This document shows, in pieces, positions 1 to 64,000 of a stretch of DNA of 64,000 nucleotides. How positions within the stretch are numbered: position 1 is the first letter of the stretch; every line of letters starts with the position of its first letter. Location of the stretch: IMG/VR virus record IMGVR_UViG_3300042889_001061, positions 47,145 through 111,144 of that record; one strand, 5' to 3'. This stretch comes from a virus. The notes beneath the pieces are model-generated. The model saw only the letters and a program-made list of their open reading frames with translations. It was not told the origin of the DNA and searched no databases. The position numbers and the translations under genes are program-made.

Positions 1-1
1 G

Positions 2-1483
2 CACACAGGTATGATTCCATTTTTAAAGAAATGGTTTGGAGATTTACGTTCATGTTCACAGGGAGGAATTCGCAATGCAAGTGCTACTATCTTTTATCCA
101 ATCTGGCATCACCAGTTTGACGACCTTATTGTACTCAAGAACAACCAAGGAACAGAAGAAACCCGAGTCCGTCATATGGATTATGGGGTTGTGCTTAGTG
201 CTCTATTCTGGAGACGATTCAAAAACAAAGAACAAATAACATTCTTTGATCCTAATGAAGTGCCTGATTTATACCAAGCATTTTATTCTAACACAAAACT
301 ATTTGAAGAGCTTTATGTTAAGTATGAAAATACTCCGGGCCTTCGTACAAAAACAATGTCAGCCGAAGAAGTATTCAAGTCTGGCATCTTAAAAGAACGC
401 ACAGATACAGGACGTATCTACTTAGTGTTCATCGACAACGTGATGAATCAAGGACCATTTGATCCTGAGTATCACACCATTTACCAGAGTAATCTTTGCT
501 GTGAAATACTTTTACCTACTAAGTCCTTTAAACGTCTGGATGACGATAGCGGTCGTATCGCACTTTGCACCTTGGGCTCAATCAATTGGGGTGCGTTCCG
601 TAACCCAGAAGACATGCGCCGTGCTTGCCGTATACTGCATCGTAGCCTCAACAATATTCTTGACTATCAAGACTTTCTTTCCATCCAGTCTAAACTATCC
701 AACGACGAAATCAGACCACTGGGAATCGGTATCACCAATCTCGCCTACTGGCACGCCAAGCGAAGCCTCAAGTACGGAGAACGAGACTCCTTGGCTGAAG
801 TCAAGACGTGGATGGAACATCAAGCCTACTACCTAACTGAAGCCAGTGTAGAACTTGCCAAAGAACGTGGCAAGTGCTTAGGCAGTGATCATACTCGTTA
901 TGGACAAGGTACATTCCCGTGGGAACTACGTGCCAAAGGAGTGAACGAATTAACTGACTTTGCTCCGGAACTTGATTGGGAGACATTACGCAGTCAAATG
1001 AAGGAACACGGTGTTCGCAATGCTACACAAATGGCTGTAGCACCAGTTGAATCTAGTTCAGTTGTTATTAATAGTACAAATGGTATTGAAATGCCCATGT
1101 CGTTAATTAGTACTAAAGAAAGTAAAGCAGGATCATTTACACAGGTTGTTCCTGAGTATCATAAACTAAAGAACAAGTATCAGTTAATGTGGGAACAAAA
1201 AGACTGTGACGGTTATTTAAAAACTGCCGCAGTTATTGCTGCCTACGTTGATCAAAGTATCAGTACCAACACATTCTACAATCCTGCTCACTTTGCAGAT
1301 AGAAAAGTTCCTACAACGTTGATTGCCAAGAACCTGATGCAGAGTCATTACTGGGGATTAAAGACATTTTACTATAGTTTGATTAACAAAGCAGGCAGTA
1401 AAGCAGTTGCAGAAGATGCACCCGCTATGTTAGAACCTATAAACTTTGATGACGAAGAAGACTGTGAAAGTTGTAAACTATAA
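2..1483 (+). CDS. nrdA: Class Ia ribonucleotide reductase alpha subunit (5'-truncated by window edge)
   Basis: SNLCCEI catalytic motif, LCTLGSIN, GLKTFYY, C-terminal CESCKL. Confidence 0.97.
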   Translation, partial: HTGMIPFLKKWFGDLRSCSQGGIRNASATIFYPIWHHQFDDLIVLKNNQGTEETRVRHMDYGVVLSALFWRRFKNKEQITFFDPNEVPDLYQAFYSNTKLFEELYVKYENTPGLRTKTMSAEEVFKSGILKERTDTGRIYLVFIDNVMNQGPFDPEYHTIYQSNLCCEILLPTKSFKRLDDDSGRIALCTLGSINWGAFRNPEDMRRACRILHRSLNNILDYQDFLSIQSKLSNDEIRPLGIGITNLAYWHAKRSLKYGERDSLAEVKTWMEHQAYYLTEASVELAKERGKCLGSDHTRYGQGTFPWELRAKGVNELTDFAPELDWETLRSQMKEHGVRNATQMAVAPVESSSVVINSTNGIEMPMSLISTKESKAGSFTQVVPEYHKLKNKYQLMWEQKDCDGYLKTAAVIAAYVDQSISTNTFYNPAHFADRKVPTTLIAKNLMQSHYWGLKTFYYSLINKAGSKAVAEDAPAMLEPINFDDEEDCESCKL

Positions 1484-2133
1484 TGTTAGAAACAATTTGT
1501 GAAGTTTTAGAAGACGCTTATAAGCGTAACTGGATTACCAGCCGTGATGGTAACGTCAGCATCCGTCACCATGATCGTGATCACTTTTACATCACACCTT
1601 CGGGTGTGCGTAAGCAGACTCTGCAACCAGATCAGTTTAAAAAGATGGGTATCGAGAAAGGTTACTGGAACCAACCTCCTCAAATTTACTATGCAAGCAA
1701 GGAATTAGAGTACACTGATATTAGTGAAAAGTTAAAACCCAGCGGAGAACTTCCCTTGCACTTCGGCCTACAAAAAGAAATGGGTCAACACAGCAACGAT
1801 GTGCGAGTAGTTGTACATGTTCATCCCACTTACTGTATTGCAGCCATGCACGCCGGCATAGATCTTAGTACTATCAGCGATGCATTTCCAGAACTCAATC
1901 GTTACACACGAGTAGCACCCAATGTAGGCGATGTGCCTCCTATCAGTCAAGAGCTTGCCGATCAGTGTCATAAGAATCTACAGTTAGATGATCTTGGTAA
2001 TATTGCCTATGATATTGTAGGTATCAAAGGTCATGGTGTTGTGGCCATTGATACAAGCCCGTGGCGGGCATACGAGCATATCGAACGATTAGAACATATT
2101 TGCCGGATAGTACTGGCCAGCGGAAAATATTAA
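1483..2133 (+). CDS. Class II aldolase/adducin family protein
   Basis: DGNVS, ITPSG, PSGELPLH, VVHVHP, KGHGVVA metal-binding motifs. Confidence 0.88.
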   Translation: MLETICEVLEDAYKRNWITSRDGNVSIRHHDRDHFYITPSGVRKQTLQPDQFKKMGIEKGYWNQPPQIYYASKELEYTDISEKLKPSGELPLHFGLQKEMGQHSNDVRVVVHVHPTYCIAAMHAGIDLSTISDAFPELNRYTRVAPNVGDVPPISQELADQCHKNLQLDDLGNIAYDIVGIKGHGVVAIDTSPWRAYEHIERLEHICRIVLASGKY

Positions 2134-2745
2134 ATGACAGTGTTGCCCCAGCTGGGTGATGTAGATGTATTTGACAGCATAGCCATCGATGATCTTTGGT
2201 GTGTGGATAAACTAATCTTATCAAAAAAATTAGGTTATACATGTGGGCCTGCAGGTATATCGCCCCCAGCGCCTAGACAATATGTAGTGCGTCCTATTGT
2301 AAATCTAAAATCAATGAGTGTTGGTGCCACAATACAATATCTAGATTCAGATTCGATTCCAGATGGTTATTTCTGGTGCGAGCTGTTTGCTGGCCGTCAT
2401 ATGAGTTTTGATTACCACTGGGGCAAACAAACACTGGCAGTGGAAGGATTTAGAACAGATCCACTACGCTTGGACAGATTTAGTCAATGGACAAAAATCA
2501 ACGAAGTATTTGCATTGCCAGATGTACTGCAAACAGTTGCAGACCGCAATGAGTGGTTGAATGTGGAAGTGATAGGTGATAGGGTAATTGAAGTACATTT
2601 TAGATACAATGATGACTTTGCCAATCATGATGCCGCTACTATCGTACCAGTCTGGCGCGACGAGTTTTACCCCAGTCCCGCAGGTGATAGACTGGGATTT
2701 ATATTAAAAGATAATATCGAATTAACAAAACAGGATAACAAATGA
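2134..2745 (+). CDS. Hypothetical protein, possibly a truncated ATP-grasp-like fold
   Basis: YVVRP...NVEVIGDRVIEVHFR resembles ATP-grasp C-terminal motifs; abuts both neighbours. Confidence 0.5.
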   Translation: MTVLPQLGDVDVFDSIAIDDLWCVDKLILSKKLGYTCGPAGISPPAPRQYVVRPIVNLKSMSVGATIQYLDSDSIPDGYFWCELFAGRHMSFDYHWGKQTLAVEGFRTDPLRLDRFSQWTKINEVFALPDVLQTVADRNEWLNVEVIGDRVIEVHFRYNDDFANHDAATIVPVWRDEFYPSPAGDRLGFILKDNIELTKQDNK

Positions 2746-3842
2746 GTAAAGAACAATATAACTTAACAACAAAAACAGACTACCTAAGTCGCAAGATGTT
2801 TCTGGATCCAGCTGGTCCAGTTACTATTCAACGATTCGAAGAAGTCAAATATAAAAAAATTGCAGATTATGATGCAACTGCACGTGGCTTCTTTTGGCAA
2901 CCAGAAGAAGTAAGTCTTACAAAAGACAGCAATGATTTTAAAGAAGCCAGTGATGCAGTCAAACATATCTTTACCAGCAACCTGCTACGTCAAACCGCAC
3001 TAGATAGTCTACAAGGTCGTGGTCCAACACAGGTATTCACTCCGGTATGTTCATTACCAGAAGTAGAAGCACTGATGTATAACTGGGGATTCTTTGAAAC
3101 CAACATTCACAGTAAGAGTTATAGCCATATTATCCGCAACATCTATAACGTACCCAAAGATGTATTCAATACTATTCACGACACTAAAGAAATTGTAGAC
3201 ATGGCAAGTAGTGTTGGCAAATATTATGATGCGCTACATTTAATAAACTGCCGCAAGGAAGTGGGAGAAGTAATTGACGAGCATGAACACATCAAGGCTA
3301 TCTGGATGGCACTGAATGCTAGCTATGCATTAGAAGCATTTCGCTTTATGGTTAGCTTTGCTACAAGTTTAGCCATGGTAGAGAACAAAATCTTTATTGG
3401 TAACGGTAACATTATCAGTTTGATTCTACAAGACGAATTGTTGCACAAAGGCTGGACTGCTTATTTGATCAATCAAGTTGTCAAGGAAGATTCACGCTTT
3501 GTCAAAGCCAAACAAGAATGCGAGTCAGAAGTTTATGCTTTGTATGTAGATGTTATTCGTGAAGAAAAAGCCTGGGCAGATTACTTGTTCAAGAAAGGTC
3601 CGGTTATTGGATTGAACGCTGCCATCTTAAAAGAGTTTGTTGATTACACAGCAGTATCTGCATTAAAGGATATCGGTATTAAATATCAAAGTCCGGCCCC
3701 TAAATCAACTCCTATTCCTTGGTTTAACAAGCACAGTGACACTAGTAAAAAACAAACTGCATTGCAGGAAAATGAAAGCACCAATTATGTTATTGGTATA
3801 ATGAGCGACAGCATCGATTATGATGTATTACCAACTTTATAA
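2742..3842 (+). CDS. nrdB: Class Ia ribonucleotide reductase beta subunit
   Basis: FFWQPEEV, LDSLQGR, ETNIHSKSY, DELLH, ALQENESTNY. Confidence 0.97.
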   Translation: MSKEQYNLTTKTDYLSRKMFLDPAGPVTIQRFEEVKYKKIADYDATARGFFWQPEEVSLTKDSNDFKEASDAVKHIFTSNLLRQTALDSLQGRGPTQVFTPVCSLPEVEALMYNWGFFETNIHSKSYSHIIRNIYNVPKDVFNTIHDTKEIVDMASSVGKYYDALHLINCRKEVGEVIDEHEHIKAIWMALNASYALEAFRFMVSFATSLAMVENKIFIGNGNIISLILQDELLHKGWTAYLINQVVKEDSRFVKAKQECESEVYALYVDVIREEKAWADYLFKKGPVIGLNAAILKEFVDYTAVSALKDIGIKYQSPAPKSTPIPWFNKHSDTSKKQTALQENESTNYVIGIMSDSIDYDVLPTL

Positions 3843-3853
3843 AGAAAGACATT

Positions 3854-4282
3854 ATGAAAATCAACGAAGTAGTAGCACAAATTAATGATGCGTGGTTTGA
3901 ACAAGGTAGTTTCAAAACATTTAAAAAGCCAGCCAAAGAACGCTATGAGATTGCCCGACAAGCTGGCACAGTTCAAACATTAGAAGGTCCTGTTAATTAT
4001 GAAGCAGGACATTACATTATGACTGGTCCTAAAGGCGAGCAATATCCAATTACTGCCGAGAAGTTCAACGCACTGAAAGATGATCAAGGTAACGGCATTG
4101 CTACTCCCAAGAAGATTCCCAAGATTGCTAAACTTGCTGATCATAATGGAGTTATTCACACATCATGGGGCGACTTGAATTACACAACAGGCAACGACTA
4201 TATTGTTAGACACGCCGCCAACGATTACGGTGCAGTAAAGAAAGATATCTTTGCACAAACATATGATACAACAGGAATCTAA
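3854..4282 (+). CDS. Hypothetical protein with duplicated PGDYG-like repeat
   Basis: TLEG...GHYIMTGPKGEQYPI and TSWG...GNDYIV...DIFAQTY internal repeat. Confidence 0.6.
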   Translation: MKINEVVAQINDAWFEQGSFKTFKKPAKERYEIARQAGTVQTLEGPVNYEAGHYIMTGPKGEQYPITAEKFNALKDDQGNGIATPKKIPKIAKLADHNGVIHTSWGDLNYTTGNDYIVRHAANDYGAVKKDIFAQTYDTTGI

Positions 4283-4441
4283 ATGCAAATTAGAGTAAAA
4301 GAGAATCCAGAAGAATTTGGTAGCTGTGGATGCGGCCGCAGTCCAGATGGCAAGTGCATCGGCTGGCACGGACTAACCGAAGAACAATATCAAACAGCGT
4401 TAGACGAATATGAAAAGAATTTATTTGAGGATGAAGAATGA
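4283..4441 (+). CDS. Small CDGSH-like iron-sulfur protein (52 aa, below ORF-track cutoff)
   Basis: MQIRVKENPEEFGSCGCGRSPDGKCIGWHGL...; CxCxxS-x4-CxGxH; stop overlaps glutaredoxin start. Confidence 0.65.
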   Translation: MQIRVKENPEEFGSCGCGRSPDGKCIGWHGLTEEQYQTALDEYEKNLFEDEE

Positions 4442-4677
4442 AAATAGAAATTTATACAAAGGACTCATGTCCATACTGCACACAAGCCAAGAACTTGTTT
4501 AAAAGCAAAGGCTGGGAGTTCACAGAACACTATATCACAGCAGAAACAAGAGAAACATTGTTAGAAAATCTAACAACAAGATTGGGGTCAGCACCACGCA
4601 CAGTGCCTCAAATCTTTATCGATGATCAGGCCATTGGAGGTTATACTGATCTAGTCTCGTGGTTAAAAACTCAATAA
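4438..4677 (+). CDS. Glutaredoxin
   Basis: CPYC, TVPQIFI, GGYTDL. Confidence 0.95.
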   Translation: MKIEIYTKDSCPYCTQAKNLFKSKGWEFTEHYITAETRETLLENLTTRLGSAPRTVPQIFIDDQAIGGYTDLVSWLKTQ

Positions 4678-4685
4678 ATACATAT

Positions 4686-4994
4686 ATGTTAAAAGAAAAC
4701 AAAATTGGTCATACAGTCAGTATGAAACTAGCCAACGGCGACGAAGTCGTGGGCAAAATTACAGGTCAAACCGCAGAGGGTCTTACTATCAGTAAGCCTG
4801 TTATTTTAGCTGCCAGCAGAGATGGATTACAAATGATTCCTTTCATGATGACTGCTGAACCCAACAGCGACTTTGTATTCAAAGCACATACAATTATGTG
4901 CGTTGCAGACACTAACGATCAAGTAGCAGATGCTTATCTTGAAAGTACAACTGGAATCAAACCAGTAAGAAATTCAAGTAGTATTATATTATAA
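4686..4994 (+). CDS. Sm-like/SH3-fold hypothetical protein
   Basis: VSMKLANGDEVVGK pattern; TAAATA 5 nt before ATG. Confidence 0.55.
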   Translation: MLKENKIGHTVSMKLANGDEVVGKITGQTAEGLTISKPVILAASRDGLQMIPFMMTAEPNSDFVFKAHTIMCVADTNDQVADAYLESTTGIKPVRNSSSIIL

Positions 4995-4995
4995 T

Positions 4996-5271
4996 ATGCC
5001 ACAAGTACATAGATTAACTGATGACAATACTGCTGGTGCCCCTATCATCACAGTAATTCAAAACTCTGTGTACACAAACTATTTGTTGACTAGTGTAGAT
5101 GGCAGTCCAGTTGCAGGACACGGGCCTGGAGTTCACGCCGGCCCGGTGACTGCTAATGGCAGTCCTAATGTATTCATTGAATATATACCTGTAAATAGAC
5201 TGGGCGATCCTGACACTTGCGGACATCCTAGAGCAATAGGTAGTCCGGATGTCTATGCCAATGGCGGTTAA
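4996..5271 (+). CDS. PAAR-like spike tip protein
   Basis: GSPNVF..PVNRLGD..TCGH...GSPDV. Confidence 0.85.
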   Translation: MPQVHRLTDDNTAGAPIITVIQNSVYTNYLLTSVDGSPVAGHGPGVHAGPVTANGSPNVFIEYIPVNRLGDPDTCGHPRAIGSPDVYANGG

Positions 5272-5290
5272 ATGCTAGGTAAATACTAGT

Positions 5291-7453
5291 ATGGCAACAT
5301 TACCACCAATTAATGCAGGCGCATTAAAACTAACCTTTCCTACTAACCTTCCTAAGAACGAAAAAGATCTTATCTGTATGCTACTTGCTGGCAGATTAAA
5401 AGATCTACTTAATGGACGCTTGGTATGTGCTCAACTTGCCATAGATGATTTAATCAAAGATGCAACTGGAATCAGTGCATTAAGCTCACTGCGTGATTCT
5501 CTTGTCGGAATGAAATCTGCAATTGACAGAATGAAATCTGCAACAGGCTACGACAAGATATTACAAGGTGTGAATCAAGCACTGGGTCAAGTCAATAACG
5601 TATTCAGCTTAGGAGGGCTGTGCCCCAGCCCAATTCGTGCTCCTATGATACCAGACTTGTTGGGGCAGTTGAATGCAAATCTATTTGGCCAAGGACTTAA
5701 TATTTTAAATGCATTGGGCAAGGTCAGTAACCCTAGCATGTGCTTGGGCGGCGGCCCCGGCGGCTTTGGTATCAATTGGAACAGTATGCCAGGCGACTTA
5801 AGAAATCTTAAAAATGCAATCAAGCAAGCAGGTAATACACCATCTGCTACGATTAATGCTTTTAATCAAAATTTAAAATCGCAGACATCTAGATTAAAAT
5901 CAGAAGTAAAAAGACTAGAACAAAATTTAGCAGATCCATTAGGACTAAACAATAAACTTAATACAGCAAGAAATTTGCAACGTGCTAAGAGTGTCAGCGA
6001 TGGGTATCCGGTAAAAGACAGTCGCGGCATTCTTCATGACAACGTTTTAAAGTCAATGGTATCTGCTGACATTGAATCAGTGATAGACAATGGAGATCGA
6101 ACTCCAATTAAGTATGTGACTAAACCAATTCTTGACTATTGCGGAGTTGTAATAGGCTATGAAAAAGTAGCAGTCACTGGTGATCCGGCATATATAGGCT
6201 GGGACCCAAATGGAGATCTTAGTCTCAACACAGATCATCCAACCGTTAATCCCGTTGCAGGTTATGCCAGCTTTAAATATACGTTTAAGCAAGAAGGCAA
6301 TACAGTCAAGGTCTATGATAGCATAGGCGCAGTAGTCACCGATTTGTCTTTGTCGAGAGGTGTTGCTTACAGACTTAATTTTGAATTAACTAACAAAGAA
6401 ATTCAATTTTATTCTGATCCTGCTTATACAACGGTATGGACAGAAGGTTTAACCTACAGTAGAAATCCGGAATACGGTACAGACATGGAAATTATAACTC
6501 CTGATGTTAATACAAAATTTGTCCGAGGAGAACTAGATTGGGCAGTATTAATAGAAAATCCAACAACACCCAATATCGTTTATTGGAAAACTAATAACAA
6601 TAGCTCGGCTGGCAGTTTTGTTATCACAGGCGAAACTTCGATCCCATTGTCAGATAGAACGTATGACATATCGATGGCAGTTAAAAAAGCCTGCCTACAT
6701 TTAGTAAACGTTCCAGCAAGCTCTGCGATTCCTGTAAACTACGAAAACTTTTTAGGATCGCCTACTTCGTTTACTACGACAAGAACATATAACACAGTAA
6801 CAACAATATACGATTCAAGTGGTAATATAACAAGTACAACATCTTTATCTTCGATACCAATGACAGTAAAAGAAGATACAGAAACCAGTGACGAACTAGG
6901 AAACACTGATCCAAATAATAAAGTAATTAAATCAGTGGCAAGATTTAATGCTGCCTCGTATTTAATAACCAAACGTTATATAAGCACAGAAAACGGATTG
7001 GAATATACTCAGATTTATTTTTATCTATCTCCTAGTCAAAACGAAGCCAATGCTACATATTGTATATTATTGAAGTTTGATGATCCAATTACAATTTTAA
7101 ATTCTTCTAAGTTACCTTATACTGATAATTATTCTTATAAGTTAACCAGATTAATAAAATCTGGCAGCGAGTTCATTCCAGTAACTACACCAATTTCAAA
7201 TTCGGATGAAACCAAATTCGAACTAGTGCAATCAAATGGCAAAGAATTTATTAGATGGAATCTTACTTCGTTTAATGAATCTGACAAAGCAACTGTTCCT
7301 AAAAATGAATTTATATTTCAAACTGATATAGAAATAGATCCCACAGATCTTTCAAGGAATTTTATTGTTTCTAATCCAAAAGAATACAGAACATATTTCT
7401 ATTTTAAATTCGGTGACGGAACCGCCATCCAATCTACTATTACACTGATATAA
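5291..7453 (+). CDS. Probable virion/baseplate-associated protein
   Basis: 720 aa, next to PAAR, Thr/Ser/Asn-rich beta C-terminal half. Confidence 0.5.
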   Translation: MATLPPINAGALKLTFPTNLPKNEKDLICMLLAGRLKDLLNGRLVCAQLAIDDLIKDATGISALSSLRDSLVGMKSAIDRMKSATGYDKILQGVNQALGQVNNVFSLGGLCPSPIRAPMIPDLLGQLNANLFGQGLNILNALGKVSNPSMCLGGGPGGFGINWNSMPGDLRNLKNAIKQAGNTPSATINAFNQNLKSQTSRLKSEVKRLEQNLADPLGLNNKLNTARNLQRAKSVSDGYPVKDSRGILHDNVLKSMVSADIESVIDNGDRTPIKYVTKPILDYCGVVIGYEKVAVTGDPAYIGWDPNGDLSLNTDHPTVNPVAGYASFKYTFKQEGNTVKVYDSIGAVVTDLSLSRGVAYRLNFELTNKEIQFYSDPAYTTVWTEGLTYSRNPEYGTDMEIITPDVNTKFVRGELDWAVLIENPTTPNIVYWKTNNNSSAGSFVITGETSIPLSDRTYDISMAVKKACLHLVNVPASSAIPVNYENFLGSPTSFTTTRTYNTVTTIYDSSGNITSTTSLSSIPMTVKEDTETSDELGNTDPNNKVIKSVARFNAASYLITKRYISTENGLEYTQIYFYLSPSQNEANATYCILLKFDDPITILNSSKLPYTDNYSYKLTRLIKSGSEFIPVTTPISNSDETKFELVQSNGKEFIRWNLTSFNESDKATVPKNEFIFQTDIEIDPTDLSRNFIVSNPKEYRTYFYFKFGDGTAIQSTITLI

Positions 7454-7524
7454 ATTAATTTGGTAAATTAGCATTTGACATAAAGTCGAAATCAGTATAT
7501 AATTATGCACTAGGAGTAATTCTA

Positions 7525-7998
7525 ATGCTTAAACAAATTGCCAAATTACTTACCAAAATTGGTAGACAACGTATTATTTTAGACCGAGAAAGCAATGAGC
7601 CTTATTTGGAACGTTACTATGTATTTCTCAAAGATAGAACATGGTTTCCATTTAATATCTTCCTGCATAAATTTTTAAAATCTGATCCGGATGATGTTCA
7701 TGATCATCCATGGCCTTATGCCTCCCTGATACTTAAAGGCGGATATTGGGAATGGATTCCTCATTTTAATAGTCAGGGACAAAAGATTGGTGAATACCAA
7801 GTTTGGCGTGCTGCCGGAAGTTTTAGAATAAACAGTGCAAATAGTTATCACAGAATTGAGTTAGATCCCACAGTGGAATGTTGGACAATGTTTATGCCCG
7901 GCCCCCAAAAACGTGAATGGGGATTTTTAGTTAACAACAAATGGATACACAATGACGAATACATTAAACAACGTACTGCTACAGCCTCCAAGCAGTGA
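7525..7998 (+). CDS. Cupin-like protein
   Basis: HDHPW...ILKGGYWE...YHRIEL. Confidence 0.7.
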   Translation: MLKQIAKLLTKIGRQRIILDRESNEPYLERYYVFLKDRTWFPFNIFLHKFLKSDPDDVHDHPWPYASLILKGGYWEWIPHFNSQGQKIGEYQVWRAAGSFRINSANSYHRIELDPTVECWTMFMPGPQKREWGFLVNNKWIHNDEYIKQRTATASKQ

Positions 7999-8293
7999 AT
8001 GGACAGAAGAACAAGTAACTACATTTCGTAGTTGGTTAGTGGGAATGTTACAGATAGGTCCAGTAACTGTGACATTTAATAAAAAAGATGGTGCAGAACG
8101 TGTAATGACTTGTAGCCTGCAACCAGAATTATTGCCACCTGCACCCGTACACGAATCTAATACCAATAATCCCATTGACTTTCCAAAAGTTAAAAAAGAA
8201 AATCTAAACATTATTTCAGTATATGATTTAGAAGCAACTGCTTGGCGGAGTTTTACAGTTAAGAACGTTACCAATGTAACATTAAAATTATGA
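7952..8293 (+). CDS. WYL-like/SH3 barrel phage protein
   Basis: VTFNKKDGAERVMTCSL...VYDLEATAWRSF. Confidence 0.7.
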   Translation: MTNTLNNVLLQPPSSEWTEEQVTTFRSWLVGMLQIGPVTVTFNKKDGAERVMTCSLQPELLPPAPVHESNTNNPIDFPKVKKENLNIISVYDLEATAWRSFTVKNVTNVTLKL

Positions 8294-8742
8294 AAAGATA
8301 TTATTTTGCCTATGGCATGAACACTAACGTCGCTGAAATGGCAAATCGTTGTCCCAAGGCTGTTAATCTCGGTCGTTGTACATTAACTGGCTTTGAATTA
8401 AAGTTTCGACTTCACGCTGACATTGACGAAGTTGTGGGCAGTGAAATGGAAGGTGTTCTTTGGGACATCACTGAAGAATGCGAACAAGCATTGGATCGTT
8501 TGGAAGGATATCCCTTTTACTATGATAAAATTGAAGTAATAGTTATCCCAGACACGCCAGTTAATAACAATACACATATCCGTGCCATGGCTTATATTAT
8601 GAACACCAAAGGTGCAGAAGAAGCTCCTAGTACTGGCTACGAAGATTGTTTGATTGAAGGCTACACAGCAAATGGATTGGATGTCAACAAGTTGACAAAA
8701 AAGGTCGATTCACTTATAATTAATCAAACAGGCTATGTATAA
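8290..8742 (+). CDS. Gamma-glutamylcyclotransferase (AIG2-like) family
   Basis: YFAYGMN, LDRLEGYP..Y. Confidence 0.88.
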   Translation: MKRYYFAYGMNTNVAEMANRCPKAVNLGRCTLTGFELKFRLHADIDEVVGSEMEGVLWDITEECEQALDRLEGYPFYYDKIEVIVIPDTPVNNNTHIRAMAYIMNTKGAEEAPSTGYEDCLIEGYTANGLDVNKLTKKVDSLIINQTGYV

Positions 8743-9037
8743 ACAGGACAGCGTTCGTCAAGTGTTAATGGATTTTAAGATAACTATTACTGGCAATAAA
8801 GTAAAGCGTCAGTACAATGCAAATCCATTTACACATATTAACACAAGTTGGGATGACCCCATTTTTTATAAACCAGAAGAAGAACATGTTACAATGATCA
8901 CAGCAGAGATTCCAGAACGAGAATTTACAGCAATGGCAGATGTATTGTGCGAGTTCAGAGACTTGATGAGAGATCCAGAAACAGCAAGATTGTTAATGGA
9001 AGCAAGATTTATAAATAGATTAAAAGGTAATAGATAA
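8735..9037 (+). CDS. Hypothetical protein
   Basis: ORF in tightly packed operon. Confidence 0.6.
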   Translation: MYKQDSVRQVLMDFKITITGNKVKRQYNANPFTHINTSWDDPIFYKPEEEHVTMITAEIPEREFTAMADVLCEFRDLMRDPETARLLMEARFINRLKGNR

Positions 9038-9038
9038 T

Positions 9039-9881
9039 ATGGCACAACATACACGCTACTGGAGTTGTACACCTTTTGCAGACTGGCTCCGAGGTACTAA
9101 AAAACTCAGTGCTGGCACAGCAGAGGAATGGGATGACTGGACAACAGCCGCACAGATGAAGCACAATTTTCGCTATTGGTTAGCGGAAGAAGCACTTGGA
9201 CATATCCAAGATTTTGTAACATGGCCTATAAGGACTTTATATGATATTAAATACTACATTAACAACCGTTTTGTTACCCGCACTCATAGCCTTACCGCTC
9301 ATCCCCGGGATATTAAGCCTGGCCAGTGGCAAGACGTGGGGAACCGCTTTTTGCCTTGCTTATTCAATGAGCTTGTTGATTTTGTTGAAATAGAATCAGC
9401 ATGGAGTCATATTGCCTGGGGCAGTAAAGAAGATCGTGAGAAATACAATACTCCTTTCTATGCCAGTGGCTGGTGGCGTTGGAGAACTTGGCGTTGCCCA
9501 CAAGCAGGCATAGATCATCTTGACTGGGCAATGACTTTGACAAACGGTGAATGGTGCAAGCCGGAAGATACAGACTATGGCAAGCCCACTGGTCAAGCAG
9601 AACGTGCAAAAGAGATCAAAGAACTTTATACATGGTGGACTACAGTATATCCTAATCGTCTTGATCCACATGATGCCAGTGGGTGGAGTGATTATTGCGA
9701 AGCAAGTCGTATTGCCAACGGCGGCAAGCTAAGTTGGTCGGGCAAGGATAAAACTCCCGAGCTTAAAGAAATGAGCGATAAATCGCACAAGCTTCTGCAG
9801 GAAATAGAGTCAGCCTATGAAGCAGAAGATGAAGCTATGATGATCCGTTTAATTAAAGCAAGAGATAGTCTATGGACATAA
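9039..9881 (+). CDS. Trp-rich hypothetical phage protein
   Basis: 280-aa ORF ending IRLIKARDSLWT. Confidence 0.7.
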   Translation: MAQHTRYWSCTPFADWLRGTKKLSAGTAEEWDDWTTAAQMKHNFRYWLAEEALGHIQDFVTWPIRTLYDIKYYINNRFVTRTHSLTAHPRDIKPGQWQDVGNRFLPCLFNELVDFVEIESAWSHIAWGSKEDREKYNTPFYASGWWRWRTWRCPQAGIDHLDWAMTLTNGEWCKPEDTDYGKPTGQAERAKEIKELYTWWTTVYPNRLDPHDASGWSDYCEASRIANGGKLSWSGKDKTPELKEMSDKSHKLLQEIESAYEAEDEAMMIRLIKARDSLWT

Positions 9882-10045
9882 ACCCAAATTATTGTAAGTG
9901 CGGTAATAAAAGGAAATATTCCGATCAATACGATGCCTATTACTGTGATTCCTGCAATAAATGGTTAGAAGCAAAATGTAACCACCCAGAATGCGAATAT
10001 TGTCCTAATCGTCCAGAGAATCCTGTCAACGAAACTATAACCTAA
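9872..10045 (+). CDS. Small Cys-rich (probable Zn-binding) protein
   Basis: MDINPNYCKCG...YDAYYCDSCNKWLEAKCNHPECEYCPNRP; 7 Cys. Confidence 0.6.
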   Translation: MDINPNYCKCGNKRKYSDQYDAYYCDSCNKWLEAKCNHPECEYCPNRPENPVNETIT

Positions 10046-10074
10046 AACGTTAAATATATAAGAAGGAGATAATT

Positions 10075-10377
10075 ATGAAAAAATTATTCATCACTCTGGC
10101 ATTAGCCTGTGTAACATTGCCTGCATTGGCACAACATCATGGATACCGTCATCACAATCACCACTATCGAGGTCCGGGATACGGCAGCTGGGTAGCACCG
10201 CTAATTATTGGCGGTGCTATTAGTTATACATTAACTAGACCTGAGCCTATAATTATACAGCAACCAGTATATATCGAACAGCAACCAATACCATTAAATC
10301 AAAATTGTGGTCCGTGGAAAGAAGTCTGGACTTCTGATGGCAAAATTTATAGAGAAAGAACTTGTACTAGTCAATAA
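10075..10377 (+). CDS. Secreted His/Pro-rich hypothetical protein
   Basis: Signal peptide MKKLFITLALACVTLPALA; AGGAG RBS. Confidence 0.7.
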   Translation: MKKLFITLALACVTLPALAQHHGYRHHNHHYRGPGYGSWVAPLIIGGAISYTLTRPEPIIIQQPVYIEQQPIPLNQNCGPWKEVWTSDGKIYRERTCTSQ

Positions 10378-10459
10378 CTAATACTGACGCCGACCTAAAC
10401 TATTCGTATTAAACATTTATACGGTACTACTTTTAAGTACTAGTGTAAATGTTTTTAGT

Positions 10460-10546
10460 GGATAGTTGGTCGAGAGGCTTATGACACCAATCTCCGAAGT
10501 TGGCAAAGACGCGAGTCTTTCAGGGGTTCAAATCCCCTACTATCCT
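10460..10546 (+). tRNA. Atypical tRNA: Ser-type body with long variable arm, anticodon CCG (Arg); possible pseudogene
   Basis: Acceptor GGATAGT/ACTATCC; anticodon arm CCAAT-CTCCGAA-GTTGG; V-arm AAAGAC-GCGA-GTCTTT; T arm AGGGG-TTCAAAT-CCCCT; no encoded CCA. Confidence 0.8.
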
Positions 10547-10559
10547 CTAAGAACATTTT

Positions 10560-10805
10560 ATGAAAACAATTATTTTATTAACAACAATCTTACTATCGGG
10601 GTGTAGTTCACTGAACACAGTATTGTATAACAGTGCCAATGCTTGTTTAGAAGCACAGAAATCAATTAGTAAAGATTCTGCGATGACAGAAATTGCAAGA
10701 TTAAATGCAATACAAGAAATAGCAAAAACTGCCAACGATGAAACTAAAAGGACATTGTCGTCTTTAATAAATAATAAACGACAAACTGATATTATATGTA
10801 AATAA
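10560..10805 (+). CDS. Small lipoprotein
   Basis: Lipobox LSGC after hydrophobic N-terminus. Confidence 0.65.
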   Translation: MKTIILLTTILLSGCSSLNTVLYNSANACLEAQKSISKDSAMTEIARLNAIQEIAKTANDETKRTLSSLINNKRQTDIICK

Positions 10806-10810
10806 AAGTT

Positions 10811-11230
10811 AAGACTGTATGAAGTAGACAGAAAAGGATTCAAGACGCGGGGGCAGTGCCCGCCAGGTCCACCAAAAGTATTGTGAACAGAAACAAGTAA
10901 TGAACCCGAGCTGTGTACAGGCAGAGGTGTAGTGAACGAAAGTAAGTGGCACAGGCTAGTACAACGGAAGAGGTGTTAAACCCGTAGATTAAGTTCCTAC
11001 GCTCTCGCTCAACCGATGCCAGTAGATCGTACCTACTATACTTTTGATGGGCCTGACACAGGATCGATTGGGTCACAAGTATTGAAATGGACAGTCCGGC
11101 AATGTAGAAGCCGTTAGGATTGGGGATTTCCCGGTCGAAGAAGCAAAACAAAGTAACCGCAAACGACTCACAGTTCGCATTAGCTGCCTAAACTCAGCTT
11201 AGGGTAAGACATACCTCGTAACAGAAAATC
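10811..11230 (+). ncRNA. ssrA: Circularly permuted two-piece tmRNA; tag ANDSQFALAA (outer ends approximate)
   Basis: Acceptor piece ends ...GCGGG-GGCAGTG-CCCGC-CAGGTCC-ACCA at 10874; coding piece starts GGGCCTG at 11049 (G3:U70 Ala identity); tag ORF 11159-11191. Confidence 0.93.
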
Positions 11231-11231
11231 A

Positions 11232-11258
11232 GAAACCCGCTTCGGCGGGTTTTCTTTT
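11232..11258 (+). terminator. Rho-independent terminator after tmRNA
   Basis: GAAACCCGC-TTCG-GCGGGTTTT plus U-rich tail. Confidence 0.9.
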
Positions 11259-11309
11259 CTAATTAATTATAAAAATTTTAAAGAGTTCTTCGCTGAGATA
11301 GATGTATTA

Positions 11310-12194
11310 TCAGTTCGGGGAATCGTTGATTATCTCACTACTGCAATAGTATTTGCCACCGGTGGTCAGCAAATCGCTGATTAACTGATCCAAAGGTACA
11401 CTAATGAAATCTTTTCTGTAAGTATGTCTTGGACCTTGTATTACATAGTCTATATTTTCTGCACCAGACATTTTTGGAAAATATATTAAATCTTTACCCC
11501 AATATTTTCCATAATACATGCCTTTAATAAAGGAGTCCCACCAACTGATATTACGTACTCCTTGTTTTGTGTATAGTCCATGAGCATTAATAAATGCTGT
11601 CATTATATCGTCTTTAACTGTACTTACAACAACTTCGCTGGTTTTATCAAATAATATATATTCAGCGGTTCTGCCTAAAGTGTCTCCTGCACGTTTTCGT
11701 GACATTTCAAAAGTATGATAACCTTCATAAAAATGTGCAATACCTTTAACAAAGGTTATAAAAGGGCCGTCTCCGCCCTGCAAAAAGTTTACATCAGGTA
11801 ATTGGCCGAGAAACTTACTATGAATTATTTGAAATGGCGGAATATTTAAATTTTTACTGATGTCAAGTATTTCTTCTTTACAGGCCATGGGATCAATGTC
11901 AATGATATGTGATTTAAACTGCCAAGCACGTTCCAATTTTTTTAAATTATTAAACTCAATATCATTATAACCTGGCATATAAAGAAATGCAGTTTCAATT
12001 TTAATACCTTGATCCATAAAACTTCTCAACGCGGCTTGACTATCAACACCAGAACTAATACCTAATATAAGTTTGTCCCCCAGGGCAATTATATCTCTAG
12101 CTCGACGATTATACTCTTCTCGAAGATTGCCCACTTCCCACTGACATTGGTCGTATTCGATGTAAAATCCTTGGCTATCTGTGTTGAATTGCAT
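11310..12194 (-). CDS. PP-loop (adenine nucleotide alpha hydrolase-like) protein
   Basis: LGISSGVDS motif. Confidence 0.65.
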   Translation of the reverse strand: MQFNTDSQGFYIEYDQCQWEVGNLREEYNRRARDIIALGDKLILGISSGVDSQAALRSFMDQGIKIETAFLYMPGYNDIEFNNLKKLERAWQFKSHIIDIDPMACKEEILDISKNLNIPPFQIIHSKFLGQLPDVNFLQGGDGPFITFVKGIAHFYEGYHTFEMSRKRAGDTLGRTAEYILFDKTSEVVVSTVKDDIMTAFINAHGLYTKQGVRNISWWDSFIKGMYYGKYWGKDLIYFPKMSGAENIDYVIQGPRHTYRKDFISVPLDQLISDLLTTGGKYYCSSEIINDSPN

Positions 12195-12230
12195 ATTGTA
12201 TATTGCCTTAATAAATACATATTTATTACT

Positions 12231-13385
12231 ATGACAAACAAAAAATTAGGGTATTATACATGTGCCGGTCTGGAATTTGAATCTAAAATTCAAGCATGTC
12301 TACATGCAGTCGCCACAGGTAGGGAAGTTCAATGGCATTTTAACGATGAGATTTTTTCAAAACACAATTGGAGTGTAGAGCCGGAATTAAGTCTTGATGC
12401 ATTGTATAATTTAAGAAGTAAGCAGATTAGAGAAAAATACGACTATGTTGTATTAAGTTACAGCGGTGGCGCAGACAGTCATAATATCTTAATGAGCTTT
12501 ATCCGCCAGGGTCTACACATAGACGAAATTGTTGTAAACAACATGGAAAAAGCCAACCGGCAATTCACGGATCTCAATGTAAACAATACAGATCCAACTA
12601 ATACTCCCGCCGAGTTTAGATTACAGGCTGTACCTAGATTAAAGGAAATCGCAGTACTAATTCCTAGAACAAAAATCACAGTCTGTGATCTCAGTGAACA
12701 CTTGTTTGACTACATGAATTCGGCCAAAGATGCCAGTTGGGTATTAGGCCGCAAGGAAGGCCTTAACGCTGCCAATGCCACTAGATATAATTATTTGGCC
12801 ATGACTGAAATTAGAAAACAGTTTGATAAAAACAAGTCCATGGTCATTGTTGTGGGCGTGGACAAACCACGTTGTTTTATACGCAATGGTGATTTTTATA
12901 TTAGATTTGCAGATCGTGCTGCCAACATTGTTCCAATCCCCGATCACTTGAACGAGTACACAAACAGCACGGTAGAACTATACTATTGGAGTCCGGACAG
13001 TATAGATATTTTAACTAAACAAGCACATGTTGTTCGTCGCTGGTTAAAATTTAAACCTGAAATGCAAAAATTGTTTGACAGTGATGTAATGGCAGATCCC
13101 AAAATATTTAGAATTTACCACGAGCAACTTCTTAAAAATATTGTATATACGACATGGAATGAAAATTGGTTTCAAACAGATAAAGCAGTCAAAGACTGGA
13201 CCAGTGAATTTGATCAATGGTTTGAAGATGGATACAGTGATACAAGAGCATATGGTATTTGGCTGGAAGGCGTTAACTTCGTCAAGGACAAGCTACACAC
13301 ATTTGCCAATCATCGCAATGGCGATCTCGATGGCTTAAAGCTGTTTGGAAAAAACTATAAAATAGGATCTTTTGCAGATCGTTGA
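12231..13385 (+). CDS. PP-loop (adenine nucleotide alpha hydrolase-like) protein
   Basis: LSYSGGADS motif; start moved to MTNKK. Confidence 0.72.
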   Translation: MTNKKLGYYTCAGLEFESKIQACLHAVATGREVQWHFNDEIFSKHNWSVEPELSLDALYNLRSKQIREKYDYVVLSYSGGADSHNILMSFIRQGLHIDEIVVNNMEKANRQFTDLNVNNTDPTNTPAEFRLQAVPRLKEIAVLIPRTKITVCDLSEHLFDYMNSAKDASWVLGRKEGLNAANATRYNYLAMTEIRKQFDKNKSMVIVVGVDKPRCFIRNGDFYIRFADRAANIVPIPDHLNEYTNSTVELYYWSPDSIDILTKQAHVVRRWLKFKPEMQKLFDSDVMADPKIFRIYHEQLLKNIVYTTWNENWFQTDKAVKDWTSEFDQWFEDGYSDTRAYGIWLEGVNFVKDKLHTFANHRNGDLDGLKLFGKNYKIGSFADR

Positions 13386-13387
13386 TT

Positions 13388-14293
13388 TTATTGTTTAATT
13401 TCTAGTTTATTGTTTTGTATAAATTTAGTCAACGCTCGATTTGATTTTAATACAGAATTTATCATCCAGGGCTCTGTTGAGCCTATGGGCAATAAACCTG
13501 CAACAAACGTAGTATCTTTAAATTCCTTGCTGGATAATATCTTCGAAACATCTGCGATAATTTTATTCTTATTGTCAGTTTCCATAGATTTAGAAACTAC
13601 TAATGCTACATAACTTTGATATGGAAATGGTTCTTTAAAGTATTGTTCCCATGTAAGAATTTTATCTCCCATGTCATGACTGGCAAATAACACAGTGATT
13701 CGTGGATCAGTGATTATTACTTTGATGCCTGCATAGTTGCCAAACGTACAATCTACATTTCCAGCCAGTACGTCCAATGCACCTTTGTTGCCGCCTGCAG
13801 GATAAGGTATTGCCAAATGCTTGCCTTTGGCATGAACAAACAAAGATTCGGATGCAATATGTTCGGAGCTGCCATAACCGTTAATGGCAAAACTCAATGA
13901 TTTTGTTGTTGATAAAAAGTCGTCAAACGTTTTGATTCCTAGTTTTGAATTACATATTAATAAATTTGGAAGAACAGCAACGACTGCTAATATTTCCAAG
14001 TCTGTGTCTGGATTGTATTCCAAATCTTTAAACATCATTGGATTGGTTACATATATTTGTGGTACAGTGGCCATTAAAACACTGTTGCCTTGTAAGACAT
14101 GTTTGACTGCGATTCTGCCGGCACCACCAGGACGATTTTGCACAATATAGCCAGCAGACGCTGGTAAGTTTTTTGTGATCAATCTGGCAATTCTATCGCT
14201 GGGTCCACCCGGAGCATGATGAACAGTGAATTCTACAGCATGAGCCGAAATGCATATACACATTCCCAAAAGTATTTTTTTAAGTTTATTCAT
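13388..14293 (-). CDS. Tripartite tricarboxylate transporter substrate-binding protein (Bug/TctC family)
   Basis: Signal peptide, PGGPSDRIAR, NRPGGAGRIA, IPYPAGG..DVLAGNVD. Confidence 0.88.
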   Translation of the reverse strand: MNKLKKILLGMCICISAHAVEFTVHHAPGGPSDRIARLITKNLPASAGYIVQNRPGGAGRIAVKHVLQGNSVLMATVPQIYVTNPMMFKDLEYNPDTDLEILAVVAVLPNLLICNSKLGIKTFDDFLSTTKSLSFAINGYGSSEHIASESLFVHAKGKHLAIPYPAGGNKGALDVLAGNVDCTFGNYAGIKVIITDPRITVLFASHDMGDKILTWEQYFKEPFPYQSYVALVVSKSMETDNKNKIIADVSKILSSKEFKDTTFVAGLLPIGSTEPWMINSVLKSNRALTKFIQNNKLEIKQ

Positions 14294-14356
14294 AGAATAA
14301 TATTTAGTTCTTGCTTATTGTTATTTTGGCTATGCACTCTTAAAGTGCTGGTGAAA

Positions 14357-14503
14357 TTGTAATCTAAGATTAACTAACTTGTAATCTAACTCACTAGACA
14401 AAAAAATTGAAATTAGTTATACTTACTATAACTATAAGATACACTGAAGTACTAGTACTACAGAGTATTAGTATTAAGAAGTATAGACTACATTAAGTAT
14501 TAA
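14357..14503 (+). promoter_or_regulatory. Candidate regulator sites upstream of the LuxR-family gene
   Basis: TTGTAATCTAA at 14357 and 14379 (22 bp apart); AGTATTA(G/A) at 14464, 14470, 14496. Confidence 0.5.
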
Positions 14504-14534
14504 CATAGCAGACCTAACAACGAAAAAACTTTAT

Positions 14535-15659
14535 ATGAAAACAGCAGACAATGTAAAAAAGACAATTTTATTTTATCAGCCAGATAGATATACTCGGCAT
14601 GCAGATAGCATCGTGGCAGATGCATATCTCGAAGAACACATTCTTTGTAATTTTTTAATTGCACTTACCTGGGATGATTTTGTCAGTAAATTAAACTTAA
14701 ACCCTGACTTAGTGGGTTTTCACTGTGATTTATTTGACAACGAAGAATTAAGTATTCATCAATTAATAAAAGCAATAGAAATAACTCTCAAGCTAAAAAA
14801 TAACCAAGCAGATATTTTTGTAAAAGTTAATAAAAAAACTTGTCGAGAAACTATTGATATGTTGAGAAACACAAACATCATAGGTCTGCAATTTGATCGG
14901 GGAGACTTTGGTTTAGAATATGCCACAGAATCCTTTCGAAAATTACTAACAGATAGACATCATTGGCCTGAAGAAGTTATTGCTACATCGTTAGAACATC
15001 AAGAAAATAAACGACCTTTGCACGTTTATTTTAGAGATGATATGGAGGTATATTATGACCCAGTAAGATTTGTAGAAGTAACAAAAGATATTAATGCTAG
15101 ATTTCTAATGTGTAAAAGTTTGAATGAGTTAAGTATAGCATTATCCGAGCGTCCTAAGAATCTTGTATTTCATATAGACATGGTTAGACGGCATGGCGGA
15201 ACAATATCAGAGTTTATGATGATGTTAGAAACTATGACGAAATACACTAATACAAAAATTAAACCTAACATCGGTGTTGGTATAGAAGCAGATACACATT
15301 TATCGACAATTAAAGAATTACAAAAACACAGAATACTGGCAATAGTACCAAGTGCAAAAACATTTGGCACAACTAGTACTCGCAGTGCCATAGAAGTAAT
15401 GCTGAATAATGAATCGCATTGGCCCAAAGACATTATCAGTACTCTTCCTGGCAATGAAAACAAAGTAAAAAATAAAAATAATAATGCCCTAACAATTAGA
15501 CAACAAGAAGTATTTGATCTAATTGCTAAACGAGGTCTAAGCAACAAGCAAATCGCCAGAGTGCTAAATATATCTGAGAGCACAGTTAAGATTCATGTCA
15601 GCGCAGTCATGAAGAACCTTTGTGTTAGAAATAGAACACAATTGGCCTTAACGAAATAA
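14535..15659 (+). CDS. LuxR/NarL-family HTH regulator with two degenerate receiver-like domains
   Basis: LTIRQQEVFDLIAKRGLSNKQIARVLNISESTVKIHVSAVMKNL; internal duplication, each unit ending HWP...ENK. Confidence 0.88.
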   Translation: MKTADNVKKTILFYQPDRYTRHADSIVADAYLEEHILCNFLIALTWDDFVSKLNLNPDLVGFHCDLFDNEELSIHQLIKAIEITLKLKNNQADIFVKVNKKTCRETIDMLRNTNIIGLQFDRGDFGLEYATESFRKLLTDRHHWPEEVIATSLEHQENKRPLHVYFRDDMEVYYDPVRFVEVTKDINARFLMCKSLNELSIALSERPKNLVFHIDMVRRHGGTISEFMMMLETMTKYTNTKIKPNIGVGIEADTHLSTIKELQKHRILAIVPSAKTFGTTSTRSAIEVMLNNESHWPKDIISTLPGNENKVKNKNNNALTIRQQEVFDLIAKRGLSNKQIARVLNISESTVKIHVSAVMKNLCVRNRTQLALTK

Positions 15660-15847
15660 TTAACAGCGTATATATCCGTATCCAAAACATCTTCTAATAC
15701 TGAAGCCAATCTAATACTAAGTCATAGCACAACTTAGTATATTTCCTTTTAAGTAATTTAGTAGCAAGCTAGAAATAGATTTTTAGTTTGCACAAACACT
15801 AGGGCGTAATAACAGTCCTAGTATTATTTACTTTAAGGAAAAATAAT

Positions 15848-16402
15848 ATGGCTGACATGTTAACAACAGATCCCTTCTTCGCACTTACAAATCAAGTAGC
15901 TGGCGTAAGAGAGAAAGTTTCCGATAGCATTTTCGAAAACTACAAACTACAAGTTGCTCAAACCAACGACATCAACAACCGTGCTATGCAAGTTGCATTA
16001 CACGATGCTACTGAACTATCTACTATCAAGCAAGAAATTGCTAATGGCACGCTTCAGACTATGTTGGCTGCTAGTCGTACAGACGCACAGATCGGTGCCA
16101 CAAGTGCTGCTCAACAACGTTTGATCATGGAACAAGCAGAAGCTACACGTCGTTTAATCGTCGACTTGAACACACAAAACTTGAACACAGCGTTGATCAA
16201 CACAAACACAGCATTGACTGGTTTGGGTGTATCATACGGTGGTTTAGGTCTTGCATATGGTGGCGCAGTGAGTGCTTACCAAAGTGCTAACTCTACATCA
16301 GCAATCAATGCATTGAACAGCGCAATCGCTAGTCAAGGTATGGTTACTGTAGGTGCTGGCGCAGTAGGCGGTACACAAACTGCTACACCAACAAGCGTTT
16401 AA
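15848..16402 (+). CDS. Ala/Gln/Thr-rich helical protein, probably structural
   Basis: AAGGAA RBS; coiled-coil character; C-terminal GAGAVGGTQTATPTSV. Confidence 0.7.
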   Translation: MADMLTTDPFFALTNQVAGVREKVSDSIFENYKLQVAQTNDINNRAMQVALHDATELSTIKQEIANGTLQTMLAASRTDAQIGATSAAQQRLIMEQAEATRRLIVDLNTQNLNTALINTNTALTGLGVSYGGLGLAYGGAVSAYQSANSTSAINALNSAIASQGMVTVGAGAVGGTQTATPTSV

Positions 16403-16421
16403 TCGCTAAAGGAGGCCTACT

Positions 16422-16607
16422 ATGTATCCATACTTAGGCGGATATGGTAGAGGCTTGGGGGGATTCCCTCGAGGCTATCTAGGAGCTGGCATAGGATATC
16501 CCTATCAAGGCTTCTGGGGCTACCCAGGTTGTGGTTGGGGCTACCCAGGTTATGGCATTGGCTGCTACGGCGGTTATGGCTATGGTTATGGCGGCGGCTT
16601 ACTATAA
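16422..16607 (+). CDS. Gly/Tyr-rich low-complexity protein
   Basis: AGGAGG RBS; GYG/GYPG repeats. Confidence 0.75.
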   Translation: MYPYLGGYGRGLGGFPRGYLGAGIGYPYQGFWGYPGCGWGYPGYGIGCYGGYGYGYGGGLL

Positions 16608-16624
16608 TCTAAAATAGTAAAGTA

Positions 16625-16657
16625 AGTAGGTTGGCTCATAAGGCTGACCTACTTTTT
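16625..16657 (+). terminator. Intra-operon terminator/stabilising hairpin
   Basis: AGTAGGTTGGC-loop-GCTGACCTACT-TTTT. Confidence 0.7.
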
Positions 16658-16673
16658 AATAAAGGAGATTGTT

Positions 16674-16883
16674 ATGTACGGTTATTTGTACCCATTTTAT
16701 AGAAGTCCATATATTGGAGGTTACGGAGGTTACGGCTATGGCTATCCATACAACTATGGTGGCTATTACAACAATAATGTTAGTAATGTTATAGGTAGCG
16801 CAGTTGCTAACCAATCAATGAATACTATTGGCGCCGGAGCCATAGGTGGCATTCAAGTTGCTACACCTACTGTAATTTGGTAA
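16674..16883 (+). CDS. Gly/Tyr-rich protein sharing the C-terminal motif of 15848..16402
   Basis: AAGGAG RBS; ends GAGAIGGIQVATPTVIW. Confidence 0.75.
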   Translation: MYGYLYPFYRSPYIGGYGGYGYGYPYNYGGYYNNNVSNVIGSAVANQSMNTIGAGAIGGIQVATPTVIW

Positions 16884-16895
16884 AAGGAATTTAAG

Positions 16896-17636
16896 ATGTA
16901 TATCAGAAGCACTACACCAAAGCCAACTCCATTACCAGAAAAAGAAAAGTTGTGGATTACAGTTGACCCAGATCAACCCAATGGTGATTGTGAACCTCTG
17001 CCGCCCGTTGAATTAAAAAATAAAATAGGCGCAACCGATCCATTACCAAGTGTAGTAATAAATGAAGCTACTATGACATTTAGAATGAATAGTAGAACAT
17101 TATGGACAAAATACGCATTAGGTCTAGTTAATTTTGCTGTCAGTGATGTTGCCGACTTACCCACAACAGACAGTGTAGAACAACGTATGTATAAATCATC
17201 TACACTGATAGGTGATTTCTTTGTTCCTTATTATGGTATTCGTGCAGGCAGTGATATTGCAAAATTGCTAACTGAGATATTTAAAAATGGTGTTGATGTA
17301 GTTGCCGCAGTTAAAAAACAACAAGACACGGTTCCATATCAAATTAAATGGGCAGAACAAACAAAAGAACTTGCTGAATTGTTTAATAAATTAAACCCAA
17401 GTCAATACCCAACTTCATTATTACAAGAAATGTTAGATGCTTTAACTAAGTTATGGTTAGATAACATCATTGCTAGATATACTAACAATATTATTCTTAA
17501 TGCTGAAAGTATAGATGGCATTAACAAATTAGTTATCACTGGTATTGCTAATCACGTTAACAAAGGTTATCAGAGTTTAGCAGATGTGTTAAGTCGTGGA
17601 GTTATTGCTCAATATCCATTATCATTTTTGGAATAA
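16896..17636 (+). CDS. Helical-bundle protein, paralog of 21284..21976
   Basis: RTLW...FFVPYYG...LFNKLNP...LSRGVIAQYP; resembles, from memory, a Firmicutes family often labelled 'acetylglutamate kinase', but no kinase motifs are visible. Confidence 0.6.
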   Translation: MYIRSTTPKPTPLPEKEKLWITVDPDQPNGDCEPLPPVELKNKIGATDPLPSVVINEATMTFRMNSRTLWTKYALGLVNFAVSDVADLPTTDSVEQRMYKSSTLIGDFFVPYYGIRAGSDIAKLLTEIFKNGVDVVAAVKKQQDTVPYQIKWAEQTKELAELFNKLNPSQYPTSLLQEMLDALTKLWLDNIIARYTNNIILNAESIDGINKLVITGIANHVNKGYQSLADVLSRGVIAQYPLSFLE

Positions 17637-17639
17637 GAA

Positions 17640-17879
17640 ATGGCGATAATAAACGTTCAGTCTAACAAGAATATTGAGTTTTTAGACTTAGAAGTTCACG
17701 CTGTCATGTGTGAACAACGACGTCTTGCACTAGAAGAAAAAATTAATTCAGTTGCACTTCGTATCAACGATTATGAACAGCAACAACTAGCAAACAAAAG
17801 ATTAATGCTAGGTGCAATAGTTTCTATTGCTACGGGCATTATCACAACAATAGTGTCTTTAGTAGGGAGGAATTTTTAA
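17640..17879 (+). CDS. Coiled-coil plus C-terminal TM protein (XhlA/holin-like architecture)
   Basis: CEQRRLALEEKINSV then a hydrophobic helix. Confidence 0.55.
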   Translation: MAIINVQSNKNIEFLDLEVHAVMCEQRRLALEEKINSVALRINDYEQQQLANKRLMLGAIVSIATGIITTIVSLVGRNF

Positions 17880-17880
17880 A

Positions 17881-18498
17881 ATGAATCAACTTGAAATAAA
17901 CAGACAACGAGCACAATTATTAACAACAGCAAGAAATATGCTCAATGAAGAATATCAACGACAACGCAGTGAGCAATATACTAAGTGGCAAAGCGAATCA
18001 AATCACCTATGGATATCAAAAGGTATAATGTTGCCATATCCTAGTTCTTTTGGTTATCCCACTGAAGAAGAAGTTGTTGCAAAAGCATTAGAATTATATA
18101 ACACACAAAATAATAAACCAGTATCAAACACTGGTGTCGAATTACCTAAAACAGATGAATCAATGACTTCATCTGTGACAGCAAAACTAATGGAAGTTAG
18201 TCACAATGTTCGACCGGTTGTAATGCCAGAAGTACCTGATGTAACACCTTGGGAACAATACTTGGTGCCTGAACCAATTAAACAACCAGTACCGATTGTA
18301 GAAGAACCTGTAATAGAAGATGTTGTTGCCAAGGAACCCGAACTAATCGTAGAAGAGGAAGTAGCAGAACCTGAACTAACAGAAGAACAAATAGAAGAAG
18401 TAAAAAGTAATTCTAGATTAAGAGGGTTACTGGCACAATTTATTACCATGGCTAAAGGGCTTGATGCCAAAGCCCAAAAAGATGAAGGAACAAAATAA
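17881..18498 (+). CDS. Paralog of 23658..23918 with an acidic Pro/Glu-rich extension
   Basis: [12 protein letters not shown]...[14 protein letters not shown] vs RLELLKMSKEML...FPTEEEIIKKAKVL. Confidence 0.65.
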
Positions 18499-18998
18499 TG
18501 TTTAATAATTTATTATTCAATAGAAGACCATTAAGAAGAGTTATTCGTCGTCCAGTATATAGACGTCCTATAATTAATCAGTATGGCGGCAATGGCAGTG
18601 ATATATTTTATAACAGCGGTGGAGGAGTTGGACCACCAGGGCCACCAGGGCCACCAGGGCCACCAGGACCACCAGGGCCACCAGGGCCACCAGGGCCTCC
18701 GGGCACACCAGGATTAGTGCCAGTAACCGTAGTAAACACAAGTCCTTATATTGCTTTACCCACTGATTATGATCTTGCTGTTACTGCTAACGCAGTTATA
18801 CCTGCCAGCATAGTGTTACCAGCAAGTCCTGTTGGAACTGTTTTTATTGTAAAAGACGCCGCAGGAGTGGCAAATATAAATTCAATCACAGTATCTGCCA
18901 TAGCATCGACTATTGACGGAGCAGCCAGTGCTGTTATCGATGCTCCATATGGTAGTTTACAATTTATATTCAACGGCATAGAATGGAACATAGTATAA
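18498..18998 (+). CDS. Collagen-like protein, (GPP)8 plus beta-rich C-terminal domain
   Basis: Arg-rich N-terminus, GPP repeats, C-domain LPA..G.VFIVKD..G.A....ITV....IDGA. Confidence 0.85.
18630..18701 (+). repeat. 9-bp tandem repeat encoding Gly-Pro-Pro x8
   Basis: GG(A/G)CCACCA units, last unit GGGCCTCCG. Confidence 0.9.
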
Positions 18999-19549
18999 TG
19001 GCATACAAAGCACCACTTGCTTCAACAACCGATTTTGGAATTATGAAAGTCGGCACCGGTTTATCAGTTACTGATGGAACCGTTAACGCATCAACCGGCT
19101 TACTCAATTATGGATTTTTTGAAAACGGAACACAAACTAATCCAGTGGCCAGTGCAATTAATTTAGCATCATTTAGTATAACTGGTCCAGCAAATGGAAT
19201 TAGTATAGTTGGTGGTACTCAACTTACAGTAGTCAACGCTGGAACATACAACACGGTGTTTACAATGAATGTAAACAAAACATCCGGTGGCGCCAGCACT
19301 ATTAGCATATGGCTACGTCTAAATGGAGCAGACATTGCAGGCTCAGCACAAGATTTAATTTTAACAGGAGCATTGGATACAATCTTCGTTACAGGCAATT
19401 ATACATTGGATATACCTGCAGGAGGCAATATAGAAATATGCTGGAGTAGTGCTGACACTACCATGCAGTTATTGGCATTGCCAGCAAGAGTTGGTCCAGT
19501 GCGTCCAAGCGGCGCCAGTGTAAAAGTTACACTAACAAGAATTAGTTAA
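18998..19549 (+). CDS. BclA C-terminal/C1q-like beta-sandwich protein
   Basis: GISIVGGTQLTVVNAGTYNTVF...IWLRLNGADIAGS...ASVKVTLTRIS. Confidence 0.65.
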   Translation: MAYKAPLASTTDFGIMKVGTGLSVTDGTVNASTGLLNYGFFENGTQTNPVASAINLASFSITGPANGISIVGGTQLTVVNAGTYNTVFTMNVNKTSGGASTISIWLRLNGADIAGSAQDLILTGALDTIFVTGNYTLDIPAGGNIEICWSSADTTMQLLALPARVGPVRPSGASVKVTLTRIS

Positions 19550-19558
19550 GGAAATAAT

Positions 19559-19918
19559 ATGTCTGCAAATTTAAACACAAAAATAGTTACAACAACACCT
19601 TACACCGTGTTATCATCAGATGAAGTAATTTTTATGAATGTCCTTGGACCATCGTCTGTTATATTGCCAGCCAATGGCCTGGCCACAGGTGAAGATTGTT
19701 GCGGCGATGATGATGACGACTACAACGGCAAAAAAAAGCCAGTGCTAAAGCGTTCATATTACATCAAAGATATTTCAGGTAACTCGGCAGCGAACCCAGT
19801 TACTATTACATCAGCAGGATCCAAGTCCATTGACAGCAATCCATTTGCAATCATCAATGGCGGATATGGTCATATACAGGTAGTGTATGACGGTACAAAC
19901 TGGAAGATTATAGGATAA
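19559..19918 (+). CDS. Stand-alone paralog of the collagen protein C-terminal domain
   Basis: TTPYTV...LPA...IKDISG...NPVTIT...ID...YG.IQVVYDGTNW. Confidence 0.7.
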   Translation: MSANLNTKIVTTTPYTVLSSDEVIFMNVLGPSSVILPANGLATGEDCCGDDDDDYNGKKKPVLKRSYYIKDISGNSAANPVTITSAGSKSIDSNPFAIINGGYGHIQVVYDGTNWKIIG

Positions 19919-19958
19919 TCATTCCAATTAAAATTAGTTAATATAAAGGAAAACTAAA

Positions 19959-20363
19959 ATGTCATATACAAATAACCCAACGTCGATACTTGCCGGAGCA
20001 GGTATTACAGTATCACCAACAACAGGTACAGGTGCAAATACAATTACTCTTAGTGCCAGTGGTATTAATCCTGTGGCAGTTAGAGTTGCAGTTGCAACTC
20101 CAGTCGTGGCCAGTGCAACCACAGATGAAGTAATCAGCGTACAAGTTCCTGGTCCAGTTGCTGTGGCAGTTACATTGCCAGCAGGTGTTGCCGGTAAAGT
20201 ATTCACAATCAAAGACGGACTAGGATTGGCTGCACCAGCAACACCTATTACTATTACACCAACAGTCCCTGACACAGTAGATGGCGCCGCCACTGCTACA
20301 ATTGATGCACCATTTGGTTCATTGACATTGGTCTTTGATGGCGCACAGTGGATACTAGTATAA
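19959..20363 (+). CDS. Third paralog of the same beta-rich domain
   Basis: TLPAGVAGKVFTIKDGLG...ITIT..VDGA...FGSLTLVFDGAQW. Confidence 0.7.
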   Translation: MSYTNNPTSILAGAGITVSPTTGTGANTITLSASGINPVAVRVAVATPVVASATTDEVISVQVPGPVAVAVTLPAGVAGKVFTIKDGLGLAAPATPITITPTVPDTVDGAATATIDAPFGSLTLVFDGAQWILV

Positions 20364-20364
20364 T

Positions 20365-20643
20365 ATGTACAAAAGAATCACTCATACGATTGTCGAGGAA
20401 CATTTCGACCATCCTGAGGCAGTAGCAATGGCAGCCGAATCTAAATCTAAAGGTAAAGCCCCATTGCGCTATTATGCTGACGGCCAACAGATAGCATCTG
20501 ATTTACCGCAGTCTTATCAATTAGCAGTAGGAGAAAATCGCTGTGGCAATTGTCTAGCATTTGACCCAACTAGAAACGTTTGTAAGCAATGGATGTTACC
20601 TGTGCGAGCAGACTATGTTTGTGCCGCATGGACAGTAATTTAA
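20365..20643 (+). CDS. HiPIP-like four-Cys protein with shared N-terminal tag
   Basis: YQ...CGNCLAF...C..W...V...YVCAAW. Confidence 0.6.
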   Translation: MYKRITHTIVEEHFDHPEAVAMAAESKSKGKAPLRYYADGQQIASDLPQSYQLAVGENRCGNCLAFDPTRNVCKQWMLPVRADYVCAAWTVI

Positions 20644-20655
20644 AAGGATAATAAA

Positions 20656-21273
20656 ATGGGAATTATAAGAAGACCTGAGCCACTTAAAGTCAAACTAGAA
20701 GATGTAGATACTCCTGTGGAAAACGAAGTAGTATGTATAGTCGAAGAAAGCGATGATGGTAACATTATTGAAATAATATGTGTACCAGAAGAATTTCTCG
20801 AAAAAGTCAAACCAGTAGAAGAAGTTCGAGCAGAATTTAAACCCAAGGCTGTGGTAACTTCTACTGCCACTGGGGAACAGTTCGGAACTTGGATTCCCGT
20901 TTTGCGTAGTACAGGCACAATTGATGTTAACATTAGAAATGCTTTTTATACAAAAGTTGGACAGTTAGTAACCTGTACATTTGATATAATAGTTACTAAC
21001 ATGTCTGAACGAAATAATTCTTCTATAACGCTGAATGGACTGCCAATTAACAGTATAAATTCTCAGGGAATAGCAGGATCTGCTCATTTATCTTATTTTA
21101 AAACGCCAACCAATGAATTAACTCATATAAGTGGCACAATAAACGGCAACGATACTAGAATAGATTTGTGGTGTGAACGACATGGTCGCAAAGGACTATT
21201 ACCGTTAACTCAACAGGATATTCAAATCAACACAGTTCTAGCAGGAACTGTAACTTATATTACAAATTCTTAA
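20656..21273 (+). CDS. Fibre-tip-like beta domain protein with acidic N-terminus
   Basis: GTWIP...YTKVGQLVTCTF...LNGLP pattern seen in tail-fibre C-termini. Confidence 0.5.
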   Translation: MGIIRRPEPLKVKLEDVDTPVENEVVCIVEESDDGNIIEIICVPEEFLEKVKPVEEVRAEFKPKAVVTSTATGEQFGTWIPVLRSTGTIDVNIRNAFYTKVGQLVTCTFDIIVTNMSERNNSSITLNGLPINSINSQGIAGSAHLSYFKTPTNELTHISGTINGNDTRIDLWCERHGRKGLLPLTQQDIQINTVLAGTVTYITNS

Positions 21274-21283
21274 GGAGAATATT

Positions 21284-21976
21284 ATGTACAAAAAAATTAC
21301 GCACAACATAGTCGAAGAGCACTTTGACCATCCCGTAGCCAGTCAGATTAAGAAATCTATGACTAGATCTAAAATTCCTAATAATGAAGTTTTTTCAGAA
21401 ATCAAATTTAGATCAGATATAAACTCATATTTCGAAAACTATAAATCACGAATTAATTCTATGATCAACAGTGCAACTGGCACTGAAGAAGATTTAATTA
21501 AACCATTTGAAGAAATATTCAACAACTCTTGGGTTGATGGTCTTGGCAACATGACCAAGCCCATATACTTCAGCGAATTAGGTGAAAGAATTAATTCTGC
21601 TTTTAGAAGTTTTCCTGTGACTTTATTAATAATGATACAACTCTTAAAAACTGGAAGAGATATAACTGCGTCAACTCGTAGATTTGTAGGTGCCAGGGAT
21701 GACTTGTCAATAGCATTAAATAATTTTAATCCGGCTTGGCAAAATACAGCAATAAGCTCGTTGTTTACGACCATTACAACTGAAATGATAAATCAAGTTA
21801 AAGCTCGATTGAAAAAAGATTCCAATGCTGAATTACAATCTGCACAACAAATTGCTCAAGCATTCGAAACATTTGAAAATGCATTTGTAAATGGAATAAT
21901 CAGTCAACATCCAGAAAGATTTTCTATATCAACTCCTGTGATTGCTCCAACTTCTTATAATAGAGATATAATGTAG
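21284..21976 (+). CDS. Helical-bundle protein with shared N-terminal tag, paralog of 16896..17636
   Basis: MYKKITHNIVEEHFDHP; LNNFNPAW; FVNGIISQHPERF. Confidence 0.65.
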   Translation: MYKKITHNIVEEHFDHPVASQIKKSMTRSKIPNNEVFSEIKFRSDINSYFENYKSRINSMINSATGTEEDLIKPFEEIFNNSWVDGLGNMTKPIYFSELGERINSAFRSFPVTLLIMIQLLKTGRDITASTRRFVGARDDLSIALNNFNPAWQNTAISSLFTTITTEMINQVKARLKKDSNAELQSAQQIAQAFETFENAFVNGIISQHPERFSISTPVIAPTSYNRDIM

Positions 21977-21984
21977 ATTATAAA

Positions 21985-22731
21985 ATGTATGCCAAAGATT
22001 TTAGAGTAAGAGCTGACCCCGCAGACCGGCGAGATCGTTATTATAATTTTGCCAGAATAGAACAGCCCAGGAACTATGTCGATCTTCGACCCTGGGCTAG
22101 TCCTGTGGAAGATCAATTACATCTAGGAAGTTGTGTTGGACAAGCAGTTGTAGGCGCCTATGAATTATTATTAAACAAGTCGGATAGAACCAAGTTTACG
22201 GACCTAAGTAGATTATTTGTGTATTACAATGCACGTTTGTTGGATAATTCAATAGACGAAGACGTGGGTGCTTATGTTCGAGATGGAATTAAAGCTGTAA
22301 ACAAATACGGAGTTTGCAGTGAACAGTCGTGGCCATACTTAATAAAACGATTTACAGATGCTCCTAGTGTTCAAAGCTACGAAGATGCTCGTCGTAGATT
22401 GATAAAAAAATATTATAGAATAGAAAGTATAAAAGATATAGTCGATGCACTAAACGCAGACTGCCCTGTGGTCACTAGTTTTAATGTCTATAACAGCTTT
22501 GATGATTTAGAATATTCAGGCAATCACGTATTGCCAATGCCACAAGCCAGCGAAAACTTAATTGGTGGTCATGCTGTTACTTTTGTAGGCTATGATTTAT
22601 CAAAGAAATTGTTTTTAGCAAGAAATAGTTTCGGTACAGATTGGGGTATGGACGGATACTTTTGGGTACCCTTTGACTATGCAGAAAAAGACTTTATGGA
22701 TAGCTGGGTATTTGACATCGAACTAATTTAG
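21985..22731 (+). CDS. Papain-like C1 cysteine peptidase
   Basis: VDLR...DQLHLGSC, LSRLFVYYNAR, GGHAV, RNSFGTDWGMDGYF. Confidence 0.93.
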   Translation: MYAKDFRVRADPADRRDRYYNFARIEQPRNYVDLRPWASPVEDQLHLGSCVGQAVVGAYELLLNKSDRTKFTDLSRLFVYYNARLLDNSIDEDVGAYVRDGIKAVNKYGVCSEQSWPYLIKRFTDAPSVQSYEDARRRLIKKYYRIESIKDIVDALNADCPVVTSFNVYNSFDDLEYSGNHVLPMPQASENLIGGHAVTFVGYDLSKKLFLARNSFGTDWGMDGYFWVPFDYAEKDFMDSWVFDIELI

Positions 22732-22824
22732 GGTCTTGTTACCAGTTTTTCTTTCAGGTACATAAAAATAGCGATCGAACTAGAACAGCTAGATAAAATA
22801 CATACGGTTAGTTACGAGTCGCAG

Positions 22825-22957
22825 GACTATATAATAAGTTACAGACAATAAATAGTTTATACATTACATACATAGAGAGAAAATTATGAGCATAAACAGT
22901 TATGAAATTTGTCTTGAACTATTCAAGATGTCAAAAGAAACACTAGTAAATATATGA
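22825..22957 (+). repeat. Degenerate duplicate of 23601-23718 (promoter, RBS and first ~20 codons of 23658 gene)
   Basis: Encodes MSINSYEICLELFKMSKETLVNI* vs MSTNGYEIRLELLKMSKEML. Confidence 0.85.
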
Positions 22958-23571
22958 TGAACAGTGATTTTTCTATCATAGAAGATTGTAGTCCTTATTA
23001 TATAAGATTTACGCACAGTAATATCGATGACATTATAAAATTAGCCAATGATGCAATAGCAGAATATACGTTTTCTGAAAAATGGACAGTTCAAAATCTT
23101 GACTATGCTGTAGTAAAAAAAATAAAAAATCTCTGCCCGTTATTCGACGCCTTTGATCTGTCAGTACATCGTGTTAGTATGTTTGTTTCCCAACCCGGAC
23201 TTTATTATAGAGCACATAAAGATGGTCCCAATCATAGATTTAGTATAAACTATACAGTTAAGATTTTAGACAATAAATGTGTTACTAGTTGGTACAGCGA
23301 TGAAGACTTACAAAAATATCCAATTGATTATCTAGGTGGCAGGTCAAGGGAATGTGTGGATTTTGATAAATCTGCTCATACGCCTTTGAAAAGTATGGTT
23401 GCAGTTCCGGGGGAATGTATATTATTCAACACTGATATATTTCATGCCTGGGATAATCAAGCTAGCAAAAATGAAAGAATGGTATTAACATTAAGATTGA
23501 AAGATTATAGTCAACCTAATTCTTTTTTCCAAGATGCAAGAGATACATTATTAAAATTAGCAGACAAATAA
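22954..23571 (+). CDS. 2OG-Fe(II) oxygenase/cupin-like protein
   Basis: AHKD ... FNTDIFHAW ... RMVLTLR. Confidence 0.65.
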   Translation: MMNSDFSIIEDCSPYYIRFTHSNIDDIIKLANDAIAEYTFSEKWTVQNLDYAVVKKIKNLCPLFDAFDLSVHRVSMFVSQPGLYYRAHKDGPNHRFSINYTVKILDNKCVTSWYSDEDLQKYPIDYLGGRSRECVDFDKSAHTPLKSMVAVPGECILFNTDIFHAWDNQASKNERMVLTLRLKDYSQPNSFFQDARDTLLKLADK

Positions 23572-23657
23572 GAAGATATTCATTGATTTGTGAGTCATAA
23601 GACTATATAATAGTGTACAGACAATAGTTTGTACATTACACACATAGAGAGAAAATT

Positions 23658-23918
23658 ATGAGCACAAATGGCTATGAAATTCGTCTTGAACTACTCAAGA
23701 TGTCAAAAGAAATGCTAGAGCAAGACTGGCATGCAAATCGCGAGACGCTTCAGCGTCAATGGGAACAAGAGGTTAATCTGGTCCAGATCCGAGCACAAGC
23801 GTCCGATCAACCAGTTGAATCGATTCCTACACAACCAACCTTCCGACCTTTTCCTACAGAAGAAGAGATCATCAAGAAGGCCAAGGTCTTAAACGAGTTT
23901 GTTGCCCAACGAGCATAA
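23658..23918 (+). CDS. Small helical phage protein
   Basis: YEIRLELLKMSKEML...PTEEEIIKKA..LNEFV; followed by terminator 23937-23973. Confidence 0.75.
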   Translation: MSTNGYEIRLELLKMSKEMLEQDWHANRETLQRQWEQEVNLVQIRAQASDQPVESIPTQPTFRPFPTEEEIIKKAKVLNEFVAQRA

Positions 23919-24040
23919 ACGGTTAAACTGACCACTAAAACGGAGAAATGCACTATTGCTTTCTCCGTTTTTTTGTTGTATAATAGTTTTACGTTGTTAA
24001 AGTTAACAGCGACGATTTTAACATTTAAAGGAAAATTAAA

Positions 24041-24301
24041 ATGAACGTTACTACAAAATCAGGCAAGTTGCTAGAAGCATTGCAATCTGGTGAGAAGTTG
24101 ACAGCCAAGCAGATCTCTGCTCGCTTTGGTATTAAAAACCCAACAGCAACCGTAAGCGATCTACGCTTCAGCGGTTATGCAATTTATGCTAATCAGCATA
24201 AAGATACTAATGGTCGTCAGACCACTAAGTATCGCTTGGGCAATCCAAGCCGCCGTATTGTAGCCGCAGGCTACCGTGCTATGGCAGGTGGCCTAGTCTA
24301 A
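24041..24301 (+). CDS. Winged helix-turn-helix DNA-binding protein
   Basis: LTAKQISARFGIKNPTATVSDLRFSGYAIY; terminator 24322-24350. Confidence 0.75.
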   Translation: MNVTTKSGKLLEALQSGEKLTAKQISARFGIKNPTATVSDLRFSGYAIYANQHKDTNGRQTTKYRLGNPSRRIVAAGYRAMAGGLV

Positions 24302-24362
24302 TCTAGACTTAGGTTAGTAAATAAAAGGATACAGAGATGTATCCTTTTTTCACGAGTGCAAT

Positions 24363-24887
24363 ATGGATTTAAAGCAAATAATTAGAACAGTGAATGATTT
24401 TCCTAAACCAGGAGTTAAGTTTTTAGATGTAACTAGTATACTAGAAAATCCAATGGCATTTAGAAAAACAATTAATTGGCTGATTAAAGTAGCGGCAGCT
24501 CATGAAATTGAAAGTATCGTAGCAATTGATGCTCGGGGATTTATTTGGGCGGGCGCTGTTGCCAATGAACTACGTTGTCCATTACATCTTGCACGGAAGC
24601 CAAGCAAGCTACCTGGCAATATAGTTACTAACACCTACGACACAGAATACAGTACTGCCAGCTTGAGCATGTTAAAAGACATAAAAATTAAAGGTCCAGT
24701 AATGATCATAGATGACATACTGGCCACTGGCGGAACATTAAATGCCGTTGGAGAAATGCTACATCGAGAATTTCAAATCGAGCCCGAGAATCAAATCCAT
24801 ACTGTAATTGCCAACTTAGATTTTCTACCCGGTAAACAGTTTTTAATCGATAAAGGTTATATAGTCAAGAATTTGATTAATTACTGA
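24363..24887 (+). CDS. apt: Adenine phosphoribosyltransferase
   Basis: DFPKPGVKFLD, DARGF, ARKPSKLPG, IIDDILATGGT. Confidence 0.93.
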   Translation: MDLKQIIRTVNDFPKPGVKFLDVTSILENPMAFRKTINWLIKVAAAHEIESIVAIDARGFIWAGAVANELRCPLHLARKPSKLPGNIVTNTYDTEYSTASLSMLKDIKIKGPVMIIDDILATGGTLNAVGEMLHREFQIEPENQIHTVIANLDFLPGKQFLIDKGYIVKNLINY

Positions 24888-25735
24888 CCAACTCTAATTT
24901 TATGTCTGTCAACGGCAGAACGGCACCACAGCATGGGACACGCAAAAGACAAGTCAGGTGCTTGCCAATCCTCGTCAAATACGTTTCTTATATCCCTGCC
25001 ACCGCATTCACTGCCAGATGCAAAGCCTTTATGACTGATGCGTAAAAAATCAATGCCTGCATAACATTGTTTTCCTGTATAGCTAGGACTGTTGTCTTTA
25101 GGAGGCTCGTTCAACGGAATGTACACAGGAGCCTGTATGACCACAGGTACTTGATAATCTTCAGGCAAGCCCTGTATTAAATTAATATCTTTAATACTGT
25201 AACCTGACCAATAATTATTTCCATCTTCATTTTTTAAAATTTGTTCCTCTACTCCAATTTCTAGGCTAGATAACTCAACAACTTTTTCCCTGCATTCTTT
25301 GATCTTACCAGGCATTAATGGTACCATAATTCTTATTTTTTTATCATTTTCTTTACACAAGTCGACGATATATTCTAACACGCTTGAGTTTTGCCAATGA
25401 TGATGTGTTACCTTTAAGTAGTCTACATAGTTGATAATTTCCATTACTCCAAACCAACTGTCTCCACCAGATGTGTCCAATCTAACATAAGATTCTTTTT
25501 CTTTTATTTTTCTAAGTAATAAATTTAAGTTGGGGAAATGCAAGGGCTCGCCGCCACTTAATGTCCATTTAATTTTATCACCGTGCTGATATCTAGTTTG
25601 TTGTAGCTTTTCCACCACGCCTAAATATTGATCTAAAGTTCGAGTTAATTCGCCACCACTCCATTTACTGGGGCAGTATTCACAGTCATGTTCGCAATAA
25701 CTATTGAGTTTCCAGTTGATTTCTAAGGTTTTCAT
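24881..25735 (-). CDS. Radical SAM protein
   Basis: CEHDCEYC, SGGEP, C-terminal Cys cluster. Confidence 0.88.
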   Translation of the reverse strand: MKTLEINWKLNSYCEHDCEYCPSKWSGGELTRTLDQYLGVVEKLQQTRYQHGDKIKWTLSGGEPLHFPNLNLLLRKIKEKESYVRLDTSGGDSWFGVMEIINYVDYLKVTHHHWQNSSVLEYIVDLCKENDKKIRIMVPLMPGKIKECREKVVELSSLEIGVEEQILKNEDGNNYWSGYSIKDINLIQGLPEDYQVPVVIQAPVYIPLNEPPKDNSPSYTGKQCYAGIDFLRISHKGFASGSECGGRDIRNVFDEDWQAPDLSFACPMLWCRSAVDRHKIRVGQ

Positions 25736-25846
25736 ACACTTATTTAACCTTTACCGTTGACATATGAAGTTTAAACAGTGTATAATACATATTGATAACA
25801 TTAAAGTAGTAGTAAGAACTTTTCTGTTATGCACTAAATAAACTAC

Positions 25847-27226
25847 ATGGCATTTTTATTATTTTTTACAGCATTTGTCCTAAGCGGCATTGCGGCATAT
25901 TACAGCGTTATCGGTTTAATTGCAATCTTTTCAGCGGCAGTAATACCTGTTGCGATTATGGGTGGCAGTTTAGAAGCGGCCAAACTAGTTGTGGCTAGTT
26001 GGCTGTATCGATATTGGAAAAGTATTCCTTTCTTAATGAAAGCATACTTTACATCGGCATTGGTTATCCTTATGCTGATCACAAGTATGGGTATCTTTGG
26101 TTTCTTGAGTAAAGCACACAGTGACCAAAGTTTAGTCAGTGGCGACGTAACTGCAAAAATTGCAGTCTACGATGAAAAAATCAAAACAGCAAAAGAGAAC
26201 ATAGATGCAAATCGCAAAGCACTTAAACAAATGGATGAAGCAGTTGACCAAGTCATGGGTCGCAGTACATCAGAAACGGGTGCCGATAAAGCCGTGGCTC
26301 TCCGTAGGAGTCAACAAAAGGAACGTGGGCGTCTCATTACTGAAATCGAAGCTTACCAGAAAACAGTTAGCGTACTTGCTGAACAGCGAGCGCCGATTGC
26401 CGCAGAAGTCCGCAAAGTAGAAGCTGAAGTAGGACCCATCAAATATATTGCCGCTATGATATATGGCGACAATCCTGATGAGAATAGTTTAGAACGTAGT
26501 GTACGTTGGTTGATTATTTTATTGATTGCAGTATTTGATCCATTAGCAGTTCTTATGCTGATAGCCGCTAATTTAACAATGATTAAACAAAAAGAGTGGC
26601 GAGAAAAATCAGCTTACGAAAAAGATGATGGACCATTAACAGAAGAACAAGTTGATCAAATTAAAGAATCTGTAAAAGAAGATTTACCTACAGGTGAAGT
26701 TACTACCAAGTCAGAACTTTTTCCAGAAGTTGAAAAATCTATGCTGGATACACATCCTTACTTATACAAGCCGTTTGTTCATTTTAGAGATACCACACCT
26801 ATAGTAGCTGAAAAAATAATAGAAGAGCCCGAACTAAAAATAGAGGAAGTTACTCATGATGATATGGAACAAATTAAAGATACAACTAACGAAGTTGGCC
26901 TGTCAGTGGTTGTTGAAGAACCACCAAGAACACCAGAAACTAATAAACAAGATGCTGGTTCCGGCTTTACTCCCAAGCCAGCAGTGGAAACAATGGGAAT
27001 AGACGCTCCAGCCAAAAAACCCCGGACCTCCAAAAAAAAAGTTGATGTAGAACAGGTCAATGAAGATAAATCTAATAGTGTCAGCGTAGAAGATCAAGTT
27101 AACTCAATGATTGAAAATAATGACACTACTGGATTAGAATCTATATATAAACAAATAGTAAAAGAGCTAGCAACAAAAAACCGCAGTAAAAGTACACACT
27201 GGGGACCTTTAAAAACTAAAAAATGA
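25847..27226 (+). CDS. Membrane protein with coiled coil and acidic tail
   Basis: Several N-terminal TM helices, EAEVGPIKYIA, FDPLAVLMLIA. Confidence 0.7.
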   Translation: MAFLLFFTAFVLSGIAAYYSVIGLIAIFSAAVIPVAIMGGSLEAAKLVVASWLYRYWKSIPFLMKAYFTSALVILMLITSMGIFGFLSKAHSDQSLVSGDVTAKIAVYDEKIKTAKENIDANRKALKQMDEAVDQVMGRSTSETGADKAVALRRSQQKERGRLITEIEAYQKTVSVLAEQRAPIAAEVRKVEAEVGPIKYIAAMIYGDNPDENSLERSVRWLIILLIAVFDPLAVLMLIAANLTMIKQKEWREKSAYEKDDGPLTEEQVDQIKESVKEDLPTGEVTTKSELFPEVEKSMLDTHPYLYKPFVHFRDTTPIVAEKIIEEPELKIEEVTHDDMEQIKDTTNEVGLSVVVEEPPRTPETNKQDAGSGFTPKPAVETMGIDAPAKKPRTSKKKVDVEQVNEDKSNSVSVEDQVNSMIENNDTTGLESIYKQIVKELATKNRSKSTHWGPLKTKK

Positions 27227-27651
27227 CAGACGAAACACAACATTATTACATCACTCCCCCTACTTTATTTTTACCTCCTGCGGGTCTTAGAGTATCATTA
27301 ATCGGTGTCGACGAAGATTGGATTGACAATATGAGTGACGAACTAGAGGATACTTTACCCAGTATTCCTATGACGTTTTATCATTTGGATACCAAAACAT
27401 CAGATCAATGGCAATGGCAATATCATATGATGGAACAAAGCAATCTTATTGTGGTCAATGTTGCACGTAGCTTGTCCATTGATTTATTGTTATCCTTTTT
27501 ACATATGGGCGACAACAAAATTTGGTTCTTTGTTGACCCAGAAGAAGTAGACAAAAACATTATGATATTATTAAATACTATTAATGCAAATGTGTTTTCT
27601 AGTTCGGATGAATTTCATAGTATGTTAACAGCGTTTATTGGTAATGCCTAA
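27223..27651 (+). CDS. Hypothetical protein
   Basis: Overlaps both neighbours. Confidence 0.65.
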   Translation: MTDETQHYYITPPTLFLPPAGLRVSLIGVDEDWIDNMSDELEDTLPSIPMTFYHLDTKTSDQWQWQYHMMEQSNLIVVNVARSLSIDLLLSFLHMGDNKIWFFVDPEEVDKNIMILLNTINANVFSSSDEFHSMLTAFIGNA

Positions 27652-28876
27652 TCAACCATTGATGAAATGCAGTTTCTGTGAAAAATCGCAGAACGAAGTA
27701 AAAAAACTTGTTGCAGGTGCAACTGGTTACATCTGCGATGAATGTATTGTATTGTGCAATGAAGTCATCAAAGATGATTTAATCAAATCGTCGTCTAAAG
27801 ACAATAAACTTCCCACTCCTCGAGAAATATTTGATCATCTTGATCAGTATGTTATTGGACAGGATCTTCCCAAATTAACTATGAGTGTGGCAGTGTACAA
27901 TCACTACAAGCGATTGTTTAACAAAAGCGATGTAGAGATTGAAAAGAGCAATGTATTATTAATTGGTCCAACTGGCAGTGGTAAAACATTATTGGCTAAA
28001 AGTATTGCTAGATTCCTGGATGTGCCTTTTGCTATCACAGATGCTACAAGTTTAACAGAAGCAGGCTATGTTGGTGAAGATGTTGAAAACGTTATTCATA
28101 AATTATATCAGGCGGCAGATCAAAACATCGAACGCTGTGAACAGGGCATTATCTATATTGACGAAATAGATAAAAAAGGACGCAAGAGTGAAGGTACTAG
28201 TATTACTCGTGATGTATCGGGCGAAGGCGTACAGCAAGCATTGTTAAAGATCATCGAAGGCACAGAATGTCGTGTACCAAGTGGAGGCGGCCGTAAACAT
28301 CCCGGTGGCGAAACATTAACTATTAACACTAAGAATATTTTGTTTATTCTAGGTGGAGCATTTGTAGGTCTAGAAGAAATTATTAACAAACGGGTAAATA
28401 CAAAATCTACCATGGGCTTTGTAGGAAGTCCTGTTAAAGAAAAAACATCGTTGGCGGGTGTTACATCCAGTGATGTTATCAAATGGGGTATGATTCCTGA
28501 GCTTGTGGGACGTATGCCACAGATTGCTGTATTAGAAGAACTCACAGAAGAACAACTTGTACGAGCAATGACCGAACCGAAGAACAGCTTGGTCAGTCAA
28601 TATCAAAGTCTATTCAAAATGGACAATGTCGAATTGACCATAGACGATCGAGCGGCATTGGCCATTGCAGTCAAATGCACTGAAATGAAATTAGGAGCAC
28701 GTGGTTTACGTGCAGAGCTAGAAAGTATACTGCTTAAAACGCAGTTTGTATTACCTGACTTGGCAGCAGAGAATGTCACGAAAGTTACAATTACAGAGGA
28801 AACAGTAACACATGGTAAAGAACCACTATTAATATATGGCAAACGAAAGACAAAACGAGAACAGAATTCTCAGTAA
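27644..28876 (+). CDS. clpX: ATP-dependent Clp protease ATPase subunit ClpX
   Basis: CSFC...CDEC zinc finger, GPTGSGKT, YIDEIDK, RDVSGEGVQQALLK. Confidence 0.97.
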   Translation: MPNQPLMKCSFCEKSQNEVKKLVAGATGYICDECIVLCNEVIKDDLIKSSSKDNKLPTPREIFDHLDQYVIGQDLPKLTMSVAVYNHYKRLFNKSDVEIEKSNVLLIGPTGSGKTLLAKSIARFLDVPFAITDATSLTEAGYVGEDVENVIHKLYQAADQNIERCEQGIIYIDEIDKKGRKSEGTSITRDVSGEGVQQALLKIIEGTECRVPSGGGRKHPGGETLTINTKNILFILGGAFVGLEEIINKRVNTKSTMGFVGSPVKEKTSLAGVTSSDVIKWGMIPELVGRMPQIAVLEELTEEQLVRAMTEPKNSLVSQYQSLFKMDNVELTIDDRAALAIAVKCTEMKLGARGLRAELESILLKTQFVLPDLAAENVTKVTITEETVTHGKEPLLIYGKRKTKREQNSQ

Positions 28877-29366
28877 TCGCGAAATCAGAAGTCGCGATGT
28901 TCGTCTAATCAACGAAGATGGAAGTAACGGAGGAGTCGTACCGTTCTTCACTGCATTGAACTTAGCGCAGAATCAAGGACTTGACTTGATTCAAATCAAT
29001 GCTACGACTAATCCTCCGGTTTGCAAAATAGGTGACTTGGGTAAGTACAAATACGAAGCGCAGAAGAAACAAAACGAGCAAAATAAAAAGAACAGAGAGA
29101 ATCGTGTGGACATCAAAGAAGTGCAACTTCGTCCTGCGATTGATACACATGATTTGGATATTAAAGTAAATAAGATCAAGGAGTGGATTGCCGACGGAGA
29201 TAAAGTTAAAGTTGTAATTCGTTTCCGTGGACGAGAAATGGCCAACCAATCAGTTGGATTTAAATTAATCGAACACATTATAGCAACAGTACCGAGTGCT
29301 AAAGTTGAAGGCCGTAGCGAAATTCAGGGCAATAGACTTACTGCTATAATCAGTCAAGCAAAGTGA
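28836..29366 (+). CDS. infC: Translation initiation factor IF-3
   Basis: NREIR..VRLI, PPVCKIGDLGKYKYE, KEVQLRPAIDTHDLDIK, RFRGRE. Confidence 0.95.
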   Translation: MANERQNENRILSNREIRSRDVRLINEDGSNGGVVPFFTALNLAQNQGLDLIQINATTNPPVCKIGDLGKYKYEAQKKQNEQNKKNRENRVDIKEVQLRPAIDTHDLDIKVNKIKEWIADGDKVKVVIRFRGREMANQSVGFKLIEHIIATVPSAKVEGRSEIQGNRLTAIISQAK

Positions 29367-29373
29367 GATAAAC

Positions 29374-29610
29374 ATGGCAAGAAAAGATGGCCCATTAATG
29401 GGCAGTAAAGTTATTGTACAAAACGATAACTGGGAAAAGGCATTACGCACTTTTAAGAAAAAGATTCTTGAAAGCGGTAAACTAATCGAACTTAAAGAAA
29501 AAGAGTTCTATGAAAAGCCAACGACTAAGCGTCGTAAGAATAAAAATCAACAAATTCGCCGGGCACAAAAGAAGCGCGAAGCAGAAGCACTACCGAAAAA
29601 AATGTATTGA
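29374..29610 (+). CDS. rpsU: Ribosomal protein bS21
   Basis: EKALRTFKKK...ELKEKEFYEKPTTKRR. Confidence 0.92.
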   Translation: MARKDGPLMGSKVIVQNDNWEKALRTFKKKILESGKLIELKEKEFYEKPTTKRRKNKNQQIRRAQKKREAEALPKKMY

Positions 29611-29611
29611 T

Positions 29612-29989
29612 ATGAATGACGATACTATAACTATTGATTTGAGTGAGGTCAAACCCGTAGAATTCTCATGGAACGAAAGTGACATGAGCACTAGTTTTAT
29701 AGCACAGGATGTTGGAACAGCTTATACTATATTAGGTAATAATCCTAATACTGTTACACTAAACAGTGGAATTAGTATTACAACTACAGGCATTGCCGCC
29801 AGCGGCAGCTATACCATTTCAACACCCTATGATGACATGGAACAGCGTTTAGCGAGATTGGAAAAGATCATAGCTGAAGAAGACGAAGTTCGCAAGAATC
29901 ATCCTGCTGTTCAAATGGCCTATGATGAGTATCGTTTGTTATACATTTTGGCAAAGAAAAATGCCGGCGACTACTTGACAGACGAGTGA
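29612..29989 (+). CDS. Hypothetical protein
   Basis: ORF downstream of rpsU; start moved to MNDD. Confidence 0.6.
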   Translation: MNDDTITIDLSEVKPVEFSWNESDMSTSFIAQDVGTAYTILGNNPNTVTLNSGISITTTGIAASGSYTISTPYDDMEQRLARLEKIIAEEDEVRKNHPAVQMAYDEYRLLYILAKKNAGDYLTDE

Positions 29990-30019
29990 TATTTTAGTAT
30001 AATACAAGATAAATAATAT

Positions 30020-30095
30020 TGTACAGTGCCAAGAGGGCTGTACAGTTAGGGCATGTAGCCCAAAACGTTCTTGCTTATTTAAGGAGAAAATTATG
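30020..30095 (+). promoter_or_regulatory. ROSE-like RNA thermometer in hsp20 5' UTR
   Basis: Two 5' hairpins, then TTCTTGCT pairing with the SD AGGAGAA. Confidence 0.7.
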
Positions 30096-30533
30096 AACGC
30101 ATTAACACGATTTGACACAGCCGCTTTACAGCAAATGAATAAAGCACTTATTGGATTTGACCGCTTGTTTACAGAACGAGCATACACTACAAATCCAACT
30201 TACCCTCCATACAATATCATTAAGAAAAGTGAAGACAACTACGAAATCGAAGTAGCAGTTGCTGGCTTTACACTTGATGAAATTGATGTAGAAGTCAATC
30301 AAAACCAACTTATTATTCGTGGACAAAGCCAGCGTGATGCTGACGCTGAAGTCGAATACTTACATAGAGGTCTTGCTAATAGAGACTTCGAAAAAGTACT
30401 TACATTAGCAGAACACATGCAAGTGGGTGACGCTAGTATCAAGGATGGAGTTCTTAGAGTAGAAATAACTAGGATTGTACCTGAGGCATTAAAACCTCGC
30501 AAAATCAACGTTATCGGCATCGATAAGAACTAA
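30093..30533 (+). CDS. Small heat-shock protein Hsp20 (IbpA-like)
   Basis: YPPYNI, IEVAVAGF, YLHRGLANRDF, VPEALKPRKI. Confidence 0.95.
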   Translation: MNALTRFDTAALQQMNKALIGFDRLFTERAYTTNPTYPPYNIIKKSEDNYEIEVAVAGFTLDEIDVEVNQNQLIIRGQSQRDADAEVEYLHRGLANRDFEKVLTLAEHMQVGDASIKDGVLRVEITRIVPEALKPRKINVIGIDKN

Positions 30534-30588
30534 AGCGTAAGATGGGGGACATTTCGTCCCCCTGATAAATACTAATACAAGGAATAAA

Positions 30589-30891
30589 ATGACTTTAATG
30601 GCAACAGAAACTTCTCAAACTACAAAAATCGTTATTAAAAAACCTAGCTTATATAAGGTTATTTTTAACAACGACGAAAGCACACCTGCTGATTTTGTCA
30701 AGGATTTATTAAAAGCCATTTTCCATCATGATGATATTCGGGCAGAGAATATCACTACGGAAATCCATGAACAGGGCAAAGGCGTAGCAGGCATTTATAC
30801 GTTTGAAGTAGCCGAACAAAAACATCAAGAAGCCATTTATGTAGCCCGCACAAATGGACACCCACTAAACATTAATTTAGAGTCAGAATAA
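30589..30891 (+). CDS. clpS: Clp protease adaptor ClpS
   Basis: PSLYKVIFNNDESTP.DFV, IHEQGKGVAGIYTFEVAEQK, GHPL. Confidence 0.92.
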   Translation: MTLMATETSQTTKIVIKKPSLYKVIFNNDESTPADFVKDLLKAIFHHDDIRAENITTEIHEQGKGVAGIYTFEVAEQKHQEAIYVARTNGHPLNINLESE

Positions 30892-31172
30892 TGGATCCCA
30901 AAACAAAAGAAGCATTGGACATTCTCCAAGAAGAATGTGCTGAGGTAATCCAAGCTGTGAGTAAAATCAGCCGCTTTGGATTAGATAATTTAAAACCAGG
31001 TAAACCTAAAACTAATAAAGAACATTTAGAAGAGGAACTAGGCGACTTGTTGGCTATGGTTGATATCTTATTAGAAAAAGGCATTGTTTCTAAAACATCT
31101 CTAGATTCTGCTAATAAAGCTAAAATTGAAAAACTAAAAAAGTGGAGTAATATTTTTAGTACTGAAGCGTAA
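30891..31172 (+). CDS. MazG-like nucleotide pyrophosphohydrolase
   Basis: QEECAEVIQA ... LEEELGDLL. Confidence 0.85.
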   Translation: MDPKTKEALDILQEECAEVIQAVSKISRFGLDNLKPGKPKTNKEHLEEELGDLLAMVDILLEKGIVSKTSLDSANKAKIEKLKKWSNIFSTEA

Positions 31173-31260
31173 TATCAGTGTTTATACTGAGTAAATATTG
31201 CATTGCAACATAAATAGTATTAGTAGAAACCATGAGTTTCTCATACTAAAGGAAAACGCA

Positions 31261-31425
31261 ATGACAGCAACAATAGCAAAACTAGTTGAGCGTCTAGCAG
31301 AGATGTTTCCAAAAGAGAACTATCAAAGTAAATTAGATGCTTACCTTTCAAATAAAAACGTTAAAGACATCAGTGAAGTAGAACATTGGACCAAAGAATT
31401 TGACCGTAAAGGAAATTACCTATGA
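31261..31425 (+). CDS. Small protein (DUF3563-like)
   Basis: DAYLS...DISEVE...FDR. Confidence 0.5.
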   Translation: MTATIAKLVERLAEMFPKENYQSKLDAYLSNKNVKDISEVEHWTKEFDRKGNYL

Positions 31426-31697
31426 AAAATATTTTAAGCTCAATATATGAAATCTTCGAAAGCATAGGCAAAGCCAAAACAGCCGCACATTTAACTCGTT
31501 GCGGAATGCACGCCGAAGCCAAAGCGTTAATGATGGAGAAATCACTGTGAAATCTATTAAAAACTTTCTAAATACAGTTTTTGAAATTTTCATCGAAACA
31601 CGCAAATTAAAAGCCGAATCTTTTGCTCGTAAATATAGCAAACTATAATTATTTGAAAACTTAGATATATAGTTTATCCCACCCCCAAGGAGACTGT

Positions 31698-32126
31698 ATG
31701 GCCAAGAAGAAGGACATTACCAGAACCAAATTATTCAAAATGGTTCAAAGTTTCGACGAGCACGATGCCAAGTTTAGGCCTACGATTTCTGATTGCAGGG
31801 AAATCTGGCGTAATATCAATCGCAATGTTTTCAATAACGAACTTAAAATGCCAAGTTTTAGGTTAGTATATACAAAAGCATTTTGGGGTGAATGCCAGGG
31901 TGTTTTAGAAGATCAAACTCGAGTTAAAATGAAAATCAATAAGAGTTTCTTAAGCAAACGATTATTCATTAATACCATGGCTCATGAAATGGTTCATCAG
32001 TGGGAATGGCTAGTTAATGAGAATATGACTCATGGTCCGCAATTCTTTTTATGGCGAGAGCAATTAACCAACTATAATATCACATTAAGCCGATGTTATA
32101 GAATGAAACATTATAGATTAGATTAA
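31698..32126 (+). CDS. SprT-like zinc metalloprotease domain protein
   Basis: NVFNNEL, TMAHEMVHQW, HGPQF. Confidence 0.82.
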   Translation: MAKKKDITRTKLFKMVQSFDEHDAKFRPTISDCREIWRNINRNVFNNELKMPSFRLVYTKAFWGECQGVLEDQTRVKMKINKSFLSKRLFINTMAHEMVHQWEWLVNENMTHGPQFFLWREQLTNYNITLSRCYRMKHYRLD

Positions 32127-32227
32127 TAATATTATATAGATAATCGAATATAATCATTATACGATGGTTATCTACATTAATATTTTAATTGACATAAACT
32201 AAATCTTCTGTTATAATAATATTTTAA

Positions 32228-32305
32228 GCAACGGTGGCAGAGCGGCCCAATGCAACGGATTGCAAATCCGTAAAACCGGGGGTTCAAATCCCTCCCGTTG
32301 CTCCA
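32228..32305 (+). tRNA. tRNA-Cys(GCA)
   Basis: ACGGA-TTGCAAA-TCCGT, U73, CCA; own TTGACA/TATAAT promoter. Confidence 0.95.
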
Positions 32306-32348
32306 ATTTTAAATTGGCACAAATTGGTTTCTGTGTTATAATTAATAC

Positions 32349-32663
32349 ATGATGAAACGCAAAACACGTACAGATAGAAACCATGCAATATATGTTATCA
32401 CTAACTCTGTGACAGCAGAGCAGTATGTTGGTGTTACAGTTTGCAGTGGTAACGTCAAAAAAGCACTGAAAGTTCGTATGCAAAAACACGTTCGTCGTGC
32501 TTTAACAGAAAACAAAGACTGGGCATTGTGCAAGAGCATTCGTGCTCATGGCGTTGATGCTTTTACATATGGTTTGTTAGAGACACTTCGCGGCAAGGCT
32601 CCTGCTCACGCACGTGAACGTGAATTGACCAAGATTCACAGTCCAGTTTTGAACACGCTTTAA
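32349..32663 (+). CDS. GIY-YIG nuclease-like protein
   Basis: AIYVITN...QYVG...R..KH...E..L...LN. Confidence 0.7.
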   Translation: MMKRKTRTDRNHAIYVITNSVTAEQYVGVTVCSGNVKKALKVRMQKHVRRALTENKDWALCKSIRAHGVDAFTYGLLETLRGKAPAHARERELTKIHSPVLNTL

Positions 32664-32665
32664 TA

Positions 32666-34057
32666 TTAGACAGGGCTGTGTCTTGCTAAATTAGCAAGAG
32701 GTTGCTCTAACATTATATCAGGGCAATGTCTTGCTAAGATGTCATGTACTTCTGGCAAGACCTTTCGCCAGTTGGTGCCCCTGATTTTATCTAGTTTGTC
32801 CATTACTGTTACAAATTCTTGATATTTTTTTGAATTTTCTCGGTCTATATATTTTTCTAATAATTTAATAATTGCTTTATACCACTTGGTGCGATTTTCT
32901 GTATGATGCATTAAATTTTTATAATGTTCGATGATTTCTTCCTTGGCCGATCTTGGTAAAGATCGCAGATCTAACCAAGCTGGACCTTCTAAAAATCTAA
33001 ATTCTGCAGGGACGTCTAGTTCTTCGGCAACTTCAACTATTCGTTCTATAGAGTATATAGACGCGAGTCCTATACAACATGAAAGATAACGTATACTCAT
33101 ACCATTTTCTTTAATAGTTTTTATGTTCTTAACAATATTATTATAATTTCCCGGAAAACGAATAAGATTGTATCTTTCCTCCACGTCGTCGAGACTAACA
33201 CAAAAGTCAATATTCTTAAAGAATTTAAATTTTTCAATAATCTTATTATTGATTACAGTTAAATTTGTATCGTATCGCAGTGTAATATTTTTTGCAAAAT
33301 CCCTTGCTATTAAACGATTTAATATTTCAGTCATAGCAGGAGAAATCAACGGCTCGCCACCGGAAAAATAAATGTATCTCAAGTCGGGTGCAATCTTATC
33401 AAAACGTTCCCACCAAATATCACTTTCCCACCATTTCGAATAATCTAAAATCTCTCGACCTTTGGTATCTGTGGTCATCCTATAATCTTTGTCACCCCAC
33501 TCAGTACCCGCCGGCGTAACTTGGACATCGCCCCAAAGTTTACTCCAATCTTCATACCAAAGACTGCTGTATTCAGGACTGCACATTATACATTTTTGAT
33601 TGCATAAATTGCTCAATCGAAGGCCTAAATTTACAACCTTGGCAGTTGAAGTACCATCGGGTAATGTATATTGATCGGCCTGATCCCAGCGGACATATTC
33701 TGGAATCCGTTTAGTCATATGCCTATTGACTCGTTGTCTTTTACTCTTGCCCCATTTTTTAACATCTTCGTCGCCTGGCACATCAAGGCCTTTAGTGCTA
33801 TGCTCAGCATCATAACAATTACGACATCTCGTTACTTTAATATTTTCTTTAAGTTGTAATCGATGATTTTTATGGGTTACACTATTAATAGCCTCTTCTA
33901 TGGAATGGGTCATGACATTCATTACGTTGCCATTCTCATCATGCGCCATTCCATAATCTTTATTATAATTTGCCAGGCAACATATTTTATAGTCACCGAG
34001 TGTGTTGATTTCTATTTGGCTCCACAACTCGCCACAAAAACTTTCTAAATTAAACAT
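32666..34057 (-). CDS. Radical SAM protein with N-terminal Cys-rich (twitch/SPASM-like) domain
   Basis: NLCNQKCIMC, FSGGEP, N-terminal C...CC...CRNC. Confidence 0.9.
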   Translation of the reverse strand: MFNLESFCGELWSQIEINTLGDYKICCLANYNKDYGMAHDENGNVMNVMTHSIEEAINSVTHKNHRLQLKENIKVTRCRNCYDAEHSTKGLDVPGDEDVKKWGKSKRQRVNRHMTKRIPEYVRWDQADQYTLPDGTSTAKVVNLGLRLSNLCNQKCIMCSPEYSSLWYEDWSKLWGDVQVTPAGTEWGDKDYRMTTDTKGREILDYSKWWESDIWWERFDKIAPDLRYIYFSGGEPLISPAMTEILNRLIARDFAKNITLRYDTNLTVINNKIIEKFKFFKNIDFCVSLDDVEERYNLIRFPGNYNNIVKNIKTIKENGMSIRYLSCCIGLASIYSIERIVEVAEELDVPAEFRFLEGPAWLDLRSLPRSAKEEIIEHYKNLMHHTENRTKWYKAIIKLLEKYIDRENSKKYQEFVTVMDKLDKIRGTNWRKVLPEVHDILARHCPDIMLEQPLANLARHSPV

Positions 34058-34157
34058 AACAATATTTATTTCATAATTCCGTAAATACAGACTTATAAAT
34101 TAAATTGACATAAATTTAAATTGACTGTATAATACATTATCGTAACTAGGAGCATTT

Positions 34158-34331
34158 ATGGCAGGCAAAGCAAAATCAATCTATCTCACAATACTGCCCA
34201 AGGGTCAGCATATGAGTGTTTTTAAGAAAGTATTCTTTGAAGCCAAGTCTTACAATGAATACATCAAGTCAGAAGAGTTCAAAGCCAAGTGGCCCGCAGA
34301 CCAATTTGACATTGTTAAAGAAACCTATTAA
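34158..34331 (+). CDS. Small hypothetical protein
   Basis: Promoter plus AGGAG RBS; MAGKAKSIYLTILPKG... Confidence 0.65.
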   Translation: MAGKAKSIYLTILPKGQHMSVFKKVFFEAKSYNEYIKSEEFKAKWPADQFDIVKETY

Positions 34332-34392
34332 TTGACACAAATTGGTTTCGGCGTTATAATACATACATAGTTTAACAAAACAGGAGTTTGAA

Positions 34393-34857
34393 ATGGGAAC
34401 ACGTAGTCGTATTGGTGTTATGCATGGTGAAATCTGCAAGTCAGTATACTGTCACTGGGATGGTTATTTGGAACACAATGGTGCCATCCTACAAGAACAC
34501 TATGACAGCGCCAAGGCCAATAACCTAGTGGCACTGGGTGACTTGTCAAGTCTCAAAGCCACGATTGGCGAGAAGCACGCCTTTAGCCAGTTTGAGTTGC
34601 GGGCTGAAGAAGTTGCGGGCTACAAACTGTTGACTGAGAATATGTGTACATTCTACGGTCGCGACCGCGGTGAAGAAGGTGTAGAGTTTAAGTCAGACAT
34701 GACCTTTGCAGACTTCTTGGATCGTGTGGACAACTGTGGTGCAGAGTATTACTATATCATGCGTGATGGTGTATGGTATACAGGTTGCCCTGGTAAAGGT
34801 TCCAAGTTGGTGCCTTTGGCAGAAGCATTGGCCGCAGTCAAAGAGACAGTAGAATGA
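34393..34857 (+). CDS. Phage protein with YCHWDGY motif
   Basis: MGTRSRIG...VYCHWDGY. Confidence 0.75.
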   Translation: MGTRSRIGVMHGEICKSVYCHWDGYLEHNGAILQEHYDSAKANNLVALGDLSSLKATIGEKHAFSQFELRAEEVAGYKLLTENMCTFYGRDRGEEGVEFKSDMTFADFLDRVDNCGAEYYYIMRDGVWYTGCPGKGSKLVPLAEALAAVKETVE

Positions 34858-34961
34858 TTATCGTATTGGGAATGTGTTTTGGAGTTTGTTTAGGTGTAGC
34901 GATACATCTTTATTATAAGAACAAAGAATAACTAATGTAGAAGTTGCGTAAAGGATTTAAA

Positions 34962-35282
34962 ATGGAATATCAACGACGATTTGATGACCAAGGTTTGGTA
35001 GCAGTATTGATCTCCTCTGGCTTTGGTGCTGGTTGGAGCACTTGGGCACACGTACATGAACGAGAAGGCCTGTTGTTCGACAGCCGACTGGTTGACTATG
35101 TGTTGCAGACAGGCACAGAAGGCTTGGCAGACTATGCCGAGTCCTTGGGTTATACAAGCTACGGTGGCGGTGCAGAAGATGTTCGAGTAGAATGGTTGGA
35201 ACAAGGCACACGATTCTATGTAGAAGAATACGACGGCAGCGAAAGCATCCGTACATTCGATCACTTGAGTCACGTAGCATAA
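34962..35282 (+). CDS. Hypothetical phage protein
   Basis: SSGFGAGWSTW...EEYDGSE. Confidence 0.7.
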   Translation: MEYQRRFDDQGLVAVLISSGFGAGWSTWAHVHEREGLLFDSRLVDYVLQTGTEGLADYAESLGYTSYGGGAEDVRVEWLEQGTRFYVEEYDGSESIRTFDHLSHVA

Positions 35283-35291
35283 GGAAATAAA

Positions 35292-35648
35292 ATGGCAGGA
35301 TATCAATCAGTATTGGCACTTCGCAGTCTTGAAGCAGAAATCGATGCACTTGGCTTCATTCTCTGCGATCCCAAAACGGGCTGGGGCGGCGATGACTTTA
35401 ATAACTTAGTGGGCATTAGACCCAAAACCATTGATGCCCTGCCAATTTATGCCCGTGACGCAGAAATCTTTAGAGGTACACTAGAAGAACTTCGAGTATG
35501 GGTTCGAGGTGTTCATTGGGCTCGCGAGTATGACCGTATGCTCAAAGTCAGCGACGATAAAACACGAGCAAAGAAAGAAGATCATGAGCGCGGCCGACAA
35601 TTAATTGCCAAACTTAAAAAAGACCACACTAATGTCATCGCAGAATAA
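35292..35648 (+). CDS. Hypothetical protein
   Basis: AAGGAA RBS. Confidence 0.65.
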   Translation: MAGYQSVLALRSLEAEIDALGFILCDPKTGWGGDDFNNLVGIRPKTIDALPIYARDAEIFRGTLEELRVWVRGVHWAREYDRMLKVSDDKTRAKKEDHERGRQLIAKLKKDHTNVIAE

Positions 35649-35964
35649 ATTCCTTGCTATGTGGGACTGCAACGGTCTCGAGTGTTTGTTTGACATCACA
35701 GATTTAGAAGGCGATAATTTTATGGCAACGCTGAAAGGCCAAACACATAAAACTCCTTTTAATATTGGCACGATGATGCTTAGGGCACGATATAACAGCC
35801 AGCGTAGTTATGAGATTTATATCTTTGATACAGACGAAACAATGGACTATGATTTCGTTAAAGATATGTTTGATAATGATCCTCAGATCATTGTAAATTC
35901 TATTCGTGAGAATGGCAGAAAATTGTACAGCGATTACAGTCCAAAACAGCGAGCTATATCTTGA
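35632..35964 (+). CDS. Hypothetical protein
   Basis: Overlaps upstream gene. Confidence 0.6.
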   Translation: MSSQNKFLAMWDCNGLECLFDITDLEGDNFMATLKGQTHKTPFNIGTMMLRARYNSQRSYEIYIFDTDETMDYDFVKDMFDNDPQIIVNSIRENGRKLYSDYSPKQRAIS

Positions 35965-36126
35965 CTTTATTAGTAAAAGAGTATAATATATGTAAAGCAA
36001 TATCGCTGACAAACCTTGTTGAATTGATAAATGGTTATATTCGACAAGGCTGGCAACCTTTTGGAAGTGTGGCGCAGGTAGAGGGTGAACACGGTATTAG
36101 AGAATACTGCCAAACAATGGTGAAAT

Positions 36127-38144
36127 ATGAATAAAAAACTTAGACAATTTGAAAAACAAAGTGGTCTTGATATCTACGGACTTGGTGCTAGAAGAGAAAT
36201 TTGGGACAAGGCCATGGAAAAATATGCCAAGTTGATCATACAAGACTGCATCGAAATTAACAAGCAAGAACTTTCATTTACAGCGTTCGAGCGCTTGATG
36301 AACAAGTATCAAGAAAATTTCGGAGTTGAAGAATGAATTTTTTTTGGGGATTCCTGTTAGGGTATATTGTGGGAGTGCTGTACATGGCATATCGTTCTAA
36401 CACGGATTCGAGGACAACCACAGAATGAATACTATAATATTAGCATGGGTACTAGTGGTAGGGGCGCACGGAGACAATACTCCTCCTATAATCTCTCCTT
36501 TGGTAGCAGACTTGGCCAGTTGTGAGCGTATGCAACAAGCGGTGAGGATTGGTCGGGATCGCAGTTCACAATGCGTGGAAATAAAGGTATTGAAATGAAC
36601 AAACGAATTAAAGAACTTTACCAACAGGCTTACGATTCAGTACATGAATTTCAGGCAGGCATGCTAGTATTAGATCCTGTAGAAGAAAAGTTCGCCGAGT
36701 TGATTGTGCAAGAATGTATTCTAACTATCCAAATGGGAATTACTCGTGATGGATACGATACTGAAAAGTATCAAAGGTCAATGAAACATATTAAACAGAT
36801 TAAAGAACATTTCGGAGTTGAATAATGGACATAGATAAATCAGCGGTATTCCTAGCAGGCAGTGTATTAATTATGCTTGGGTTCGTTATAATTGTTGCAG
36901 GCATTGCAGTAATCAACAATATCTTGCACAAGTACTGGAAACCTGTGAAAATATTCACAGCAGACAGTTGGCAACCTTTTGGCGGAACATCGCTTCCCCG
37001 CTATGCAACGGAAGAAGAACTAAAGATTGCATCTCGCCTTAACGAAGGGAAGAATAAACCATGAACTCACGAATTAAACAACTTGCTGAACAAGCTACTA
37101 CCTACATTGATCCAACAGCCAATGACGGGGTATGTTGGGACTTTGACAAAGAAAAGTTCGCCCAGCTGATTGTGCGGGAATGTGCTGGTATCTTTGAGGG
37201 AGTCTATACAGATCAACAAAGGCCCGAGCGTATTGATACCAGAATCAAAGAACATTTCGGAGTTGAAGAATGAACACTCCAATTGTACCAGATAATAAAT
37301 TCAAGTTTTGGGCGGATCCTAGATTTGAAATACTGGCCGAAGTTGATAAACTGTTGAACGGTAGCAAGATTTGGGGCGGTATGGAGTGGAGCTATCATCC
37401 TATCCATCCTGTCAAATATCGTCCTGTTGCTGAAAAAGTTCGAGTAGCAATGGATGCGCTAAAAGCTGAATACGGAATTGAAGAATGATTAACGATATTT
37501 TCCTTTGGATGATGGCGCTGCCACAGTTTTGGCTACAGGTCATGTGGGTAGGCAGTATTGTTATGCCAATTGTGCTACTGGGTGTTTTTAGGATCTTACA
37601 ATGAACGAACGAATTCGACAACTTGCTGAAAAAGCAAACATTGAGTTTACCTATGACCCAACAGAGACACCTGTCAGAGCATTTGTCGAGTGTTGGGAAG
37701 ATGAACTTGAAAAGTTCGCTGACATGATTGTGCAAGAATGCGGTGTAGCATTGAGTCCTATGTTGCGTGATATGATCAGCCGTGGGCAGGCTGTGGAGTT
37801 GATTAAGAAACATTTTGGAGTTGAACTATGACACAGAACGATTGGGTATTACTAATGTGTCTAGCAATTGGATGGCTACAGGGTCTGTATATTGGATGGT
37901 TACTGTGGCGTAGACCACAATTGAAATATCACGGAGTTGAAGAATGAACTTACGAATTCAAGAACTTTTAAAACAAGCTAGGGTCACTGATAACTGGAAC
38001 AAGGCAGACTGGTACAGTATGAGTCCAGAGATGATTGAAAAATTCGCCCAGTTGATTGTCAAGGAATGTGCCGAGGTAGCTGATAAAGCAGAACCGTATC
38101 AGACCAGTGATTTGATTTTGAAACATTTCGGAGTTGAACTATGA
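36127..38144 (+). repeat. Array 1 of 'MNERI..EKFAELIV.EC..HFGVEE' paralogs (36127, 36595, 37061, 37601, 37944) with interspersed small genes
   Basis: Conserved protein ends; DNA junction CATTT(C/T)GGAGTTGAA(GA/CT)ATGA. Confidence 0.88.
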
Positions 38145-39304
38145 AAAATTTACTTTGTTATCCACGTAAAATTCACTTTGGTATAATTGCATTAGTTTCT
38201 ACTTGTGCAGTTTCGCAAACTGTACTACCTATGAAGGATGGGCAATTCTTCATGCCAGACGAATGGTTGATGAGCGTGGGGCAACCTTATCATTATAAAA
38301 TTCCAGCATCTAATAATGGAGCAGTTATATCTAGTAGAGCACCCATCAATTCTGAAAAATCAGTAATTGAAAGAGCTAATTCTTATCTAGACAAATCTGC
38401 ATCTAAAGTTATTTTACTAGGTGATGGTAAGAAAATTGTTCATGTAAATTTTAAATCACCTGCTAATGAATCAAAGTTGTATCTAAGTGCTAGTATGGAT
38501 AAAACTATTACAGCATTGAGTGCTGGAGTTGCAATCTGTGACGGTAAAATTTCGTTAACTACTAAAGCACAAGATCTAATTCCTAGCCTAACGGGCACCG
38601 ACTTGGGTCGAAGCACATTAGAAGATAACTTGAAAATGGCATCGGGCACAGTAACAGCTATGGACGATGGCCAAAGTGAAACTCCTGCAGAATTGGCTAG
38701 CAGAATGTCGGGTAAAACTAATTTTATGGACATACTATCAGGAAGGCTAGGAAAAGCTCGTACAACAATATTTGGTAAAAAGACTCAGCCCGGCGAAACA
38801 TTTGATTATAAATCACAAGATCCATTGCTAGTAGGTATGATGATTTCTGCCGCATACGGACAAGAAGGAAAGAATTTAAGGGCATGGCAAGAGAAGAACT
38901 TTTGGCCAAAGGTTCGTGTAAATGATAGAATCATACAAGGCGAAGACCAATCGGGATATGCACAGTCGGATGGTAACACTCGTTTAACTATTGCAGATTG
39001 GACTCGGTTGGCAAATTTTGTTATAGACAGTCGTAAAGAAACTGGATGCTATGGTGATTTTGTACGTTCGGCAACCAAGACACAAATTAAAACAGATAAT
39101 CGATTTGCTAAAATGTACAATGGTTATGGATACTTTATATGGTCAGATAATTCTCAACTACCAGGTAGCTTCTCATCTTTGGGTTACGGTGGTCAAAGCA
39201 TTACTTGGAATACAAAGAATGACAAATATGTTATTGTATTCTCCAATCAAGGAGATTTAACTGGTGTACATAAAATTGCAGATCAATGGTTCAACGCAAA
39301 ATGA
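38141..39304 (+). CDS. Serine hydrolase, beta-lactamase (AmpC-like) family
   Basis: ASMDK (SxxK), PGETFDYKS, YGYFIW, LGYGGQ. Confidence 0.8.
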   Translation: MKNLLCYPRKIHFGIIALVSTCAVSQTVLPMKDGQFFMPDEWLMSVGQPYHYKIPASNNGAVISSRAPINSEKSVIERANSYLDKSASKVILLGDGKKIVHVNFKSPANESKLYLSASMDKTITALSAGVAICDGKISLTTKAQDLIPSLTGTDLGRSTLEDNLKMASGTVTAMDDGQSETPAELASRMSGKTNFMDILSGRLGKARTTIFGKKTQPGETFDYKSQDPLLVGMMISAAYGQEGKNLRAWQEKNFWPKVRVNDRIIQGEDQSGYAQSDGNTRLTIADWTRLANFVIDSRKETGCYGDFVRSATKTQIKTDNRFAKMYNGYGYFIWSDNSQLPGSFSSLGYGGQSITWNTKNDKYVIVFSNQGDLTGVHKIADQWFNAK

Positions 39305-39768
39305 AAAAAATATTCTATGAAAAAGTCGGCCGAAGATATAAACCTGTGGCCGAATACGACAATGAATACCTTGACAGTTTTCCTAAAGGTGCTCATTTAG
39401 TCTTGGTTAACCCTGGTATTAGTAGTCGTAGGTTTCGCATTGATCCAGCTCTTGCTCCAATGATTGCCGCGGGACATTATGCCGAAGATGCTATCTGTGA
39501 TGCACTTCGCAGAGCCAGCGAAATGAAACCTCAACGCACACCCATTACTACAGGTCAACTCAAGGCTTGGAAAAAACTAGCCAAAGAGTTTGGTGATGAA
39601 TTATGTCCATTGATGCAGGCCAGTGCCAGAGATTTAGCAGAAGCCGGAGTGCAGGCCATGCAAATAGAAGCAGATAAACTCATGCAAAATGCCGCAGTAA
39701 AAGAAGCCTACGATCATTTTATGTTCTTGGCCAAGTTGACCTACGATGAAAATCAAAACAAAGTCTAA
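39301..39768 (+). CDS. Hypothetical protein
   Basis: MKKIFYEKVGRRYKPV. Confidence 0.65.
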   Translation: MKKIFYEKVGRRYKPVAEYDNEYLDSFPKGAHLVLVNPGISSRRFRIDPALAPMIAAGHYAEDAICDALRRASEMKPQRTPITTGQLKAWKKLAKEFGDELCPLMQASARDLAEAGVQAMQIEADKLMQNAAVKEAYDHFMFLAKLTYDENQNKV

Positions 39769-42377
39769 CGGTAAATGCGTTTTGGAGTTTGAAGAATTCT
39801 ACGGCATCCACTTAACTGAAACAGTGGATGCCGTTGTCGACTTGGCCAAAGAACACAATGCAAGACGCACCTCTTACAATATGTGGGAATTCAAAGATCA
39901 AAAAACAGCAGAAGAATTTATATTTTTATATAGGCTAACACATGAAAATAAAAATTAAGCGCACAGACAAGCGTCATACTGCTCACAACAGATTTAAATA
40001 CTATGTCGAGATCAAACACGATGACTGGTCAAAACGAAATGACGCTCGCGAAAAGTTTTTTGAATTAAGATTATGGTGCTGGGAAACTTGGGGACCCAGC
40101 CGAGAAGTTGATCAATATAGTTTAGATTATAAAGACACACCTGACAAAAATAACCATTGGTCTTGGATTAATGATCCTTATAGAGCAAGATTGTACTTAG
40201 CCAGCCCAGAAGATGCTGCCTTCTTTACATTAAAGTGGGCATGACTGAATTCAAAATATATCGCAGTCTAGATAAGGTATTGGATATAGTTTATACTCTA
40301 CGCAGTCAAGGACTACAGCAGGGAAAGGACTTTGATTTTACCTGGGTTCCAGAAAATAACTATGGATTTTATCACGAAGAAGAATATAAGAAACACGTCA
40401 TCTTTACTTTTTACAATGACGAACTTGCTATGATGTTTGCACTAAAATATGGATCATAAATTATACCCTTATCAACAACAAATCTTAAAAAATATTGTAT
40501 CGGGCGGTACCAAGACTATTATTTCTTCAGGCAGGCAATTAGGAAAAAGCCGTGTAAATCAGTGGATACAATGGCTTCCGGATGATGCTACGAACTATCG
40601 AGTCCACAGACAAGCCTTGGTAGATAATAAACCGTGGTATACGGTTCACTGTGGCAAAGATGTGTCTGCTTGGATCAGGCAACAACCATGTAAAGACAAA
40701 GAATGGTATCAGCACATCGATGCTAGGTGGGATATGTATGTGTATGCATTCGATATTACCGAAGAACTTTATATGTTGTTAGTTTTAAAGTTTGGAAAAT
40801 GAAAACCACAGACATAAAAAATCTCATAGACAATGTAACCGAAAATTTAAAAAGTCGGTGGGACTTCTATCGTCATGCCGCTTACTTGAAAGAAAAGAAC
40901 TGGACTGAAGAGCAATATCAAGACTATAAGGATCCCGATAGAAATCTACGTGCTACTCGTATTAAAGATTACTATCGAGGATATCCTTATATTGTGGTAT
41001 TCGAAAGTTCCCGTGGTGATCCATGGACAAGATATCCCAGTTGGGTGGAAGGCTACAAGGCTTTATCAAGGTGGTGTCAAAAAAACTGTAAAGATAAATT
41101 CCGCAGTGATATTCATAGAGTTATTCGAGCACCAAGTACTGGCAACGAATGGGAGTTGAATGACATTGGCGGTGGTGATGCATTGTTTTTCGTGTTTAAG
41201 AGCCAAGAAGATTGTTTTATGTTTACATTAAAGTGGGGCGGAGGATGACTGCAATGAAAATTAAAGGGCATGGCCCAGCAGTTGCCGCCGCCACTTGGCT
41301 CAAAAACAAAGGTTGGCACTACACAATGAAGTTATCTAATAATCGTCCATTCAGTGCAATCTACGACATAAGTATATCAAACAGAGAACAAGCGATGATA
41401 TTTAAATTAACCTTTGGAGCCGAAATTGTTTAAACGAATTCTATTAATATTTTGTTTGCTATTTGCAAACAGCGTATATGCCAACAGCTACGGGCTCTAC
41501 GATTTTGACAACGTTCGATATGAGCACAGCAAAAATACCGCCGACGTCCGCAGTATTGCCAGCATAACAAAACTATTCACAGCCTACGCAGTAGTCATGA
41601 GTTTAGTAGATTTAGATGAAAAAGTCAAAGTACAGGGAAAATCCTCTGGCAGATTTGCTCGTGGCTCTTATTTACAACGCAGTGAATTGATGCGGGCCAT
41701 GTTAATGAGCAGTGATAATTTAGCCGCAGAAACATTAGCTCACGCCCACCCTGGAGGTTACGAACAATTTCTCAAAGATATTAATTGGCATCTAGGACTT
41801 AATGGATTTAAAGAAACTAAAATTGTAGACGCCACAGGCTTACTGGCAGGCAACGTCAGCACAGTGGATGAACTAAAAGAGTTTTTGTTTATATTACGCA
41901 GAATAGATATCATTAGATATTATAGCAGTGACAAAATATATTCGGTTAAATATCAACCACCAAAGAGTAAACGTACAATAACTATTCAATTAAGGAATAC
42001 TAATCCACAGATTTTTACCTATGACAGTATTGTACTGACTAAAACAGGATTTACCAACGCCGCTGGTAGATGTCTTGCCATGCTAGTAGAAAAGAATGGT
42101 GTGCTGTATGCTATGATCACATTGGGTAACAAAGATGTCAGACAGCGCACCGGTGTCATCAACGAAATGTTCAACGTACATGTACATGACTGAAGTACGA
42201 GTGGATTGGCAAGCCGGAGACGATGTTCCCCTTTGGGATAAAAAATGTATCAGTGTGTTAGAACGTTTTGGATTGCCTGGCAACAAATACGAAACTAAAA
42301 TAACTGATGATTATATGATTTTTTATTTCGATGATCCCGAAGATGCATTAGTAGCAAAACTAATGTTGGGCGGATAG
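39746..42377 (+). repeat. Paralog run with C-terminal 'F...eda..F.LkwG' motif (39746, 39942, 40241, 40449, 40799, 41245, 42186)
   Basis: DAAFFTLKWA, LAMMFALKYG, YMLLVLKFG, DCFMFTLKWG, QAMIFKLTFG, DALVAKLMLG. Confidence 0.7.
41414..42193 (+). CDS. D-alanyl-D-alanine peptidase, peptidase S11 (PBP7/DacA-like)
   Basis: ASITK, SDN, KTGFT.AAGRCL. Confidence 0.9.
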   Translation: MEPKLFKRILLIFCLLFANSVYANSYGLYDFDNVRYEHSKNTADVRSIASITKLFTAYAVVMSLVDLDEKVKVQGKSSGRFARGSYLQRSELMRAMLMSSDNLAAETLAHAHPGGYEQFLKDINWHLGLNGFKETKIVDATGLLAGNVSTVDELKEFLFILRRIDIIRYYSSDKIYSVKYQPPKSKRTITIQLRNTNPQIFTYDSIVLTKTGFTNAAGRCLAMLVEKNGVLYAMITLGNKDVRQRTGVINEMFNVHVHD

Positions 42378-42379
42378 AG

Positions 42380-42520
42380 TTGTAATCTTATTGTAACAGT
42401 ATTTCTATTAAATATAACATCGCTGGTCAGCGGCGTACAATGTGATAAATGGCTGACACTAAGAGCCCATGGGCTCTTTTTTTATGGTTAACAGCGTTGT
42501 AATCGAATTTTGGTTAAATA
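42380..42520 (+). promoter_or_regulatory. Two Pho-box-like promoters flanking a ~65-nt terminated sRNA candidate
   Basis: TTGTAAT/TTGTAAC at 42380/42391 and GGTTAAC/TTGTAAT at 42486/42497; TAAATA 18 bp after each second half-site; terminator AAGAGCCC-AT-GGGCTCTT-TTTT. Confidence 0.6.
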
Positions 42521-42525
42521 TTACT

Positions 42526-43317
42526 ATGACAACCAAAACATATCGCAGTATTTTTATCAGTGACATACATTTAGGTACAAGAGATTGTAAAGCAGAAAAA
42601 CTAAATAACTTTTTAAAACATAATACCTGCGATACCTTATATCTAGTGGGTGATATAATAGATGCATGGCGAATACAACAAAATAAATGGCGTTGGAAAC
42701 AAAGTCATACCAATGTTGTTCGTAGAATACTAGGACATGCAAAAAGAGGCACACGAGTTATATATGTAGCAGGCAATCATGATGAATTTCTTAGACCAAT
42801 GATACCCTATGGATTTAGCTTTGGATCAATTGAGATTTGTAATCAAACAAATCACACCGGTGTGGATGGACTAAAATATCTTGTTGTTCATGGTGATTTG
42901 TTTGATGGTATTACAAGACTGGCACCTTGGTTATCATTTTTAGGAGACAGGGCATATGATTTCATTTTATCGCTTAATAGCAAGTTCAATTGGATACGCC
43001 ATCGCTTTGGTTTTGGGTATTTTAGTCTTAGTAAATATCTCAAACATAGAGTAAAAAAAGCCATAGACTTTATGTTCAAGTTCGAACAAAATCTTGCTGG
43101 CTATTGTAAGAAGCGTGGCTTTGACGGAGTTATTTGCGGACATATACATCACGCAGAAATCAAAGACATTGACGGGGTTAAATATATGAATGATGGTGAC
43201 TGGGTCGAAAGTTGTACTGCTTTAGTAGAACATCACAGCGGTCACTGGGAAATCATTACATGGACCAAGGAGAAAGACAATGTGGTTATTGATCCTATTA
43301 GCAATTCACAGCAATGA
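42526..43317 (+). CDS. plcP: PlcP-like phospholipase C (LpxH-like metallophosphoesterase)
   Basis: ISDIHLG, LVGDIIDAW, GNHDEFLR, HGDLFD, ICGHIHHAE, NDGDWVESCTALVEH. Confidence 0.82.
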   Translation: MTTKTYRSIFISDIHLGTRDCKAEKLNNFLKHNTCDTLYLVGDIIDAWRIQQNKWRWKQSHTNVVRRILGHAKRGTRVIYVAGNHDEFLRPMIPYGFSFGSIEICNQTNHTGVDGLKYLVVHGDLFDGITRLAPWLSFLGDRAYDFILSLNSKFNWIRHRFGFGYFSLSKYLKHRVKKAIDFMFKFEQNLAGYCKKRGFDGVICGHIHHAEIKDIDGVKYMNDGDWVESCTALVEHHSGHWEIITWTKEKDNVVIDPISNSQQ

Positions 43318-43446
43318 TCCAAAAGATGTTCCGGGACGAATAGAACTAACATTCCAAGATAAGGTATCCTGTGAACAAAGTTTACAAACTATGACTTATT
43401 GGTTAAAGTTTAATCAATTCAAAATTGAAGGAAGGTGTATAAAAAA

Positions 43447-44157
43447 ATGAAAATCAGTGATAAAATTACCATTGTAGTACCCTGCAAGAATGAAGAAAAC
43501 TACATCGCACATTTATTAATGCATTTGCGCCAGCAATCAATTGGCAATACTAGAATTATCATTGCAGATTGTAGTACGGACAATACACGAGAAGTTATAG
43601 AAATAATGAAAGGCGAATTGAATGTTGAAGTCATCGACGGAGGCCCTGTGTCTTTGGCCAAGAACAATGGAGCCGCAATGGTCACTACTCCTTATATCTT
43701 ATTCATCGATGCTGATGTTCGATTCTTCAAGGACTCAGTAATACAAGACGCTGTTAATATTATCGAATCAAAGAATTTAGATTTAGTTGGATTGAAAATC
43801 AAGTGTTATGATCGTGATCTAAGAGCCCATCTTGGATTCATTATTTTTAATACTATAAACCATGCCATGAAGTATTTTTCACCTTTTGCAGTTGGAGCTT
43901 TCATGCTGACACGCAGAGACAGGTTTGAGGAATATGGCGGCTTCCCTGAAAACTTTTCAACCAGCGAAGACTACTTCTTGAGCCGCAAGTACAGCCCACG
44001 AAAGTTTAGAATTGTCCGACATCATTTTGGACAAGATAGTCGCAGGTTCAAGAAGATGGGTTATATGGGCATGGCCAAGTATCTTGTAAAAAACTTTGTC
44101 AACCGCAACAATAAAGCATACTGGGACAGTTTAGACTCTTCAAAATATTGGAGTTAA
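43447..44157 (+). CDS. Family 2 glycosyltransferase
   Basis: IVVPCKNEE, DCSTDNT, LFIDAD, EDY, SRRF. Confidence 0.9.
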   Translation: MKISDKITIVVPCKNEENYIAHLLMHLRQQSIGNTRIIIADCSTDNTREVIEIMKGELNVEVIDGGPVSLAKNNGAAMVTTPYILFIDADVRFFKDSVIQDAVNIIESKNLDLVGLKIKCYDRDLRAHLGFIIFNTINHAMKYFSPFAVGAFMLTRRDRFEEYGGFPENFSTSEDYFLSRKYSPRKFRIVRHHFGQDSRRFKKMGYMGMAKYLVKNFVNRNNKAYWDSLDSSKYWS

Positions 44158-44209
44158 TTGACATAAATTCATTTTGGTAATATAATACTATTTTACGAAA
44201 GGAAATAGT

Positions 44210-44404
44210 ATGACTGTTACTGTAGCAAGAATGAACGACAGAGTTGTCGAAGTTGTCAGGGTCGTAGACACTGTTTCCTTTTCCACCGAGCGTGGCTGGG
44301 TCATGGTATGTTTCGACTTTGAAAAAGCAGAGCGTAAAAAAAGCGAATTCCGTTGGGTACCTGCAAGCACCCGATTTGACTGGGTTCGCACGTTTGCTTT
44401 CTAA
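44210..44404 (+). CDS. Small hypothetical protein (promoter cassette)
   Basis: Promoter 44156, AAGGAA RBS. Confidence 0.6.
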   Translation: MTVTVARMNDRVVEVVRVVDTVSFSTERGWVMVCFDFEKAERKKSEFRWVPASTRFDWVRTFAF

Positions 44405-44474
44405 ACCCAATTAATTGACACAAATTGGGTTTGGCTTTATAATACATACATAGTAAACAAAACAGGAGTCGAAA

Positions 44475-44765
44475 ATGGGTTTAAGATACGATACATTGGG
44501 TGAGATGATTACTTTGAACGAACAAGAAAAACGTGAAGTTCGTATGTATGGCGTCACTGAAAAGGGTATGCGTGAAGCAGTTGAAAGTTCAATTACTTTC
44601 AAACTTTCTGGACCTATGATGATGGCCGCGGGCATTCTCAGCGATGCACAAGAAATGATTAACACAGAATACGGCGAAGTTGACAGTATGCGAGCAGAAG
44701 ATGCTCGTCAAGCGATTAATCGTGCTAAGTGGATCATGTTTGAATACATGGACAAACCACGTTAA
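44475..44765 (+). CDS. Hypothetical protein (promoter cassette)
   Basis: Promoter 44413, AGGAG RBS. Confidence 0.65.
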   Translation: MGLRYDTLGEMITLNEQEKREVRMYGVTEKGMREAVESSITFKLSGPMMMAAGILSDAQEMINTEYGEVDSMRAEDARQAINRAKWIMFEYMDKPR

Positions 44766-44814
44766 TTGATACAAATTGTTTTTGGTGTTATAATATACAC
44801 ATAGTAAGAAAATA

Positions 44815-44985
44815 AGGTTGCTGAAGTAAAGAGCACGTAAGTCCGCTTGAGGAACAGCGGTAAAGCCCCAGAGCACTGGGGCACTTAGGTGGGGCAACGG
44901 ATAATTACGGTTCGTTCAAAAAGCAAGCCACGCGAAAGCAAAAAGGCAAGCAGGAACGATTAAATGGGCCTAGCCCAGCCAATCT
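44815..44985 (+). ncRNA. Candidate ~170-nt multi-branched structured RNA in a cassette leader
   Basis: GC-rich; hairpins CCGCT/AGCGG, GCCCCAG/CTGGGGC, CACGTAAGT/ACTTAGGTG, TCGTTC/GAACGA. Confidence 0.65.
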
Positions 44986-45500
44986 AATTTAACAGGAGTT
45001 GAAATGAAAGATAAAGAAAGAGCAAAAAAACTTGCCAAGGCAAGAGAGTTGATTGCACGAGCCGAGGACTTGATTTCAGAAGCCTTGCCGGCCACTGAGT
45101 ACAGTCAAGACATGTGTTTTTCACTGTATAAAAATTATGTATCATTGGAAAGCGATGTTGCATTTTATAAACACGGCGAAGTTGATCCCGTCCGTTAAGG
45201 AACTGTCATGGGTTTTGTAGTTTATAACAAAGAAAACGGCCGAGGAGAACGGTATTACAAAACCGAATCCGTGGCCAAGTCACAGGTCACTCGTCATAAC
45301 AAAGAATTGGATTGGCGTGGCCGACCTGTGTCAGAATGGGCACATTGCTCATATCTCGAATATGAAGGTATTCTAATGGGAATGAATGATTCTACTTGGT
45401 GTATGTGGAAGTTCTTCCAACAAGGAAAATTTGCCACTAGTTGACTATGAATAGCGAAAAATGTTGCAGTATGATAAATATAATGTTAGGAGAAACAAAC

Positions 45501-45725
45501 ATGGCAACATTTAAAGAGTGGCAAGCGGCAAATTTGACAGAACAACAGCAAGAAGAGTGCAATCAATTGGGCGTGGAATATCAAGATAAATTAATTGCAT
45601 CAAACGCAAATATTTCGGTAAATCCACCAACATGGTCTACTGATGATGAAAGATGCACATTTTATAATAACGTTAATCCAAAATTCAACGAATATTGGAA
45701 ACGATACGAACTTGCTAATACGTAA
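45501..45725 (+). CDS. Small monocistronic protein
   Basis: TAAATA, AGGAG RBS, terminator 45742-45769. Confidence 0.65.
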   Translation: MATFKEWQAANLTEQQQEECNQLGVEYQDKLIASNANISVNPPTWSTDDERCTFYNNVNPKFNEYWKRYELANT

Positions 45726-45846
45726 TATAGAAGTATACATTTAAAAACCCGGATTTTCCGGGTTTTTTTATGTCAAAAATATCCGTTAATTGACTGAAAT
45801 TGATTTTGGTGCTACAATGTTTGTATTGTAGTTAAAAGGAGTCAAA

Positions 45847-48576
45847 ATGATTACCAGCACAGAATACAGTATGTTCACAGATCAAGGCAATCTTGCCGTT
45901 GCGGCCTTGGTCAACTATGCCCGAGTGGCAGGCCTTACTTGGCCCGAAACTTGTCGTTGTTTGGAATCTCTGTCCAGAAATGATGCTTACGGAGAAGCCA
46001 TGGATACAGCGGTACGAGAATGTGTCTATAGTGCTCTTGGATTTGAGTCAAATTTTTATTGCTAAATTGACTGAAATTGGTTTTGGTGTTATAATTAATA
46101 CTTAGCAACAAGGAGATGGTATGAAAGAAATCAAAATTAAAGTATTCGGTGATTCAGGTCATGCGTGGGCCCGCTTCCCAAAAGCTCGCTTGGTCAAACT
46201 TGGCATCGCTGATAAGATCACTCCCTACAGTTATCAAAATGGTGTGAATGCCTTTTTGGAAGAAGACTGTGACTTGTCAACACTAATTAACACTTTGCAG
46301 GCCAAAGGCTTTAAGGTCAAGTTCGAAGAAAGTTTTACCAATAAGTCCAGCAAGATTCGCGGCTATTGCAGTTACCAGGCTTAATTGACTGAAATTGGTT
46401 TTTGGTGTTATAATACATTATCGCAACAAGGAGTAGACATGAAACTTACTACAGCAATTTCGGTTTTAGAAAAAGATGCTAAATTTTTAGGTATGAGCTT
46501 TCTCAGCTATATCAAATTTGTCAGAGACAACCCTTTGGCTCAAACTCAAAAAACTATGGAAGCCTATCGTGTGTTTACCGCAGAGGCTACGGCGTTCTTT
46601 GCTTAAGGATTGATGATGAAACGAATTTTAGCAGTGGTATTGGTTAGCACATTGTTTACTGGTTGTGCTCAACTACAAGATGGTGCCCGCAGATATATGA
46701 CATCTCCTGCAGAATTGGCAGTAGAAGATTGTAATAAAATGGGGTTCAAATCAGGAACTCAGTCATTTCAGAATTGCGTACTGACGACTAGTCAAAGTAT
46801 CAGAAACGCAAGAGCACAACAAGCCGCGGCTTCCGAAGCCGCACGGATTTCAGCTGAAAGATCACGTCCTAGATCTATTAATTGTACTAGGACTGGTTCA
46901 TATGTTAATTGCACAGAGTTTTAAGTTGTAAAAATACCCAATAATTGACATAAATTGGTTTTGGTTGTATAATACTTACATAGCGAAACAAAACAAGGAG
47001 TTGGCAATGGGCTATCGTGTTATGAATTCTGTGGACAATATGCGTGAAAAGTATGGAGCCCGTGCGGGCTTGGAAGGTCCTTTCAACTACGATGGTCGCG
47101 TTCTTTACTACGATCCAAAAGAAGGCGCCTACTACGATCCAACCACAGACTTCTATGTGGAGAATGATGAGTTGGCCATCATCATGAAAATGTCTAACGT
47201 CTAAGGAGAAGAGATGATTGATACAACTCAAGAATACACCGTAGAGCACAACGGCCGCTCATTCACATTCAAGCATGGCGATCCATTTGATCGCGGCATG
47301 TCAGACAGCTACTATGGTCGCATCCGTGGACCACACAAAGGCGGCGTTGGCGGCAACAGCGGCCTTCGCAACACGAACCTCTCTCTGCAAGAGATCGCAG
47401 ACTACGGTGCTGGCTATAACTATAACGAAGCTTCTGGCGACAAGAAAGAATATTGACACAAATTGGGTTTGGCGTTATAATATATACATACAGCAACAAA
47501 AAGGACTTGAAAATGACAGCATTTACATCTTGGGAAGAAATGACAGAGTTAGAGCAGGCCCAGACTACATTCTGGGATATGTACAAGGATGCTCATGGTT
47601 TCCGTCCACGCCACGTTGACACTTCTACCTGGACACTCGCGCAGTTCGAGCAAGAGTTTGTTGAGTTGTCAGAAGTGATGAAAGCCAACGATATCCAACA
47701 AGGTATCCAAGAAGCGATTGCCACTGAGAATTTTGAACGACGTGTTGCAGAGTTGTTGAGCATGGGTGCTAAAGACTATGCCATGGCTTTACGTTGGATC
47801 CACGAAGCTGAAGAGACTAATGGCGACGACAGCTACCTTGCTTGGACACTGGGCTTGCCCTATCGTTACTTTGCTAAACAAACCCAAACAGTTTAATAGG
47901 AGACACTATGTCTAATAAATTACTAGTTCGCTTCCAACGTCAAGTTGAATCGCAGAATGCCACACTGGCCAAGTTCAAGTTGGCCCTGGACAAAGATCCG
48001 GCTCACGCTCTTACTTGGGGCTTGGATGCTTTCCGCAGTGCCGCAACTCTTAAAGTTCTGAATCAAATCGTTGGTTCATTGGAAGCAGGCCACGCAGACA
48101 TGGAGAACATCAAAGCCACATTGATGGATCGTGTTTTGCATCGTAGCAAGTACCCTGCACAAAGCACTAGTCCAACCAGCAACCTCATGGAACAATATGA
48201 GTTGTCGGCCTGCGCTGAAATCCTGTCAGATTTGCAGTACATAGATTAATTGACTGAAATTGGTTTTGGTGTTATAATATATACATACAGAAACAAAAAG
48301 GACTTGAAAATGCGTAAACAACAAATCGTCAGTGGAATGAATAACAGCCAAAAGATCCGTTTTATTGTCAACGGTTTTGGTATGTATTGCAAGGTCTCTG
48401 ACATTGAAAACTTTGCTACCAGCCCACATCGTGTTGCAGTTATTTCAGCATTACAGCATCTACAATGCGACCGTGATTTGCACAAGAGCACAGGCAGAAA
48501 AGACATGCCAACAGGCTTTGGAACTCGTAGTACATTCCAAGGTGTTGACATTGATGTTCAGGTAAACTTGGCATGA
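45847..48576 (+). other. Run of small promoter-cassette genes (45847, 46121, 46439, 46610 lipoprotein, 47007, 47214, 47513, 47908, 48310)
   Basis: Most have AGGA(G) RBS and follow a copy of the promoter repeat. Confidence 0.7.
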
Positions 48577-49516
48577 TAAAAGAATTATTGAATCCCATTG
48601 AAGTCATGCAAGTGCAAATTGATTTAGAAAAGCGTGGCATAAAGAATTATAATATGCAAGCAGGCAATGATTGCATTTGGGTTAACTATGGTTTGGTTAA
48701 CTGCTATTACATTTTTCGCAATGGCGAAATTGCAGATGTTCAAGTTGATTGATCATGGACACAATACTAATGTTTATTGGAGTGATTGTTTTTATTGCAA
48801 TCAAGTTTTGGCTTTTAACTAAAATCTAAAGGACTTATAATGTTGACAATTCAAGAAATTAATAAAGCAATTATGTTTGGCAAGTTCAGCAACGAGGAAC
48901 TGATCAGCATCGGTGATGCGCTCAAGTTTAATCGTGCCCAACTGGTCAAGCAGGTCAAAAGAAATGTGACCCTTGGCAGTACAGTGAAGTTTACCTCTAA
49001 CCGCAATGGCGTAACTTATGTTGGTACTGTGGAAAAGATTGCCATCAAGTATGTCACAATCCGTGATTCATCTGCCCGTGGACTTTGGAAAGTTCCAGCA
49101 AGTATGTTGGAAGTTGTATAATGTCTACTTGGTTTTTAATTATATTCCTTTCATTGCCCACTGGCGAAAGTGTGGATAAAGTAGCAGTTCGAATGAAAGG
49201 TACTGTGGAGCATAGTTGTGTTAAAGACAAGACTGGTATTTGGCGATATCCTAGTCCAATTGAAGGTGTTGAACGTCACAAAATTATAACAGTATGCGTC
49301 AGTGAAAAACATTGGCACGGTAAAGGTTAACTTAGGAGATTGTATGTTAGATAAATTTATTGTTTGGTTTGGTAATAATCGTAAAGCTATTGGTTATTCC
49401 ATTGGCGGCGTTAATATATTGGCTGGACTAAATCATGCTTTCCAAGGAGATTATGGATTGGCATTACTTTGGTTTATCATAGGCGGCGCTATAATTCTTG
49501 ACTCCTACGAATTCAA

Positions 49517-49750
49517 ATGAATAATAGAATCGAAGACTTGATGTATCAGTCTGGACTCACTGCCAGTGGCTGTTGGGATGAAATGGATGACTACGCCCAT
49601 ACTGCTATTGAAAAGTTTGGCAAGTTAACTGTCGAGGATTGTATCCAAGTGTTAGTCGATCATGGCTACACTGATGCGGCTCGTGCGTTGACCGAAGCAC
49701 ATTTTGGCGAAGAGCCCGAATGGCAAGTATATAAATTTCCGGAGATTTAA
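49517..49750 (+). CDS. Divergent member of the MNERI/HFGVEE family
   Basis: MNNRIEDL...EKFGKLTVEDC...AHFGEE. Confidence 0.65.
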   Translation: MNNRIEDLMYQSGLTASGCWDEMDDYAHTAIEKFGKLTVEDCIQVLVDHGYTDAARALTEAHFGEEPEWQVYKFPEI

Positions 49751-50371
49751 AATGGGATTTTTTAGTTGGAAGTGTGCCAAATCTGAAAAACCAGTGATGG
49801 CAGAAGTTGCAGTACAAGGAACTCCTTGGAGTTTTGCCAGCGATGTTATTGTACTGTTTAAAAATGGCGATCGTATCAGCGGCACCTATGATGGCTATGG
49901 CCGAGTCGATGGTTTCGAACTAATTGATCGCCCAGAAGAATCTTGGCGAATGATCATAGAACGCTATTACAACGGAGAAGCCTTCGAAGAATTGTCACAG
50001 AATAAATATGATCAAGGACAGGGATTCTTTTATAATGATGAAGATTTAGAACAAGAATTTAATGTCTTGACACTTAAATAAGATTAGTGTATAATAAGTT
50101 TTTAGGAATTGTATGGAGATAATTCGTTTTTTACAATGGCAATGGCGCCAGTTCGAACTATGGCAGAAATGTTATTTTGTAGCATTGTTTTGTTTGGGTT
50201 TTGGTCTGGCAACAGATAATCCGGTACACAAGGAATATATGTTAACACTGGGCGGCGGCATTATTGGTTTGCTACTATTCAAATGGGTGTTCATTGATCA
50301 AACAAAGAAAAGTTATAATGAATACAAACGTCAAAGAGATAATTTGTTTAATGAAATTAAAGGTGAATAAA

Positions 50372-50992
50372 ATGAGTTTGGTTCCAATGGTATTAGAACG
50401 CACGGGTAATTCAGAACGTGCCATGGATCTGTATAGCCGTTTAATGCGTGACCGTATTATTCTGCTTGAAGGCGAAGTACATGATCAAATGGCTAACCTT
50501 ATTGTAGCACAGATGCTATTCCTCGAAAGTGAAGACAGCGGTAAAGACATTACAATGTTTATTAACAGTCCTGGCGGAAGTGTAACGTCTGGCTTGGCTA
50601 TCTATGACACTATGCAGTTTATTAAACCAGATGTATCAACGTATGTCATGGGTCAAGCGTCTAGCATGGGTTCGTTCCTAGCACAGGCAGGTGCCGCAGG
50701 TAAGCGTTTTGTTCTTCCAGAAAGTCGTACGATGATCCATCGTGTTAGTTCAGGTACTCGTGGCACCAGCGGCAGTGTCCACGTACAAGACCTACAGTTT
50801 GAAGATGCTAAACGTAGTTTCGAGGAAAGTGTGCGGATCAACAAAAGATTGACAGAATTGTATGTACGTCACAATACTGCTGGCAAGACATATGATGAAC
50901 TATTTGCAACAATGAAGTTTGACACATTCCTTAGTGCAGAAGAGGCAGTGGCAAGTGGTTTGGCTGACCAAGTAATTTATAAACGACCATGA
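50372..50992 (+). CDS. clpP: ATP-dependent Clp protease proteolytic subunit
   Basis: [42 protein letters not shown]. Confidence 0.96.
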
Positions 50993-51778
50993 TAGATTTT
51001 ATTACTAATACAATCTTTTGGGTTGCTGTTTTTTGGCTGGTTATAAAAATATGGGAAAAGTATCTTATTGCTAGGAATATTATCTTACAAGAAGAGCTCA
51101 AAGAGATGACCAATAAGATTAAAAATAATTTTATTTGTGTTGACATTGAAAAACATGATAATATGTTTTATTTGTACGAGAAAGATACTCGAGAATTTAT
51201 TGCACAAGGCAGCAACTTTGAAGAAGTTAAACAACGTTGTGAAAACAGGTTTAAAGGTAAATCAGTAGTTGCCAATGAAGAACAAATGGAACAACTTGGT
51301 TTAAAGTAATTTAGATGTTGACAGCCGTCTAAATCAGTGTTATAATAAGGCTGTGTTTTAATTTAATAGGATAGTAAAATGTCAAATATGACTTGGACAG
51401 TTACATGTGGTAAATTCCGTAAAGTGTTCGAGGACTTCCAATCAGCGAAGGCCGAGGCAGAAAAGGAATCGTGGCTACAGGACCGAAGTGCGGAGATTAA
51501 AACTAACTTGGGTAAGTCCAAGCGTGTTAAAGTTCACAAGCCATATAGCTTTGCATAATGGGATTTAAAATGTCTTGGAGTGTTAACAGAATACAAGGCG
51601 ACCTCCAGATGATGAGCCACGAATGCCGTTATCGTGGAAATGATGGCTATACTCAATTTGCTATCAAGAAGGACTTAATGGAAATTAAGTTTCTTCTCGA
51701 GGACTTAATTGAAAACTGCCCAACGTTTGTTGGTGAAGAAGAATGGTTGCATGAGCGCCTAATAAACAAACTTTCAAA

Positions 51779-52627
51779 ATGAAAATCAAAGTAGTATCAG
51801 ATTTGCATCTAGAGTTTTCAGATGTAGATATTCCCAACGATGAGAACTGTGATGTTCTTATTCTCAGCGGCGACATCATGACCGCCGAAGATCTGCATGA
51901 CCATCCAGAAACAAGTTATGGTATGTACAGTAATGTCAACTTAGATAACCTAGGTCGCAGACAAAAAGTGGCACAACGATTCCGTGACTTCCTCAAACGT
52001 TGCAGTTTTCAATTCCCCCATGTAGTCTATGTTGCAGGTAATCATGAATTCTATCACGGACGATGGAATGCCAGCATTGATCATCTACGCGAAGAATGTG
52101 CCAAGTTCAACAATGTATATTTCCTAGAACGAGATATGAAAGTCATCGATGATGTAGTATTTGTCGGAGGTACCCTTTGGACAGATATGAACAAGCACGA
52201 TCCGTTGACTCTTCATGCCGTACGTGATATGATGAATGACTTTAGAGTTATTAAAAAAGATAAAGAAGGCTTTACTAATTTAAAACCAGCGGACACTGCT
52301 TTTCGTCATAAGCAGACTTTGGATTATATTAAACAGATTGTCACAGAACATAAAGATAAGAAGTGCGTGGTAGTCGGACATCATAGCCCCAGCCAGTTAA
52401 GCACTCACGAGATGTATAAAAATGAAACCATTATGAATGGTGCTTATCATAGTAGATTGGAAGAGTTTATATTAGATCATCCACAGATTGTAGTGTGGAC
52501 ACATGGACATACTCATTATTGCTTTGATTATGTTATAGGTGAGACTCGTGTTTTTTGTAATCCCCGAGGATATGAAGGACACGAGCCAGATAGTGGTTGG
52601 GACAAAACTAAGTTTATTAACATTTAA
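51779..52627 (+). CDS. Calcineurin-like metallophosphoesterase
   Basis: SDLHLE, GDI, GNHEFY, HHSP, HGHTH, CNPRGY. Confidence 0.9.
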   Translation: MKIKVVSDLHLEFSDVDIPNDENCDVLILSGDIMTAEDLHDHPETSYGMYSNVNLDNLGRRQKVAQRFRDFLKRCSFQFPHVVYVAGNHEFYHGRWNASIDHLREECAKFNNVYFLERDMKVIDDVVFVGGTLWTDMNKHDPLTLHAVRDMMNDFRVIKKDKEGFTNLKPADTAFRHKQTLDYIKQIVTEHKDKKCVVVGHHSPSQLSTHEMYKNETIMNGAYHSRLEEFILDHPQIVVWTHGHTHYCFDYVIGETRVFCNPRGYEGHEPDSGWDKTKFINI

Positions 52628-52635
52628 GGACTAAT

Positions 52636-53151
52636 ATGATTACGTTAAAAGAATGGATGGAAGTTGTTAATTATCGCATCACAGAGGGCAGTAACTTTAT
52701 GTGGGACTGTTATGGTCCTGATAGTTATAGCCTAGACAGTTGGAGTGGTGAACAAGACGGAAATAGTTTCACAGTCATCTTTGATACAAAGACACAAGTT
52801 GTCTACGAAGTTCAAAGTCATGATTATAGAAATCAGCGAGCATACCGTTTGGTTAATCCTGATTTCAAATCTGAACGGGATATTGAAAGCACCGACCGAA
52901 ATGTCTCATTGAATGAAGCATGGGATGAAGTCAACTATGTTGATTTGGAATCCGATGATGATTGGTTCCAAAAAGCATTGGCCATTGTAGCTGGAGAAGA
53001 ATATGACACTCGTGTTAGTATTCCTTTGGACTTGGAAGACGACCTAGTCTTTACTTTGATGAAAATGGCTCACGCACGTGATTTAACATTCAACGAATTT
53101 GTGGAAGAAATTCTACTCGAGCAGTTGACCAAACTGGGTGCTAAACTTTAA
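52636..53151 (+). CDS. Hypothetical protein
   Basis: AAGGA RBS; possible C-terminal ribbon-helix-helix segment. Confidence 0.6.
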   Translation: MITLKEWMEVVNYRITEGSNFMWDCYGPDSYSLDSWSGEQDGNSFTVIFDTKTQVVYEVQSHDYRNQRAYRLVNPDFKSERDIESTDRNVSLNEAWDEVNYVDLESDDDWFQKALAIVAGEEYDTRVSIPLDLEDDLVFTLMKMAHARDLTFNEFVEEILLEQLTKLGAKL

Positions 53152-53186
53152 TTGACATGAATTGATTTTGGTGTTATACTTTACAT

Positions 53187-53546
53187 ATGAAAGTTAAAGT
53201 ACAAAATCCGCAGTTTAATCGTCCTGGCATTTGGATGTTTGACCAACCCGAATTCTTCGAATACGAAGGCGATGAGGTACAGGTCAAATGGCTAAATCCT
53301 GGACAGATTGCACTAAGCACAGGCAATCCAGAATTTCCGTTTAGGGTATTAAATAGGTCAACTATTGTTTCTATAAATAACCAAACAATAGAACAAAAAG
53401 AATCCGCGGTTAAAACTTTTACTGTCAAAGGCAGTAAAGGAGATACTTATACAGTAACAGTTAATTCTGGTGCAAGTCATTGCACTTGCAGTGGATTTCA
53501 ATTTAGAAAATCTTGTAAACATGTAAAGGAAGTTGATTATGCGTAA
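53187..53546 (+). CDS. SWIM zinc-finger protein
   Basis: GSKGDTYTV...CTCSGFQFRKSCKH. Confidence 0.8.
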   Translation: MKVKVQNPQFNRPGIWMFDQPEFFEYEGDEVQVKWLNPGQIALSTGNPEFPFRVLNRSTIVSINNQTIEQKESAVKTFTVKGSKGDTYTVTVNSGASHCTCSGFQFRKSCKHVKEVDYA

Positions 53547-53895
53547 AATAGTATATAGTACTTTAGTACTAATTGCTCTTTCCGGATGTGCTACTCACCA
53601 GCAAAGTAATGAATTGACTGGTGCAGTTGTCGGTGGAGTAATTGGTCGACAGCTTGGTGGCACTGGCGGTGCCATTCTTGGCGCCGGTGTAGGAACAATA
53701 ATTGGCGGTCAACAACCAACTCAACGTGGTCAAAATGTATATATAGAACGACAAGTCATTGTACCAAATCGCAGTTATCAATGCCAGCAGTATGCCGACC
53801 GTGAACGTAATTGTTGGAACCTGCAATATCGAGATACTCGTGCCATGTGCATAGAAGATGCTCGCCAGCACTATCAAAGTTGCATGTATCGTTAA
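53539..53895 (+). CDS. Glycine-zipper 2TM lipoprotein
   Basis: LSGC lipobox; GAVVGGVIG...GAILGAGVG. Confidence 0.75.
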   Translation: MRKIVYSTLVLIALSGCATHQQSNELTGAVVGGVIGRQLGGTGGAILGAGVGTIIGGQQPTQRGQNVYIERQVIVPNRSYQCQQYADRERNCWNLQYRDTRAMCIEDARQHYQSCMYR

Positions 53896-53951
53896 TTGAC
53901 ATAAATTGATTTTGGTGTTATAATAGTTGTATTGTAACAAAAGAGGTGCGT

Positions 53952-54623
53952 ATGGCTTATTCAACTAGCAAAAAAGTTACCTTCCCCATTGGCCTTGCAT
54001 GGTCGGCGATCTCTGCCGCTGATCGTATCAACGAAGGCAAATACATCAATCAAAATACATACCCTTACTTAGAAGGTACAAAGTTCAGCAAGGACATTGC
54101 TTTTAGCATCTGCGAAAATCCCGGTGCCCTTACTGATGAAGACAAAGCAATGGGTGAAACACTTGCCAAGCATTTTTCAGGCCTACTGTTTAAAACTTTG
54201 TCAGGTCCGATTAACAACGGCTTTATGGCCACCATTGCAAATATTGTTGCCATGGAGTCAGTGGGCAAATACGAAATCGCTTGTATGTCTTGTTTAGTAC
54301 AGACATATCGTAAAGATTTAGAGCGTGAAGTCAAGCAAGAAAAAAAGCAGGCATTTATGGCCACTTCAACGTTTATTGGTACAGAAGCCAGTAAGCATGA
54401 ACTCGACATAGAAATTATTGATGCCTTTTATAGCAAAAACTATAACATCTTTATCAATACTGCCACTGATGGAGTAAATATATTTAAGTTCTCCACAGCA
54501 CATGGTGCTACCATTTTTCCTTTAAATGAAAAGATTCGTGTTAAAGGAAGTGTAAAGCGTCATGACATTGACAAATACACTGGTGTCAAGGAAACTTGGT
54601 TAACTCGTGTCAAAAGGATCTAA
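53952..54623 (+). CDS. Hypothetical protein with probable C-terminal OB fold
   Basis: VKGSVKRH...KETWLTRVK; promoter 53894. Confidence 0.6.
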   Translation: MAYSTSKKVTFPIGLAWSAISAADRINEGKYINQNTYPYLEGTKFSKDIAFSICENPGALTDEDKAMGETLAKHFSGLLFKTLSGPINNGFMATIANIVAMESVGKYEIACMSCLVQTYRKDLEREVKQEKKQAFMATSTFIGTEASKHELDIEIIDAFYSKNYNIFINTATDGVNIFKFSTAHGATIFPLNEKIRVKGSVKRHDIDKYTGVKETWLTRVKRI

Positions 54624-54936
54624 AATGGAAGTCAGCAGAATATCACAACAATCAATTGAGATATACAATCGTAATTTGTTCAAGCAAGCAGACATTCGTC
54701 ATGCAGAGCGAGTTCTCGAAGAGCGTAGAGCTAAAGAAAATTCAACCATTGCAGAACAAAAACGCATTGAAATGAATTGTCGTATGAATCGAGCCGGACA
54801 AAATGTGGATAAAATGGCATGATCAAACTTATTACAAATCGGGAGGGCAGTATCAACTATCCGTGGGAACCAGGTCTGCTAGAATGGTTACACGAAAATT
54901 ACCCCTACAGTGGTTACTATATCAGAGAGATTGAAT

Positions 54937-55524
54937 ATGCCTAACTGGAATTCGAATATTTTAACTCTTGTACACGAAGATCGTAAGATGATCAGTCGTG
55001 CAGTCAAAGCCGCGCAAAAAGATGCTTTGCTTAATGAATTTGTTCCTTGTCCGCAGGCATTATTAGATACCACAGAAGGTTCGTTTGGTGATAAACTTGA
55101 ACAAGAAAGACTGAATGCTCTTAGAGAAAACAATCGTAAGACGTATGGTTATTCGAGTTGGTATGACTTTGCCATCGGCGAATGGGGTTGTAAGTGGGAC
55201 ATTAGTAATGGCGGAGATGATTATAAAATTAAAAAAGTCGATGCTGGTTATGCTGTTACTTTGAGCTTTGATACAGCATGGAGTCCTCCTATTAACTTTT
55301 ATGATAAGTTAATAGAACTTGAATTCGAAGTTGATGCAATGTATTATGAACCCGGTGTTAATTTCTGCGGACAATACTTTGATGGCAGTGAAGAAAACTA
55401 CGACCTATCCAGCTTGACCAGCGAACAAGTTAAAGAACAAGTGCCGGAAGAACTTGACGACACCTTTGGTATCAGCGAACAAATGGCTGAATATGAAGCC
55501 GAACAAGAGGAAGAAAATGAGTAA
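54937..55524 (+). CDS. Api92/DUF1281-like ferredoxin-fold protein
   Basis: MPNW, WYDF...WGCKWD, FDTAWSPP, YYEPG..FCG. Confidence 0.75.
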   Translation: MPNWNSNILTLVHEDRKMISRAVKAAQKDALLNEFVPCPQALLDTTEGSFGDKLEQERLNALRENNRKTYGYSSWYDFAIGEWGCKWDISNGGDDYKIKKVDAGYAVTLSFDTAWSPPINFYDKLIELEFEVDAMYYEPGVNFCGQYFDGSEENYDLSSLTSEQVKEQVPEELDDTFGISEQMAEYEAEQEEENE

Positions 55525-55926
55525 AAAAGTAGAACTAGATTCGGATGTTGTGGATCGACTGGCATTGATTAGTTTATATGATCATCGCAATTATCTCATC
55601 GACTCTTTAGAAGGCGGCGTGGATTTTTTGCACCCAGACGATCAACAACGAAATGCAAGATTGATTGGTGCATTCACTGAAGTTATTAATTACTATGGTG
55701 GCAAATAAATGATTGATAAAGAACTAACTTTAACTTGCATTGACAACGGAAAGAAAGTACAATGTCATGTATTAGCTTTTAAAGAACATGCATTCATGGA
55801 TGTGGCAGTTAATACAGTTCGTATTAAATTGACTTACAATATGGGCACGTATGCTGGTAGCTTGGGCGGCTACGAGTTTAGCATTAAAGAAAATCAACTG
55901 CCACAAACAGGCAAGGAGTATCGACG

Positions 55927-57126
55927 ATGAACGAACGAATTCGAGAACTACTGAAACAGGCTGGCTGGGGTCAGGGCAAAACATACGATGATTGTATGCG
56001 GTGCAGTCCATTTGATCCTGAAAAGTTCGCCGAACTGATTGTGGCTGAATGTTTGGCTCAGGTTGCCCGGGTGGATGACATGTTGGAAGATGAGCCTGCA
56101 CAACATGCGGCAGTGGCCTGGGTGGCCTCGTCGATTGCCGACCATTTTGGAGTTGCAAAACCACAGTCAGACTGGGATCAAGAAGCAGCCGCATTTATTG
56201 CCGCAGAGGATAAAAAGGTTGCCAGCAGATACGGATATGTCCCAAAACTTCATCCCTCAGAATGGAAAGACTAAATGAACACACGAATTAAAGAGTTGGC
56301 TGAACAATGCTGGGACAAGCGTCCAGAAGGCCAACTACATTTTGACAATGAAAAGTTCGCCGAGTTGATTGTGCTGGAATGTTCCAGCATTTGCTACAGG
56401 GGATTAGAAAATGGTGATGAGGCTGCTAGCCTTTTGATGAACACATTCGGAGTTGAAGAATGAACGAACATGATAGCAAACTACTTAATAGTTATTTCTT
56501 TGTCAATGGTGTAATCGCTGTAATTATAGTTATTGGTGCGGCACTAGCAATGTTGATAATCACAGCGTATACCCTTTGGAATATGACATGAACGAACGAA
56601 TTAAAGAACTTGCCGAACAGGCTACTGAATATGCCAATGAACAAAATGAATTACATGGCGTAGGTTATGTAATAACATTCAAGGAAAAGTTCGCCGAGTT
56701 GATTGTGCGGGAATGTGTTGCTATTGCTAATAGACAGTTTAGTGCGGCAACAGGATTAGATGACCGTGACTGTTTGACTGCTCAGCAGATGAAACAACAT
56801 TTCGGAGTTGAAGAATGAAAGTCAGTGAATTAAAATCTATTCTTGAACGAGAAGATGACAATCTAGACGTAATGATCTTGATTGATCTACCCTATGCAAC
56901 TGTGGGCAGTCGTCCAATGGTGGGAATTGAATCTGTGTACGGCGGGTTCGATTGGGAAGCTGGTCGGTTAATGTTCAAACCAACAGAAAGTCTAACTCCT
57001 GCAGACCGAGACTTTGCAAAACAAATGAAAGACATGCAGGAACGAGCCGGTTGGGCAGATTATGAAAATCGCAATCTCAAAGCAGAGATTCGTAAGTTGA
57101 AAAAACAGCTGAAGGTTGAAGAATGA
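55927..57126 (+). repeat. Array 2 of MNERI/HFGVEE paralogs (55927, 56275, 56588) and junction-bearing genes
   Basis: Same protein ends and GGAGTTGAAGAATGA junctions. Confidence 0.85.
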
Positions 57127-57521
57127 AAATCGGAACAAGTCTCGGTAAGTGTGTACGCAGTATCCTTGCTGGAGAAGTCAAAGAAGAAGATGTATTGTTT
57201 ATTGTAACCAATACTAATTGCCCAACGATAGAAACATTAATGGGCGTCATTGAACAATACTACTATGAATATCAGGGTAGTGGTAGAAGAGCTGCCTATG
57301 ATATGAGCGCCTATAGTTTGGCCGATGCCTGTGCTGTTGCTCAACGTTTGTTTGAAAGCGGCAAGCTACATCAGCCTAGAGCAGTTGTCAAGGGCATGTA
57401 TAGCAATGCTCATGCCTTGCAAGATACTTGGTATGACATTGTGCCCAGCCCTGTGTCAGACAATGAAAGTGTGCAGTCAGCGTGGAATCACTACACAATG
57501 ATTAAAAATCTTGTGGCATGA
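57123..57521 (+). CDS. Hypothetical phage protein
   Basis: IGTSLGKCVRSIL.GEV...GKLHQPR. Confidence 0.65.
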   Translation: MKIGTSLGKCVRSILAGEVKEEDVLFIVTNTNCPTIETLMGVIEQYYYEYQGSGRRAAYDMSAYSLADACAVAQRLFESGKLHQPRAVVKGMYSNAHALQDTWYDIVPSPVSDNESVQSAWNHYTMIKNLVA

Positions 57522-57589
57522 AGATGTTGACAACAATGTTGAATGATGTTATAATCAATACATAAATAAAAGTAGTATATAATTATTTA

Positions 57590-57667
57590 GGGACTTTAGC
57601 TCATGTTGGTTAGAGCAGTGGACTCATAATCCATTGGTGCTGTGTTCGACTCACAGAAGTCCCACCA
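57590..57667 (+). tRNA. tRNA with CAT anticodon (Ile2 or elongator Met)
   Basis: GTGGA-CTCATAA-TCCAT; GGGACTT/AAGTCCC; CCA. Confidence 0.9.
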
Positions 57668-57673
57668 GAATTT

Positions 57674-57759
57674 GCGAGTATGGAGAAATTGGTAGACTCA
57701 AGAGACTTAAAATCTCTCGCTGTAATGGCATCCCGGTTCGACCCCGGGTACTCGCACCA
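57674..57759 (+). tRNA. tRNA-Leu(TAA)
   Basis: AGAGA-CTTAAAA-TCTCT, variable arm, A73, CCA. Confidence 0.95.
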
Positions 57760-57766
57760 TAGACAA

Positions 57767-57841
57767 CCGGCCTTAGTATAATGGATAATACAGCGGTCTT
57801 CTACACCGTGAATATGGGTTCGATTCCTGTAGGCCGGACCA
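57767..57841 (+). tRNA. tRNA-Arg(TCT)
   Basis: GCGGT-CTTCTAC-ACCGT; CCGGCCT/AGGCCGG; CCA. Confidence 0.92.
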
Positions 57842-57891
57842 AACAAAACTTGTATCATGCAGATTTTTAATTTTAATCGCTAAATATCAAC

Positions 57892-59307
57892 ATGACTATA
57901 AAAGGAAATAATTTTAGCAACGAGAGTTTTTGTCCAGAAGTATATAATCAGATTCAGATTGATATGCAAGGCGATTTAAGAGTTTGCTGTTTGTCTTCTG
58001 ACGGCGGCCTAGCTAGAGAGGCCAGCGGAACTCCAATGAATGTAAAAACGCATTCAATCATCACCGCAATGAACAGCGAAATACACAAACAACACAGGTT
58101 AGATTTAAGTAATAACATTAAACCTCAACGATGCAGTAATTGCTATAATTGGGAAAATCACAGCAATGATACGAGTCGTCGTAAAAAGTTTATCAGACTA
58201 TCTCAAAATAAACTTGACTATGTCAAAGCCAGTGAAGCATTTGATGTAACAAACGATGACGGCTCCGTCGATGTTGACACTACTAAGTTGATTAATTTAG
58301 ATATAAGATTTGGTAATCTGTGTAACCTCAAGTGCATTATGTGTGATCCAGGAAATAGTAGTCTGTGGTATGAAGACTGGGATCTGCTATCTAGAAAATT
58401 TTCAAAAACTGAAGCCAGTGGACGATCGGTTAAATTTCAATTGGGTGGAATAGATCCGATCACTGGAAATACTCAGTACTGGAAAGATAAAACTAAATTT
58501 TATTCTCTTGAAAAGAATCAGTTAGGCAAATTGAAATTGCAAAATGAAGAAAACTGGTGGGAAACTGAATCGTGGAAAAATCAGTTTAAAAAAATTGCGC
58601 CCCAGTTACAGCATATTTACTTTACAGGCGGAGAGCCCTTGCTGGTACCAGCAATGGAAGAACACTTAACTTATCTAATTGAAAACGATTTTGCTAAAAA
58701 TATTATGCTGTGTTACGACACAAACCTGACAGTTGTCAATTCAAACATAATTAACAAATGGAAATTTTTTAAAGAAGTTGACTTGAGGGTCAGCGTAGAC
58801 GACACCGGTGACCGCTATAATGTGGTTCGAAATCCTGGAAATTTTGACAAGTTATATGATAACATAACTCGAATTCAAGAAGCCAACATAAAAATTAAAT
58901 ACATAAGCATAGTTTGTCACTTGGCCAATGTTTATGGTGTAATTCGCGTTGCAAAGTTAGCAAAACAGATAGGTGCTTCAATGTCATTGAGATTTGTAAC
59001 TAGACCGGGATGGATGAATGTGTCGAATTTACCTAATTCTGCTAAAGAAGAAGTAATTTCAGTGCTTACTAAATTTTTAGAATCCGAAGAATGTGAATCT
59101 ATCCGAGGATATGAAAATTTCGTTCAACAACAAATAAAGCATTTTCGTGACAACCAAACAACATCTTCACCAAACACAGGATCAAATTTGGAAACTTTTG
59201 TGCAAGTAATGAATCTAATGGATCAGTCTAGAAATCTAAACTGGAAACATACATTGTCTGATATTGCAGAACTTTTAAAGAAACATGTGCCGGGATTGGA
59301 CATATAA
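57892..59307 (+). CDS. Radical SAM protein with twitch-like domain, paralog of 32666..34057
   Basis: NLCNLKCIMC, SSLWYEDW, FTGGEP, YDTNLTV. Confidence 0.9.
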   Translation: MTIKGNNFSNESFCPEVYNQIQIDMQGDLRVCCLSSDGGLAREASGTPMNVKTHSIITAMNSEIHKQHRLDLSNNIKPQRCSNCYNWENHSNDTSRRKKFIRLSQNKLDYVKASEAFDVTNDDGSVDVDTTKLINLDIRFGNLCNLKCIMCDPGNSSLWYEDWDLLSRKFSKTEASGRSVKFQLGGIDPITGNTQYWKDKTKFYSLEKNQLGKLKLQNEENWWETESWKNQFKKIAPQLQHIYFTGGEPLLVPAMEEHLTYLIENDFAKNIMLCYDTNLTVVNSNIINKWKFFKEVDLRVSVDDTGDRYNVVRNPGNFDKLYDNITRIQEANIKIKYISIVCHLANVYGVIRVAKLAKQIGASMSLRFVTRPGWMNVSNLPNSAKEEVISVLTKFLESEECESIRGYENFVQQQIKHFRDNQTTSSPNTGSNLETFVQVMNLMDQSRNLNWKHTLSDIAELLKKHVPGLDI

Positions 59308-59367
59308 AAGAAAAATATATTGACACAAAATTGTAAATACAGTACAATAGACACAAGTTAAACAAAA

Positions 59368-59443
59368 GCCCTTATAGCTCAGCTGGTAGAGCAACTGATT
59401 TGTAATCAGTAGGTCCGGTGTTCGAATCATCGTGGGGGCACCA
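59368..59443 (+). tRNA. tRNA-Thr(TGT)
   Basis: ACTGA-TTTGTAA-TCAGT; CCA. Confidence 0.95.
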
Positions 59444-59473
59444 AAATTAGTTTTTATGTTTACTCAAAAGTAG

Positions 59474-59502
59474 TTGACATAAAAGATAAATAAATGTATA
59501 AT
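59474..59502 (+). promoter_or_regulatory. Consensus sigma70 promoter
   Basis: TTGACA-17 bp-TATAAT. Confidence 0.88.
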
Positions 59503-59551
59503 ATACACATACGCTAAAGAAAGCGTCAAGAAAGAAATTTTAGGAAAAGAT

Positions 59552-59677
59552 ATGAAAACGATTTTGAATCATAAACATTTTAATATATCCAAGCAGATGG
59601 GCTTAGTGCCATCCATTTGGTTTATTAGCTATGATGATTCACAAGAACGTATCGGGGTCCTGGAGACCAAAGTGTAA
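59552..59677 (+). CDS. Putative attenuator leader peptide (41 aa)
   Basis: AGGAA RBS; MKTILNHKHFNISKQMGLVPSIWFISYDDSQERIGVLETKV*. Confidence 0.7.
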   Translation: MKTILNHKHFNISKQMGLVPSIWFISYDDSQERIGVLETKV

Positions 59678-59732
59678 TAAGATTACATTTTAACTTCCAA
59701 GGACCCTAGGCTTAAAAACCCTAGGGTTTTTT
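59654..59732 (+). promoter_or_regulatory. Mutually exclusive antiterminator/terminator
   Basis: GGGTCCTGGAG pairs with TTCCAAGGACCC; ACCCTAGG/CCTAGGGT plus T-run terminator shares ACCC. Confidence 0.78.
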
Positions 59733-59749
59733 GTTTGTGAAAAGGAATT

Positions 59750-59914
59750 ATGACAGACGTAGATATTAAGAAACAAAAAGAAGCTGAGTGGATTCGACAG
59801 CATACGTTAACTCGGGAAGAAACTAAACAGTTGATTCTTAACAAGTTTAAACGTGCTGAAGCTATGCAGTCAGCTTTGAGAAAGCGGGAGATGTTTGTCA
59901 GCAAGCATCGTTGA
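59750..59914 (+). CDS. Small basic helical protein (54 aa) directly after the attenuator
   Basis: AAGGAA RBS; MTDVDIKKQKEAEWIRQHTLTREE... Confidence 0.65.
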   Translation: MTDVDIKKQKEAEWIRQHTLTREETKQLILNKFKRAEAMQSALRKREMFVSKHR

Positions 59915-59924
59915 TCGCAGAGTG

Positions 59925-60036
59925 TGTAATAAGAGCAGAAATGCCCAGGAAACGAGGTCCTGACATCGCACTATAAACATTGATGTAAACGGGCGGCCTG
60001 TAGGATGGAACTCTTCTTCTAGAGCGAAAAATTACA
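59925..60036 (+). ncRNA. Candidate structured RNA A
   Basis: TGTAAT/ATTACA closing stem; GCCC/GGGC, CAGGA/TCCTG, ACATC/GATGT. Confidence 0.55.
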
Positions 60037-60038
60037 GC

Positions 60039-60166
60039 GTATTAAAGCATACTTTCAATCTGAATTGACAGATACAAACAACCAAGGGGATCCGCTGGAC
60101 TTGAGCCAGGTGCATTCTGAATTGACAGGAATAAGGTTGTAAGGGGAGCCGAGTATGCTTTAATAC
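60039..60166 (+). ncRNA. Candidate pseudo-symmetric structured RNA B
   Basis: 15-bp perfect IR GTATTAAAGCATACT/AGTATGCTTTAATAC enclosing two CTG-AATTGA-CAG hairpins and two AAGGGGA. Confidence 0.65.
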
Positions 60167-60191
60167 ACACATTCGCAAGAGTGTGTTTAAA

Positions 60192-60785
60192 TTATTCTTC
60201 GGGATATGTTACTGTAATATTAGTATAATCGGTTCTATAATGGTGACCGTGAAACTTATAATGCATGTGAGACCAGTTATATGGTTTTGTGGCATCAAAC
60301 GGCTTTCCTATAGATAATGTTATTGGAGCAATCAGTTGGCCTGAAGCTTCGTCAATTTGAATATACTTTTTTAAAGTATCCCACGCTGACATTGCATGAA
60401 TCTTGAAACTACAGCAGAAGCCAGTTAAATATCCTTGTTCAATTGCTAGCATGCCTAGTTTAGTTTGTAACCTGCCAATTTGCATCATTGAGTACATATC
60501 GTTATTTCTTTTTGGCGTACACAAGATTAATATGGGTGCTATTACCTGAGTATTAGTTTTCCATGCAAACTTAGGCAATTCATATTCGTGATTAGCACTT
60601 GAATGAATTAATTTTATCTCCGATTCGTTGGTAATAACAAAACTGTTTATATCTAACTTTTCATGAGAAATAAATTCATCGTGTGTGTGTTTTATTAAAT
60701 TCATAAATTCACCGTCAATCTGATTGTGAACATCAAATGATCGTTGACATTTTTTAAATGTATCCTGTTTAATAAAATTATACAT
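60192..60785 (-). CDS. Nitroreductase-like protein
   Basis: KCQRSFD, QVIAPILI, GMLAIEQGYLTGFC, LSIGKP. Confidence 0.65.
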   Translation of the reverse strand: MYNFIKQDTFKKCQRSFDVHNQIDGEFMNLIKHTHDEFISHEKLDINSFVITNESEIKLIHSSANHEYELPKFAWKTNTQVIAPILILCTPKRNNDMYSMMQIGRLQTKLGMLAIEQGYLTGFCCSFKIHAMSAWDTLKKYIQIDEASGQLIAPITLSIGKPFDATKPYNWSHMHYKFHGHHYRTDYTNITVTYPEE

Positions 60786-61107
60786 TGATTATGAACCTCG
60801 CATTAATTTCATCGTCGACGACAAAGATTTCTTTAGAATAATTAAGTTTTTTATCAGTTAAGTAGTACTCTATAGAACCTATTGCAATGCCAGTGGCGTG
60901 CCATTTTTCTATTAATTTTTGATAGTCTTCTTGATAGTTAAGGAATGGATTTACCACTCGATCTCCAAAAAAATCTAAAGTAGATGATATCTCTACTTTA
61001 ATTGTAGAATTTGATATTGGAGATATGTTAGCACGAAAATATGTTTTTAAAAAACGAGCAGGGCTCCTTTTAAATATTTCGTTAAGTTCGGTTAATATCT
61101 CATTCAT
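60778..61107 (-). CDS. Hypothetical protein
   Basis: Start moved to MNEILTEL, outside the tRNA. Confidence 0.55.
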   Translation of the reverse strand: MNEILTELNEIFKRSPARFLKTYFRANISPISNSTIKVEISSTLDFFGDRVVNPFLNYQEDYQKLIEKWHATGIAIGSIEYYLTDKKLNYSKEIFVVDDEINARFIINV

Positions 61108-61143
61108 ATAAATTATCAGTGTAAAGTATTTATGTTTTAATTC

Positions 61144-61235
61144 ACCCCTGTAGTTTAATGGTAAAACGGCGGATTTATATCCCGTAAGCAACAGATAATT
61201 GGTTCATGTGGGTTCAATTCCCGCCGGGGGTACCA
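61144..61235 (+). tRNA. Atypical tRNA-Ile(TAT) with long variable region
   Basis: ACCCCTG/CGGGGGT-A-CCA; GCGGA-TTTATAT-CCCGT; 22-nt extra region; GTGGG-TTCAATT-CCCGC. Confidence 0.8.
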
Positions 61236-61239
61236 AATT

Positions 61240-61325
61240 GGAGGAACGGCGCAGATGGCGGTGCGCGGCAGACTGTAAATCTGTTCTCAAAAGGCTAGTT
61301 GGTTCGAATCCATCTTCCTCCACCA
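61240..61325 (+). tRNA. tRNA-Tyr(GTA)
   Basis: GCAGA-CTGTAAA-TCTGT; CCA. Confidence 0.93.
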
Positions 61326-61337
61326 AGTTTAGAATAA

Positions 61338-61412
61338 GCCATAGTAGTCCTCGGGGAGGGCAACGGATTGTCTATCCGTACCAGGTGGGTTCGAGTCCCA
61401 TCTATGGCGCCA
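61338..61412 (+). tRNA. tRNA-Asp(GTC)
   Basis: ACGGA-TTGTCTA-TCCGT; G73; CCA. Confidence 0.92.
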
Positions 61413-61417
61413 ATTAT

Positions 61418-61491
61418 GTATCCCTGATGTAATGGCAGCATAGCGGTCTCCAAAACCGTTTGTCAAGGTTCGAGTCCTTGGGGGTATGCCA
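61418..61491 (+). tRNA. tRNA-Trp(CCA) copy 1
   Basis: GCGGT-CTCCAAA-ACCGT; G73; CCA. Confidence 0.93.
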
Positions 61492-61495
61492 AGTT

Positions 61496-61708
61496 TTGTA
61501 AGTGTCAGCAAGTGAAGTCACGCTGTTCAGTATTCTTCGAAGGTACTGAGTAGTAGAAGGCAAGCGGGTTCGATGCCCGGCCTATCTGTAATGGATAGGC
61601 GATAGATGGAATCCACGCTGGATGAATCCCAAGTGACGTACCGATTCCCGTCCGGACTAGTTAATTCGGGTGAATGGTTCTAATAACGTGGTGGAACTAC
61701 TTACAAAT
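61496..61708 (+). ncRNA. Candidate ~210-nt structured RNA between two tRNA-Trp genes
   Basis: TTTGTAAGT/ACTTACAAA closing stem, GTCAC/GTGAC, GCCTATC/GATAGGC, T-loop-like CGGG-TTCGATG-CCCG. Confidence 0.72.
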
Positions 61709-61715
61709 TCAATAT

Positions 61716-61789
61716 GTATCCATAGTGTAATGGCAGCATCGCGGTCTCCAAAACCGTCAGTCTAGGTTCGAGTCCTAGTGGGTACGCCA
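61716..61789 (+). tRNA. tRNA-Trp(CCA) copy 2
   Basis: GCGGT-CTCCAAA-ACCGT; G73; CCA. Confidence 0.95.
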
Positions 61790-61822
61790 AATAAGTAATG
61801 CCAGTGTACTAAATAATAAACT

Positions 61823-63073
61823 ATGTCAAAAACAAAATTCTCTCAAACTGTTGTATGTCCAAATCCATGGACCGCAATGTATTTTCATATCAACTCTCCA
61901 AGTCCGTGTCATATCATAAGAAACGGTCTTATGAACATGACCATGGAAGAGTATATAAACAGCGAGTGGTTAGTAGACATTAAACAAAAAATGATTAATG
62001 GCATACGCCCAAAAGAATGCGAAAATTGCGAAACGAAAGAAAGACTAGGTCTCAAAAGTACTAGGGGTGCTTCTTGGCGTTACTGGAACATAGGTGAAGA
62101 ACCTAATCTAGAAGATCAACCATGGTTTCACAATATAACTGTTGACACTCCTACAAAGCCTAAACGAATAGAGTTGAGATTTAGTAATTTGTGCAATATG
62201 AAATGCAGAATGTGTGATGAAGCATCGAGTTCTGAAATTGCAAAAGAAAAACAAAAATACAATTTAGGCAATGATATTAATAATAATCCCGATAATATCT
62301 TTTTCGAAGATACTGACGAAAGCGTGTTAAAAATTACTGATGATAATATTCAAGGTTTAAAGAATATTGAATTACTACGCGACTTGCGTAAAGTATGTTT
62401 CACTGGCGGAGAACCATTTCTAATCAAAGGTTATTATGATTATCTTGATTTTTTAATTGAACACAAATTTAACGAGCGAGTTGAATTAGAATTATTTACA
62501 AATACAAGTGTATATAATAAATTGTTTGTAGATCGTTTAATGAAATTTCCTAAAGTAGAATTTACCATGAGCATTGACGGCGTTGGTAAAACAGCTGAAT
62601 ATATTAGACATGGTACAAAATGGGCTACGATTGAAAAAAATGTATTAACATTCAATTCTATGCCAAAGCCAATATTATGCTCGATAAATGTTGCAATTTC
62701 AGCTTATGTTTTGTTAGATGTATCTAATCTGGCATTATTTTTGATGAGACTATATCGTGAAAATAATAACATATTGATTAAATGTTATACTGTATTAATG
62801 CAGAGTCTTCGTTTTACATCTGCCCCTGCACATCTCAAAGAACGTATGTTACGTGAAATTGATTTAGCAATAGATATATTAGACTGTCCAAATTTTGCAA
62901 TATTTAGAAATGAATTGCTGAATTTACGTCCGCGAGTACTGTCAGCATTGAATGTTTCTAGGCCGCTCGACGAGAAGAAATTTATAGAGTTTACTCAAAC
63001 ATACGATAAGATTAGAAACGAATCGTTCGAGAATACATTCGGTATCCCGTTAATTTTAGATAAGGAAGAATGA
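61823..63073 (+). CDS. Radical SAM protein with twitch-like domain
   Basis: NLCNMKCRMC, FTGGEPF, SIDG....EYIRHG. Confidence 0.9.
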   Translation: MSKTKFSQTVVCPNPWTAMYFHINSPSPCHIIRNGLMNMTMEEYINSEWLVDIKQKMINGIRPKECENCETKERLGLKSTRGASWRYWNIGEEPNLEDQPWFHNITVDTPTKPKRIELRFSNLCNMKCRMCDEASSSEIAKEKQKYNLGNDINNNPDNIFFEDTDESVLKITDDNIQGLKNIELLRDLRKVCFTGGEPFLIKGYYDYLDFLIEHKFNERVELELFTNTSVYNKLFVDRLMKFPKVEFTMSIDGVGKTAEYIRHGTKWATIEKNVLTFNSMPKPILCSINVAISAYVLLDVSNLALFLMRLYRENNNILIKCYTVLMQSLRFTSAPAHLKERMLREIDLAIDILDCPNFAIFRNELLNLRPRVLSALNVSRPLDEKKFIEFTQTYDKIRNESFENTFGIPLILDKEE

Positions 63074-63087
63074 CATGAAACGTTCGG

Positions 63088-63127
63088 CAAAACCGTCAGT
63101 CTAGGTTCGAGTCCTAGTGGGTACGCC
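63088..63127 (+). repeat. Exact 40-bp duplicate of the 3' half of tRNA-Trp copy 2 (61749-61788)
   Basis: CAAAACCGTCAGTCTAGGTTCGAGTCCTAGTGGGTACGCC at both sites. Confidence 0.95.
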
Positions 63128-63142
63128 GGAATAAATATATGT

Positions 63143-63715
63143 ATGCTAGAATATGCCTACAGATTAGATTTTCCAGGATTGCTTGACGTTGTTCAAGATA
63201 AATTCAAGACAGATACATTCAAAACAATTTGTAACAAACCAAATGGTATTTTTCGGTTACATCCGAAAGAATTTCTTCATCCAGATTGGACTTCCATAAA
63301 AAACTTAAATTGGGATAGACTTACTATCTTTAATAGGACACCGGGGAAATTCGGCGATGCACATACTGATAATTCCACCGACAATGATTTAAGATGGTCA
63401 ATTAATTGGGTTTTCGGTTCTGGCGGCGGCATGTGCTATTGGGAAGACGAACAAGTAAAAGATCGATTTGTCGATCAGGATAGTGCAGGCTTGTATAGAA
63501 CTAGATTTACATTAAATGGACCACCATCTAGAAATTATAAAACTGTGCATAACGGAGTATATCTAGTTAACGCATCTAAAATTCATAATGGATATAATGA
63601 AGAAACTGCTACAGATTTTAGATATGCCGTAGCAATCAAAGCCGAACTAACCCCGCACACACGCAAGTGGGAAGACGTAGTTAATTTATTTCAATCTTCT
63701 ATAATTAGTTGGTAA
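63143..63715 (+). CDS. 2OG-Fe(II) oxygenase/cupin-like protein, related to 22954..23571
   Basis: AHTD...SINW...LVNASKIHNGYN...RYAVAI. Confidence 0.62.
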   Translation: MLEYAYRLDFPGLLDVVQDKFKTDTFKTICNKPNGIFRLHPKEFLHPDWTSIKNLNWDRLTIFNRTPGKFGDAHTDNSTDNDLRWSINWVFGSGGGMCYWEDEQVKDRFVDQDSAGLYRTRFTLNGPPSRNYKTVHNGVYLVNASKIHNGYNEETATDFRYAVAIKAELTPHTRKWEDVVNLFQSSIISW

Positions 63716-63735
63716 TGAACTAAATCATTAAATAT

Positions 63736-63811
63736 GGGACTATAGCTCAGCCGGTAGAGCAGCGGACTTTTAATCCGTTGGTCGCGAGTTCGAATCTCGC
63801 TGGTCCCACCA
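63736..63811 (+). tRNA. tRNA-Lys(TTT)
   Basis: GCGGA-CTTTTAA-TCCGT; CCA. Confidence 0.96.
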
Positions 63812-63881
63812 TATAAAAACACACTTCCGACAGCAGGCGGAGGTGACAATGTCCATTCGGGTGAGTGTGTTTTTATATGGT
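63808..63881 (+). repeat. 18-bp perfect inverted repeat starting at the tRNA-Lys ACCA end
   Basis: ACCATATAAAAACACACT ... AGTGTGTTTTTATATGGT. Confidence 0.85.
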
Positions 63882-64000
63882 AAAACTATTTGAGTTCAAT
63901 GGTCACACGCCCTTGCTTGAATTAGAAGTTGCCATAGTTGAATACATTCATCATTGGTTGACCCGACAGTCTGCTTGGTTAGCAGGGCGGACGCAACGAA

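Follow-up and report, generated by a model that had tools for sequence, protein, structure and literature searches.

A conserved gene cluster of T4-like freshwater jumbo phages with shared peptide tags and fibre-type proteins that may build a composite fibre

Gene content and conservation of the cluster

The window, a stretch of 64,000 nucleotides from the IMG/VR virus record IMGVR_UViG_3300042889_001061 (positions 47,145 to 111,144 of that record), carries 15 open reading frames at 14535-22731, here called g01 to g15, all of them on the plus strand. An initial annotation had reported 15 co-oriented genes at this place, which our analysis bears out, and their homologs are collinear elsewhere. 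Across IMG/VR, we find over 20 distinct viral contigs that keep the order g01 to g15 strictly. The concern raised by the initial annotation, that a synteny search might find the genes scattered in other genomes, does not hold, and since every gene has same-order homologs in many contigs, the cluster is not a product of chance. Packing is tight, with intergenic gaps of -1 to 66 nt from g02 to g15 and spacers of 188 nt upstream of g02 and 222 nt downstream of g15. Median identity across loci is 77% for g02, 69% for g11 and 27–52% for most of their neighbours. In a minimal form of 7 genes, the regulator and the protease are accompanied by one g02-like protein and by two each of the C-domain fibre proteins and the tagged proteins; it lacks g03–g07, and thus both the membrane anchor g06 and the Gly/Tyr-rich peptides. 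That the block is one conserved, separately regulated module is supported.

The carriers are uncultured T4-like freshwater jumbo phages of approximately 330 kb with a capsid of the Gp23 type. A helical protein occupies the gp22 position immediately upstream of their Gp23-type capsid genes. Between the cluster and these gp22/gp23 head genes lie 77–109 kb. A sheath match, a weak one, occurs in a single record, at a distance of 59 kb from the cluster. A search of 185,579 species genomes for a bacterial counterpart of the cluster family gave a single match, on a 10-kb MAG contig, and among 50,697 deposited phage genomes no relatives of the cluster proteins were found except for the g09 knob and the protease. 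By inspection, no Sec signal peptide is visible in the N-termini, as had been remarked before.

The first gene, g01 (14535-15659), encodes a regulator in which two receiver-like N-domains of non-canonical type precede an HTH of the GerE/LuxR type (Pfam GerE, E 8e-16), in agreement with the LuxR-type regulator proposed for it. Its best NCBIfam matches are response regulators of the NarL, ErdR and CsgD type, all of them below cut-offs and covering the linker and HTH only, and no invariant Asp was found in the N-domain (alignment A5). In the compared loci g01 is always directly upstream of the cluster. An alignment of upstream regions reveals a conserved 5′ leader of g02 (15748-15847) in which a strong ribosome-binding site comes after two hairpins; the first hairpin shows compensatory changes in 6 of its 7 predicted pairs.

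The most conserved cluster protein, g02 (15848-16402), is a helical rod rich in Ala, Thr, Gln and Asn (A 16%, T 12%), previously described as an Ala/Gln helical protein, followed by a Gly-rich stretch and a C-terminal module that we call the C-tag (approximately 16316-16399). Its homologs (n = 757) are viral or metagenomic without exception. The rod carries 11- and 22-residue indels in some members, g02-like proteins range from 184 to about 450 aa, with distant long forms keeping the same C-terminus, and the gene is frequently duplicated among loci. Two Gly/Tyr-rich peptides, both recognized earlier, follow. The first, g03 (16422-16607; 61 aa; G 41%, Y 21%), has the core motif RGYLxAGIGYPY, and its position is occupied by a G/Y-rich ORF of 49–73 aa in 27 loci. 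The second, g04 (16674-16883; 69 aa; G 20%, Y 19%), ends in the C-tag of g02 (approximately 16797-16880). This module of about 28 residues (g02 C-terminus vs. g04, BLASTP E 2e-12) is found in the loci on the g02 and g04 families only.

The 79-aa product of g06 (17640-17879) is, as first noted, a coiled-coil transmembrane protein; its hydrophobic segment is C-terminal, of the tail-anchored type. Its position is conserved in 16 loci, and its weak matches to XhlA (E 0.003) and a holin PHROG (E 0.005) are far below cut-offs. The acidic-tailed protein g07 (17881-18498) indeed combines a conserved N-domain with a Glu/Pro/Val-rich tail (Glu 15%, pI 4.7), and the N-domain is paralogous to g17 (23658-23918; E 1.6e-5). 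At the end of the cluster, g15 (21985-22731) encodes the predicted papain-family C1 cysteine protease (Pfam Peptidase_C1, 57.9 bits vs. a cut-off of 20.7), which has neither prodomain nor signal peptide and keeps an intact Gln-Cys-His-Asn set (Q44, C50, H196 and N214 invariant). It also has a weak Peptidase_C39_2 match (E 7e-4), and a distant homolog in Alicyclobacillus phage MMB025 is labelled 'endolysin'.

Fibre-type proteins and a shared N-terminal tag

The (GPP)8 collagen repeat attributed to g08 (18498-18998) is visible directly in the sequence, between an Arg-rich N-terminus and the first copy of a C-domain; the Pfam Collagen match reaches 22 bits, under the cut-off, and PHROG tail-fibre and baseplate matches have E 6e-7 to 1e-4. 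Copy 2 makes up g10 (19559-19918), with an acidic CCGDDDDD insert, and copy 3 follows a fibre-type N-terminus in g11 (19959-20363), the second most conserved protein (vs. phrog_20556, E 2.5e-5). The relation among the three copies had been seen before and is recovered by BLASTP (E 5e-18, 7e-12 and 2e-8). The repeated domain matches PHROG tail-fibre and baseplate families weakly, and weak PF07880 (T4_gp9_10_N) matches in three sister records (E 3e-5 to 2e-4) are located to the cluster, not to a gene; in sequence, the C-domain appears weakly similar to gp9/gp10 of T4.

The start of g09 (18998-19549) is most likely at 18998, where it overlaps the g08 stop codon; the resulting length of 183 aa is that of most homologs. 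A short fibre-type N-terminus is followed by a TNF/C1q-like jelly-roll knob, and the AF2 model (pLDDT 83.5) matches BclA, BxpB/ExsFA and TNF ligands in Foldseek (E ~1e-7), so that the BclA-CTD-like fold claimed for this protein stands. Solved cyanophage tail fibres in the PDB match g09 equally well as BclA/ExsFA, and in BFVD many long collagen and tail-fibre proteins of phages terminate in the same kind of knob. In small phages, relatives of g09 belong to tail or head modules. The variable accessory protein g13 (20656-21273), present in 8 loci only, is acidic at its N-terminus and beta-rich at its C-terminus; its description as fibre-tip-like comes down to leads, namely Atlas clusters containing Mtd_N and PTL_trimer and one PHROG match. 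The block g09–g11 is 94–95% identical to contig L002, where the flanking cluster genes are 27–46% identical. Judging by these identities, the fibre genes are swapped mosaically between phages, and mosaic exchange is typical of host-recognition or receptor-binding fibre genes.

Three unrelated protein families share 17 near-invariant N-terminal residues, MYKK(I/V)THxIVEEHFDHP, which we term the N-tag. It is confined to the cluster within 826 kb of five records and stays near-invariant in a family that is otherwise 23–87% identical, while its synonymous sites vary freely. I9 and E11 are invariant, V10 is near-invariant, and conservation continues through E12–P17. With a pI of 5.2–6.9, its carriers range from acidic to neutral, and at one locus a His-rich peptide is N-tagged as well. 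In g14 (21284-21976) the tag (21284-21334) precedes a bundle of six to seven helices, as judged from invariant columns of alignment A1 and an AF2 model (pLDDT 86.6) in which the tag is disordered (pLDDT <50); no specific fold match was found for the model. This gene always adjoins the protease gene, directly upstream. The other bundle, g05 (16896-17636), here has a Pro-rich extension in place of the N-tag with which most of its homologs begin, and it proves to be a paralog of g14, as had been proposed (hhalign of alignment A8 vs. A1, probability 100%, E 2e-61). In g12 (20365-20643) the tag (20365-20415) is followed by a Cys4 domain; of the HiPIP-like character once ascribed to it, the four invariant Cys are evident (alignment A3) and the HiPIP matches themselves are weak (best E 0.017). 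Family alignments show no conserved polar residues in the bundles outside the N-tag. Co-assembly is suggested by the sharing of these two peptide tags. New here are the N-terminal tag, the shared C-terminal module, the 7-gene minimal cluster and the mosaic exchange of the fibre genes.

A possible composite fibre and its alternatives

The cluster proteins look structural, not enzymatic; for the bundles, the lack of conserved polar residues outside the tag argues against enzymes. We favor, tentatively and with less than even confidence, the view that this is a separately regulated, morphogenetic cassette, building a composite fibre or "hair" that is probably attached to the virion. The GerE-type regulator would switch on the operon, and the products would assemble into one composite fibrous structure. 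Rod-like helical g02 and the Gly/Tyr-rich peptides would form a conserved stalk or matrix, in which g02 and g04 would be joined via their common C-terminal module; the collagen, gp9/10-like and C1q-knob proteins g08–g11, together with g13, could serve as exchangeable distal fibres; the N-tag may recruit g12, the Cys4 protein, along with both helical bundles, g05 and g14; and the C1 protease would process at least one component. Attachment to the virion, where the structure may form hair, whiskers or additional fibres for adsorption, seems to us most likely, a spore-coat-like shell being less likely.

This fibre is suggested by the conserved order, the tight packing and overlap and the 7-gene minimal form; by the presence of the g09 knob on phage fibres, the gp9/gp10 and PHROG matches of the C-domain and the mosaic exchange of g09–g11; and by the N-tag, the C-tag, the bundles without conserved polar residues, the variation in g02 rod length and the near-absence in bacteria. 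Against it speak the distance from head and sheath genes, the scarcity of relatives in deposited phage genomes, and the cluster's own HTH regulator and tail-anchored membrane protein g06, both of them uncommon among virion parts in a T4-like phage. Phage collagen tail or head fibres with a C1q/TNF-like knob, such as the short tail fibre of cyanophage A-1(L) (PDB 8ke9) and the A4 portal-tail complex (9k09), share with the cluster the collagen repeat, the fibre-type N-terminal motif, the jelly-roll knob, relatives in small-phage structural modules and mosaically exchanged genes. Unlike them, the cluster splits these parts over several short proteins far from tail genes, and adds a regulator, Gly/Tyr peptides, tagged bundles and a C1 protease. 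T4 fibritin (wac) is a coiled-coil rod of variable length ending in a C-terminal foldon, and the g02-like rods, variable in length and ending in a conserved, beta-prone module of ~28 residues, resemble it in architecture only; g02 has no sequence similarity to fibritin, and its C-module is also found on a Gly/Tyr peptide.

An unlikely but serious alternative generalizes the shell of exosporium or occlusion-body type proposed in the initial annotation, and holds that the products form a coat, a matrix or a body resembling an organelle, either inside the infected cell or on it, with g06 as anchor, the N-tag recruiting cargo like an encapsulation peptide, and the protease maturing or dissolving the structure. 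The cluster's own regulator, its position far from head and tail genes and its conserved membrane-anchored coiled-coil protein would fit, as would the Gly/Tyr-rich peptides, which are typical of matrix or cross-linkable material. Microcompartments and encapsulins load cargo via short encapsulation or cargo-loading peptides, and the N-tag, short, probably helical and borne by several unrelated proteins of one locus for a putative self-assembling structure, may by analogy follow the same targeting logic, with the Cys4 HiPIP-like protein and, at one locus, the His-rich peptide as candidate cargo. However, profile searches of the cluster proteins detected no shell-type family, BMC and encapsulin shell proteins included, and the carrier is a phage. 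Without visible secretion signals the structure would have to be cytoplasmic, and g03–g07, the membrane anchor among them, are missing from the minimal cluster. The nap of the Bacillus exosporium consists of BclA, a collagen whose C-terminal domain is C1q-like, on a basal layer of ExsFA/BxpB and ExsY. Foldseek matches the g09 fold to the C-terminal domain of BclA, to F-BclA and to BxpB/ExsFA (E 1e-7 to 1e-6; with a sequence profile, E 0.019), and a collagen repeat near the knob and small Tyr-rich proteins are present, but collagen and knob sit on separate proteins, a T4-like phage is the carrier and phage fibre knobs have the g09 fold just as much. Inspection of the cluster proteins reveals no N-terminal targeting motif of BclA, and profile searches found no sequence homologs of ExsY, CotY or BxpB in the cluster. 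What remains of the shell is one regulated structural module; its collagen and BclA-like parts are not exosporium-specific but correspond to phage fibre parts of the virion type, exchanged like receptor-binding genes. In this sense g08–g11 do prove to be ordinary fibre components, the outcome against which the shell had been weighed, and the other cluster genes do not.

It is rather improbable, though clearly worth weighing, that the N-tag is a capsid targeting sequence (CTS) in the style of T4 and the cluster a plastic island of accessory virion genes, for internal proteins and for fibres, without a joint structure, in which case g05, g12 and g14 would enter the prohead core, be cut after Ile-x-Glu by a gp21-like prohead protease and be injected with the DNA. 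The T4 CTS has 10 residues (MKTYQEFIAE), is the sole feature common to unrelated internal proteins, and is cut after Glu, with processing decided by residues 8 and 10 (PMC3012670, PMC9026906, PMC8442874). Like the CTS of IPI-III and Alt, the N-tag is a short N-terminal stretch that is the only shared part of otherwise unrelated proteins; I9-V10-E11 fits I-x-E, the AF2 model shows the tag as disordered, and the Gp23 genes of the phages are of T4 type and preceded by a helical protein at the gp22 position. Yet the N-tag spans 17 conserved residues, six of them (E12–P17) past the putative cut, its carriers are neutral or acidic where T4 internal proteins are basic, and it stays within one cluster, whose own C1 protease, an unrelated one, is encoded beside the tagged genes. 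Capsid targeting would also leave g02, the Gly/Tyr peptides and the C-tag unexplained.

A lysis or envelope-remodelling cassette, with g06 acting like a holin, g15 like an endolysin and the fibres on the envelope, is very unlikely: it starts from the 'endolysin' label of a distant g15 homolog and from the XhlA and holin matches of g06, which are far below cut-offs, g15 is a true C1-family peptidase and not CHAP or NlpC/P60, the minimal cluster lacks g06, and most genes would be left unexplained. We give hardly any credence to the Gly/Tyr-rich peptides being bacteriocin or RiPP-like precursors matured by the cysteine protease, for although they are small and Gly-rich and g15 has its weak Peptidase_C39_2 match, the cluster lacks genes for modifying enzymes, transporters or immunity, a leader/core organization is missing from the peptides, g04 ends in a module common to the structural g02, the minimal cluster does without a Gly/Tyr peptide, and the several radical-SAM genes that lie elsewhere within the window are unlinked to the cluster in other contigs.

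Conservation of the cluster and its carrier

The cluster on the plus strand at window positions 14535-22731 is a conserved, self-regulated, non-enzymatic module found only in phages, the parts of which carry common address peptides, and such a module fits a structure that co-assembles. The 15 open reading frames listed by the initial annotation (g01 to g15) were all found in place. From g02 to g15 they are separated by gaps of -1 to 66 nt, and the flanking spacers measure 188 nt upstream of g02 and 222 nt downstream of g15. The start of g09 is probably at 18998, where it would overlap the stop of g08 as in most homologs. The paralogies noticed at first reading also appear in an all-against-all BLASTP comparison, in which g08, g10 and g11 have a C-domain in common (E 5e-18 to 2e-8) and g12 and g14 are alike at the N-terminus (E 3e-9); the paralogy of g05 and g14, two helical bundles, was seen by profile comparison (probability 100%, E 2e-61). 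Pfam matches in the cluster are limited to the GerE HTH of g01, a sub-threshold collagen match in g08 and Peptidase_C1 in g15, and PADLOC and NCBIfam gave nothing on the cluster besides the HTH.

That the genes belong together, as first proposed, is borne out by their synteny. We searched IMG/VR with g09, g05 and the g14 alignment, which gave 49 loci, and tblastn with all cluster proteins finds the same order in more than 20 distinct contigs, namely g01, one or two copies of g02, g03 to g10 in sequence, n copies of g11, and then g13, g14 and g15. In median identity to the window, g02 reaches 77% and g11 69%, with the remaining families at 27–52%. One contig (loci L002 and L026), which is without g02 to g07, is 94–95% identical to the window in g09 to g11 but only 44%, 27% and 46% identical in g01, g14 and g15, respectively, and because of this difference we conclude that the fibre segment was transferred horizontally. 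A minimal cluster of seven genes also exists (the G002 type, L056:9101-13565), and consists of the regulator, a g02-like protein of 201 aa, two fibre proteins with the C-domain, one of which is a collagen protein, tagged forms of g12 and g14, and the protease. Deposited phage genomes gave no match to the whole cluster or to g02, g07, g08 or g11, and a paper on freshwater jumbo phages (PMC13573597) does not mention collagen, LuxR, papain, T4-like, Straboviridae or tail fiber.

The source record is 111 kb long and 32% complete according to CheckV; the window is its final 64 kb and contains 12 tRNA genes, ribonucleotide reductase and several radical-SAM genes. Sister records, that is, IMG/VR contigs with the same cluster, contain a T4-type Gp23 major capsid gene (E 2e-99 to 4e-80), and contigs bearing g02 reach 327–333 kb, and therefore we take the carrier to be an uncultured T4-like freshwater jumbo phage of approximately 330 kb. 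A helical protein is encoded directly upstream of the Gp23 gene in the sister records, at the position of gp22. The T4 late promoter TATAAATA was not found upstream of the cluster, and occurs only twice in the 64-kb window when both strands are scanned.

The core protein, its partners and the peptide tags

The rod-like core protein g02 has 757 homologs (E ≤ 0.001) among 90%-identity cluster representatives, all of them metagenomic or viral, and only 53 representative clusters match it among 1.84 billion proteins. The blocks KVSDSIFENYKLQVAQTNDINNRAMQVAL and LNTQNLNTALINTN are invariant in its alignment. The rods of some members are longer by exactly 11 or 22 residues through insertions made of DAxxxQQRLTM units, and these steps suggest a hendecad periodicity; one member has 18 residues inserted elsewhere. 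Distant relatives of 280–450 aa, one of which has a sub-threshold Apolipoprotein match, combine long, repeat-rich helical N-terminal parts with the same C-terminal module, and one such long form sits at the g02 position of the minimal cluster. A flagellin-like or PspA-like nature of g02 found no support in any search, and Pfam Fibritin_C had no match in five incomplete records.

The 5′ leader of g02 (window 15748-15847) is conserved and comprises two hairpins followed by a strong ribosome-binding site, TTTACTTTAAGGAAAAATAAAATG. Compensatory changes are found in six of the seven pairs of the first hairpin, and the leader recurs ahead of every g02 copy in loci where g02 is duplicated. It could serve as a transcript-stabilising or regulatory element; no comparable leader is found upstream of gp23 in the sister phages. 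Contigs of a relative are present in a freshwater RNA library (a single run, which may hold DNA), where a 973-nt contig over g02 and g03 has a depth of 34 versus about 3–8 elsewhere in the cluster, a value that is compatible with strong transcription of g02 but is not evidence of it.

Two peptide tags are shared among parts of the cluster. The first, with the consensus MYKK(I/V)THxIVEEHFDHP, is a 17-residue N-terminal tag present in 71 g14 homologs that are otherwise 23–87% identical; M1, Y2, I5, T6, H7, I9, E11, E12, H13 and F14 are invariant among them, and conservation is 90% or higher at K3, K4, V10, D15, H16 and P17. The same 17-mer begins the g05-type bundles, although the window's own g05 has lost it, as well as the Cys4 protein g12 and one 62-aa peptide with His-rich repeats (HHTTGTHHHSEMG...; in one locus, L038:3333-3521). 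The His-rich peptide, the Cys4 protein and the three histidines of the tag are hints of metal binding. Since synonymous positions vary freely over 45 distinct instances of the tag (TAC/TAT 24:21, CAT/CAC 25:20), selection acts on it at the peptide level. The motif is confined to the cluster within 826 kb of five records, and the tag is disordered in the AF2 model. The second tag, a C-terminal module of about 28 residues reading roughly SAIxxQGxVNTGxxxGxxQTxTPTxI, is carried only by relatives of g02 and of the Gly/Tyr peptide g04, which share their C-termini (BLASTP E 2e-12). A peptide of the g03 type, also rich in Gly and Tyr and with the core motif RGYLxAGIGYPY, was found by composition scan at the same place in 27 loci.

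The assignment of g15 as a papain protease stands, with a Peptidase_C1 match of 57.9 bits against a Pfam gathering score of 20.7 and an intact Gln-Cys-His-Asn set (Q44, C50, H196 and N214) that is invariant in 22 sequences. The protein has no inhibitory prodomain, as its mature-type start comes after only about 35 residues and the Pfam match runs from residue 38. A C1 protease of the Burkholderia jumbo phage FLC9, 38% identical to g15, stands alone in its genome, without a comparable cluster nearby. The complex of g15 and g14 was predicted with g14 in mind as a trans-acting prodomain or inhibitor, or the tag as a substrate of g15, and the score of 0.01 against a mark of 0.32 bears neither way on binding. 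g14 itself is modelled as a bundle of six to seven helices (pLDDT 86.6) with no conserved polar residues outside the tag. Its structural relatives are only generic helical bundles (best Foldseek E 0.08; VIA Z 10, a designed protein), with ApoLp-III and TENA as weak matches.

The LuxR-type regulator g01 likewise proved to be as described, with a C-terminal GerE HTH (E 8e-16). Neither Response_reg nor Autoind_bind matches it, no acidic residue of its N-domain is invariant across 19 homologs and the domain is not a canonical receiver, and its NCBIfam matches span only the linker and the HTH. In g12 the four cysteines are invariant (C-x2-C-x9-11-C-x12-C) and have HiPIP-like spacing, with weak matches in the family (Pfam HIPIP in 3 of 13 members, best E 0.017; PDB HiPIP profile E 0.49) and no Tat signal. 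g06 is a tail-anchored coiled-coil protein with weak similarity to XhlA and holins.

Fibre parts and the structure they may build

The initial annotation had likened g09 to BclA and the cluster to a spore coat. The fold was called correctly, and it turns out to be a standard component of phage fibres. As modelled by AF2 (pLDDT 83.5), g09 is a TNF/C1q jelly roll, and its Foldseek matches in the PDB include 4-1BBL, the BclA C-terminal domain, F-BclA and BxpB/ExsFA (all E 1e-7 to 2e-6) as well as, in the same E range, the cyanophage A4 portal-tail complex and the A-1(L) short tail fibre. The exosporium proteins (BclA 3twi, 1wck and 2z5w; F-BclA 9h38; BxpB/ExsFA 8d02 and 7r1m; E 1e-7 to 1e-6) are thus on a par with TNF ligands and phage fibres as matches. 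Many long phage proteins in BFVD that contain collagen, Stf repeats or an S74 chaperone have the g09 domain as their C-terminal knob, as do giant-virus collagen-like proteins. Relatives of g09 in small phages lie between portal and capsid genes or adjoin tail-assembly or tape-measure-like genes. The C-domain matches PHROG tail-fibre and baseplate families (E about 1e-5), and T4_gp9_10_N has weak matches inside the cluster in three sister records and a fourth, also weak, in a 367-aa ORF about 14 kb from the capsid gene.

In a BclA-type nap the GXX collagen and the C1q/TNF-like domain form one polypeptide, whereas here they are split between g08 and g09, and g08 ends in a C-domain of the gp9/10 type, unlike the C1q-like C-terminus of BclA. 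The exosporium basal-layer partners ExsY/CotY and ExsFA/BxpB have no Pfam or NCBIfam match in the cluster, and the carrier of such a nap is a sporulating Firmicute rather than a T4-like phage. With phage tail-fibre and receptor-binding proteins, on the other hand, the cluster shares a trimeric-type knob and fibrous shaft elements. We tentatively favor, at somewhat less than an even chance, that the cassette builds a composite fibre or 'hair' attached to the virion, because its distal parts belong to the virion-fibre type and are swapped as host-recognition genes are.

A structure apart from the virion is a rather less likely outcome, in favor of which three features speak: the cluster is remote from the structural genes, it has a regulator dedicated to it, and g06 is membrane-anchored. 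The cluster does not lie in a tail morphogenesis module, as it is 77–109 kb away from gp23 in the sister records, one of which has a weak sheath match at a distance of 59 kb. In its fuller form, which we consider unlikely, this jumbo-phage lineage would encode a tag-addressed protein structure apart from the virion, with cargo recruitment and remodelling by protease. This would be a coat, matrix or organelle-like body in the cytoplasm, made of the rod protein, cross-linkable Gly/Tyr peptides and fibre-derived parts, to which the 17-residue N-terminal peptide would recruit cargo including the Fe-S-like protein, and which the dedicated papain-type protease would remodel. It would, by analogy, be the phage equivalent of targeting to microcompartments or encapsulins.

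In T4, all that unrelated internal proteins have in common is a capsid targeting sequence of 10 residues, which is cut after Glu (PMC3012670, PMC9026906, PMC8442874). It is improbable in our view that the N-terminal tag works in the same way, yet this is a serious rival for the tag because I-V-E fits the T4 precedent of cleavage after Glu: the propeptide of T4 internal proteins ends in (I/L)-x-E, and the tag, carried by three protein families, has an invariant I9 and E11 with a near-invariant V10 between them. Its conservation, however, extends six residues beyond the putative cut, and its carriers are not basic (pI 5.2, 6.8 and 6.9), whereas T4-type internal cargo is small and basic. A RiPP or bacteriocin explains little, as the 15 genes include no leader-type precursor, modifying enzyme, transporter or immunity gene, and a role in lysis also explains little.

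The cassette is among the best-conserved accessory modules of abundant, uncultured freshwater T4-like jumbo phages, and no function has been described for any of its core families. The two tags are crisp and testable, one of them being a 17-residue address common to unrelated proteins. If the favored virion-attached fibre is correct, it represents a new kind of composite fibre or hair, whose tips can be exchanged and which has a regulator of its own, and conditional decoration of the virion becomes a possibility; off the virion, the product would be a new intracellular structure built by a phage. Either way, the tag and the seven-gene minimal cluster could be tools for targeted protein assembly.

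Genes around the cluster

Downstream of the cluster, g17 (86 aa, window 23658-23918) is a paralog of the N-domain of the acidic-tailed protein g07 (E 1.6e-5), and g18 (24041-24301) matches phrog_4973 (E 6e-14). Both are also found downstream in the loci L021 and L022, and upstream on the opposite strand in L050. On the minus strand at 13388-14293 lies a TctC/Bug-type periplasmic solute-binding protein (Pfam TctC E 4e-13) with a signal-peptide-like N-terminus, which is possibly an auxiliary metabolic gene of the phage and may hint at the host. Among 185,579 species genomes g02 has a single match, to a 10-kb contig (CAZXGO010000088.1) of a Chitinophagales MAG; this contig is probably a phage fragment that was binned wrongly, and Chitinophagales as host is at best weakly hinted at by this bin. 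Two divergent proteins with PP-loop-like SGG(A/V)DS motifs, at 11310-12194 (minus strand) and 12147-13385 (plus strand), are without a significant family match. An APRT-like phosphoribosyltransferase is encoded at 24363-24887, and four radical-SAM-like genes (24881-25735, 32666-34057, 57892-59307 and 61823-63073; PHROG E 1e-5 to 1e-8) are scattered over the window, adjoining tRNA genes.

Follow-up and report, generated by a model that had tools for sequence, protein, structure and literature searches.

Bacteriophage T4 directs internal proteins to its capsid with a short capsid-targeting sequence (CTS): the first 10 residues of IPIII are enough for capsid targeting, IPII and IPIII carry identical propeptides on diverged bodies, and gp21 cleaves after L/I-x-E (PMC9026906, PMC3012670). 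In microcompartments and encapsulins, unrelated enzymes are sent to a common protein assembly by a short, flexibly linked peptide that is portable among cargo; the encapsulation peptides of microcompartments are amphipathic helices of loose sequence (~18 residues), and the cargo-loading peptides of encapsulins are mostly C-terminal. In the exosporium of Bacillus, an N-terminal domain motif is common to several proteins (BclA, BclB, BetA) and anchors them to the surface layer, which also holds collagen-like and C1q-like proteins.

Here we describe a 17-residue N-terminal peptide, hereafter the tag, on two proteins encoded in the window, a stretch of 64,000 nucleotides of virus record IMGVR_UViG_3300042889_001061. 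The tag-bearing unit is a portable ~8-kb cassette, headed by a LuxR-family regulator, in uncultured T4-related jumbo myoviruses. We found no mention of the peptide in the literature; it looks like an undescribed protein-addressing tag of uncultured jumbo phages, and the T4 CTS appears to be its closest functional analogue.

The tag resembles the CTS of IPI, IPII, IPIII and Alt in being a short peptide at the extreme N terminus of otherwise unrelated, fast-diverging proteins; in holding an L/I-x-E sequence, a putative cut site, at residues 9–11 (residues 8–10 in IPIII); and in its host phages, which are T4-related myoviruses with a gp21-type protease in two of the cassette-bearing records. It differs in several respects: it has no sequence similarity to the CTS; it comprises 17 residues rather than 10, with invariant residues on the far side of the putative cut site as well; it is conserved far more strictly than reported CTS-like sequences; its cargo is not basic; and the tagged genes all lie in a single portable cassette that also encodes its own regulator and fibre-like proteins.

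An earlier note on this DNA had compared the peptide to encapsulin cargo peptides and to exosporium leaders, and neither analogy holds in detail. The tag is N-terminal, unlike most encapsulin peptides, and is invariant and not significantly amphipathic, unlike microcompartment peptides: an amphipathic-helix encapsulation peptide was rejected, as the hydrophobic moment of the tag (muH 0.29) is equalled or exceeded by 22% of shuffled sequences and the AlphaFold (AF2) models of the tagged window proteins have no helix at residues 1–16. A general annotation scan revealed no microcompartment or encapsulin shell gene in the cassette. As for the exosporium, the cassette does encode collagen-like and C1q/BclA-like proteins, but the tag sits on helical, Fe-S and protease proteins, and the N termini of the collagen-like (18498) and C1q-like (18983) ORFs are not the tag; to our knowledge, the tag and the BclA motif have no sequence relation.

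Results

Conservation and position of the tag

Both window proteins open with the consensus MYK(R/K)ITH(T/N)IVEEHFDHP. The two copies agree at 15 of 17 residues, as the earlier note had observed, and use different codons for 9 of those 15; its claim that the two bodies are unrelated is borne out by BLASTP, which aligns residues 1–33 (19/33 identical, E 6e-11) and nothing downstream. Against a 17-column tag profile, the third-best score among six-frame ORFs of the 111-kb record is 4.4 bits, so that the record holds exactly two copies, both far above chance (Table 1).

Across 18 DNA copies of the tag, 16 of the 17 residues are fixed, only position 8 being free; codons vary synonymously at 15 of the 17 positions; and the upstream DNA is unrelated. 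As synonymous sites are scrambled while residues stay fixed, the peptide is under purifying selection at the protein level. The invariant residues include H7, E11, E12 and H13 (three His and two Glu overall, with D15 a majority residue at 77%), and Y2, K3, I5, T6, I9 and F14 are as invariant as these potential ligands. I9 and E11 are present in 441/441 tagged sequences, a set chosen by a pattern demanding I/V/L at position 9 and E/Q at position 11; more generally, the invariance is partly a selection bias of searches that relied on word indexes and on patterns containing the tag. A short linear motif with 16/17 residues fixed on bodies of <25% identity is unusual.

A profile of the tag alone matched 169 of 1.84 billion proteins, and had no match in 185,579 prokaryote species genomes or in 50,697 cultured-phage records. 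Among the 150 matches listed of these 169, the tag starts at residue 1–2; four matches at residues 11–20 lie behind over-extended ORF starts. The AF2 models place the tag and a disordered linker of 15–60 aa ahead of confidently folded bodies, and the domain usually begins ~30–60 residues (maximum ~90) after the ORF start; in these models the tag looks like a tethered peptide outside the body fold. A Sec or Tat signal was rejected: the tag has neither a hydrophobic stretch (core of 10 or more residues) nor RR.

Tagged partners

The 182 tagged ORFs that we compiled comprise 139 helical proteins (folded, ~200–270 aa), 32 HiPIP-like proteins and 11 others, including one fusion to Peptidase_C1; further partners are His- or Thr-rich peptides and small β-domain proteins, and short repetitive peptides rich in His, Thr or GN[VI] form a minority class. 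Cargo proteins range from acidic to neutral, with a median pI of 5.6. The tag is thus carried by at least five unrelated partner types, and virtually every close homolog of either window protein retains it; it is neither confined to this one pair nor unconserved among homologs, the two outcomes that the earlier note would have taken as refutation, which supports the view, also taken in the earlier note, of a portable N-terminal peptide module.

The 92-aa partner has an AF2 pLDDT of ~50 at residues 1–30 and >90 in the body. Its fold matches 13 solved HiPIP structures (Z 4.8–5.7, rmsd 2.3–3.4 Å, 50–55 residues) over the whole domain, and C60, C63, C73 and C86, in C-x2-C...C...C spacing, are invariant in 69 homologs. 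The four-Cys domain recognized previously can therefore be refined to a HiPIP-like fold with four predicted Cys ligands, in a putative [4Fe-4S] protein. It differs from HiPIPs in that its inter-Cys loops are shorter and in that it has the tag where bacterial HiPIPs usually have a Tat signal. A Pfam scan that included the HiPIP model gave no family at E ≤ 0.1, and a profile of the HiPIP-like proteins matched no chain among PDB sequences at E ≤ 10.

The helical partner, helB, is likewise modelled with low confidence at residues 1–30 (pLDDT 55–57) and high confidence in the body (>94). Helical bodies have diverged to 23–30% identity, without conserved His, Cys, Glu or Asp and without conserved catalytic-type residues; 120 helB homologs, down to 23% identity, retain the tag. 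Searches with the body gave sub-threshold Pfam matches only, Foldseek matches to the PDB at E ≥ 0.12, and a best VIA-align Z of 9.1 in a wide search, with designed bundles and rhodopsins, a result generic for helical bundles; no helB homolog was found in cultured phages.

The helical paralog helA lacks the tag in this genome, as had been noted, but on other contigs its orthologs begin with the tag, either in canonical form (L006, L010, L011, L004) or in a decayed one, e.g. MYTVTHTITKEQYVNG. In loci collected via the Ala/Gln-rich protein of the cassette rather than via the tag, tagged ORFs make up 41 of the 57 helical and 3 of the 10 HiPIP-like ones, with decayed versions on others. Tag and body evolve independently, the tag being acquired, degraded or lost irrespective of the protein behind it.

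The cassette and its phage context

Synteny between loci extends over the whole cassette (Table 1) and not into its flanks, and in five records of 103–139 kb the tags are confined to the cassette. The tag is also carried by larger contigs of 231–367 kb, such as Ga0315903_10000010.

Table 1. Tag copies and cassette genes, in window coordinates
Feature	Position	Strand	Remarks
LuxR/GerE-family regulator, cassette head	14535..15659	+	Pfam GerE E 8e-16; syntenic in related loci
Ala/Gln-rich 184-aa protein	15848..16402	+	Most conserved cassette component; 62-94% identical across loci with helB <35%
Two Gly/Tyr-rich mini-proteins	16422-16607 and 16674-16883	+	See text
helA, 246-aa helical paralog	16896..17636	+	Untagged in this genome, starts MYIRSTT; helB family by tblastn and body-only HMM
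Other untagged cassette genes	17640..20363	+	Small TM protein, acidic protein, (GPP)n collagen-like, C1q/BclA-like, two beta-domain paralogs
Tag copy A	20365..20415	+	17 codons (MYKRITHTIVEEHFDHP); 47.6 bits against tag profile
92-aa tagged protein	20365..20643	+	Tag, disordered linker (residues 1-30), HiPIP-like four-Cys domain (~residues 38-92)
205-aa untagged ORF between the two tagged genes	20656..21273	+	Conserved in 4/12 loci
Tag copy B	21284..21334	+	17 codons (MYKKITHNIVEEHFDHP); 45.9 bits against tag profile
helB, 230-aa tagged protein	21284..21976	+	Tag, disordered linker, seven-helix bundle (residues 39-208), C-terminal ...RDIM tail
Papain-family (Peptidase_C1) cysteine protease	21985..22731	+	Last cassette gene; Pfam E 2e-15; syntenic in 9/12 loci

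The Ala/Gln-rich protein is a candidate scaffold or receptor. It matches only hypothetical or unnamed viral clusters in the ESM Atlas, and no homolog was found in cultured phages. Its most conserved motif is kept even in distant cassettes without the tag, so the tag does not account for how well this protein is conserved. Of the C-terminal 31 residues of the second Gly/Tyr-rich mini-protein, 18 are identical to the Ala/Gln-rich protein. Among cultured phages, the C1q-like gene gave distant matches only, to freshwater phages.

Two cassette-bearing records, one with canonical tags and the other with a partly decayed tag, encode a gp21-type protease (PF03420 above cut-off) flanked by coiled-coil scaffold-like ORFs. 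PF03420 and PF07068 are absent from the window's own record, which is 32% complete and without a head module, and from three records of 74–80 kb, the records in question being fragments (19–32% complete). The T4 late-promoter motif TATAAATA does not occur near the cassette, and occurs twice in the window versus 7.5 times expected.

Discussion

A proposed docking or targeting propeptide

We propose that the tag is a docking or targeting propeptide, flexibly tethered and working like the T4 CTS, a proposal to which we give an even chance. We infer receptor binding, a recruitment role and cleavage as follows: through the tag, cassette proteins that vary from locus to locus would dock to a single conserved receptor that they have in common; the tagged proteins—fast-evolving helical paralogs, the HiPIP-like Fe-S protein, His-/Thr-rich peptides, small β-domain proteins and sometimes the papain-like protease—would be co-recruited into a structure built by the phage during infection; and the tag, which would probably fold only upon binding, may then be cleaved off, with I9-x-E11 as a putative T4-type prohead-protease site and the cassette C1 protease as an alternative enzyme. 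Several points count against docking: the tag as a helix is not significantly amphipathic; H7, E11, E12 and H13 might just as well bind a metal; the tag does not account for the conservation of the Ala/Gln-rich protein; and part of the apparent invariance is a selection bias.

We tentatively favour a receptor encoded by the cassette itself, within an assembly of the Ala/Gln-rich, Gly/Tyr-rich, collagen-like and C1q-like proteins, while regarding this choice as doubtful. A T4-type prohead core is our second choice and seems rather unlikely: tags are restricted to the cassette, the cargo spans acidic to neutral pI whereas T4 internal proteins are basic, and the scaffold-like neighbours of gp21 are only 39.5% identical between the two cassette-bearing phages. 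More speculatively, and with a low probability for the scheme as a whole, the cassette may be a self-contained, horizontally mobile "build-and-load" system, in which the Ala/Gln-rich, Gly/Tyr-rich, collagen-like and C1q-like structure would take up redox, protease and fast-evolving helical cargo via the tag.

Alternative explanations

Among the rivals, the best placed, though one that we judge quite unlikely, is that the tag serves as the leader by which a maturation enzyme (the papain-like protease or a radical-SAM enzyme) recognizes its substrates; the enzyme would process or modify what lies downstream, be it linker or body, before cutting the leader off, in the style of RiPPs and bacteriocins. 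The C1 protease ends the cassette in most loci, the record contains several radical-SAM genes, several tagged products are short and repetitive and resemble precursor cores, and the hydrophobic V10 and F14 would presumably suit a papain-type P2 preference. However, most tagged ORFs (139/182) are folded helical proteins rather than short precursors, and the protease is not always adjacent, on which grounds membership in the RiPP/bacteriocin leader class was rejected: some tags have no C1 protease within 10 kb (L141/L170, L163, L172), and one locus (L147) is a LuxR-AQ-C1 mini-cassette without any tag, so that the protease is not an obligatory partner. The radical-SAM genes show no synteny with the cassette. 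Furthermore, the protease can bear the tag itself (Peptidase_C1 fusion at L135:982-1788:-), which fits co-targeting better than mere substrate recognition.

We rate lower again the possibility that the tag is an intrinsic metal site without a common receptor (H7, E11, E12, H13, D15 and H16, binding Zn, Ni, Fe or Cu), on which each protein would depend for its own function, for example in metal delivery to an Fe-S protein or in sequestration. The invariant His and Glu residues and the majority D15 would fit such a site, as would partners that include a putative [4Fe-4S] protein and His-rich repeat peptides; but a simple metal site would not need the equal invariance of the non-ligand residues Y2, K3, I5, T6, I9 and F14, nor a strictly N-terminal position, nor a disordered linker behind it. 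In addition, the helical bodies lack conserved His, Cys, Glu and Asp, and several lineages of the same proteins do without the tag.

It is very unlikely that the tag acts as a degron or as a regulatory handle, read by an unfoldase/protease or by the LuxR-type regulator of the cassette, that times protein abundance or feeds back on expression. N-terminal recognition signals for ClpX are known, a phage ClpX-like ATPase is encoded 6 kb downstream (window 27638-28876), and the cassette carries its own regulator. Nevertheless, a ClpX-like gene lies within 10 kb of the cassette in just 1 of 41 loci (L142) and was rejected as a linked partner for want of synteny; the usual degrons are loose motifs, as opposed to 16/17 invariant residues; and no link was found between the LuxR protein and peptide sensing.

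That the tag is functionless—a 5' gene end left over from a local duplication or gene conversion in the recent past, or else a DNA/RNA element such as a translation-initiation region—is effectively refuted: the tagged genes do lie 0.9 kb apart in one operon, and A-rich codons following ATG can favour initiation, but 9 of the 15 shared residues are recoded between the window copies, synonymous sites are scrambled and upstream DNA is unrelated across the 18 copies, and the peptide persists on bodies diverged to <25% identity.

Implications

Returning to the proposed address label, the tag, if it is one, would represent a novel code for protein sorting, in use across a large group of uncultured freshwater/aquatic jumbo phages. 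It would mark the "cargo" genes, among them those for an Fe-S redox protein, for a protease and for a helical family that evolves rapidly and may sit at a host-conflict interface, and would make the 8-kb cassette, so far wholly uncharacterised, directly accessible to experiment. Should the 17 residues suffice for loading, the tag would be of use in engineering, where the T4 CTS has already proved useful; and if the "build-and-load" scheme is true, these phages would encode a form of cargo loading that is unrelated in sequence to capsid cores, microcompartments and encapsulins, with a minimal tag reusable as a targeting handle.

Results

The 92-aa protein and the 230-aa helical protein helB begin with a common 17-residue peptide, hereafter the tag (Table). 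The earlier note had claimed near-identical N-terminal peptides on two otherwise unrelated proteins, and our comparison bears this out: 15 of the 17 residues are identical, nine of these 15 use different codons, and BLASTP aligns residues 1–33 of the two proteins (E 6e-11) and nothing beyond. A 17-column tag profile gives 47.6 and 45.9 bits on the ORFs at 20365 and 21284, respectively; no other six-frame ORF anywhere in the 111,144-bp record exceeds 4.4 bits.

Tagged proteins, and a subtilase of the window's genome
Feature	Location	Strand	Remarks
92-aa tagged protein	20365-20643	+	N-terminus MYKRITHTIVEEHFDHP
230-aa tagged protein (helB)	21284-21976	+	N-terminus MYKKITHNIVEEHFDHP
Tagged papain-family protease	L135:982-1788	-	Pfam Peptidase_C1, E 1.1e-14; 46% identity to window 21985
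Tagged His-rich repeat peptides	L010 8130-, P0256, P0230		
Tagged Thr-rich 55-aa peptide	L044, L064		
Tagged small GN[VI]-repeat proteins ending in a beta-type domain	P0282, P0306, P0318		
Tagged HiPIP-like domain with C-terminal extension	P0297		
714-aa subtilase	L014:7610-9754		Peptidase_S8, E 3e-37; among phage replication genes, outside the window

Across 18 DNA copies of the tag, 15 of its 17 codons occur in at least two synonymous forms, residue changes are confined to position 8 (T, N, H, G or D), and the upstream DNA is unrelated. The scrambled codons, fixed residues and unrelated upstream DNA rule out that the tag is a nucleic-acid element or stems from recent duplication or from gene conversion. 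What selection acts on is thus the peptide and not its DNA. Among 441 distinct sequences that bear the tag, conservation is 100% at positions 1, 2, 7, 9, 11, 12 and 13 and 84–98% at most others, a figure that is partly circular because the collecting pattern itself fixed several positions. The tag is kept in every full-length homolog of helB (n = 120, identity down to 23%; the sole tag-less homolog, P0050, is a 144-aa form shorter at the N-terminus) and in 70 of the 72 homologs of the 92-aa protein, in searches that rely on shared 5-residue words and are biased towards tag-bearers. A tag-independent sample of 41 loci, fetched via the neighbouring Ala/Gln-rich protein (15848), held 57 helical-family ORFs: 41 carry the canonical core, about ten a visibly decayed tag (e.g. 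MYTVTHTITKEQYVNG or MVYKVTTTQYFQEDP) and five none; three of its ten HiPIP-like ORFs are tagged. A first-30-residue profile, run against 1.84 billion representative proteins at E ≤ 0.001, matched only 169 of them, and all of the 150 matches listed start at residue 1–2 or 11–20, the latter evidently reflecting over-extended ORF starts.

AlphaFold2 modelled helB, with 90 homologs, at a mean pLDDT of 88: residues 39–208 form a seven-helix bundle (pLDDT >94), residues 1–30 reach 55–57, and residues 1–16 have no secondary structure. For the 92-aa protein, pLDDT is ~50 at residues 1–30 and >90 in the body. The folded domain of tagged proteins starts variably, mostly at about residues 30–60 and up to 92. 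These low-confidence N-termini and variable domain starts suggest that the tag is a peptide on a flexible tether, outside both folds; modelled as a helix, its amphipathicity was not significant. We found no convincing structural relative of the helical body and no conserved catalytic-type residues in it. The Cys4 body of the 92-aa protein, which has no Pfam match and no PDB sequence match, matches 13 solved HiPIPs over its full length (Z 4.8–5.7, rmsd 2.3–3.4 Å, 50–55 residues), and its four cysteines are invariant. This putative [4Fe-4S] protein is an unusual phage auxiliary gene, and it is devoid of the Tat signal usual in HiPIPs.

The bodies of 182 tagged ORFs, classified with tag-free HMMs, comprise 139 helical, 32 HiPIP-like and 11 others. 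The fusion partners, which the earlier note proposed to list with a motif HMM, are helical, HiPIP-like, His-rich, Thr-rich and beta-type proteins and a C1 protease. In that protease, from the metagenome contig of L135, a canonical tag and a ~35-aa linker occupy the position of the inhibitory propeptide usual in papain-family enzymes. The earlier statement that the paralog at 16896 (helA, of the same helical superfamily as helB) lacks the tag is true of this genome; its orthologs in loci L004, L006, L010 and L011 are tagged. These orthologs and the varied partners show that gain, retention, decay and loss of the tag did not follow the bodies. Met-Tyr opens six ORFs of the cassette (16422, 16674, 16896, 20365, 21284, 21985); in 16896 (MYIRS...) and 21985 (MYAKDF...) it may be all that is left of a lost tag. 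The linkers of P0282, P0306, P0318, P0271, P0230 and L172 13824+ are repetitive, with GN(V/I), NGNGYT or His-rich units that could be modification or binding sites. The helB C-terminus, (K/R/N)DIM (21956-21976), is conserved in a sub-clade (~80 of 351 long family members), and in mini-proteins of 51–67 aa (P0262, P0277, P0196, L100 1039-) the N-terminal tag, a linker and a DKDIM terminus make up the whole sequence, which looks like a deletion of the helical body.

The window lies in a linear virus record of IMG/VR with a CheckV completeness of 32%. This record has genes for the tail (sheath, tube and fibre proteins), for a gp32-like SSB, UvsX, DnaB-primase and RNR, and for a ClpX-like ATPase, an S8 subtilase and several proteins of the radical-SAM type; a head module is absent from it. 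Its sheath is 44–46% identical to those of the jumbo phages PA5oct, Atu_ph07 and Phosso, and PA5oct, which groups with the T4-related jumbo phages, carries a prohead scaffold/protease gene (PMC7318152). Sheath kinship and gene content thus identify the record as a piece of a T4-related jumbo myovirus genome.

Related loci share, by tblastn, one syntenic ~8-kb cassette with its genes in this order: LuxR-family regulator, Ala/Gln-rich protein, Gly/Tyr-rich peptides, helA, small TM protein, acidic protein, collagen-like protein, C1q/BclA-like protein, beta-domain paralogs, HiPIP-like protein, an ORF, helB and C1 protease. The Ala/Gln-rich protein is 62–94% identical in loci where helB is only ~22–33% identical. 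The cassette behaves as a portable or mobile module, since its flanking genes differ between records (window 14535-22731 vs L136-L176). Five records of 103–139 kb have tags only inside the cassette. Distant cassettes (L174-L176; Ala/Gln-rich protein ~40% identical) lack tag, helB, HiPIP-like gene and protease. The linkage of C1 protease and tag is not strict: L141/L170, L163 and L172 have the tag and no C1 protease inside 10 kb, and the minimal cassette of L147 has only LuxR, Ala/Gln-rich protein and C1 protease, and no tag. The Ala/Gln-rich gene is duplicated in tandem in L165 and L174-L176. The C-terminal ~31 residues of 15848 (16310-16402) and of the Gly/Tyr-rich peptide 16674 (16785-16883) share a motif, ...GAGA(V/I)GG.Q.ATPT... 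(18 identical, E 2e-10), and Tyr-rich peptides of distant cassettes (L165, L172, L175) bear related C-terminal motifs.

A degenerate tag DNA pattern matched 12 loci in IMG/VR and at least 120 metagenome stretches; it had no match in 185,579 prokaryote species (one genome each), whereas IMG/VR classes one cassette-bearing record, G008 (that of L139, 103,158 bp), as a provirus, the other cassette records being classed as linear. Homologs of helB or the Ala/Gln-rich protein are absent from 50,697 cultured-phage records, and all tag carriers are uncultured.

Discussion

A docking or targeting peptide for one conserved receptor fits best, given the tag's extreme N-terminal position, flexible tether, portability, confinement to the cassette and near-total invariance, which extends to non-ligand residues. 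We infer receptor binding, recruitment and cleavage: the tag would dock on the receptor, and tagged proteins would be recruited. Of the earlier proposal of a portable targeting peptide, portability and conservation hold; the analogies do not, as the tag lacks the defining features of encapsulin peptides and exosporium leaders.

The T4 capsid-targeting sequence is the closest precedent: in IPIII the N-terminal 10 residues are enough for packaging, IPII and IPIII have an identical propeptide and diverged bodies, and gp21 cuts the propeptide off after L/I-x-E (PMC9026906, PMC3012670). The tag likewise carries I-x-E, at residues 9–11, and a gp21-type protease gene adjoins scaffold-like ORFs in two cassette-bearing records. 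A prohead-core receptor is nevertheless doubtful, and we tentatively favour one encoded in the cassette, because tags are confined to the cassette, the cargo has a median pI of 5.6 (acidic to neutral), and the scaffold-like proteins of those two phages, one with canonical tags and the other with a partly decayed tag, are only 39.5% identical.

A leader for a processing or modifying enzyme is unlikely; tagging of a protease otherwise mistakable for the processing enzyme counts towards docking or targeting. An intrinsic metal site, with non-ligand residues also invariant, is slightly less likely still, a degron or regulatory handle is improbable, and a tag without function scarcely credible.

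The principle of an N-terminal address peptide common to diverse cargo is already known. The tag peptide, which is absent from the searchable literature, its strictness, its partner set and the cassette are undescribed.

Follow-up and report, generated by a model that had tools for sequence, protein, structure and literature searches.

Why phages carry tRNA genes and how these genes are regulated is an old question, with codon compensation and escape from tRNA-targeting defences as proposed roles (PMC10264068). The locus described here raises this question in a specific form, namely whether a ribosome translating a short leader reading frame could decide if RNA polymerase continues into a phage tRNA operon. 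From comparative sequence analysis, we consider it moderately probable that this operon is headed by a transcription attenuator of the trp/bmrB type, which would depend on the ribosome. The trp-type architecture recognised in the original prediction was found to be conserved, with covariation, in six sequence types.

The window, by which we mean the whole stretch of 64,000 nucleotides that was analysed, is the terminal 64 kb of a 111-kb viral contig and has a G+C content of about 38%. The contig is estimated to be one-third complete, and the phage should therefore be large, a giant freshwater phage. The attenuator element is present as a single copy in the 111-kb record.

The module recurs in metagenomic and viral loci

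A DNA search of GenBank phages matched only a tRNA-Thr gene and nothing similar to the module, and a search of GenBank phages with the 54-aa protein encoded directly behind the terminator gave no match and hence no cultured relative or host. In metagenomes, homologues of this protein form 64 protein clusters with identities of 63–98%. An alignment of these homologues (A2) led us to 33 loci from metagenomes and 9 viral ones, almost all of them lake-derived. Every locus with sufficient upstream sequence contains the same module, in 30 distinct sequences, consisting of a consensus promoter, an ATG...TAA frame of 37–47 codons, a long hairpin spanning the stop codon and an intrinsic terminator, followed by the conserved gene of the 54-aa protein and by a structured RNA of about 270 nt. 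The homologues have not retained the terminator alone, as the reading frame and both alternative helices are found in the 30 distinct loci, and the overall architecture (leader, antiterminator, overlapping terminator, stop codon within the hairpin) is common to six sequence types. In locus L019, an inserted HNH endonuclease gene (125 aa; L019:2127-2504) separates the terminator from the 54-aa gene, and the U-run is reduced to three U.

Promoter and leader reading frame

The start of the module comprises the following features.

59474..59502, + strand: sigma-70-type promoter of the module (-35, 17-nt spacer, -10), 12 of 12 consensus positions
59511..59526, + strand: 5'-terminal hairpin of the leader transcript (4-bp stem, 8-nt loop), predicted by consensus folding
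59542..59545, + strand: Shine-Dalgarno-like AGGA, six nt 5' of the ATG, read from the sequence
59549..59570, + strand: small hairpin around the leader start codon, from the consensus fold
59552..59677, + strand: leader ORF of 41 codons, ATG to TAA, open in 29 of 29 distinct homologues

The promoter, ribosome-binding site and 41-codon ORF that had been claimed are all present, with the promoter matching the consensus at every position, AGGA at 59542-59545 in the place of the ribosome-binding site and the ORF encoding 41 aa. A consensus promoter is found at the equivalent position in the relatives. The 5'-terminal hairpin may act as a 5' stabiliser of the transcript; other lineages carry a hairpin of different sequence at the equivalent site.

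An ATG start and a TAA stop delimit the leader in 30 of 30 distinct loci, 23 of which have a Shine-Dalgarno-like purine tract. In the remaining seven, which make up the two most divergent types, the ATG lies 7 or 10 nt past the -10 box, and judging from this spacing these leaders look leaderless. As the same frame is preceded by a Shine-Dalgarno-like signal in some lineages and started in an apparently leaderless manner in others, we argue that translation itself is the selected feature. Within the small hairpin around the start codon, the leader of the window has K2 and L5, and its nearest relatives (L007 and L008) have Q2 and V5; these differences at codons 2 and 5 amount to a compensatory exchange of a C-G for an A-U pair in the stem.

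The leader frame is open in all 29 distinct sequences compared, with the two other frames closed in 27 and 29 of them, and the leader varies between 37 and 47 aa in length through indels that are in frame. It had been suggested that relatives would share a conserved frame with a non-conserved peptide; the frame is indeed conserved, but the peptide is partly constrained, with a pN/pS of 0.52–0.57 in the part upstream of the hairpin, compared to 0.37 for the 54-aa gene. The N-terminus, a K-Q motif and, mostly, one Trp are conserved in the peptide. Three relatives of the peptide (66–95% identical, 41–43 aa) occur as called genes in a library of 1.8 billion proteins, and searches of Pfam and PHROGs returned no family for it. 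This purifying selection means that the leader peptide may have a function of its own. In the ORF tail, pN/pS rises to 0.93 while synonymous divergence becomes lower, as expected for an RNA constraint in this part of the frame.

The conservation of the peptide N-terminus and K-Q motif, together with a pN/pS near that of the neighbouring gene, also fits an alternative in which the 41-aa ORF is simply a small phage gene of the ordinary kind. Behind it would lie a stabilising hairpin at the 3' end and a terminator whose constitutive leakiness would do no more than set the ratio of upstream to downstream transcripts, and the ribosome would have no regulatory part.

Two overlapping helices at the end of the leader

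The following structures were predicted at the end of the leader.

59654-59665 with 59695-59707 (within 59654..59707), + strand: outer helix of the antiterminator hairpin, by RNAfold
59669-59678 with 59682-59691, + strand: apical stem of the antiterminator, containing the stop codon (59675-59677), by RNAfold
59703..59732, + strand: intrinsic terminator with a 7–8-bp stem (59703/4-59710 with 59719-59726), a 9-nt loop and six U

Each of the proposed structures is present: RNAfold recovered the pairing of the ORF tail with 59695-59706 and the stem over the stop codon, and the terminator shares an arm with the upstream helix. The long hairpin has about 22 bp with internal loops, and nucleotides 59703-59707 are common to it and to the terminator. 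The 101-nt region folds better than 200 of 200 shuffled versions (z = -3.69), and the two states are similar in predicted energy in most variants (-25.8 versus -24.8 kcal/mol in the window). When a ribosome footprint was placed at the stop codon, as the original prediction had recommended, only the terminator remained in the fold.

To compare these structures between relatives, a covariance model (R1) was used, as MAFFT applied to all 30 regions misaligned the divergent types; the resulting alignment (A8) contains 25 sequences. The model misplaces the arm in the L015 and L033 types, and these were judged from single folds. Compensatory changes were detected in both helices. For the antiterminator, 94.5% of cells in A8 are paired and five pairs show compensatory changes; the corresponding values for the terminator, which was not used in fitting the alignment, are 100% and three pairs. 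The terminator 5' arm occurs in four variants (CCCUAGG, CCCUGGA, CCCCAGG and CCCCGGA), each of which is matched perfectly by its 3' arm, and both this 3' arm and the ORF tail carry changes that compensate for these variants. The overlap is illustrated by column 99 of A8, the fourth nucleotide of the terminator arm, which is common to both helices: with column 8 it forms the antiterminator pairs AU (10 sequences), GU (10) and GC (5), and with column 115 the terminator pairs UA (20) and CG (5), in both cases without a single unpaired cell.

The geometry of the element is likewise retained. Across the loci, the terminator stem has a predicted energy of -10 to -14 kcal/mol and a U-run of 4–6. When the nascent RNA is folded as far as the loop of the terminator, 4–7 of the 7 arm nucleotides are sequestered in 30 of 30 sequences, with the partner of the arm located 2–29 nt 5' of the leader stop codon in these 30 sequences and a distance of 23–31 nt between stop codon and terminator arm in every locus. 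The hairpin is also retained in divergent types, where it is built from other sequences and has quite different apical sequences and loop sizes. The ORF tail of the L015/L033 type is complementary to 6 of the 7 nucleotides of the terminator 5' arm, and in L015 an outer helix occupies the terminator 3' arm too.

After shuffling of the upstream part, the G+C-rich terminator arm was equally sequestered in 5–50% of trials, and a single sequence therefore proves nothing, so that the case needs the relatives. With these included, the sequence comparison indicates that the ORF, both helices and their overlap are more than chance. This comparative case is built on about six related lineages and therefore on few independent compensatory events. 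In addition, the overlap with the terminator arm is just 4–7 nt in the main type, in which a full terminator together with a shortened hairpin is nearly equal in energy to the antiterminator state, and the regulatory range may therefore be small.

The near-equal stability of a full terminator with a shortened hairpin, and the lack of significance of single-sequence sequestration relative to shuffles, would also fit the ordinary gene with a leaky terminator described above. Such an arrangement does not explain why changes in the terminator 5' arm are mirrored in the ORF tail, why the two helices cannot coexist in the L015 type, or why the stop codon occupies a fixed place in the hairpin in six sequence types; moreover, a plain 3' hairpin would need no terminator nucleotides. 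Accordingly, we regard the ordinary-gene explanation as unlikely and continue to favour attenuation by a translating ribosome.

A second alternative concerns what operates the switch. Among 19 sequences of the main type (window 59678-59749, alignment A4), 63 of 88 columns are invariant, unpaired loops included, so that the non-coding part is nearly invariant while the leader ORF upstream has a synonymous divergence of 0.43–0.50. This near-invariance exceeds what base pairing alone requires, and would suit a protein or RNA that binds the hairpin and sets the switch in place of the ribosome. The first gene past the terminator encodes a small basic protein predicted to form two helices, which would be a candidate for such a binder, acting by feedback. 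Against a binder of this kind, apical sequences and loop sizes differ greatly in the divergent types, and the open frame, the start signals and the position of the stop codon would be left unexplained, which makes this reading distinctly improbable.

Finally, the long hairpin, with its roughly 22 bp and internal loops, stands at the head of a transcript that needs tRNA processing anyway, and could serve as a site for RNase III or another processing activity that parts the leader from the tRNA precursor, with the terminator overlap being incidental. Covariation between the ORF tail and the terminator arm, the fixed stop position and the conserved frame would then have no explanation. Processing at this site would in any case be compatible with attenuation and not replace it, and as an alternative to attenuation we consider it extremely unlikely.

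Additional RNA elements were sought in the leader. No conserved partner of the antiterminator 5' arm that could act as an anti-antiterminator appeared in single or consensus folds, and no conserved pause hairpin was found in folds of the leaders. A hairpin with a U-rich tract at 59596-59622 is present in the window and is not conserved. Rfam searches of the window and of L009 returned no family for the leader, the best match being GcvB at 21 bits against a gathering threshold of 42.

A proposed switch driven by translation

The favoured attenuation model would operate as follows. Host RNA polymerase would start from the promoter at 59474-59502 and make the 41-codon leader. Once made, 59695-59707 would pair with the last leader codons at 59654-59665, and the hairpin would occupy 4–7 of the 7 nucleotides of the terminator 5' arm, blocking the terminator and allowing transcription to continue. 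By read-through, the 54-aa gene and the structured RNA would be transcribed, as would the tRNA array, which in most relatives comes directly afterwards. A closely following ribosome would at that moment be on codons 31–41 or at the TAA within the hairpin; it would cover or unwind the antiterminator 5' arm and the apical stem and leave the terminator arm free to pair with 59719-59726, and the transcript would end at the U-run. Fast translation would in this way lead to termination, and slow, stalled or absent translation to read-through. As the antiterminator would be blocked by a ribosome near the polymerase, the element would therefore read translation–transcription coupling. We infer both the role of the ribosome and the direction of control from the arrangement of these parts.

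The nature of the signal can be approached through the codons of the leader. As originally described, the leader contains no run of a single amino acid. It does use 18 amino acids and 30 codons, but this diversity, taken at first as unusual, is ordinary: stretches of 41 codons drawn at random from neighbouring genes contain 16.7 +/- 1.4 different amino acids and 26.6 +/- 2.5 different codons. The tRNAs of the array read 26–59% of leader codons 2–28, and 24–66% of the codons of the neighbouring 54-aa gene. With no consistent excess over the 54-aa gene, we abandoned the idea of a leader that samples the codons served by the array.

A codon-specific attenuator, sensing either one tRNA (e.g. Trp) or the tRNAs encoded in the array, could be suspected from the mostly single Trp codon per leader and from the tRNA-Trp genes carried by the arrays. 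The missing codon run, the ordinary codon diversity, the similar share of array-read codons in leader and 54-aa gene and the location of the Trp codon (TGG) at another position in the L015 type all speak against it, and we judge codon-specific sensing to be very unlikely. We infer instead that the signal sensed by the attenuator is general translation capacity rather than one amino acid.

A more far-reaching model, which we put forward tentatively and which is less probable than attenuation as such, is a demand-driven tRNA homeostat, in which ribosome speed on a test frame would set transcription of the tRNA array, the small protein and the structured RNA. A link to anticodon nucleases, as imagined at the outset, is speculation.

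Genes and transcripts behind the terminator

Downstream of the terminator, the following features were annotated.

59750..59914, + strand: conserved 54-aa gene, the first behind the terminator (64 protein clusters; pN/pS 0.37)
59917..60190, + strand: structured non-coding RNA behind the 54-aa gene, from a 19-locus consensus fold
60192..61191, - strand: two antisense ORFs of 197 and 137 aa, between the structured RNA and the tRNA array
61144..61491, + strand: tRNA array with Ile-UAU, Tyr, Asp and Trp, by ARAGORN and Rfam
61716-61789 and 63736-63811: further tRNAs, Trp and Lys, respectively, by ARAGORN and Rfam

The 54-aa ORF begins 17 nt past the U-run, a gap with no room for a promoter, and the gene therefore depends on read-through. 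Its product is small and basic, and is predicted to form a two-helix hairpin (pLDDT 88.7). No family was found for it in Pfam or PHROGs, the score in the ESM Atlas was <0.9, and Foldseek returned no match in the PDB.

The structured RNA is about 250–270 nt long and contains no ORF; 41 consensus pairs are predicted from 19 loci, 23 of which show compensatory changes. Rfam searches with the window and L009 yielded no family for this RNA. The interior of its long helix is hypervariable, and the RNA of the window has an extra insertion of about 60 nt containing two copies of a 13-nt repeat (60059-60071 and 60118-60130). A stem-loop insert of about 30 nt is shared by several loci but sits at differing sites of the RNA, in the 3' hairpin in L007, L011, L014, L027-L029 and L042 and in the long helix in L024; as far as its distribution among the sequences indicates, it behaves like a small mobile hairpin. 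A resemblance to boxA in the 3' strand of the long helix was rejected as a candidate, as the helix covaries and L031 alters the motif.

Most relatives have up to 13 tRNA genes arrayed on the same strand, beginning 3–20 nt past the structured RNA. The placement of the module ahead of a tRNA array, as first described, thus holds directly for most relatives, but antisense genes intervene in the window; these ORFs (about 950 bases) were seen only in the window and its closest relatives (L001, L002 and L008). Neither ORF matched a family in Pfam or PHROGs. They overlap each other, and a longer reading of the second overlaps tRNA-Ile at 61144. The first tRNA behind the structured RNA (61144-61235 in the window) is 92 nt long with the anticodon UAU and a long extra arm, and such a 92-nt UAU tRNA is also first in L007, L009, L011, L025, L026, L028, L029 and L042. 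Two radical SAM genes are located amid the tRNA genes, at 57892-59307 (with a SPASM domain) and 61823-63073.

A promoter of their own would uncouple the tRNA genes from the leader. Between 59502 and 61144 of the window there is no + strand promoter better than 9 of 12 consensus positions. The picture in the relatives is divided: the L015 and L018 types have their own consensus promoter just 5' of the tRNAs, but in L009 and L042 no consensus + strand promoter other than that of the module lies ahead of the tRNA arrays or inside them.

In three studies, RNA libraries yielded contigs that extend across the terminator (59556-60010, 59538-59763 and 59655-59773) and fit read-through transcripts, with the limits that contigs give neither ends nor strand and that DNA carry-over is possible. 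In all four RNA runs, 59448-59521, which includes the promoter, and most of 60188-60290 are uncovered; the gap at 59448-59521 was considered as evidence for the transcript start and rejected, as a gap in contigs proves nothing. A metatranscriptome contig of run X24 joins 59736 to 59947, skipping the 54-aa gene, and may derive from a relative without this gene.

Implications and comparison with known systems

If the attenuation model is correct, tRNA supply would respond to translation performance. A homeostat of the kind outlined above would boost the array after tRNA cleavage by defence nucleases, upon tRNA depletion or under late ribosome overload. The element further points to two co-regulated factors, the widespread 54-aa protein and the structured RNA of about 270 nt. 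It is small, self-contained and equipped with consensus sigma-70 signals, and is therefore amenable to reporter assays in E. coli.

Attenuation of phage tRNA genes by a leader ORF was not described in any paper found in a literature search. The closest parallels are bacterial. Like trpL, hisL, pheL, leuL and thrL of enterobacteria, the phage element has a short ORF close to its promoter and an antiterminator that overlaps the terminator, and its proposed logic would be that of the trpL type, in which a ribosome at the leader end masks an antiterminator arm and causes termination, and an earlier stall gives read-through (PMC1183508). Unlike the trpL/hisL type, the phage leader is without a regulatory codon run, and no 1:2 anti-antiterminator or pause hairpin was found; untranslated phage leader RNA should therefore read through and not terminate. 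Its antiterminator 5' arm precedes the stop codon instead of following it, and the regulated genes, those of a small protein, a structured RNA and tRNAs, belong to a phage.

In the pyrBI and pyrE attenuators of E. coli, the distance between polymerase and leader ribosome is decisive, and not a specific codon run; a close ribosome prevents the terminator from forming and gives read-through, with UTP-dependent polymerase pausing as the signal. The phage element would also be based on distance, but a close ribosome should favour termination. The pheM leader, with its run of Phe codons, lies in front of pheST and regulates a synthetase; the phage element would similarly be a leader-peptide attenuator of translation-apparatus genes, with tRNA genes as its targets and not a synthetase. 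T-box leaders likewise couple the choice between terminator and antiterminator to tRNA status, but they have no ORF and bind the tRNA directly through the Stem I specifier and the conserved T-box bulge, whereas the phage leader has an ORF and no match in Rfam.

A counterpart that likewise lacks a codon run is the bmrB leader of the Bacillus subtilis bmrBCD operon, an ORF of about 50 codons with ribosome-mediated attenuation and no single-codon run, on which the ribosome was shown experimentally to act as a general sensor of slowed translation (PMC4191407). As in the phage element, terminator and antiterminator overlap at the leader end; the bmrB terminator differs in lying inside the coding region, and an anti-antiterminator is predicted there (PMC4191407). 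Its inducers are ribosome-targeting antibiotics and its target is a drug exporter (PMC4191407). The host of bmrB is Gram-positive, and the two leaders have no sequence similarity. A general sensor of translation–transcription coupling, as in bmrB, would be the simplest fit to the phage leader.
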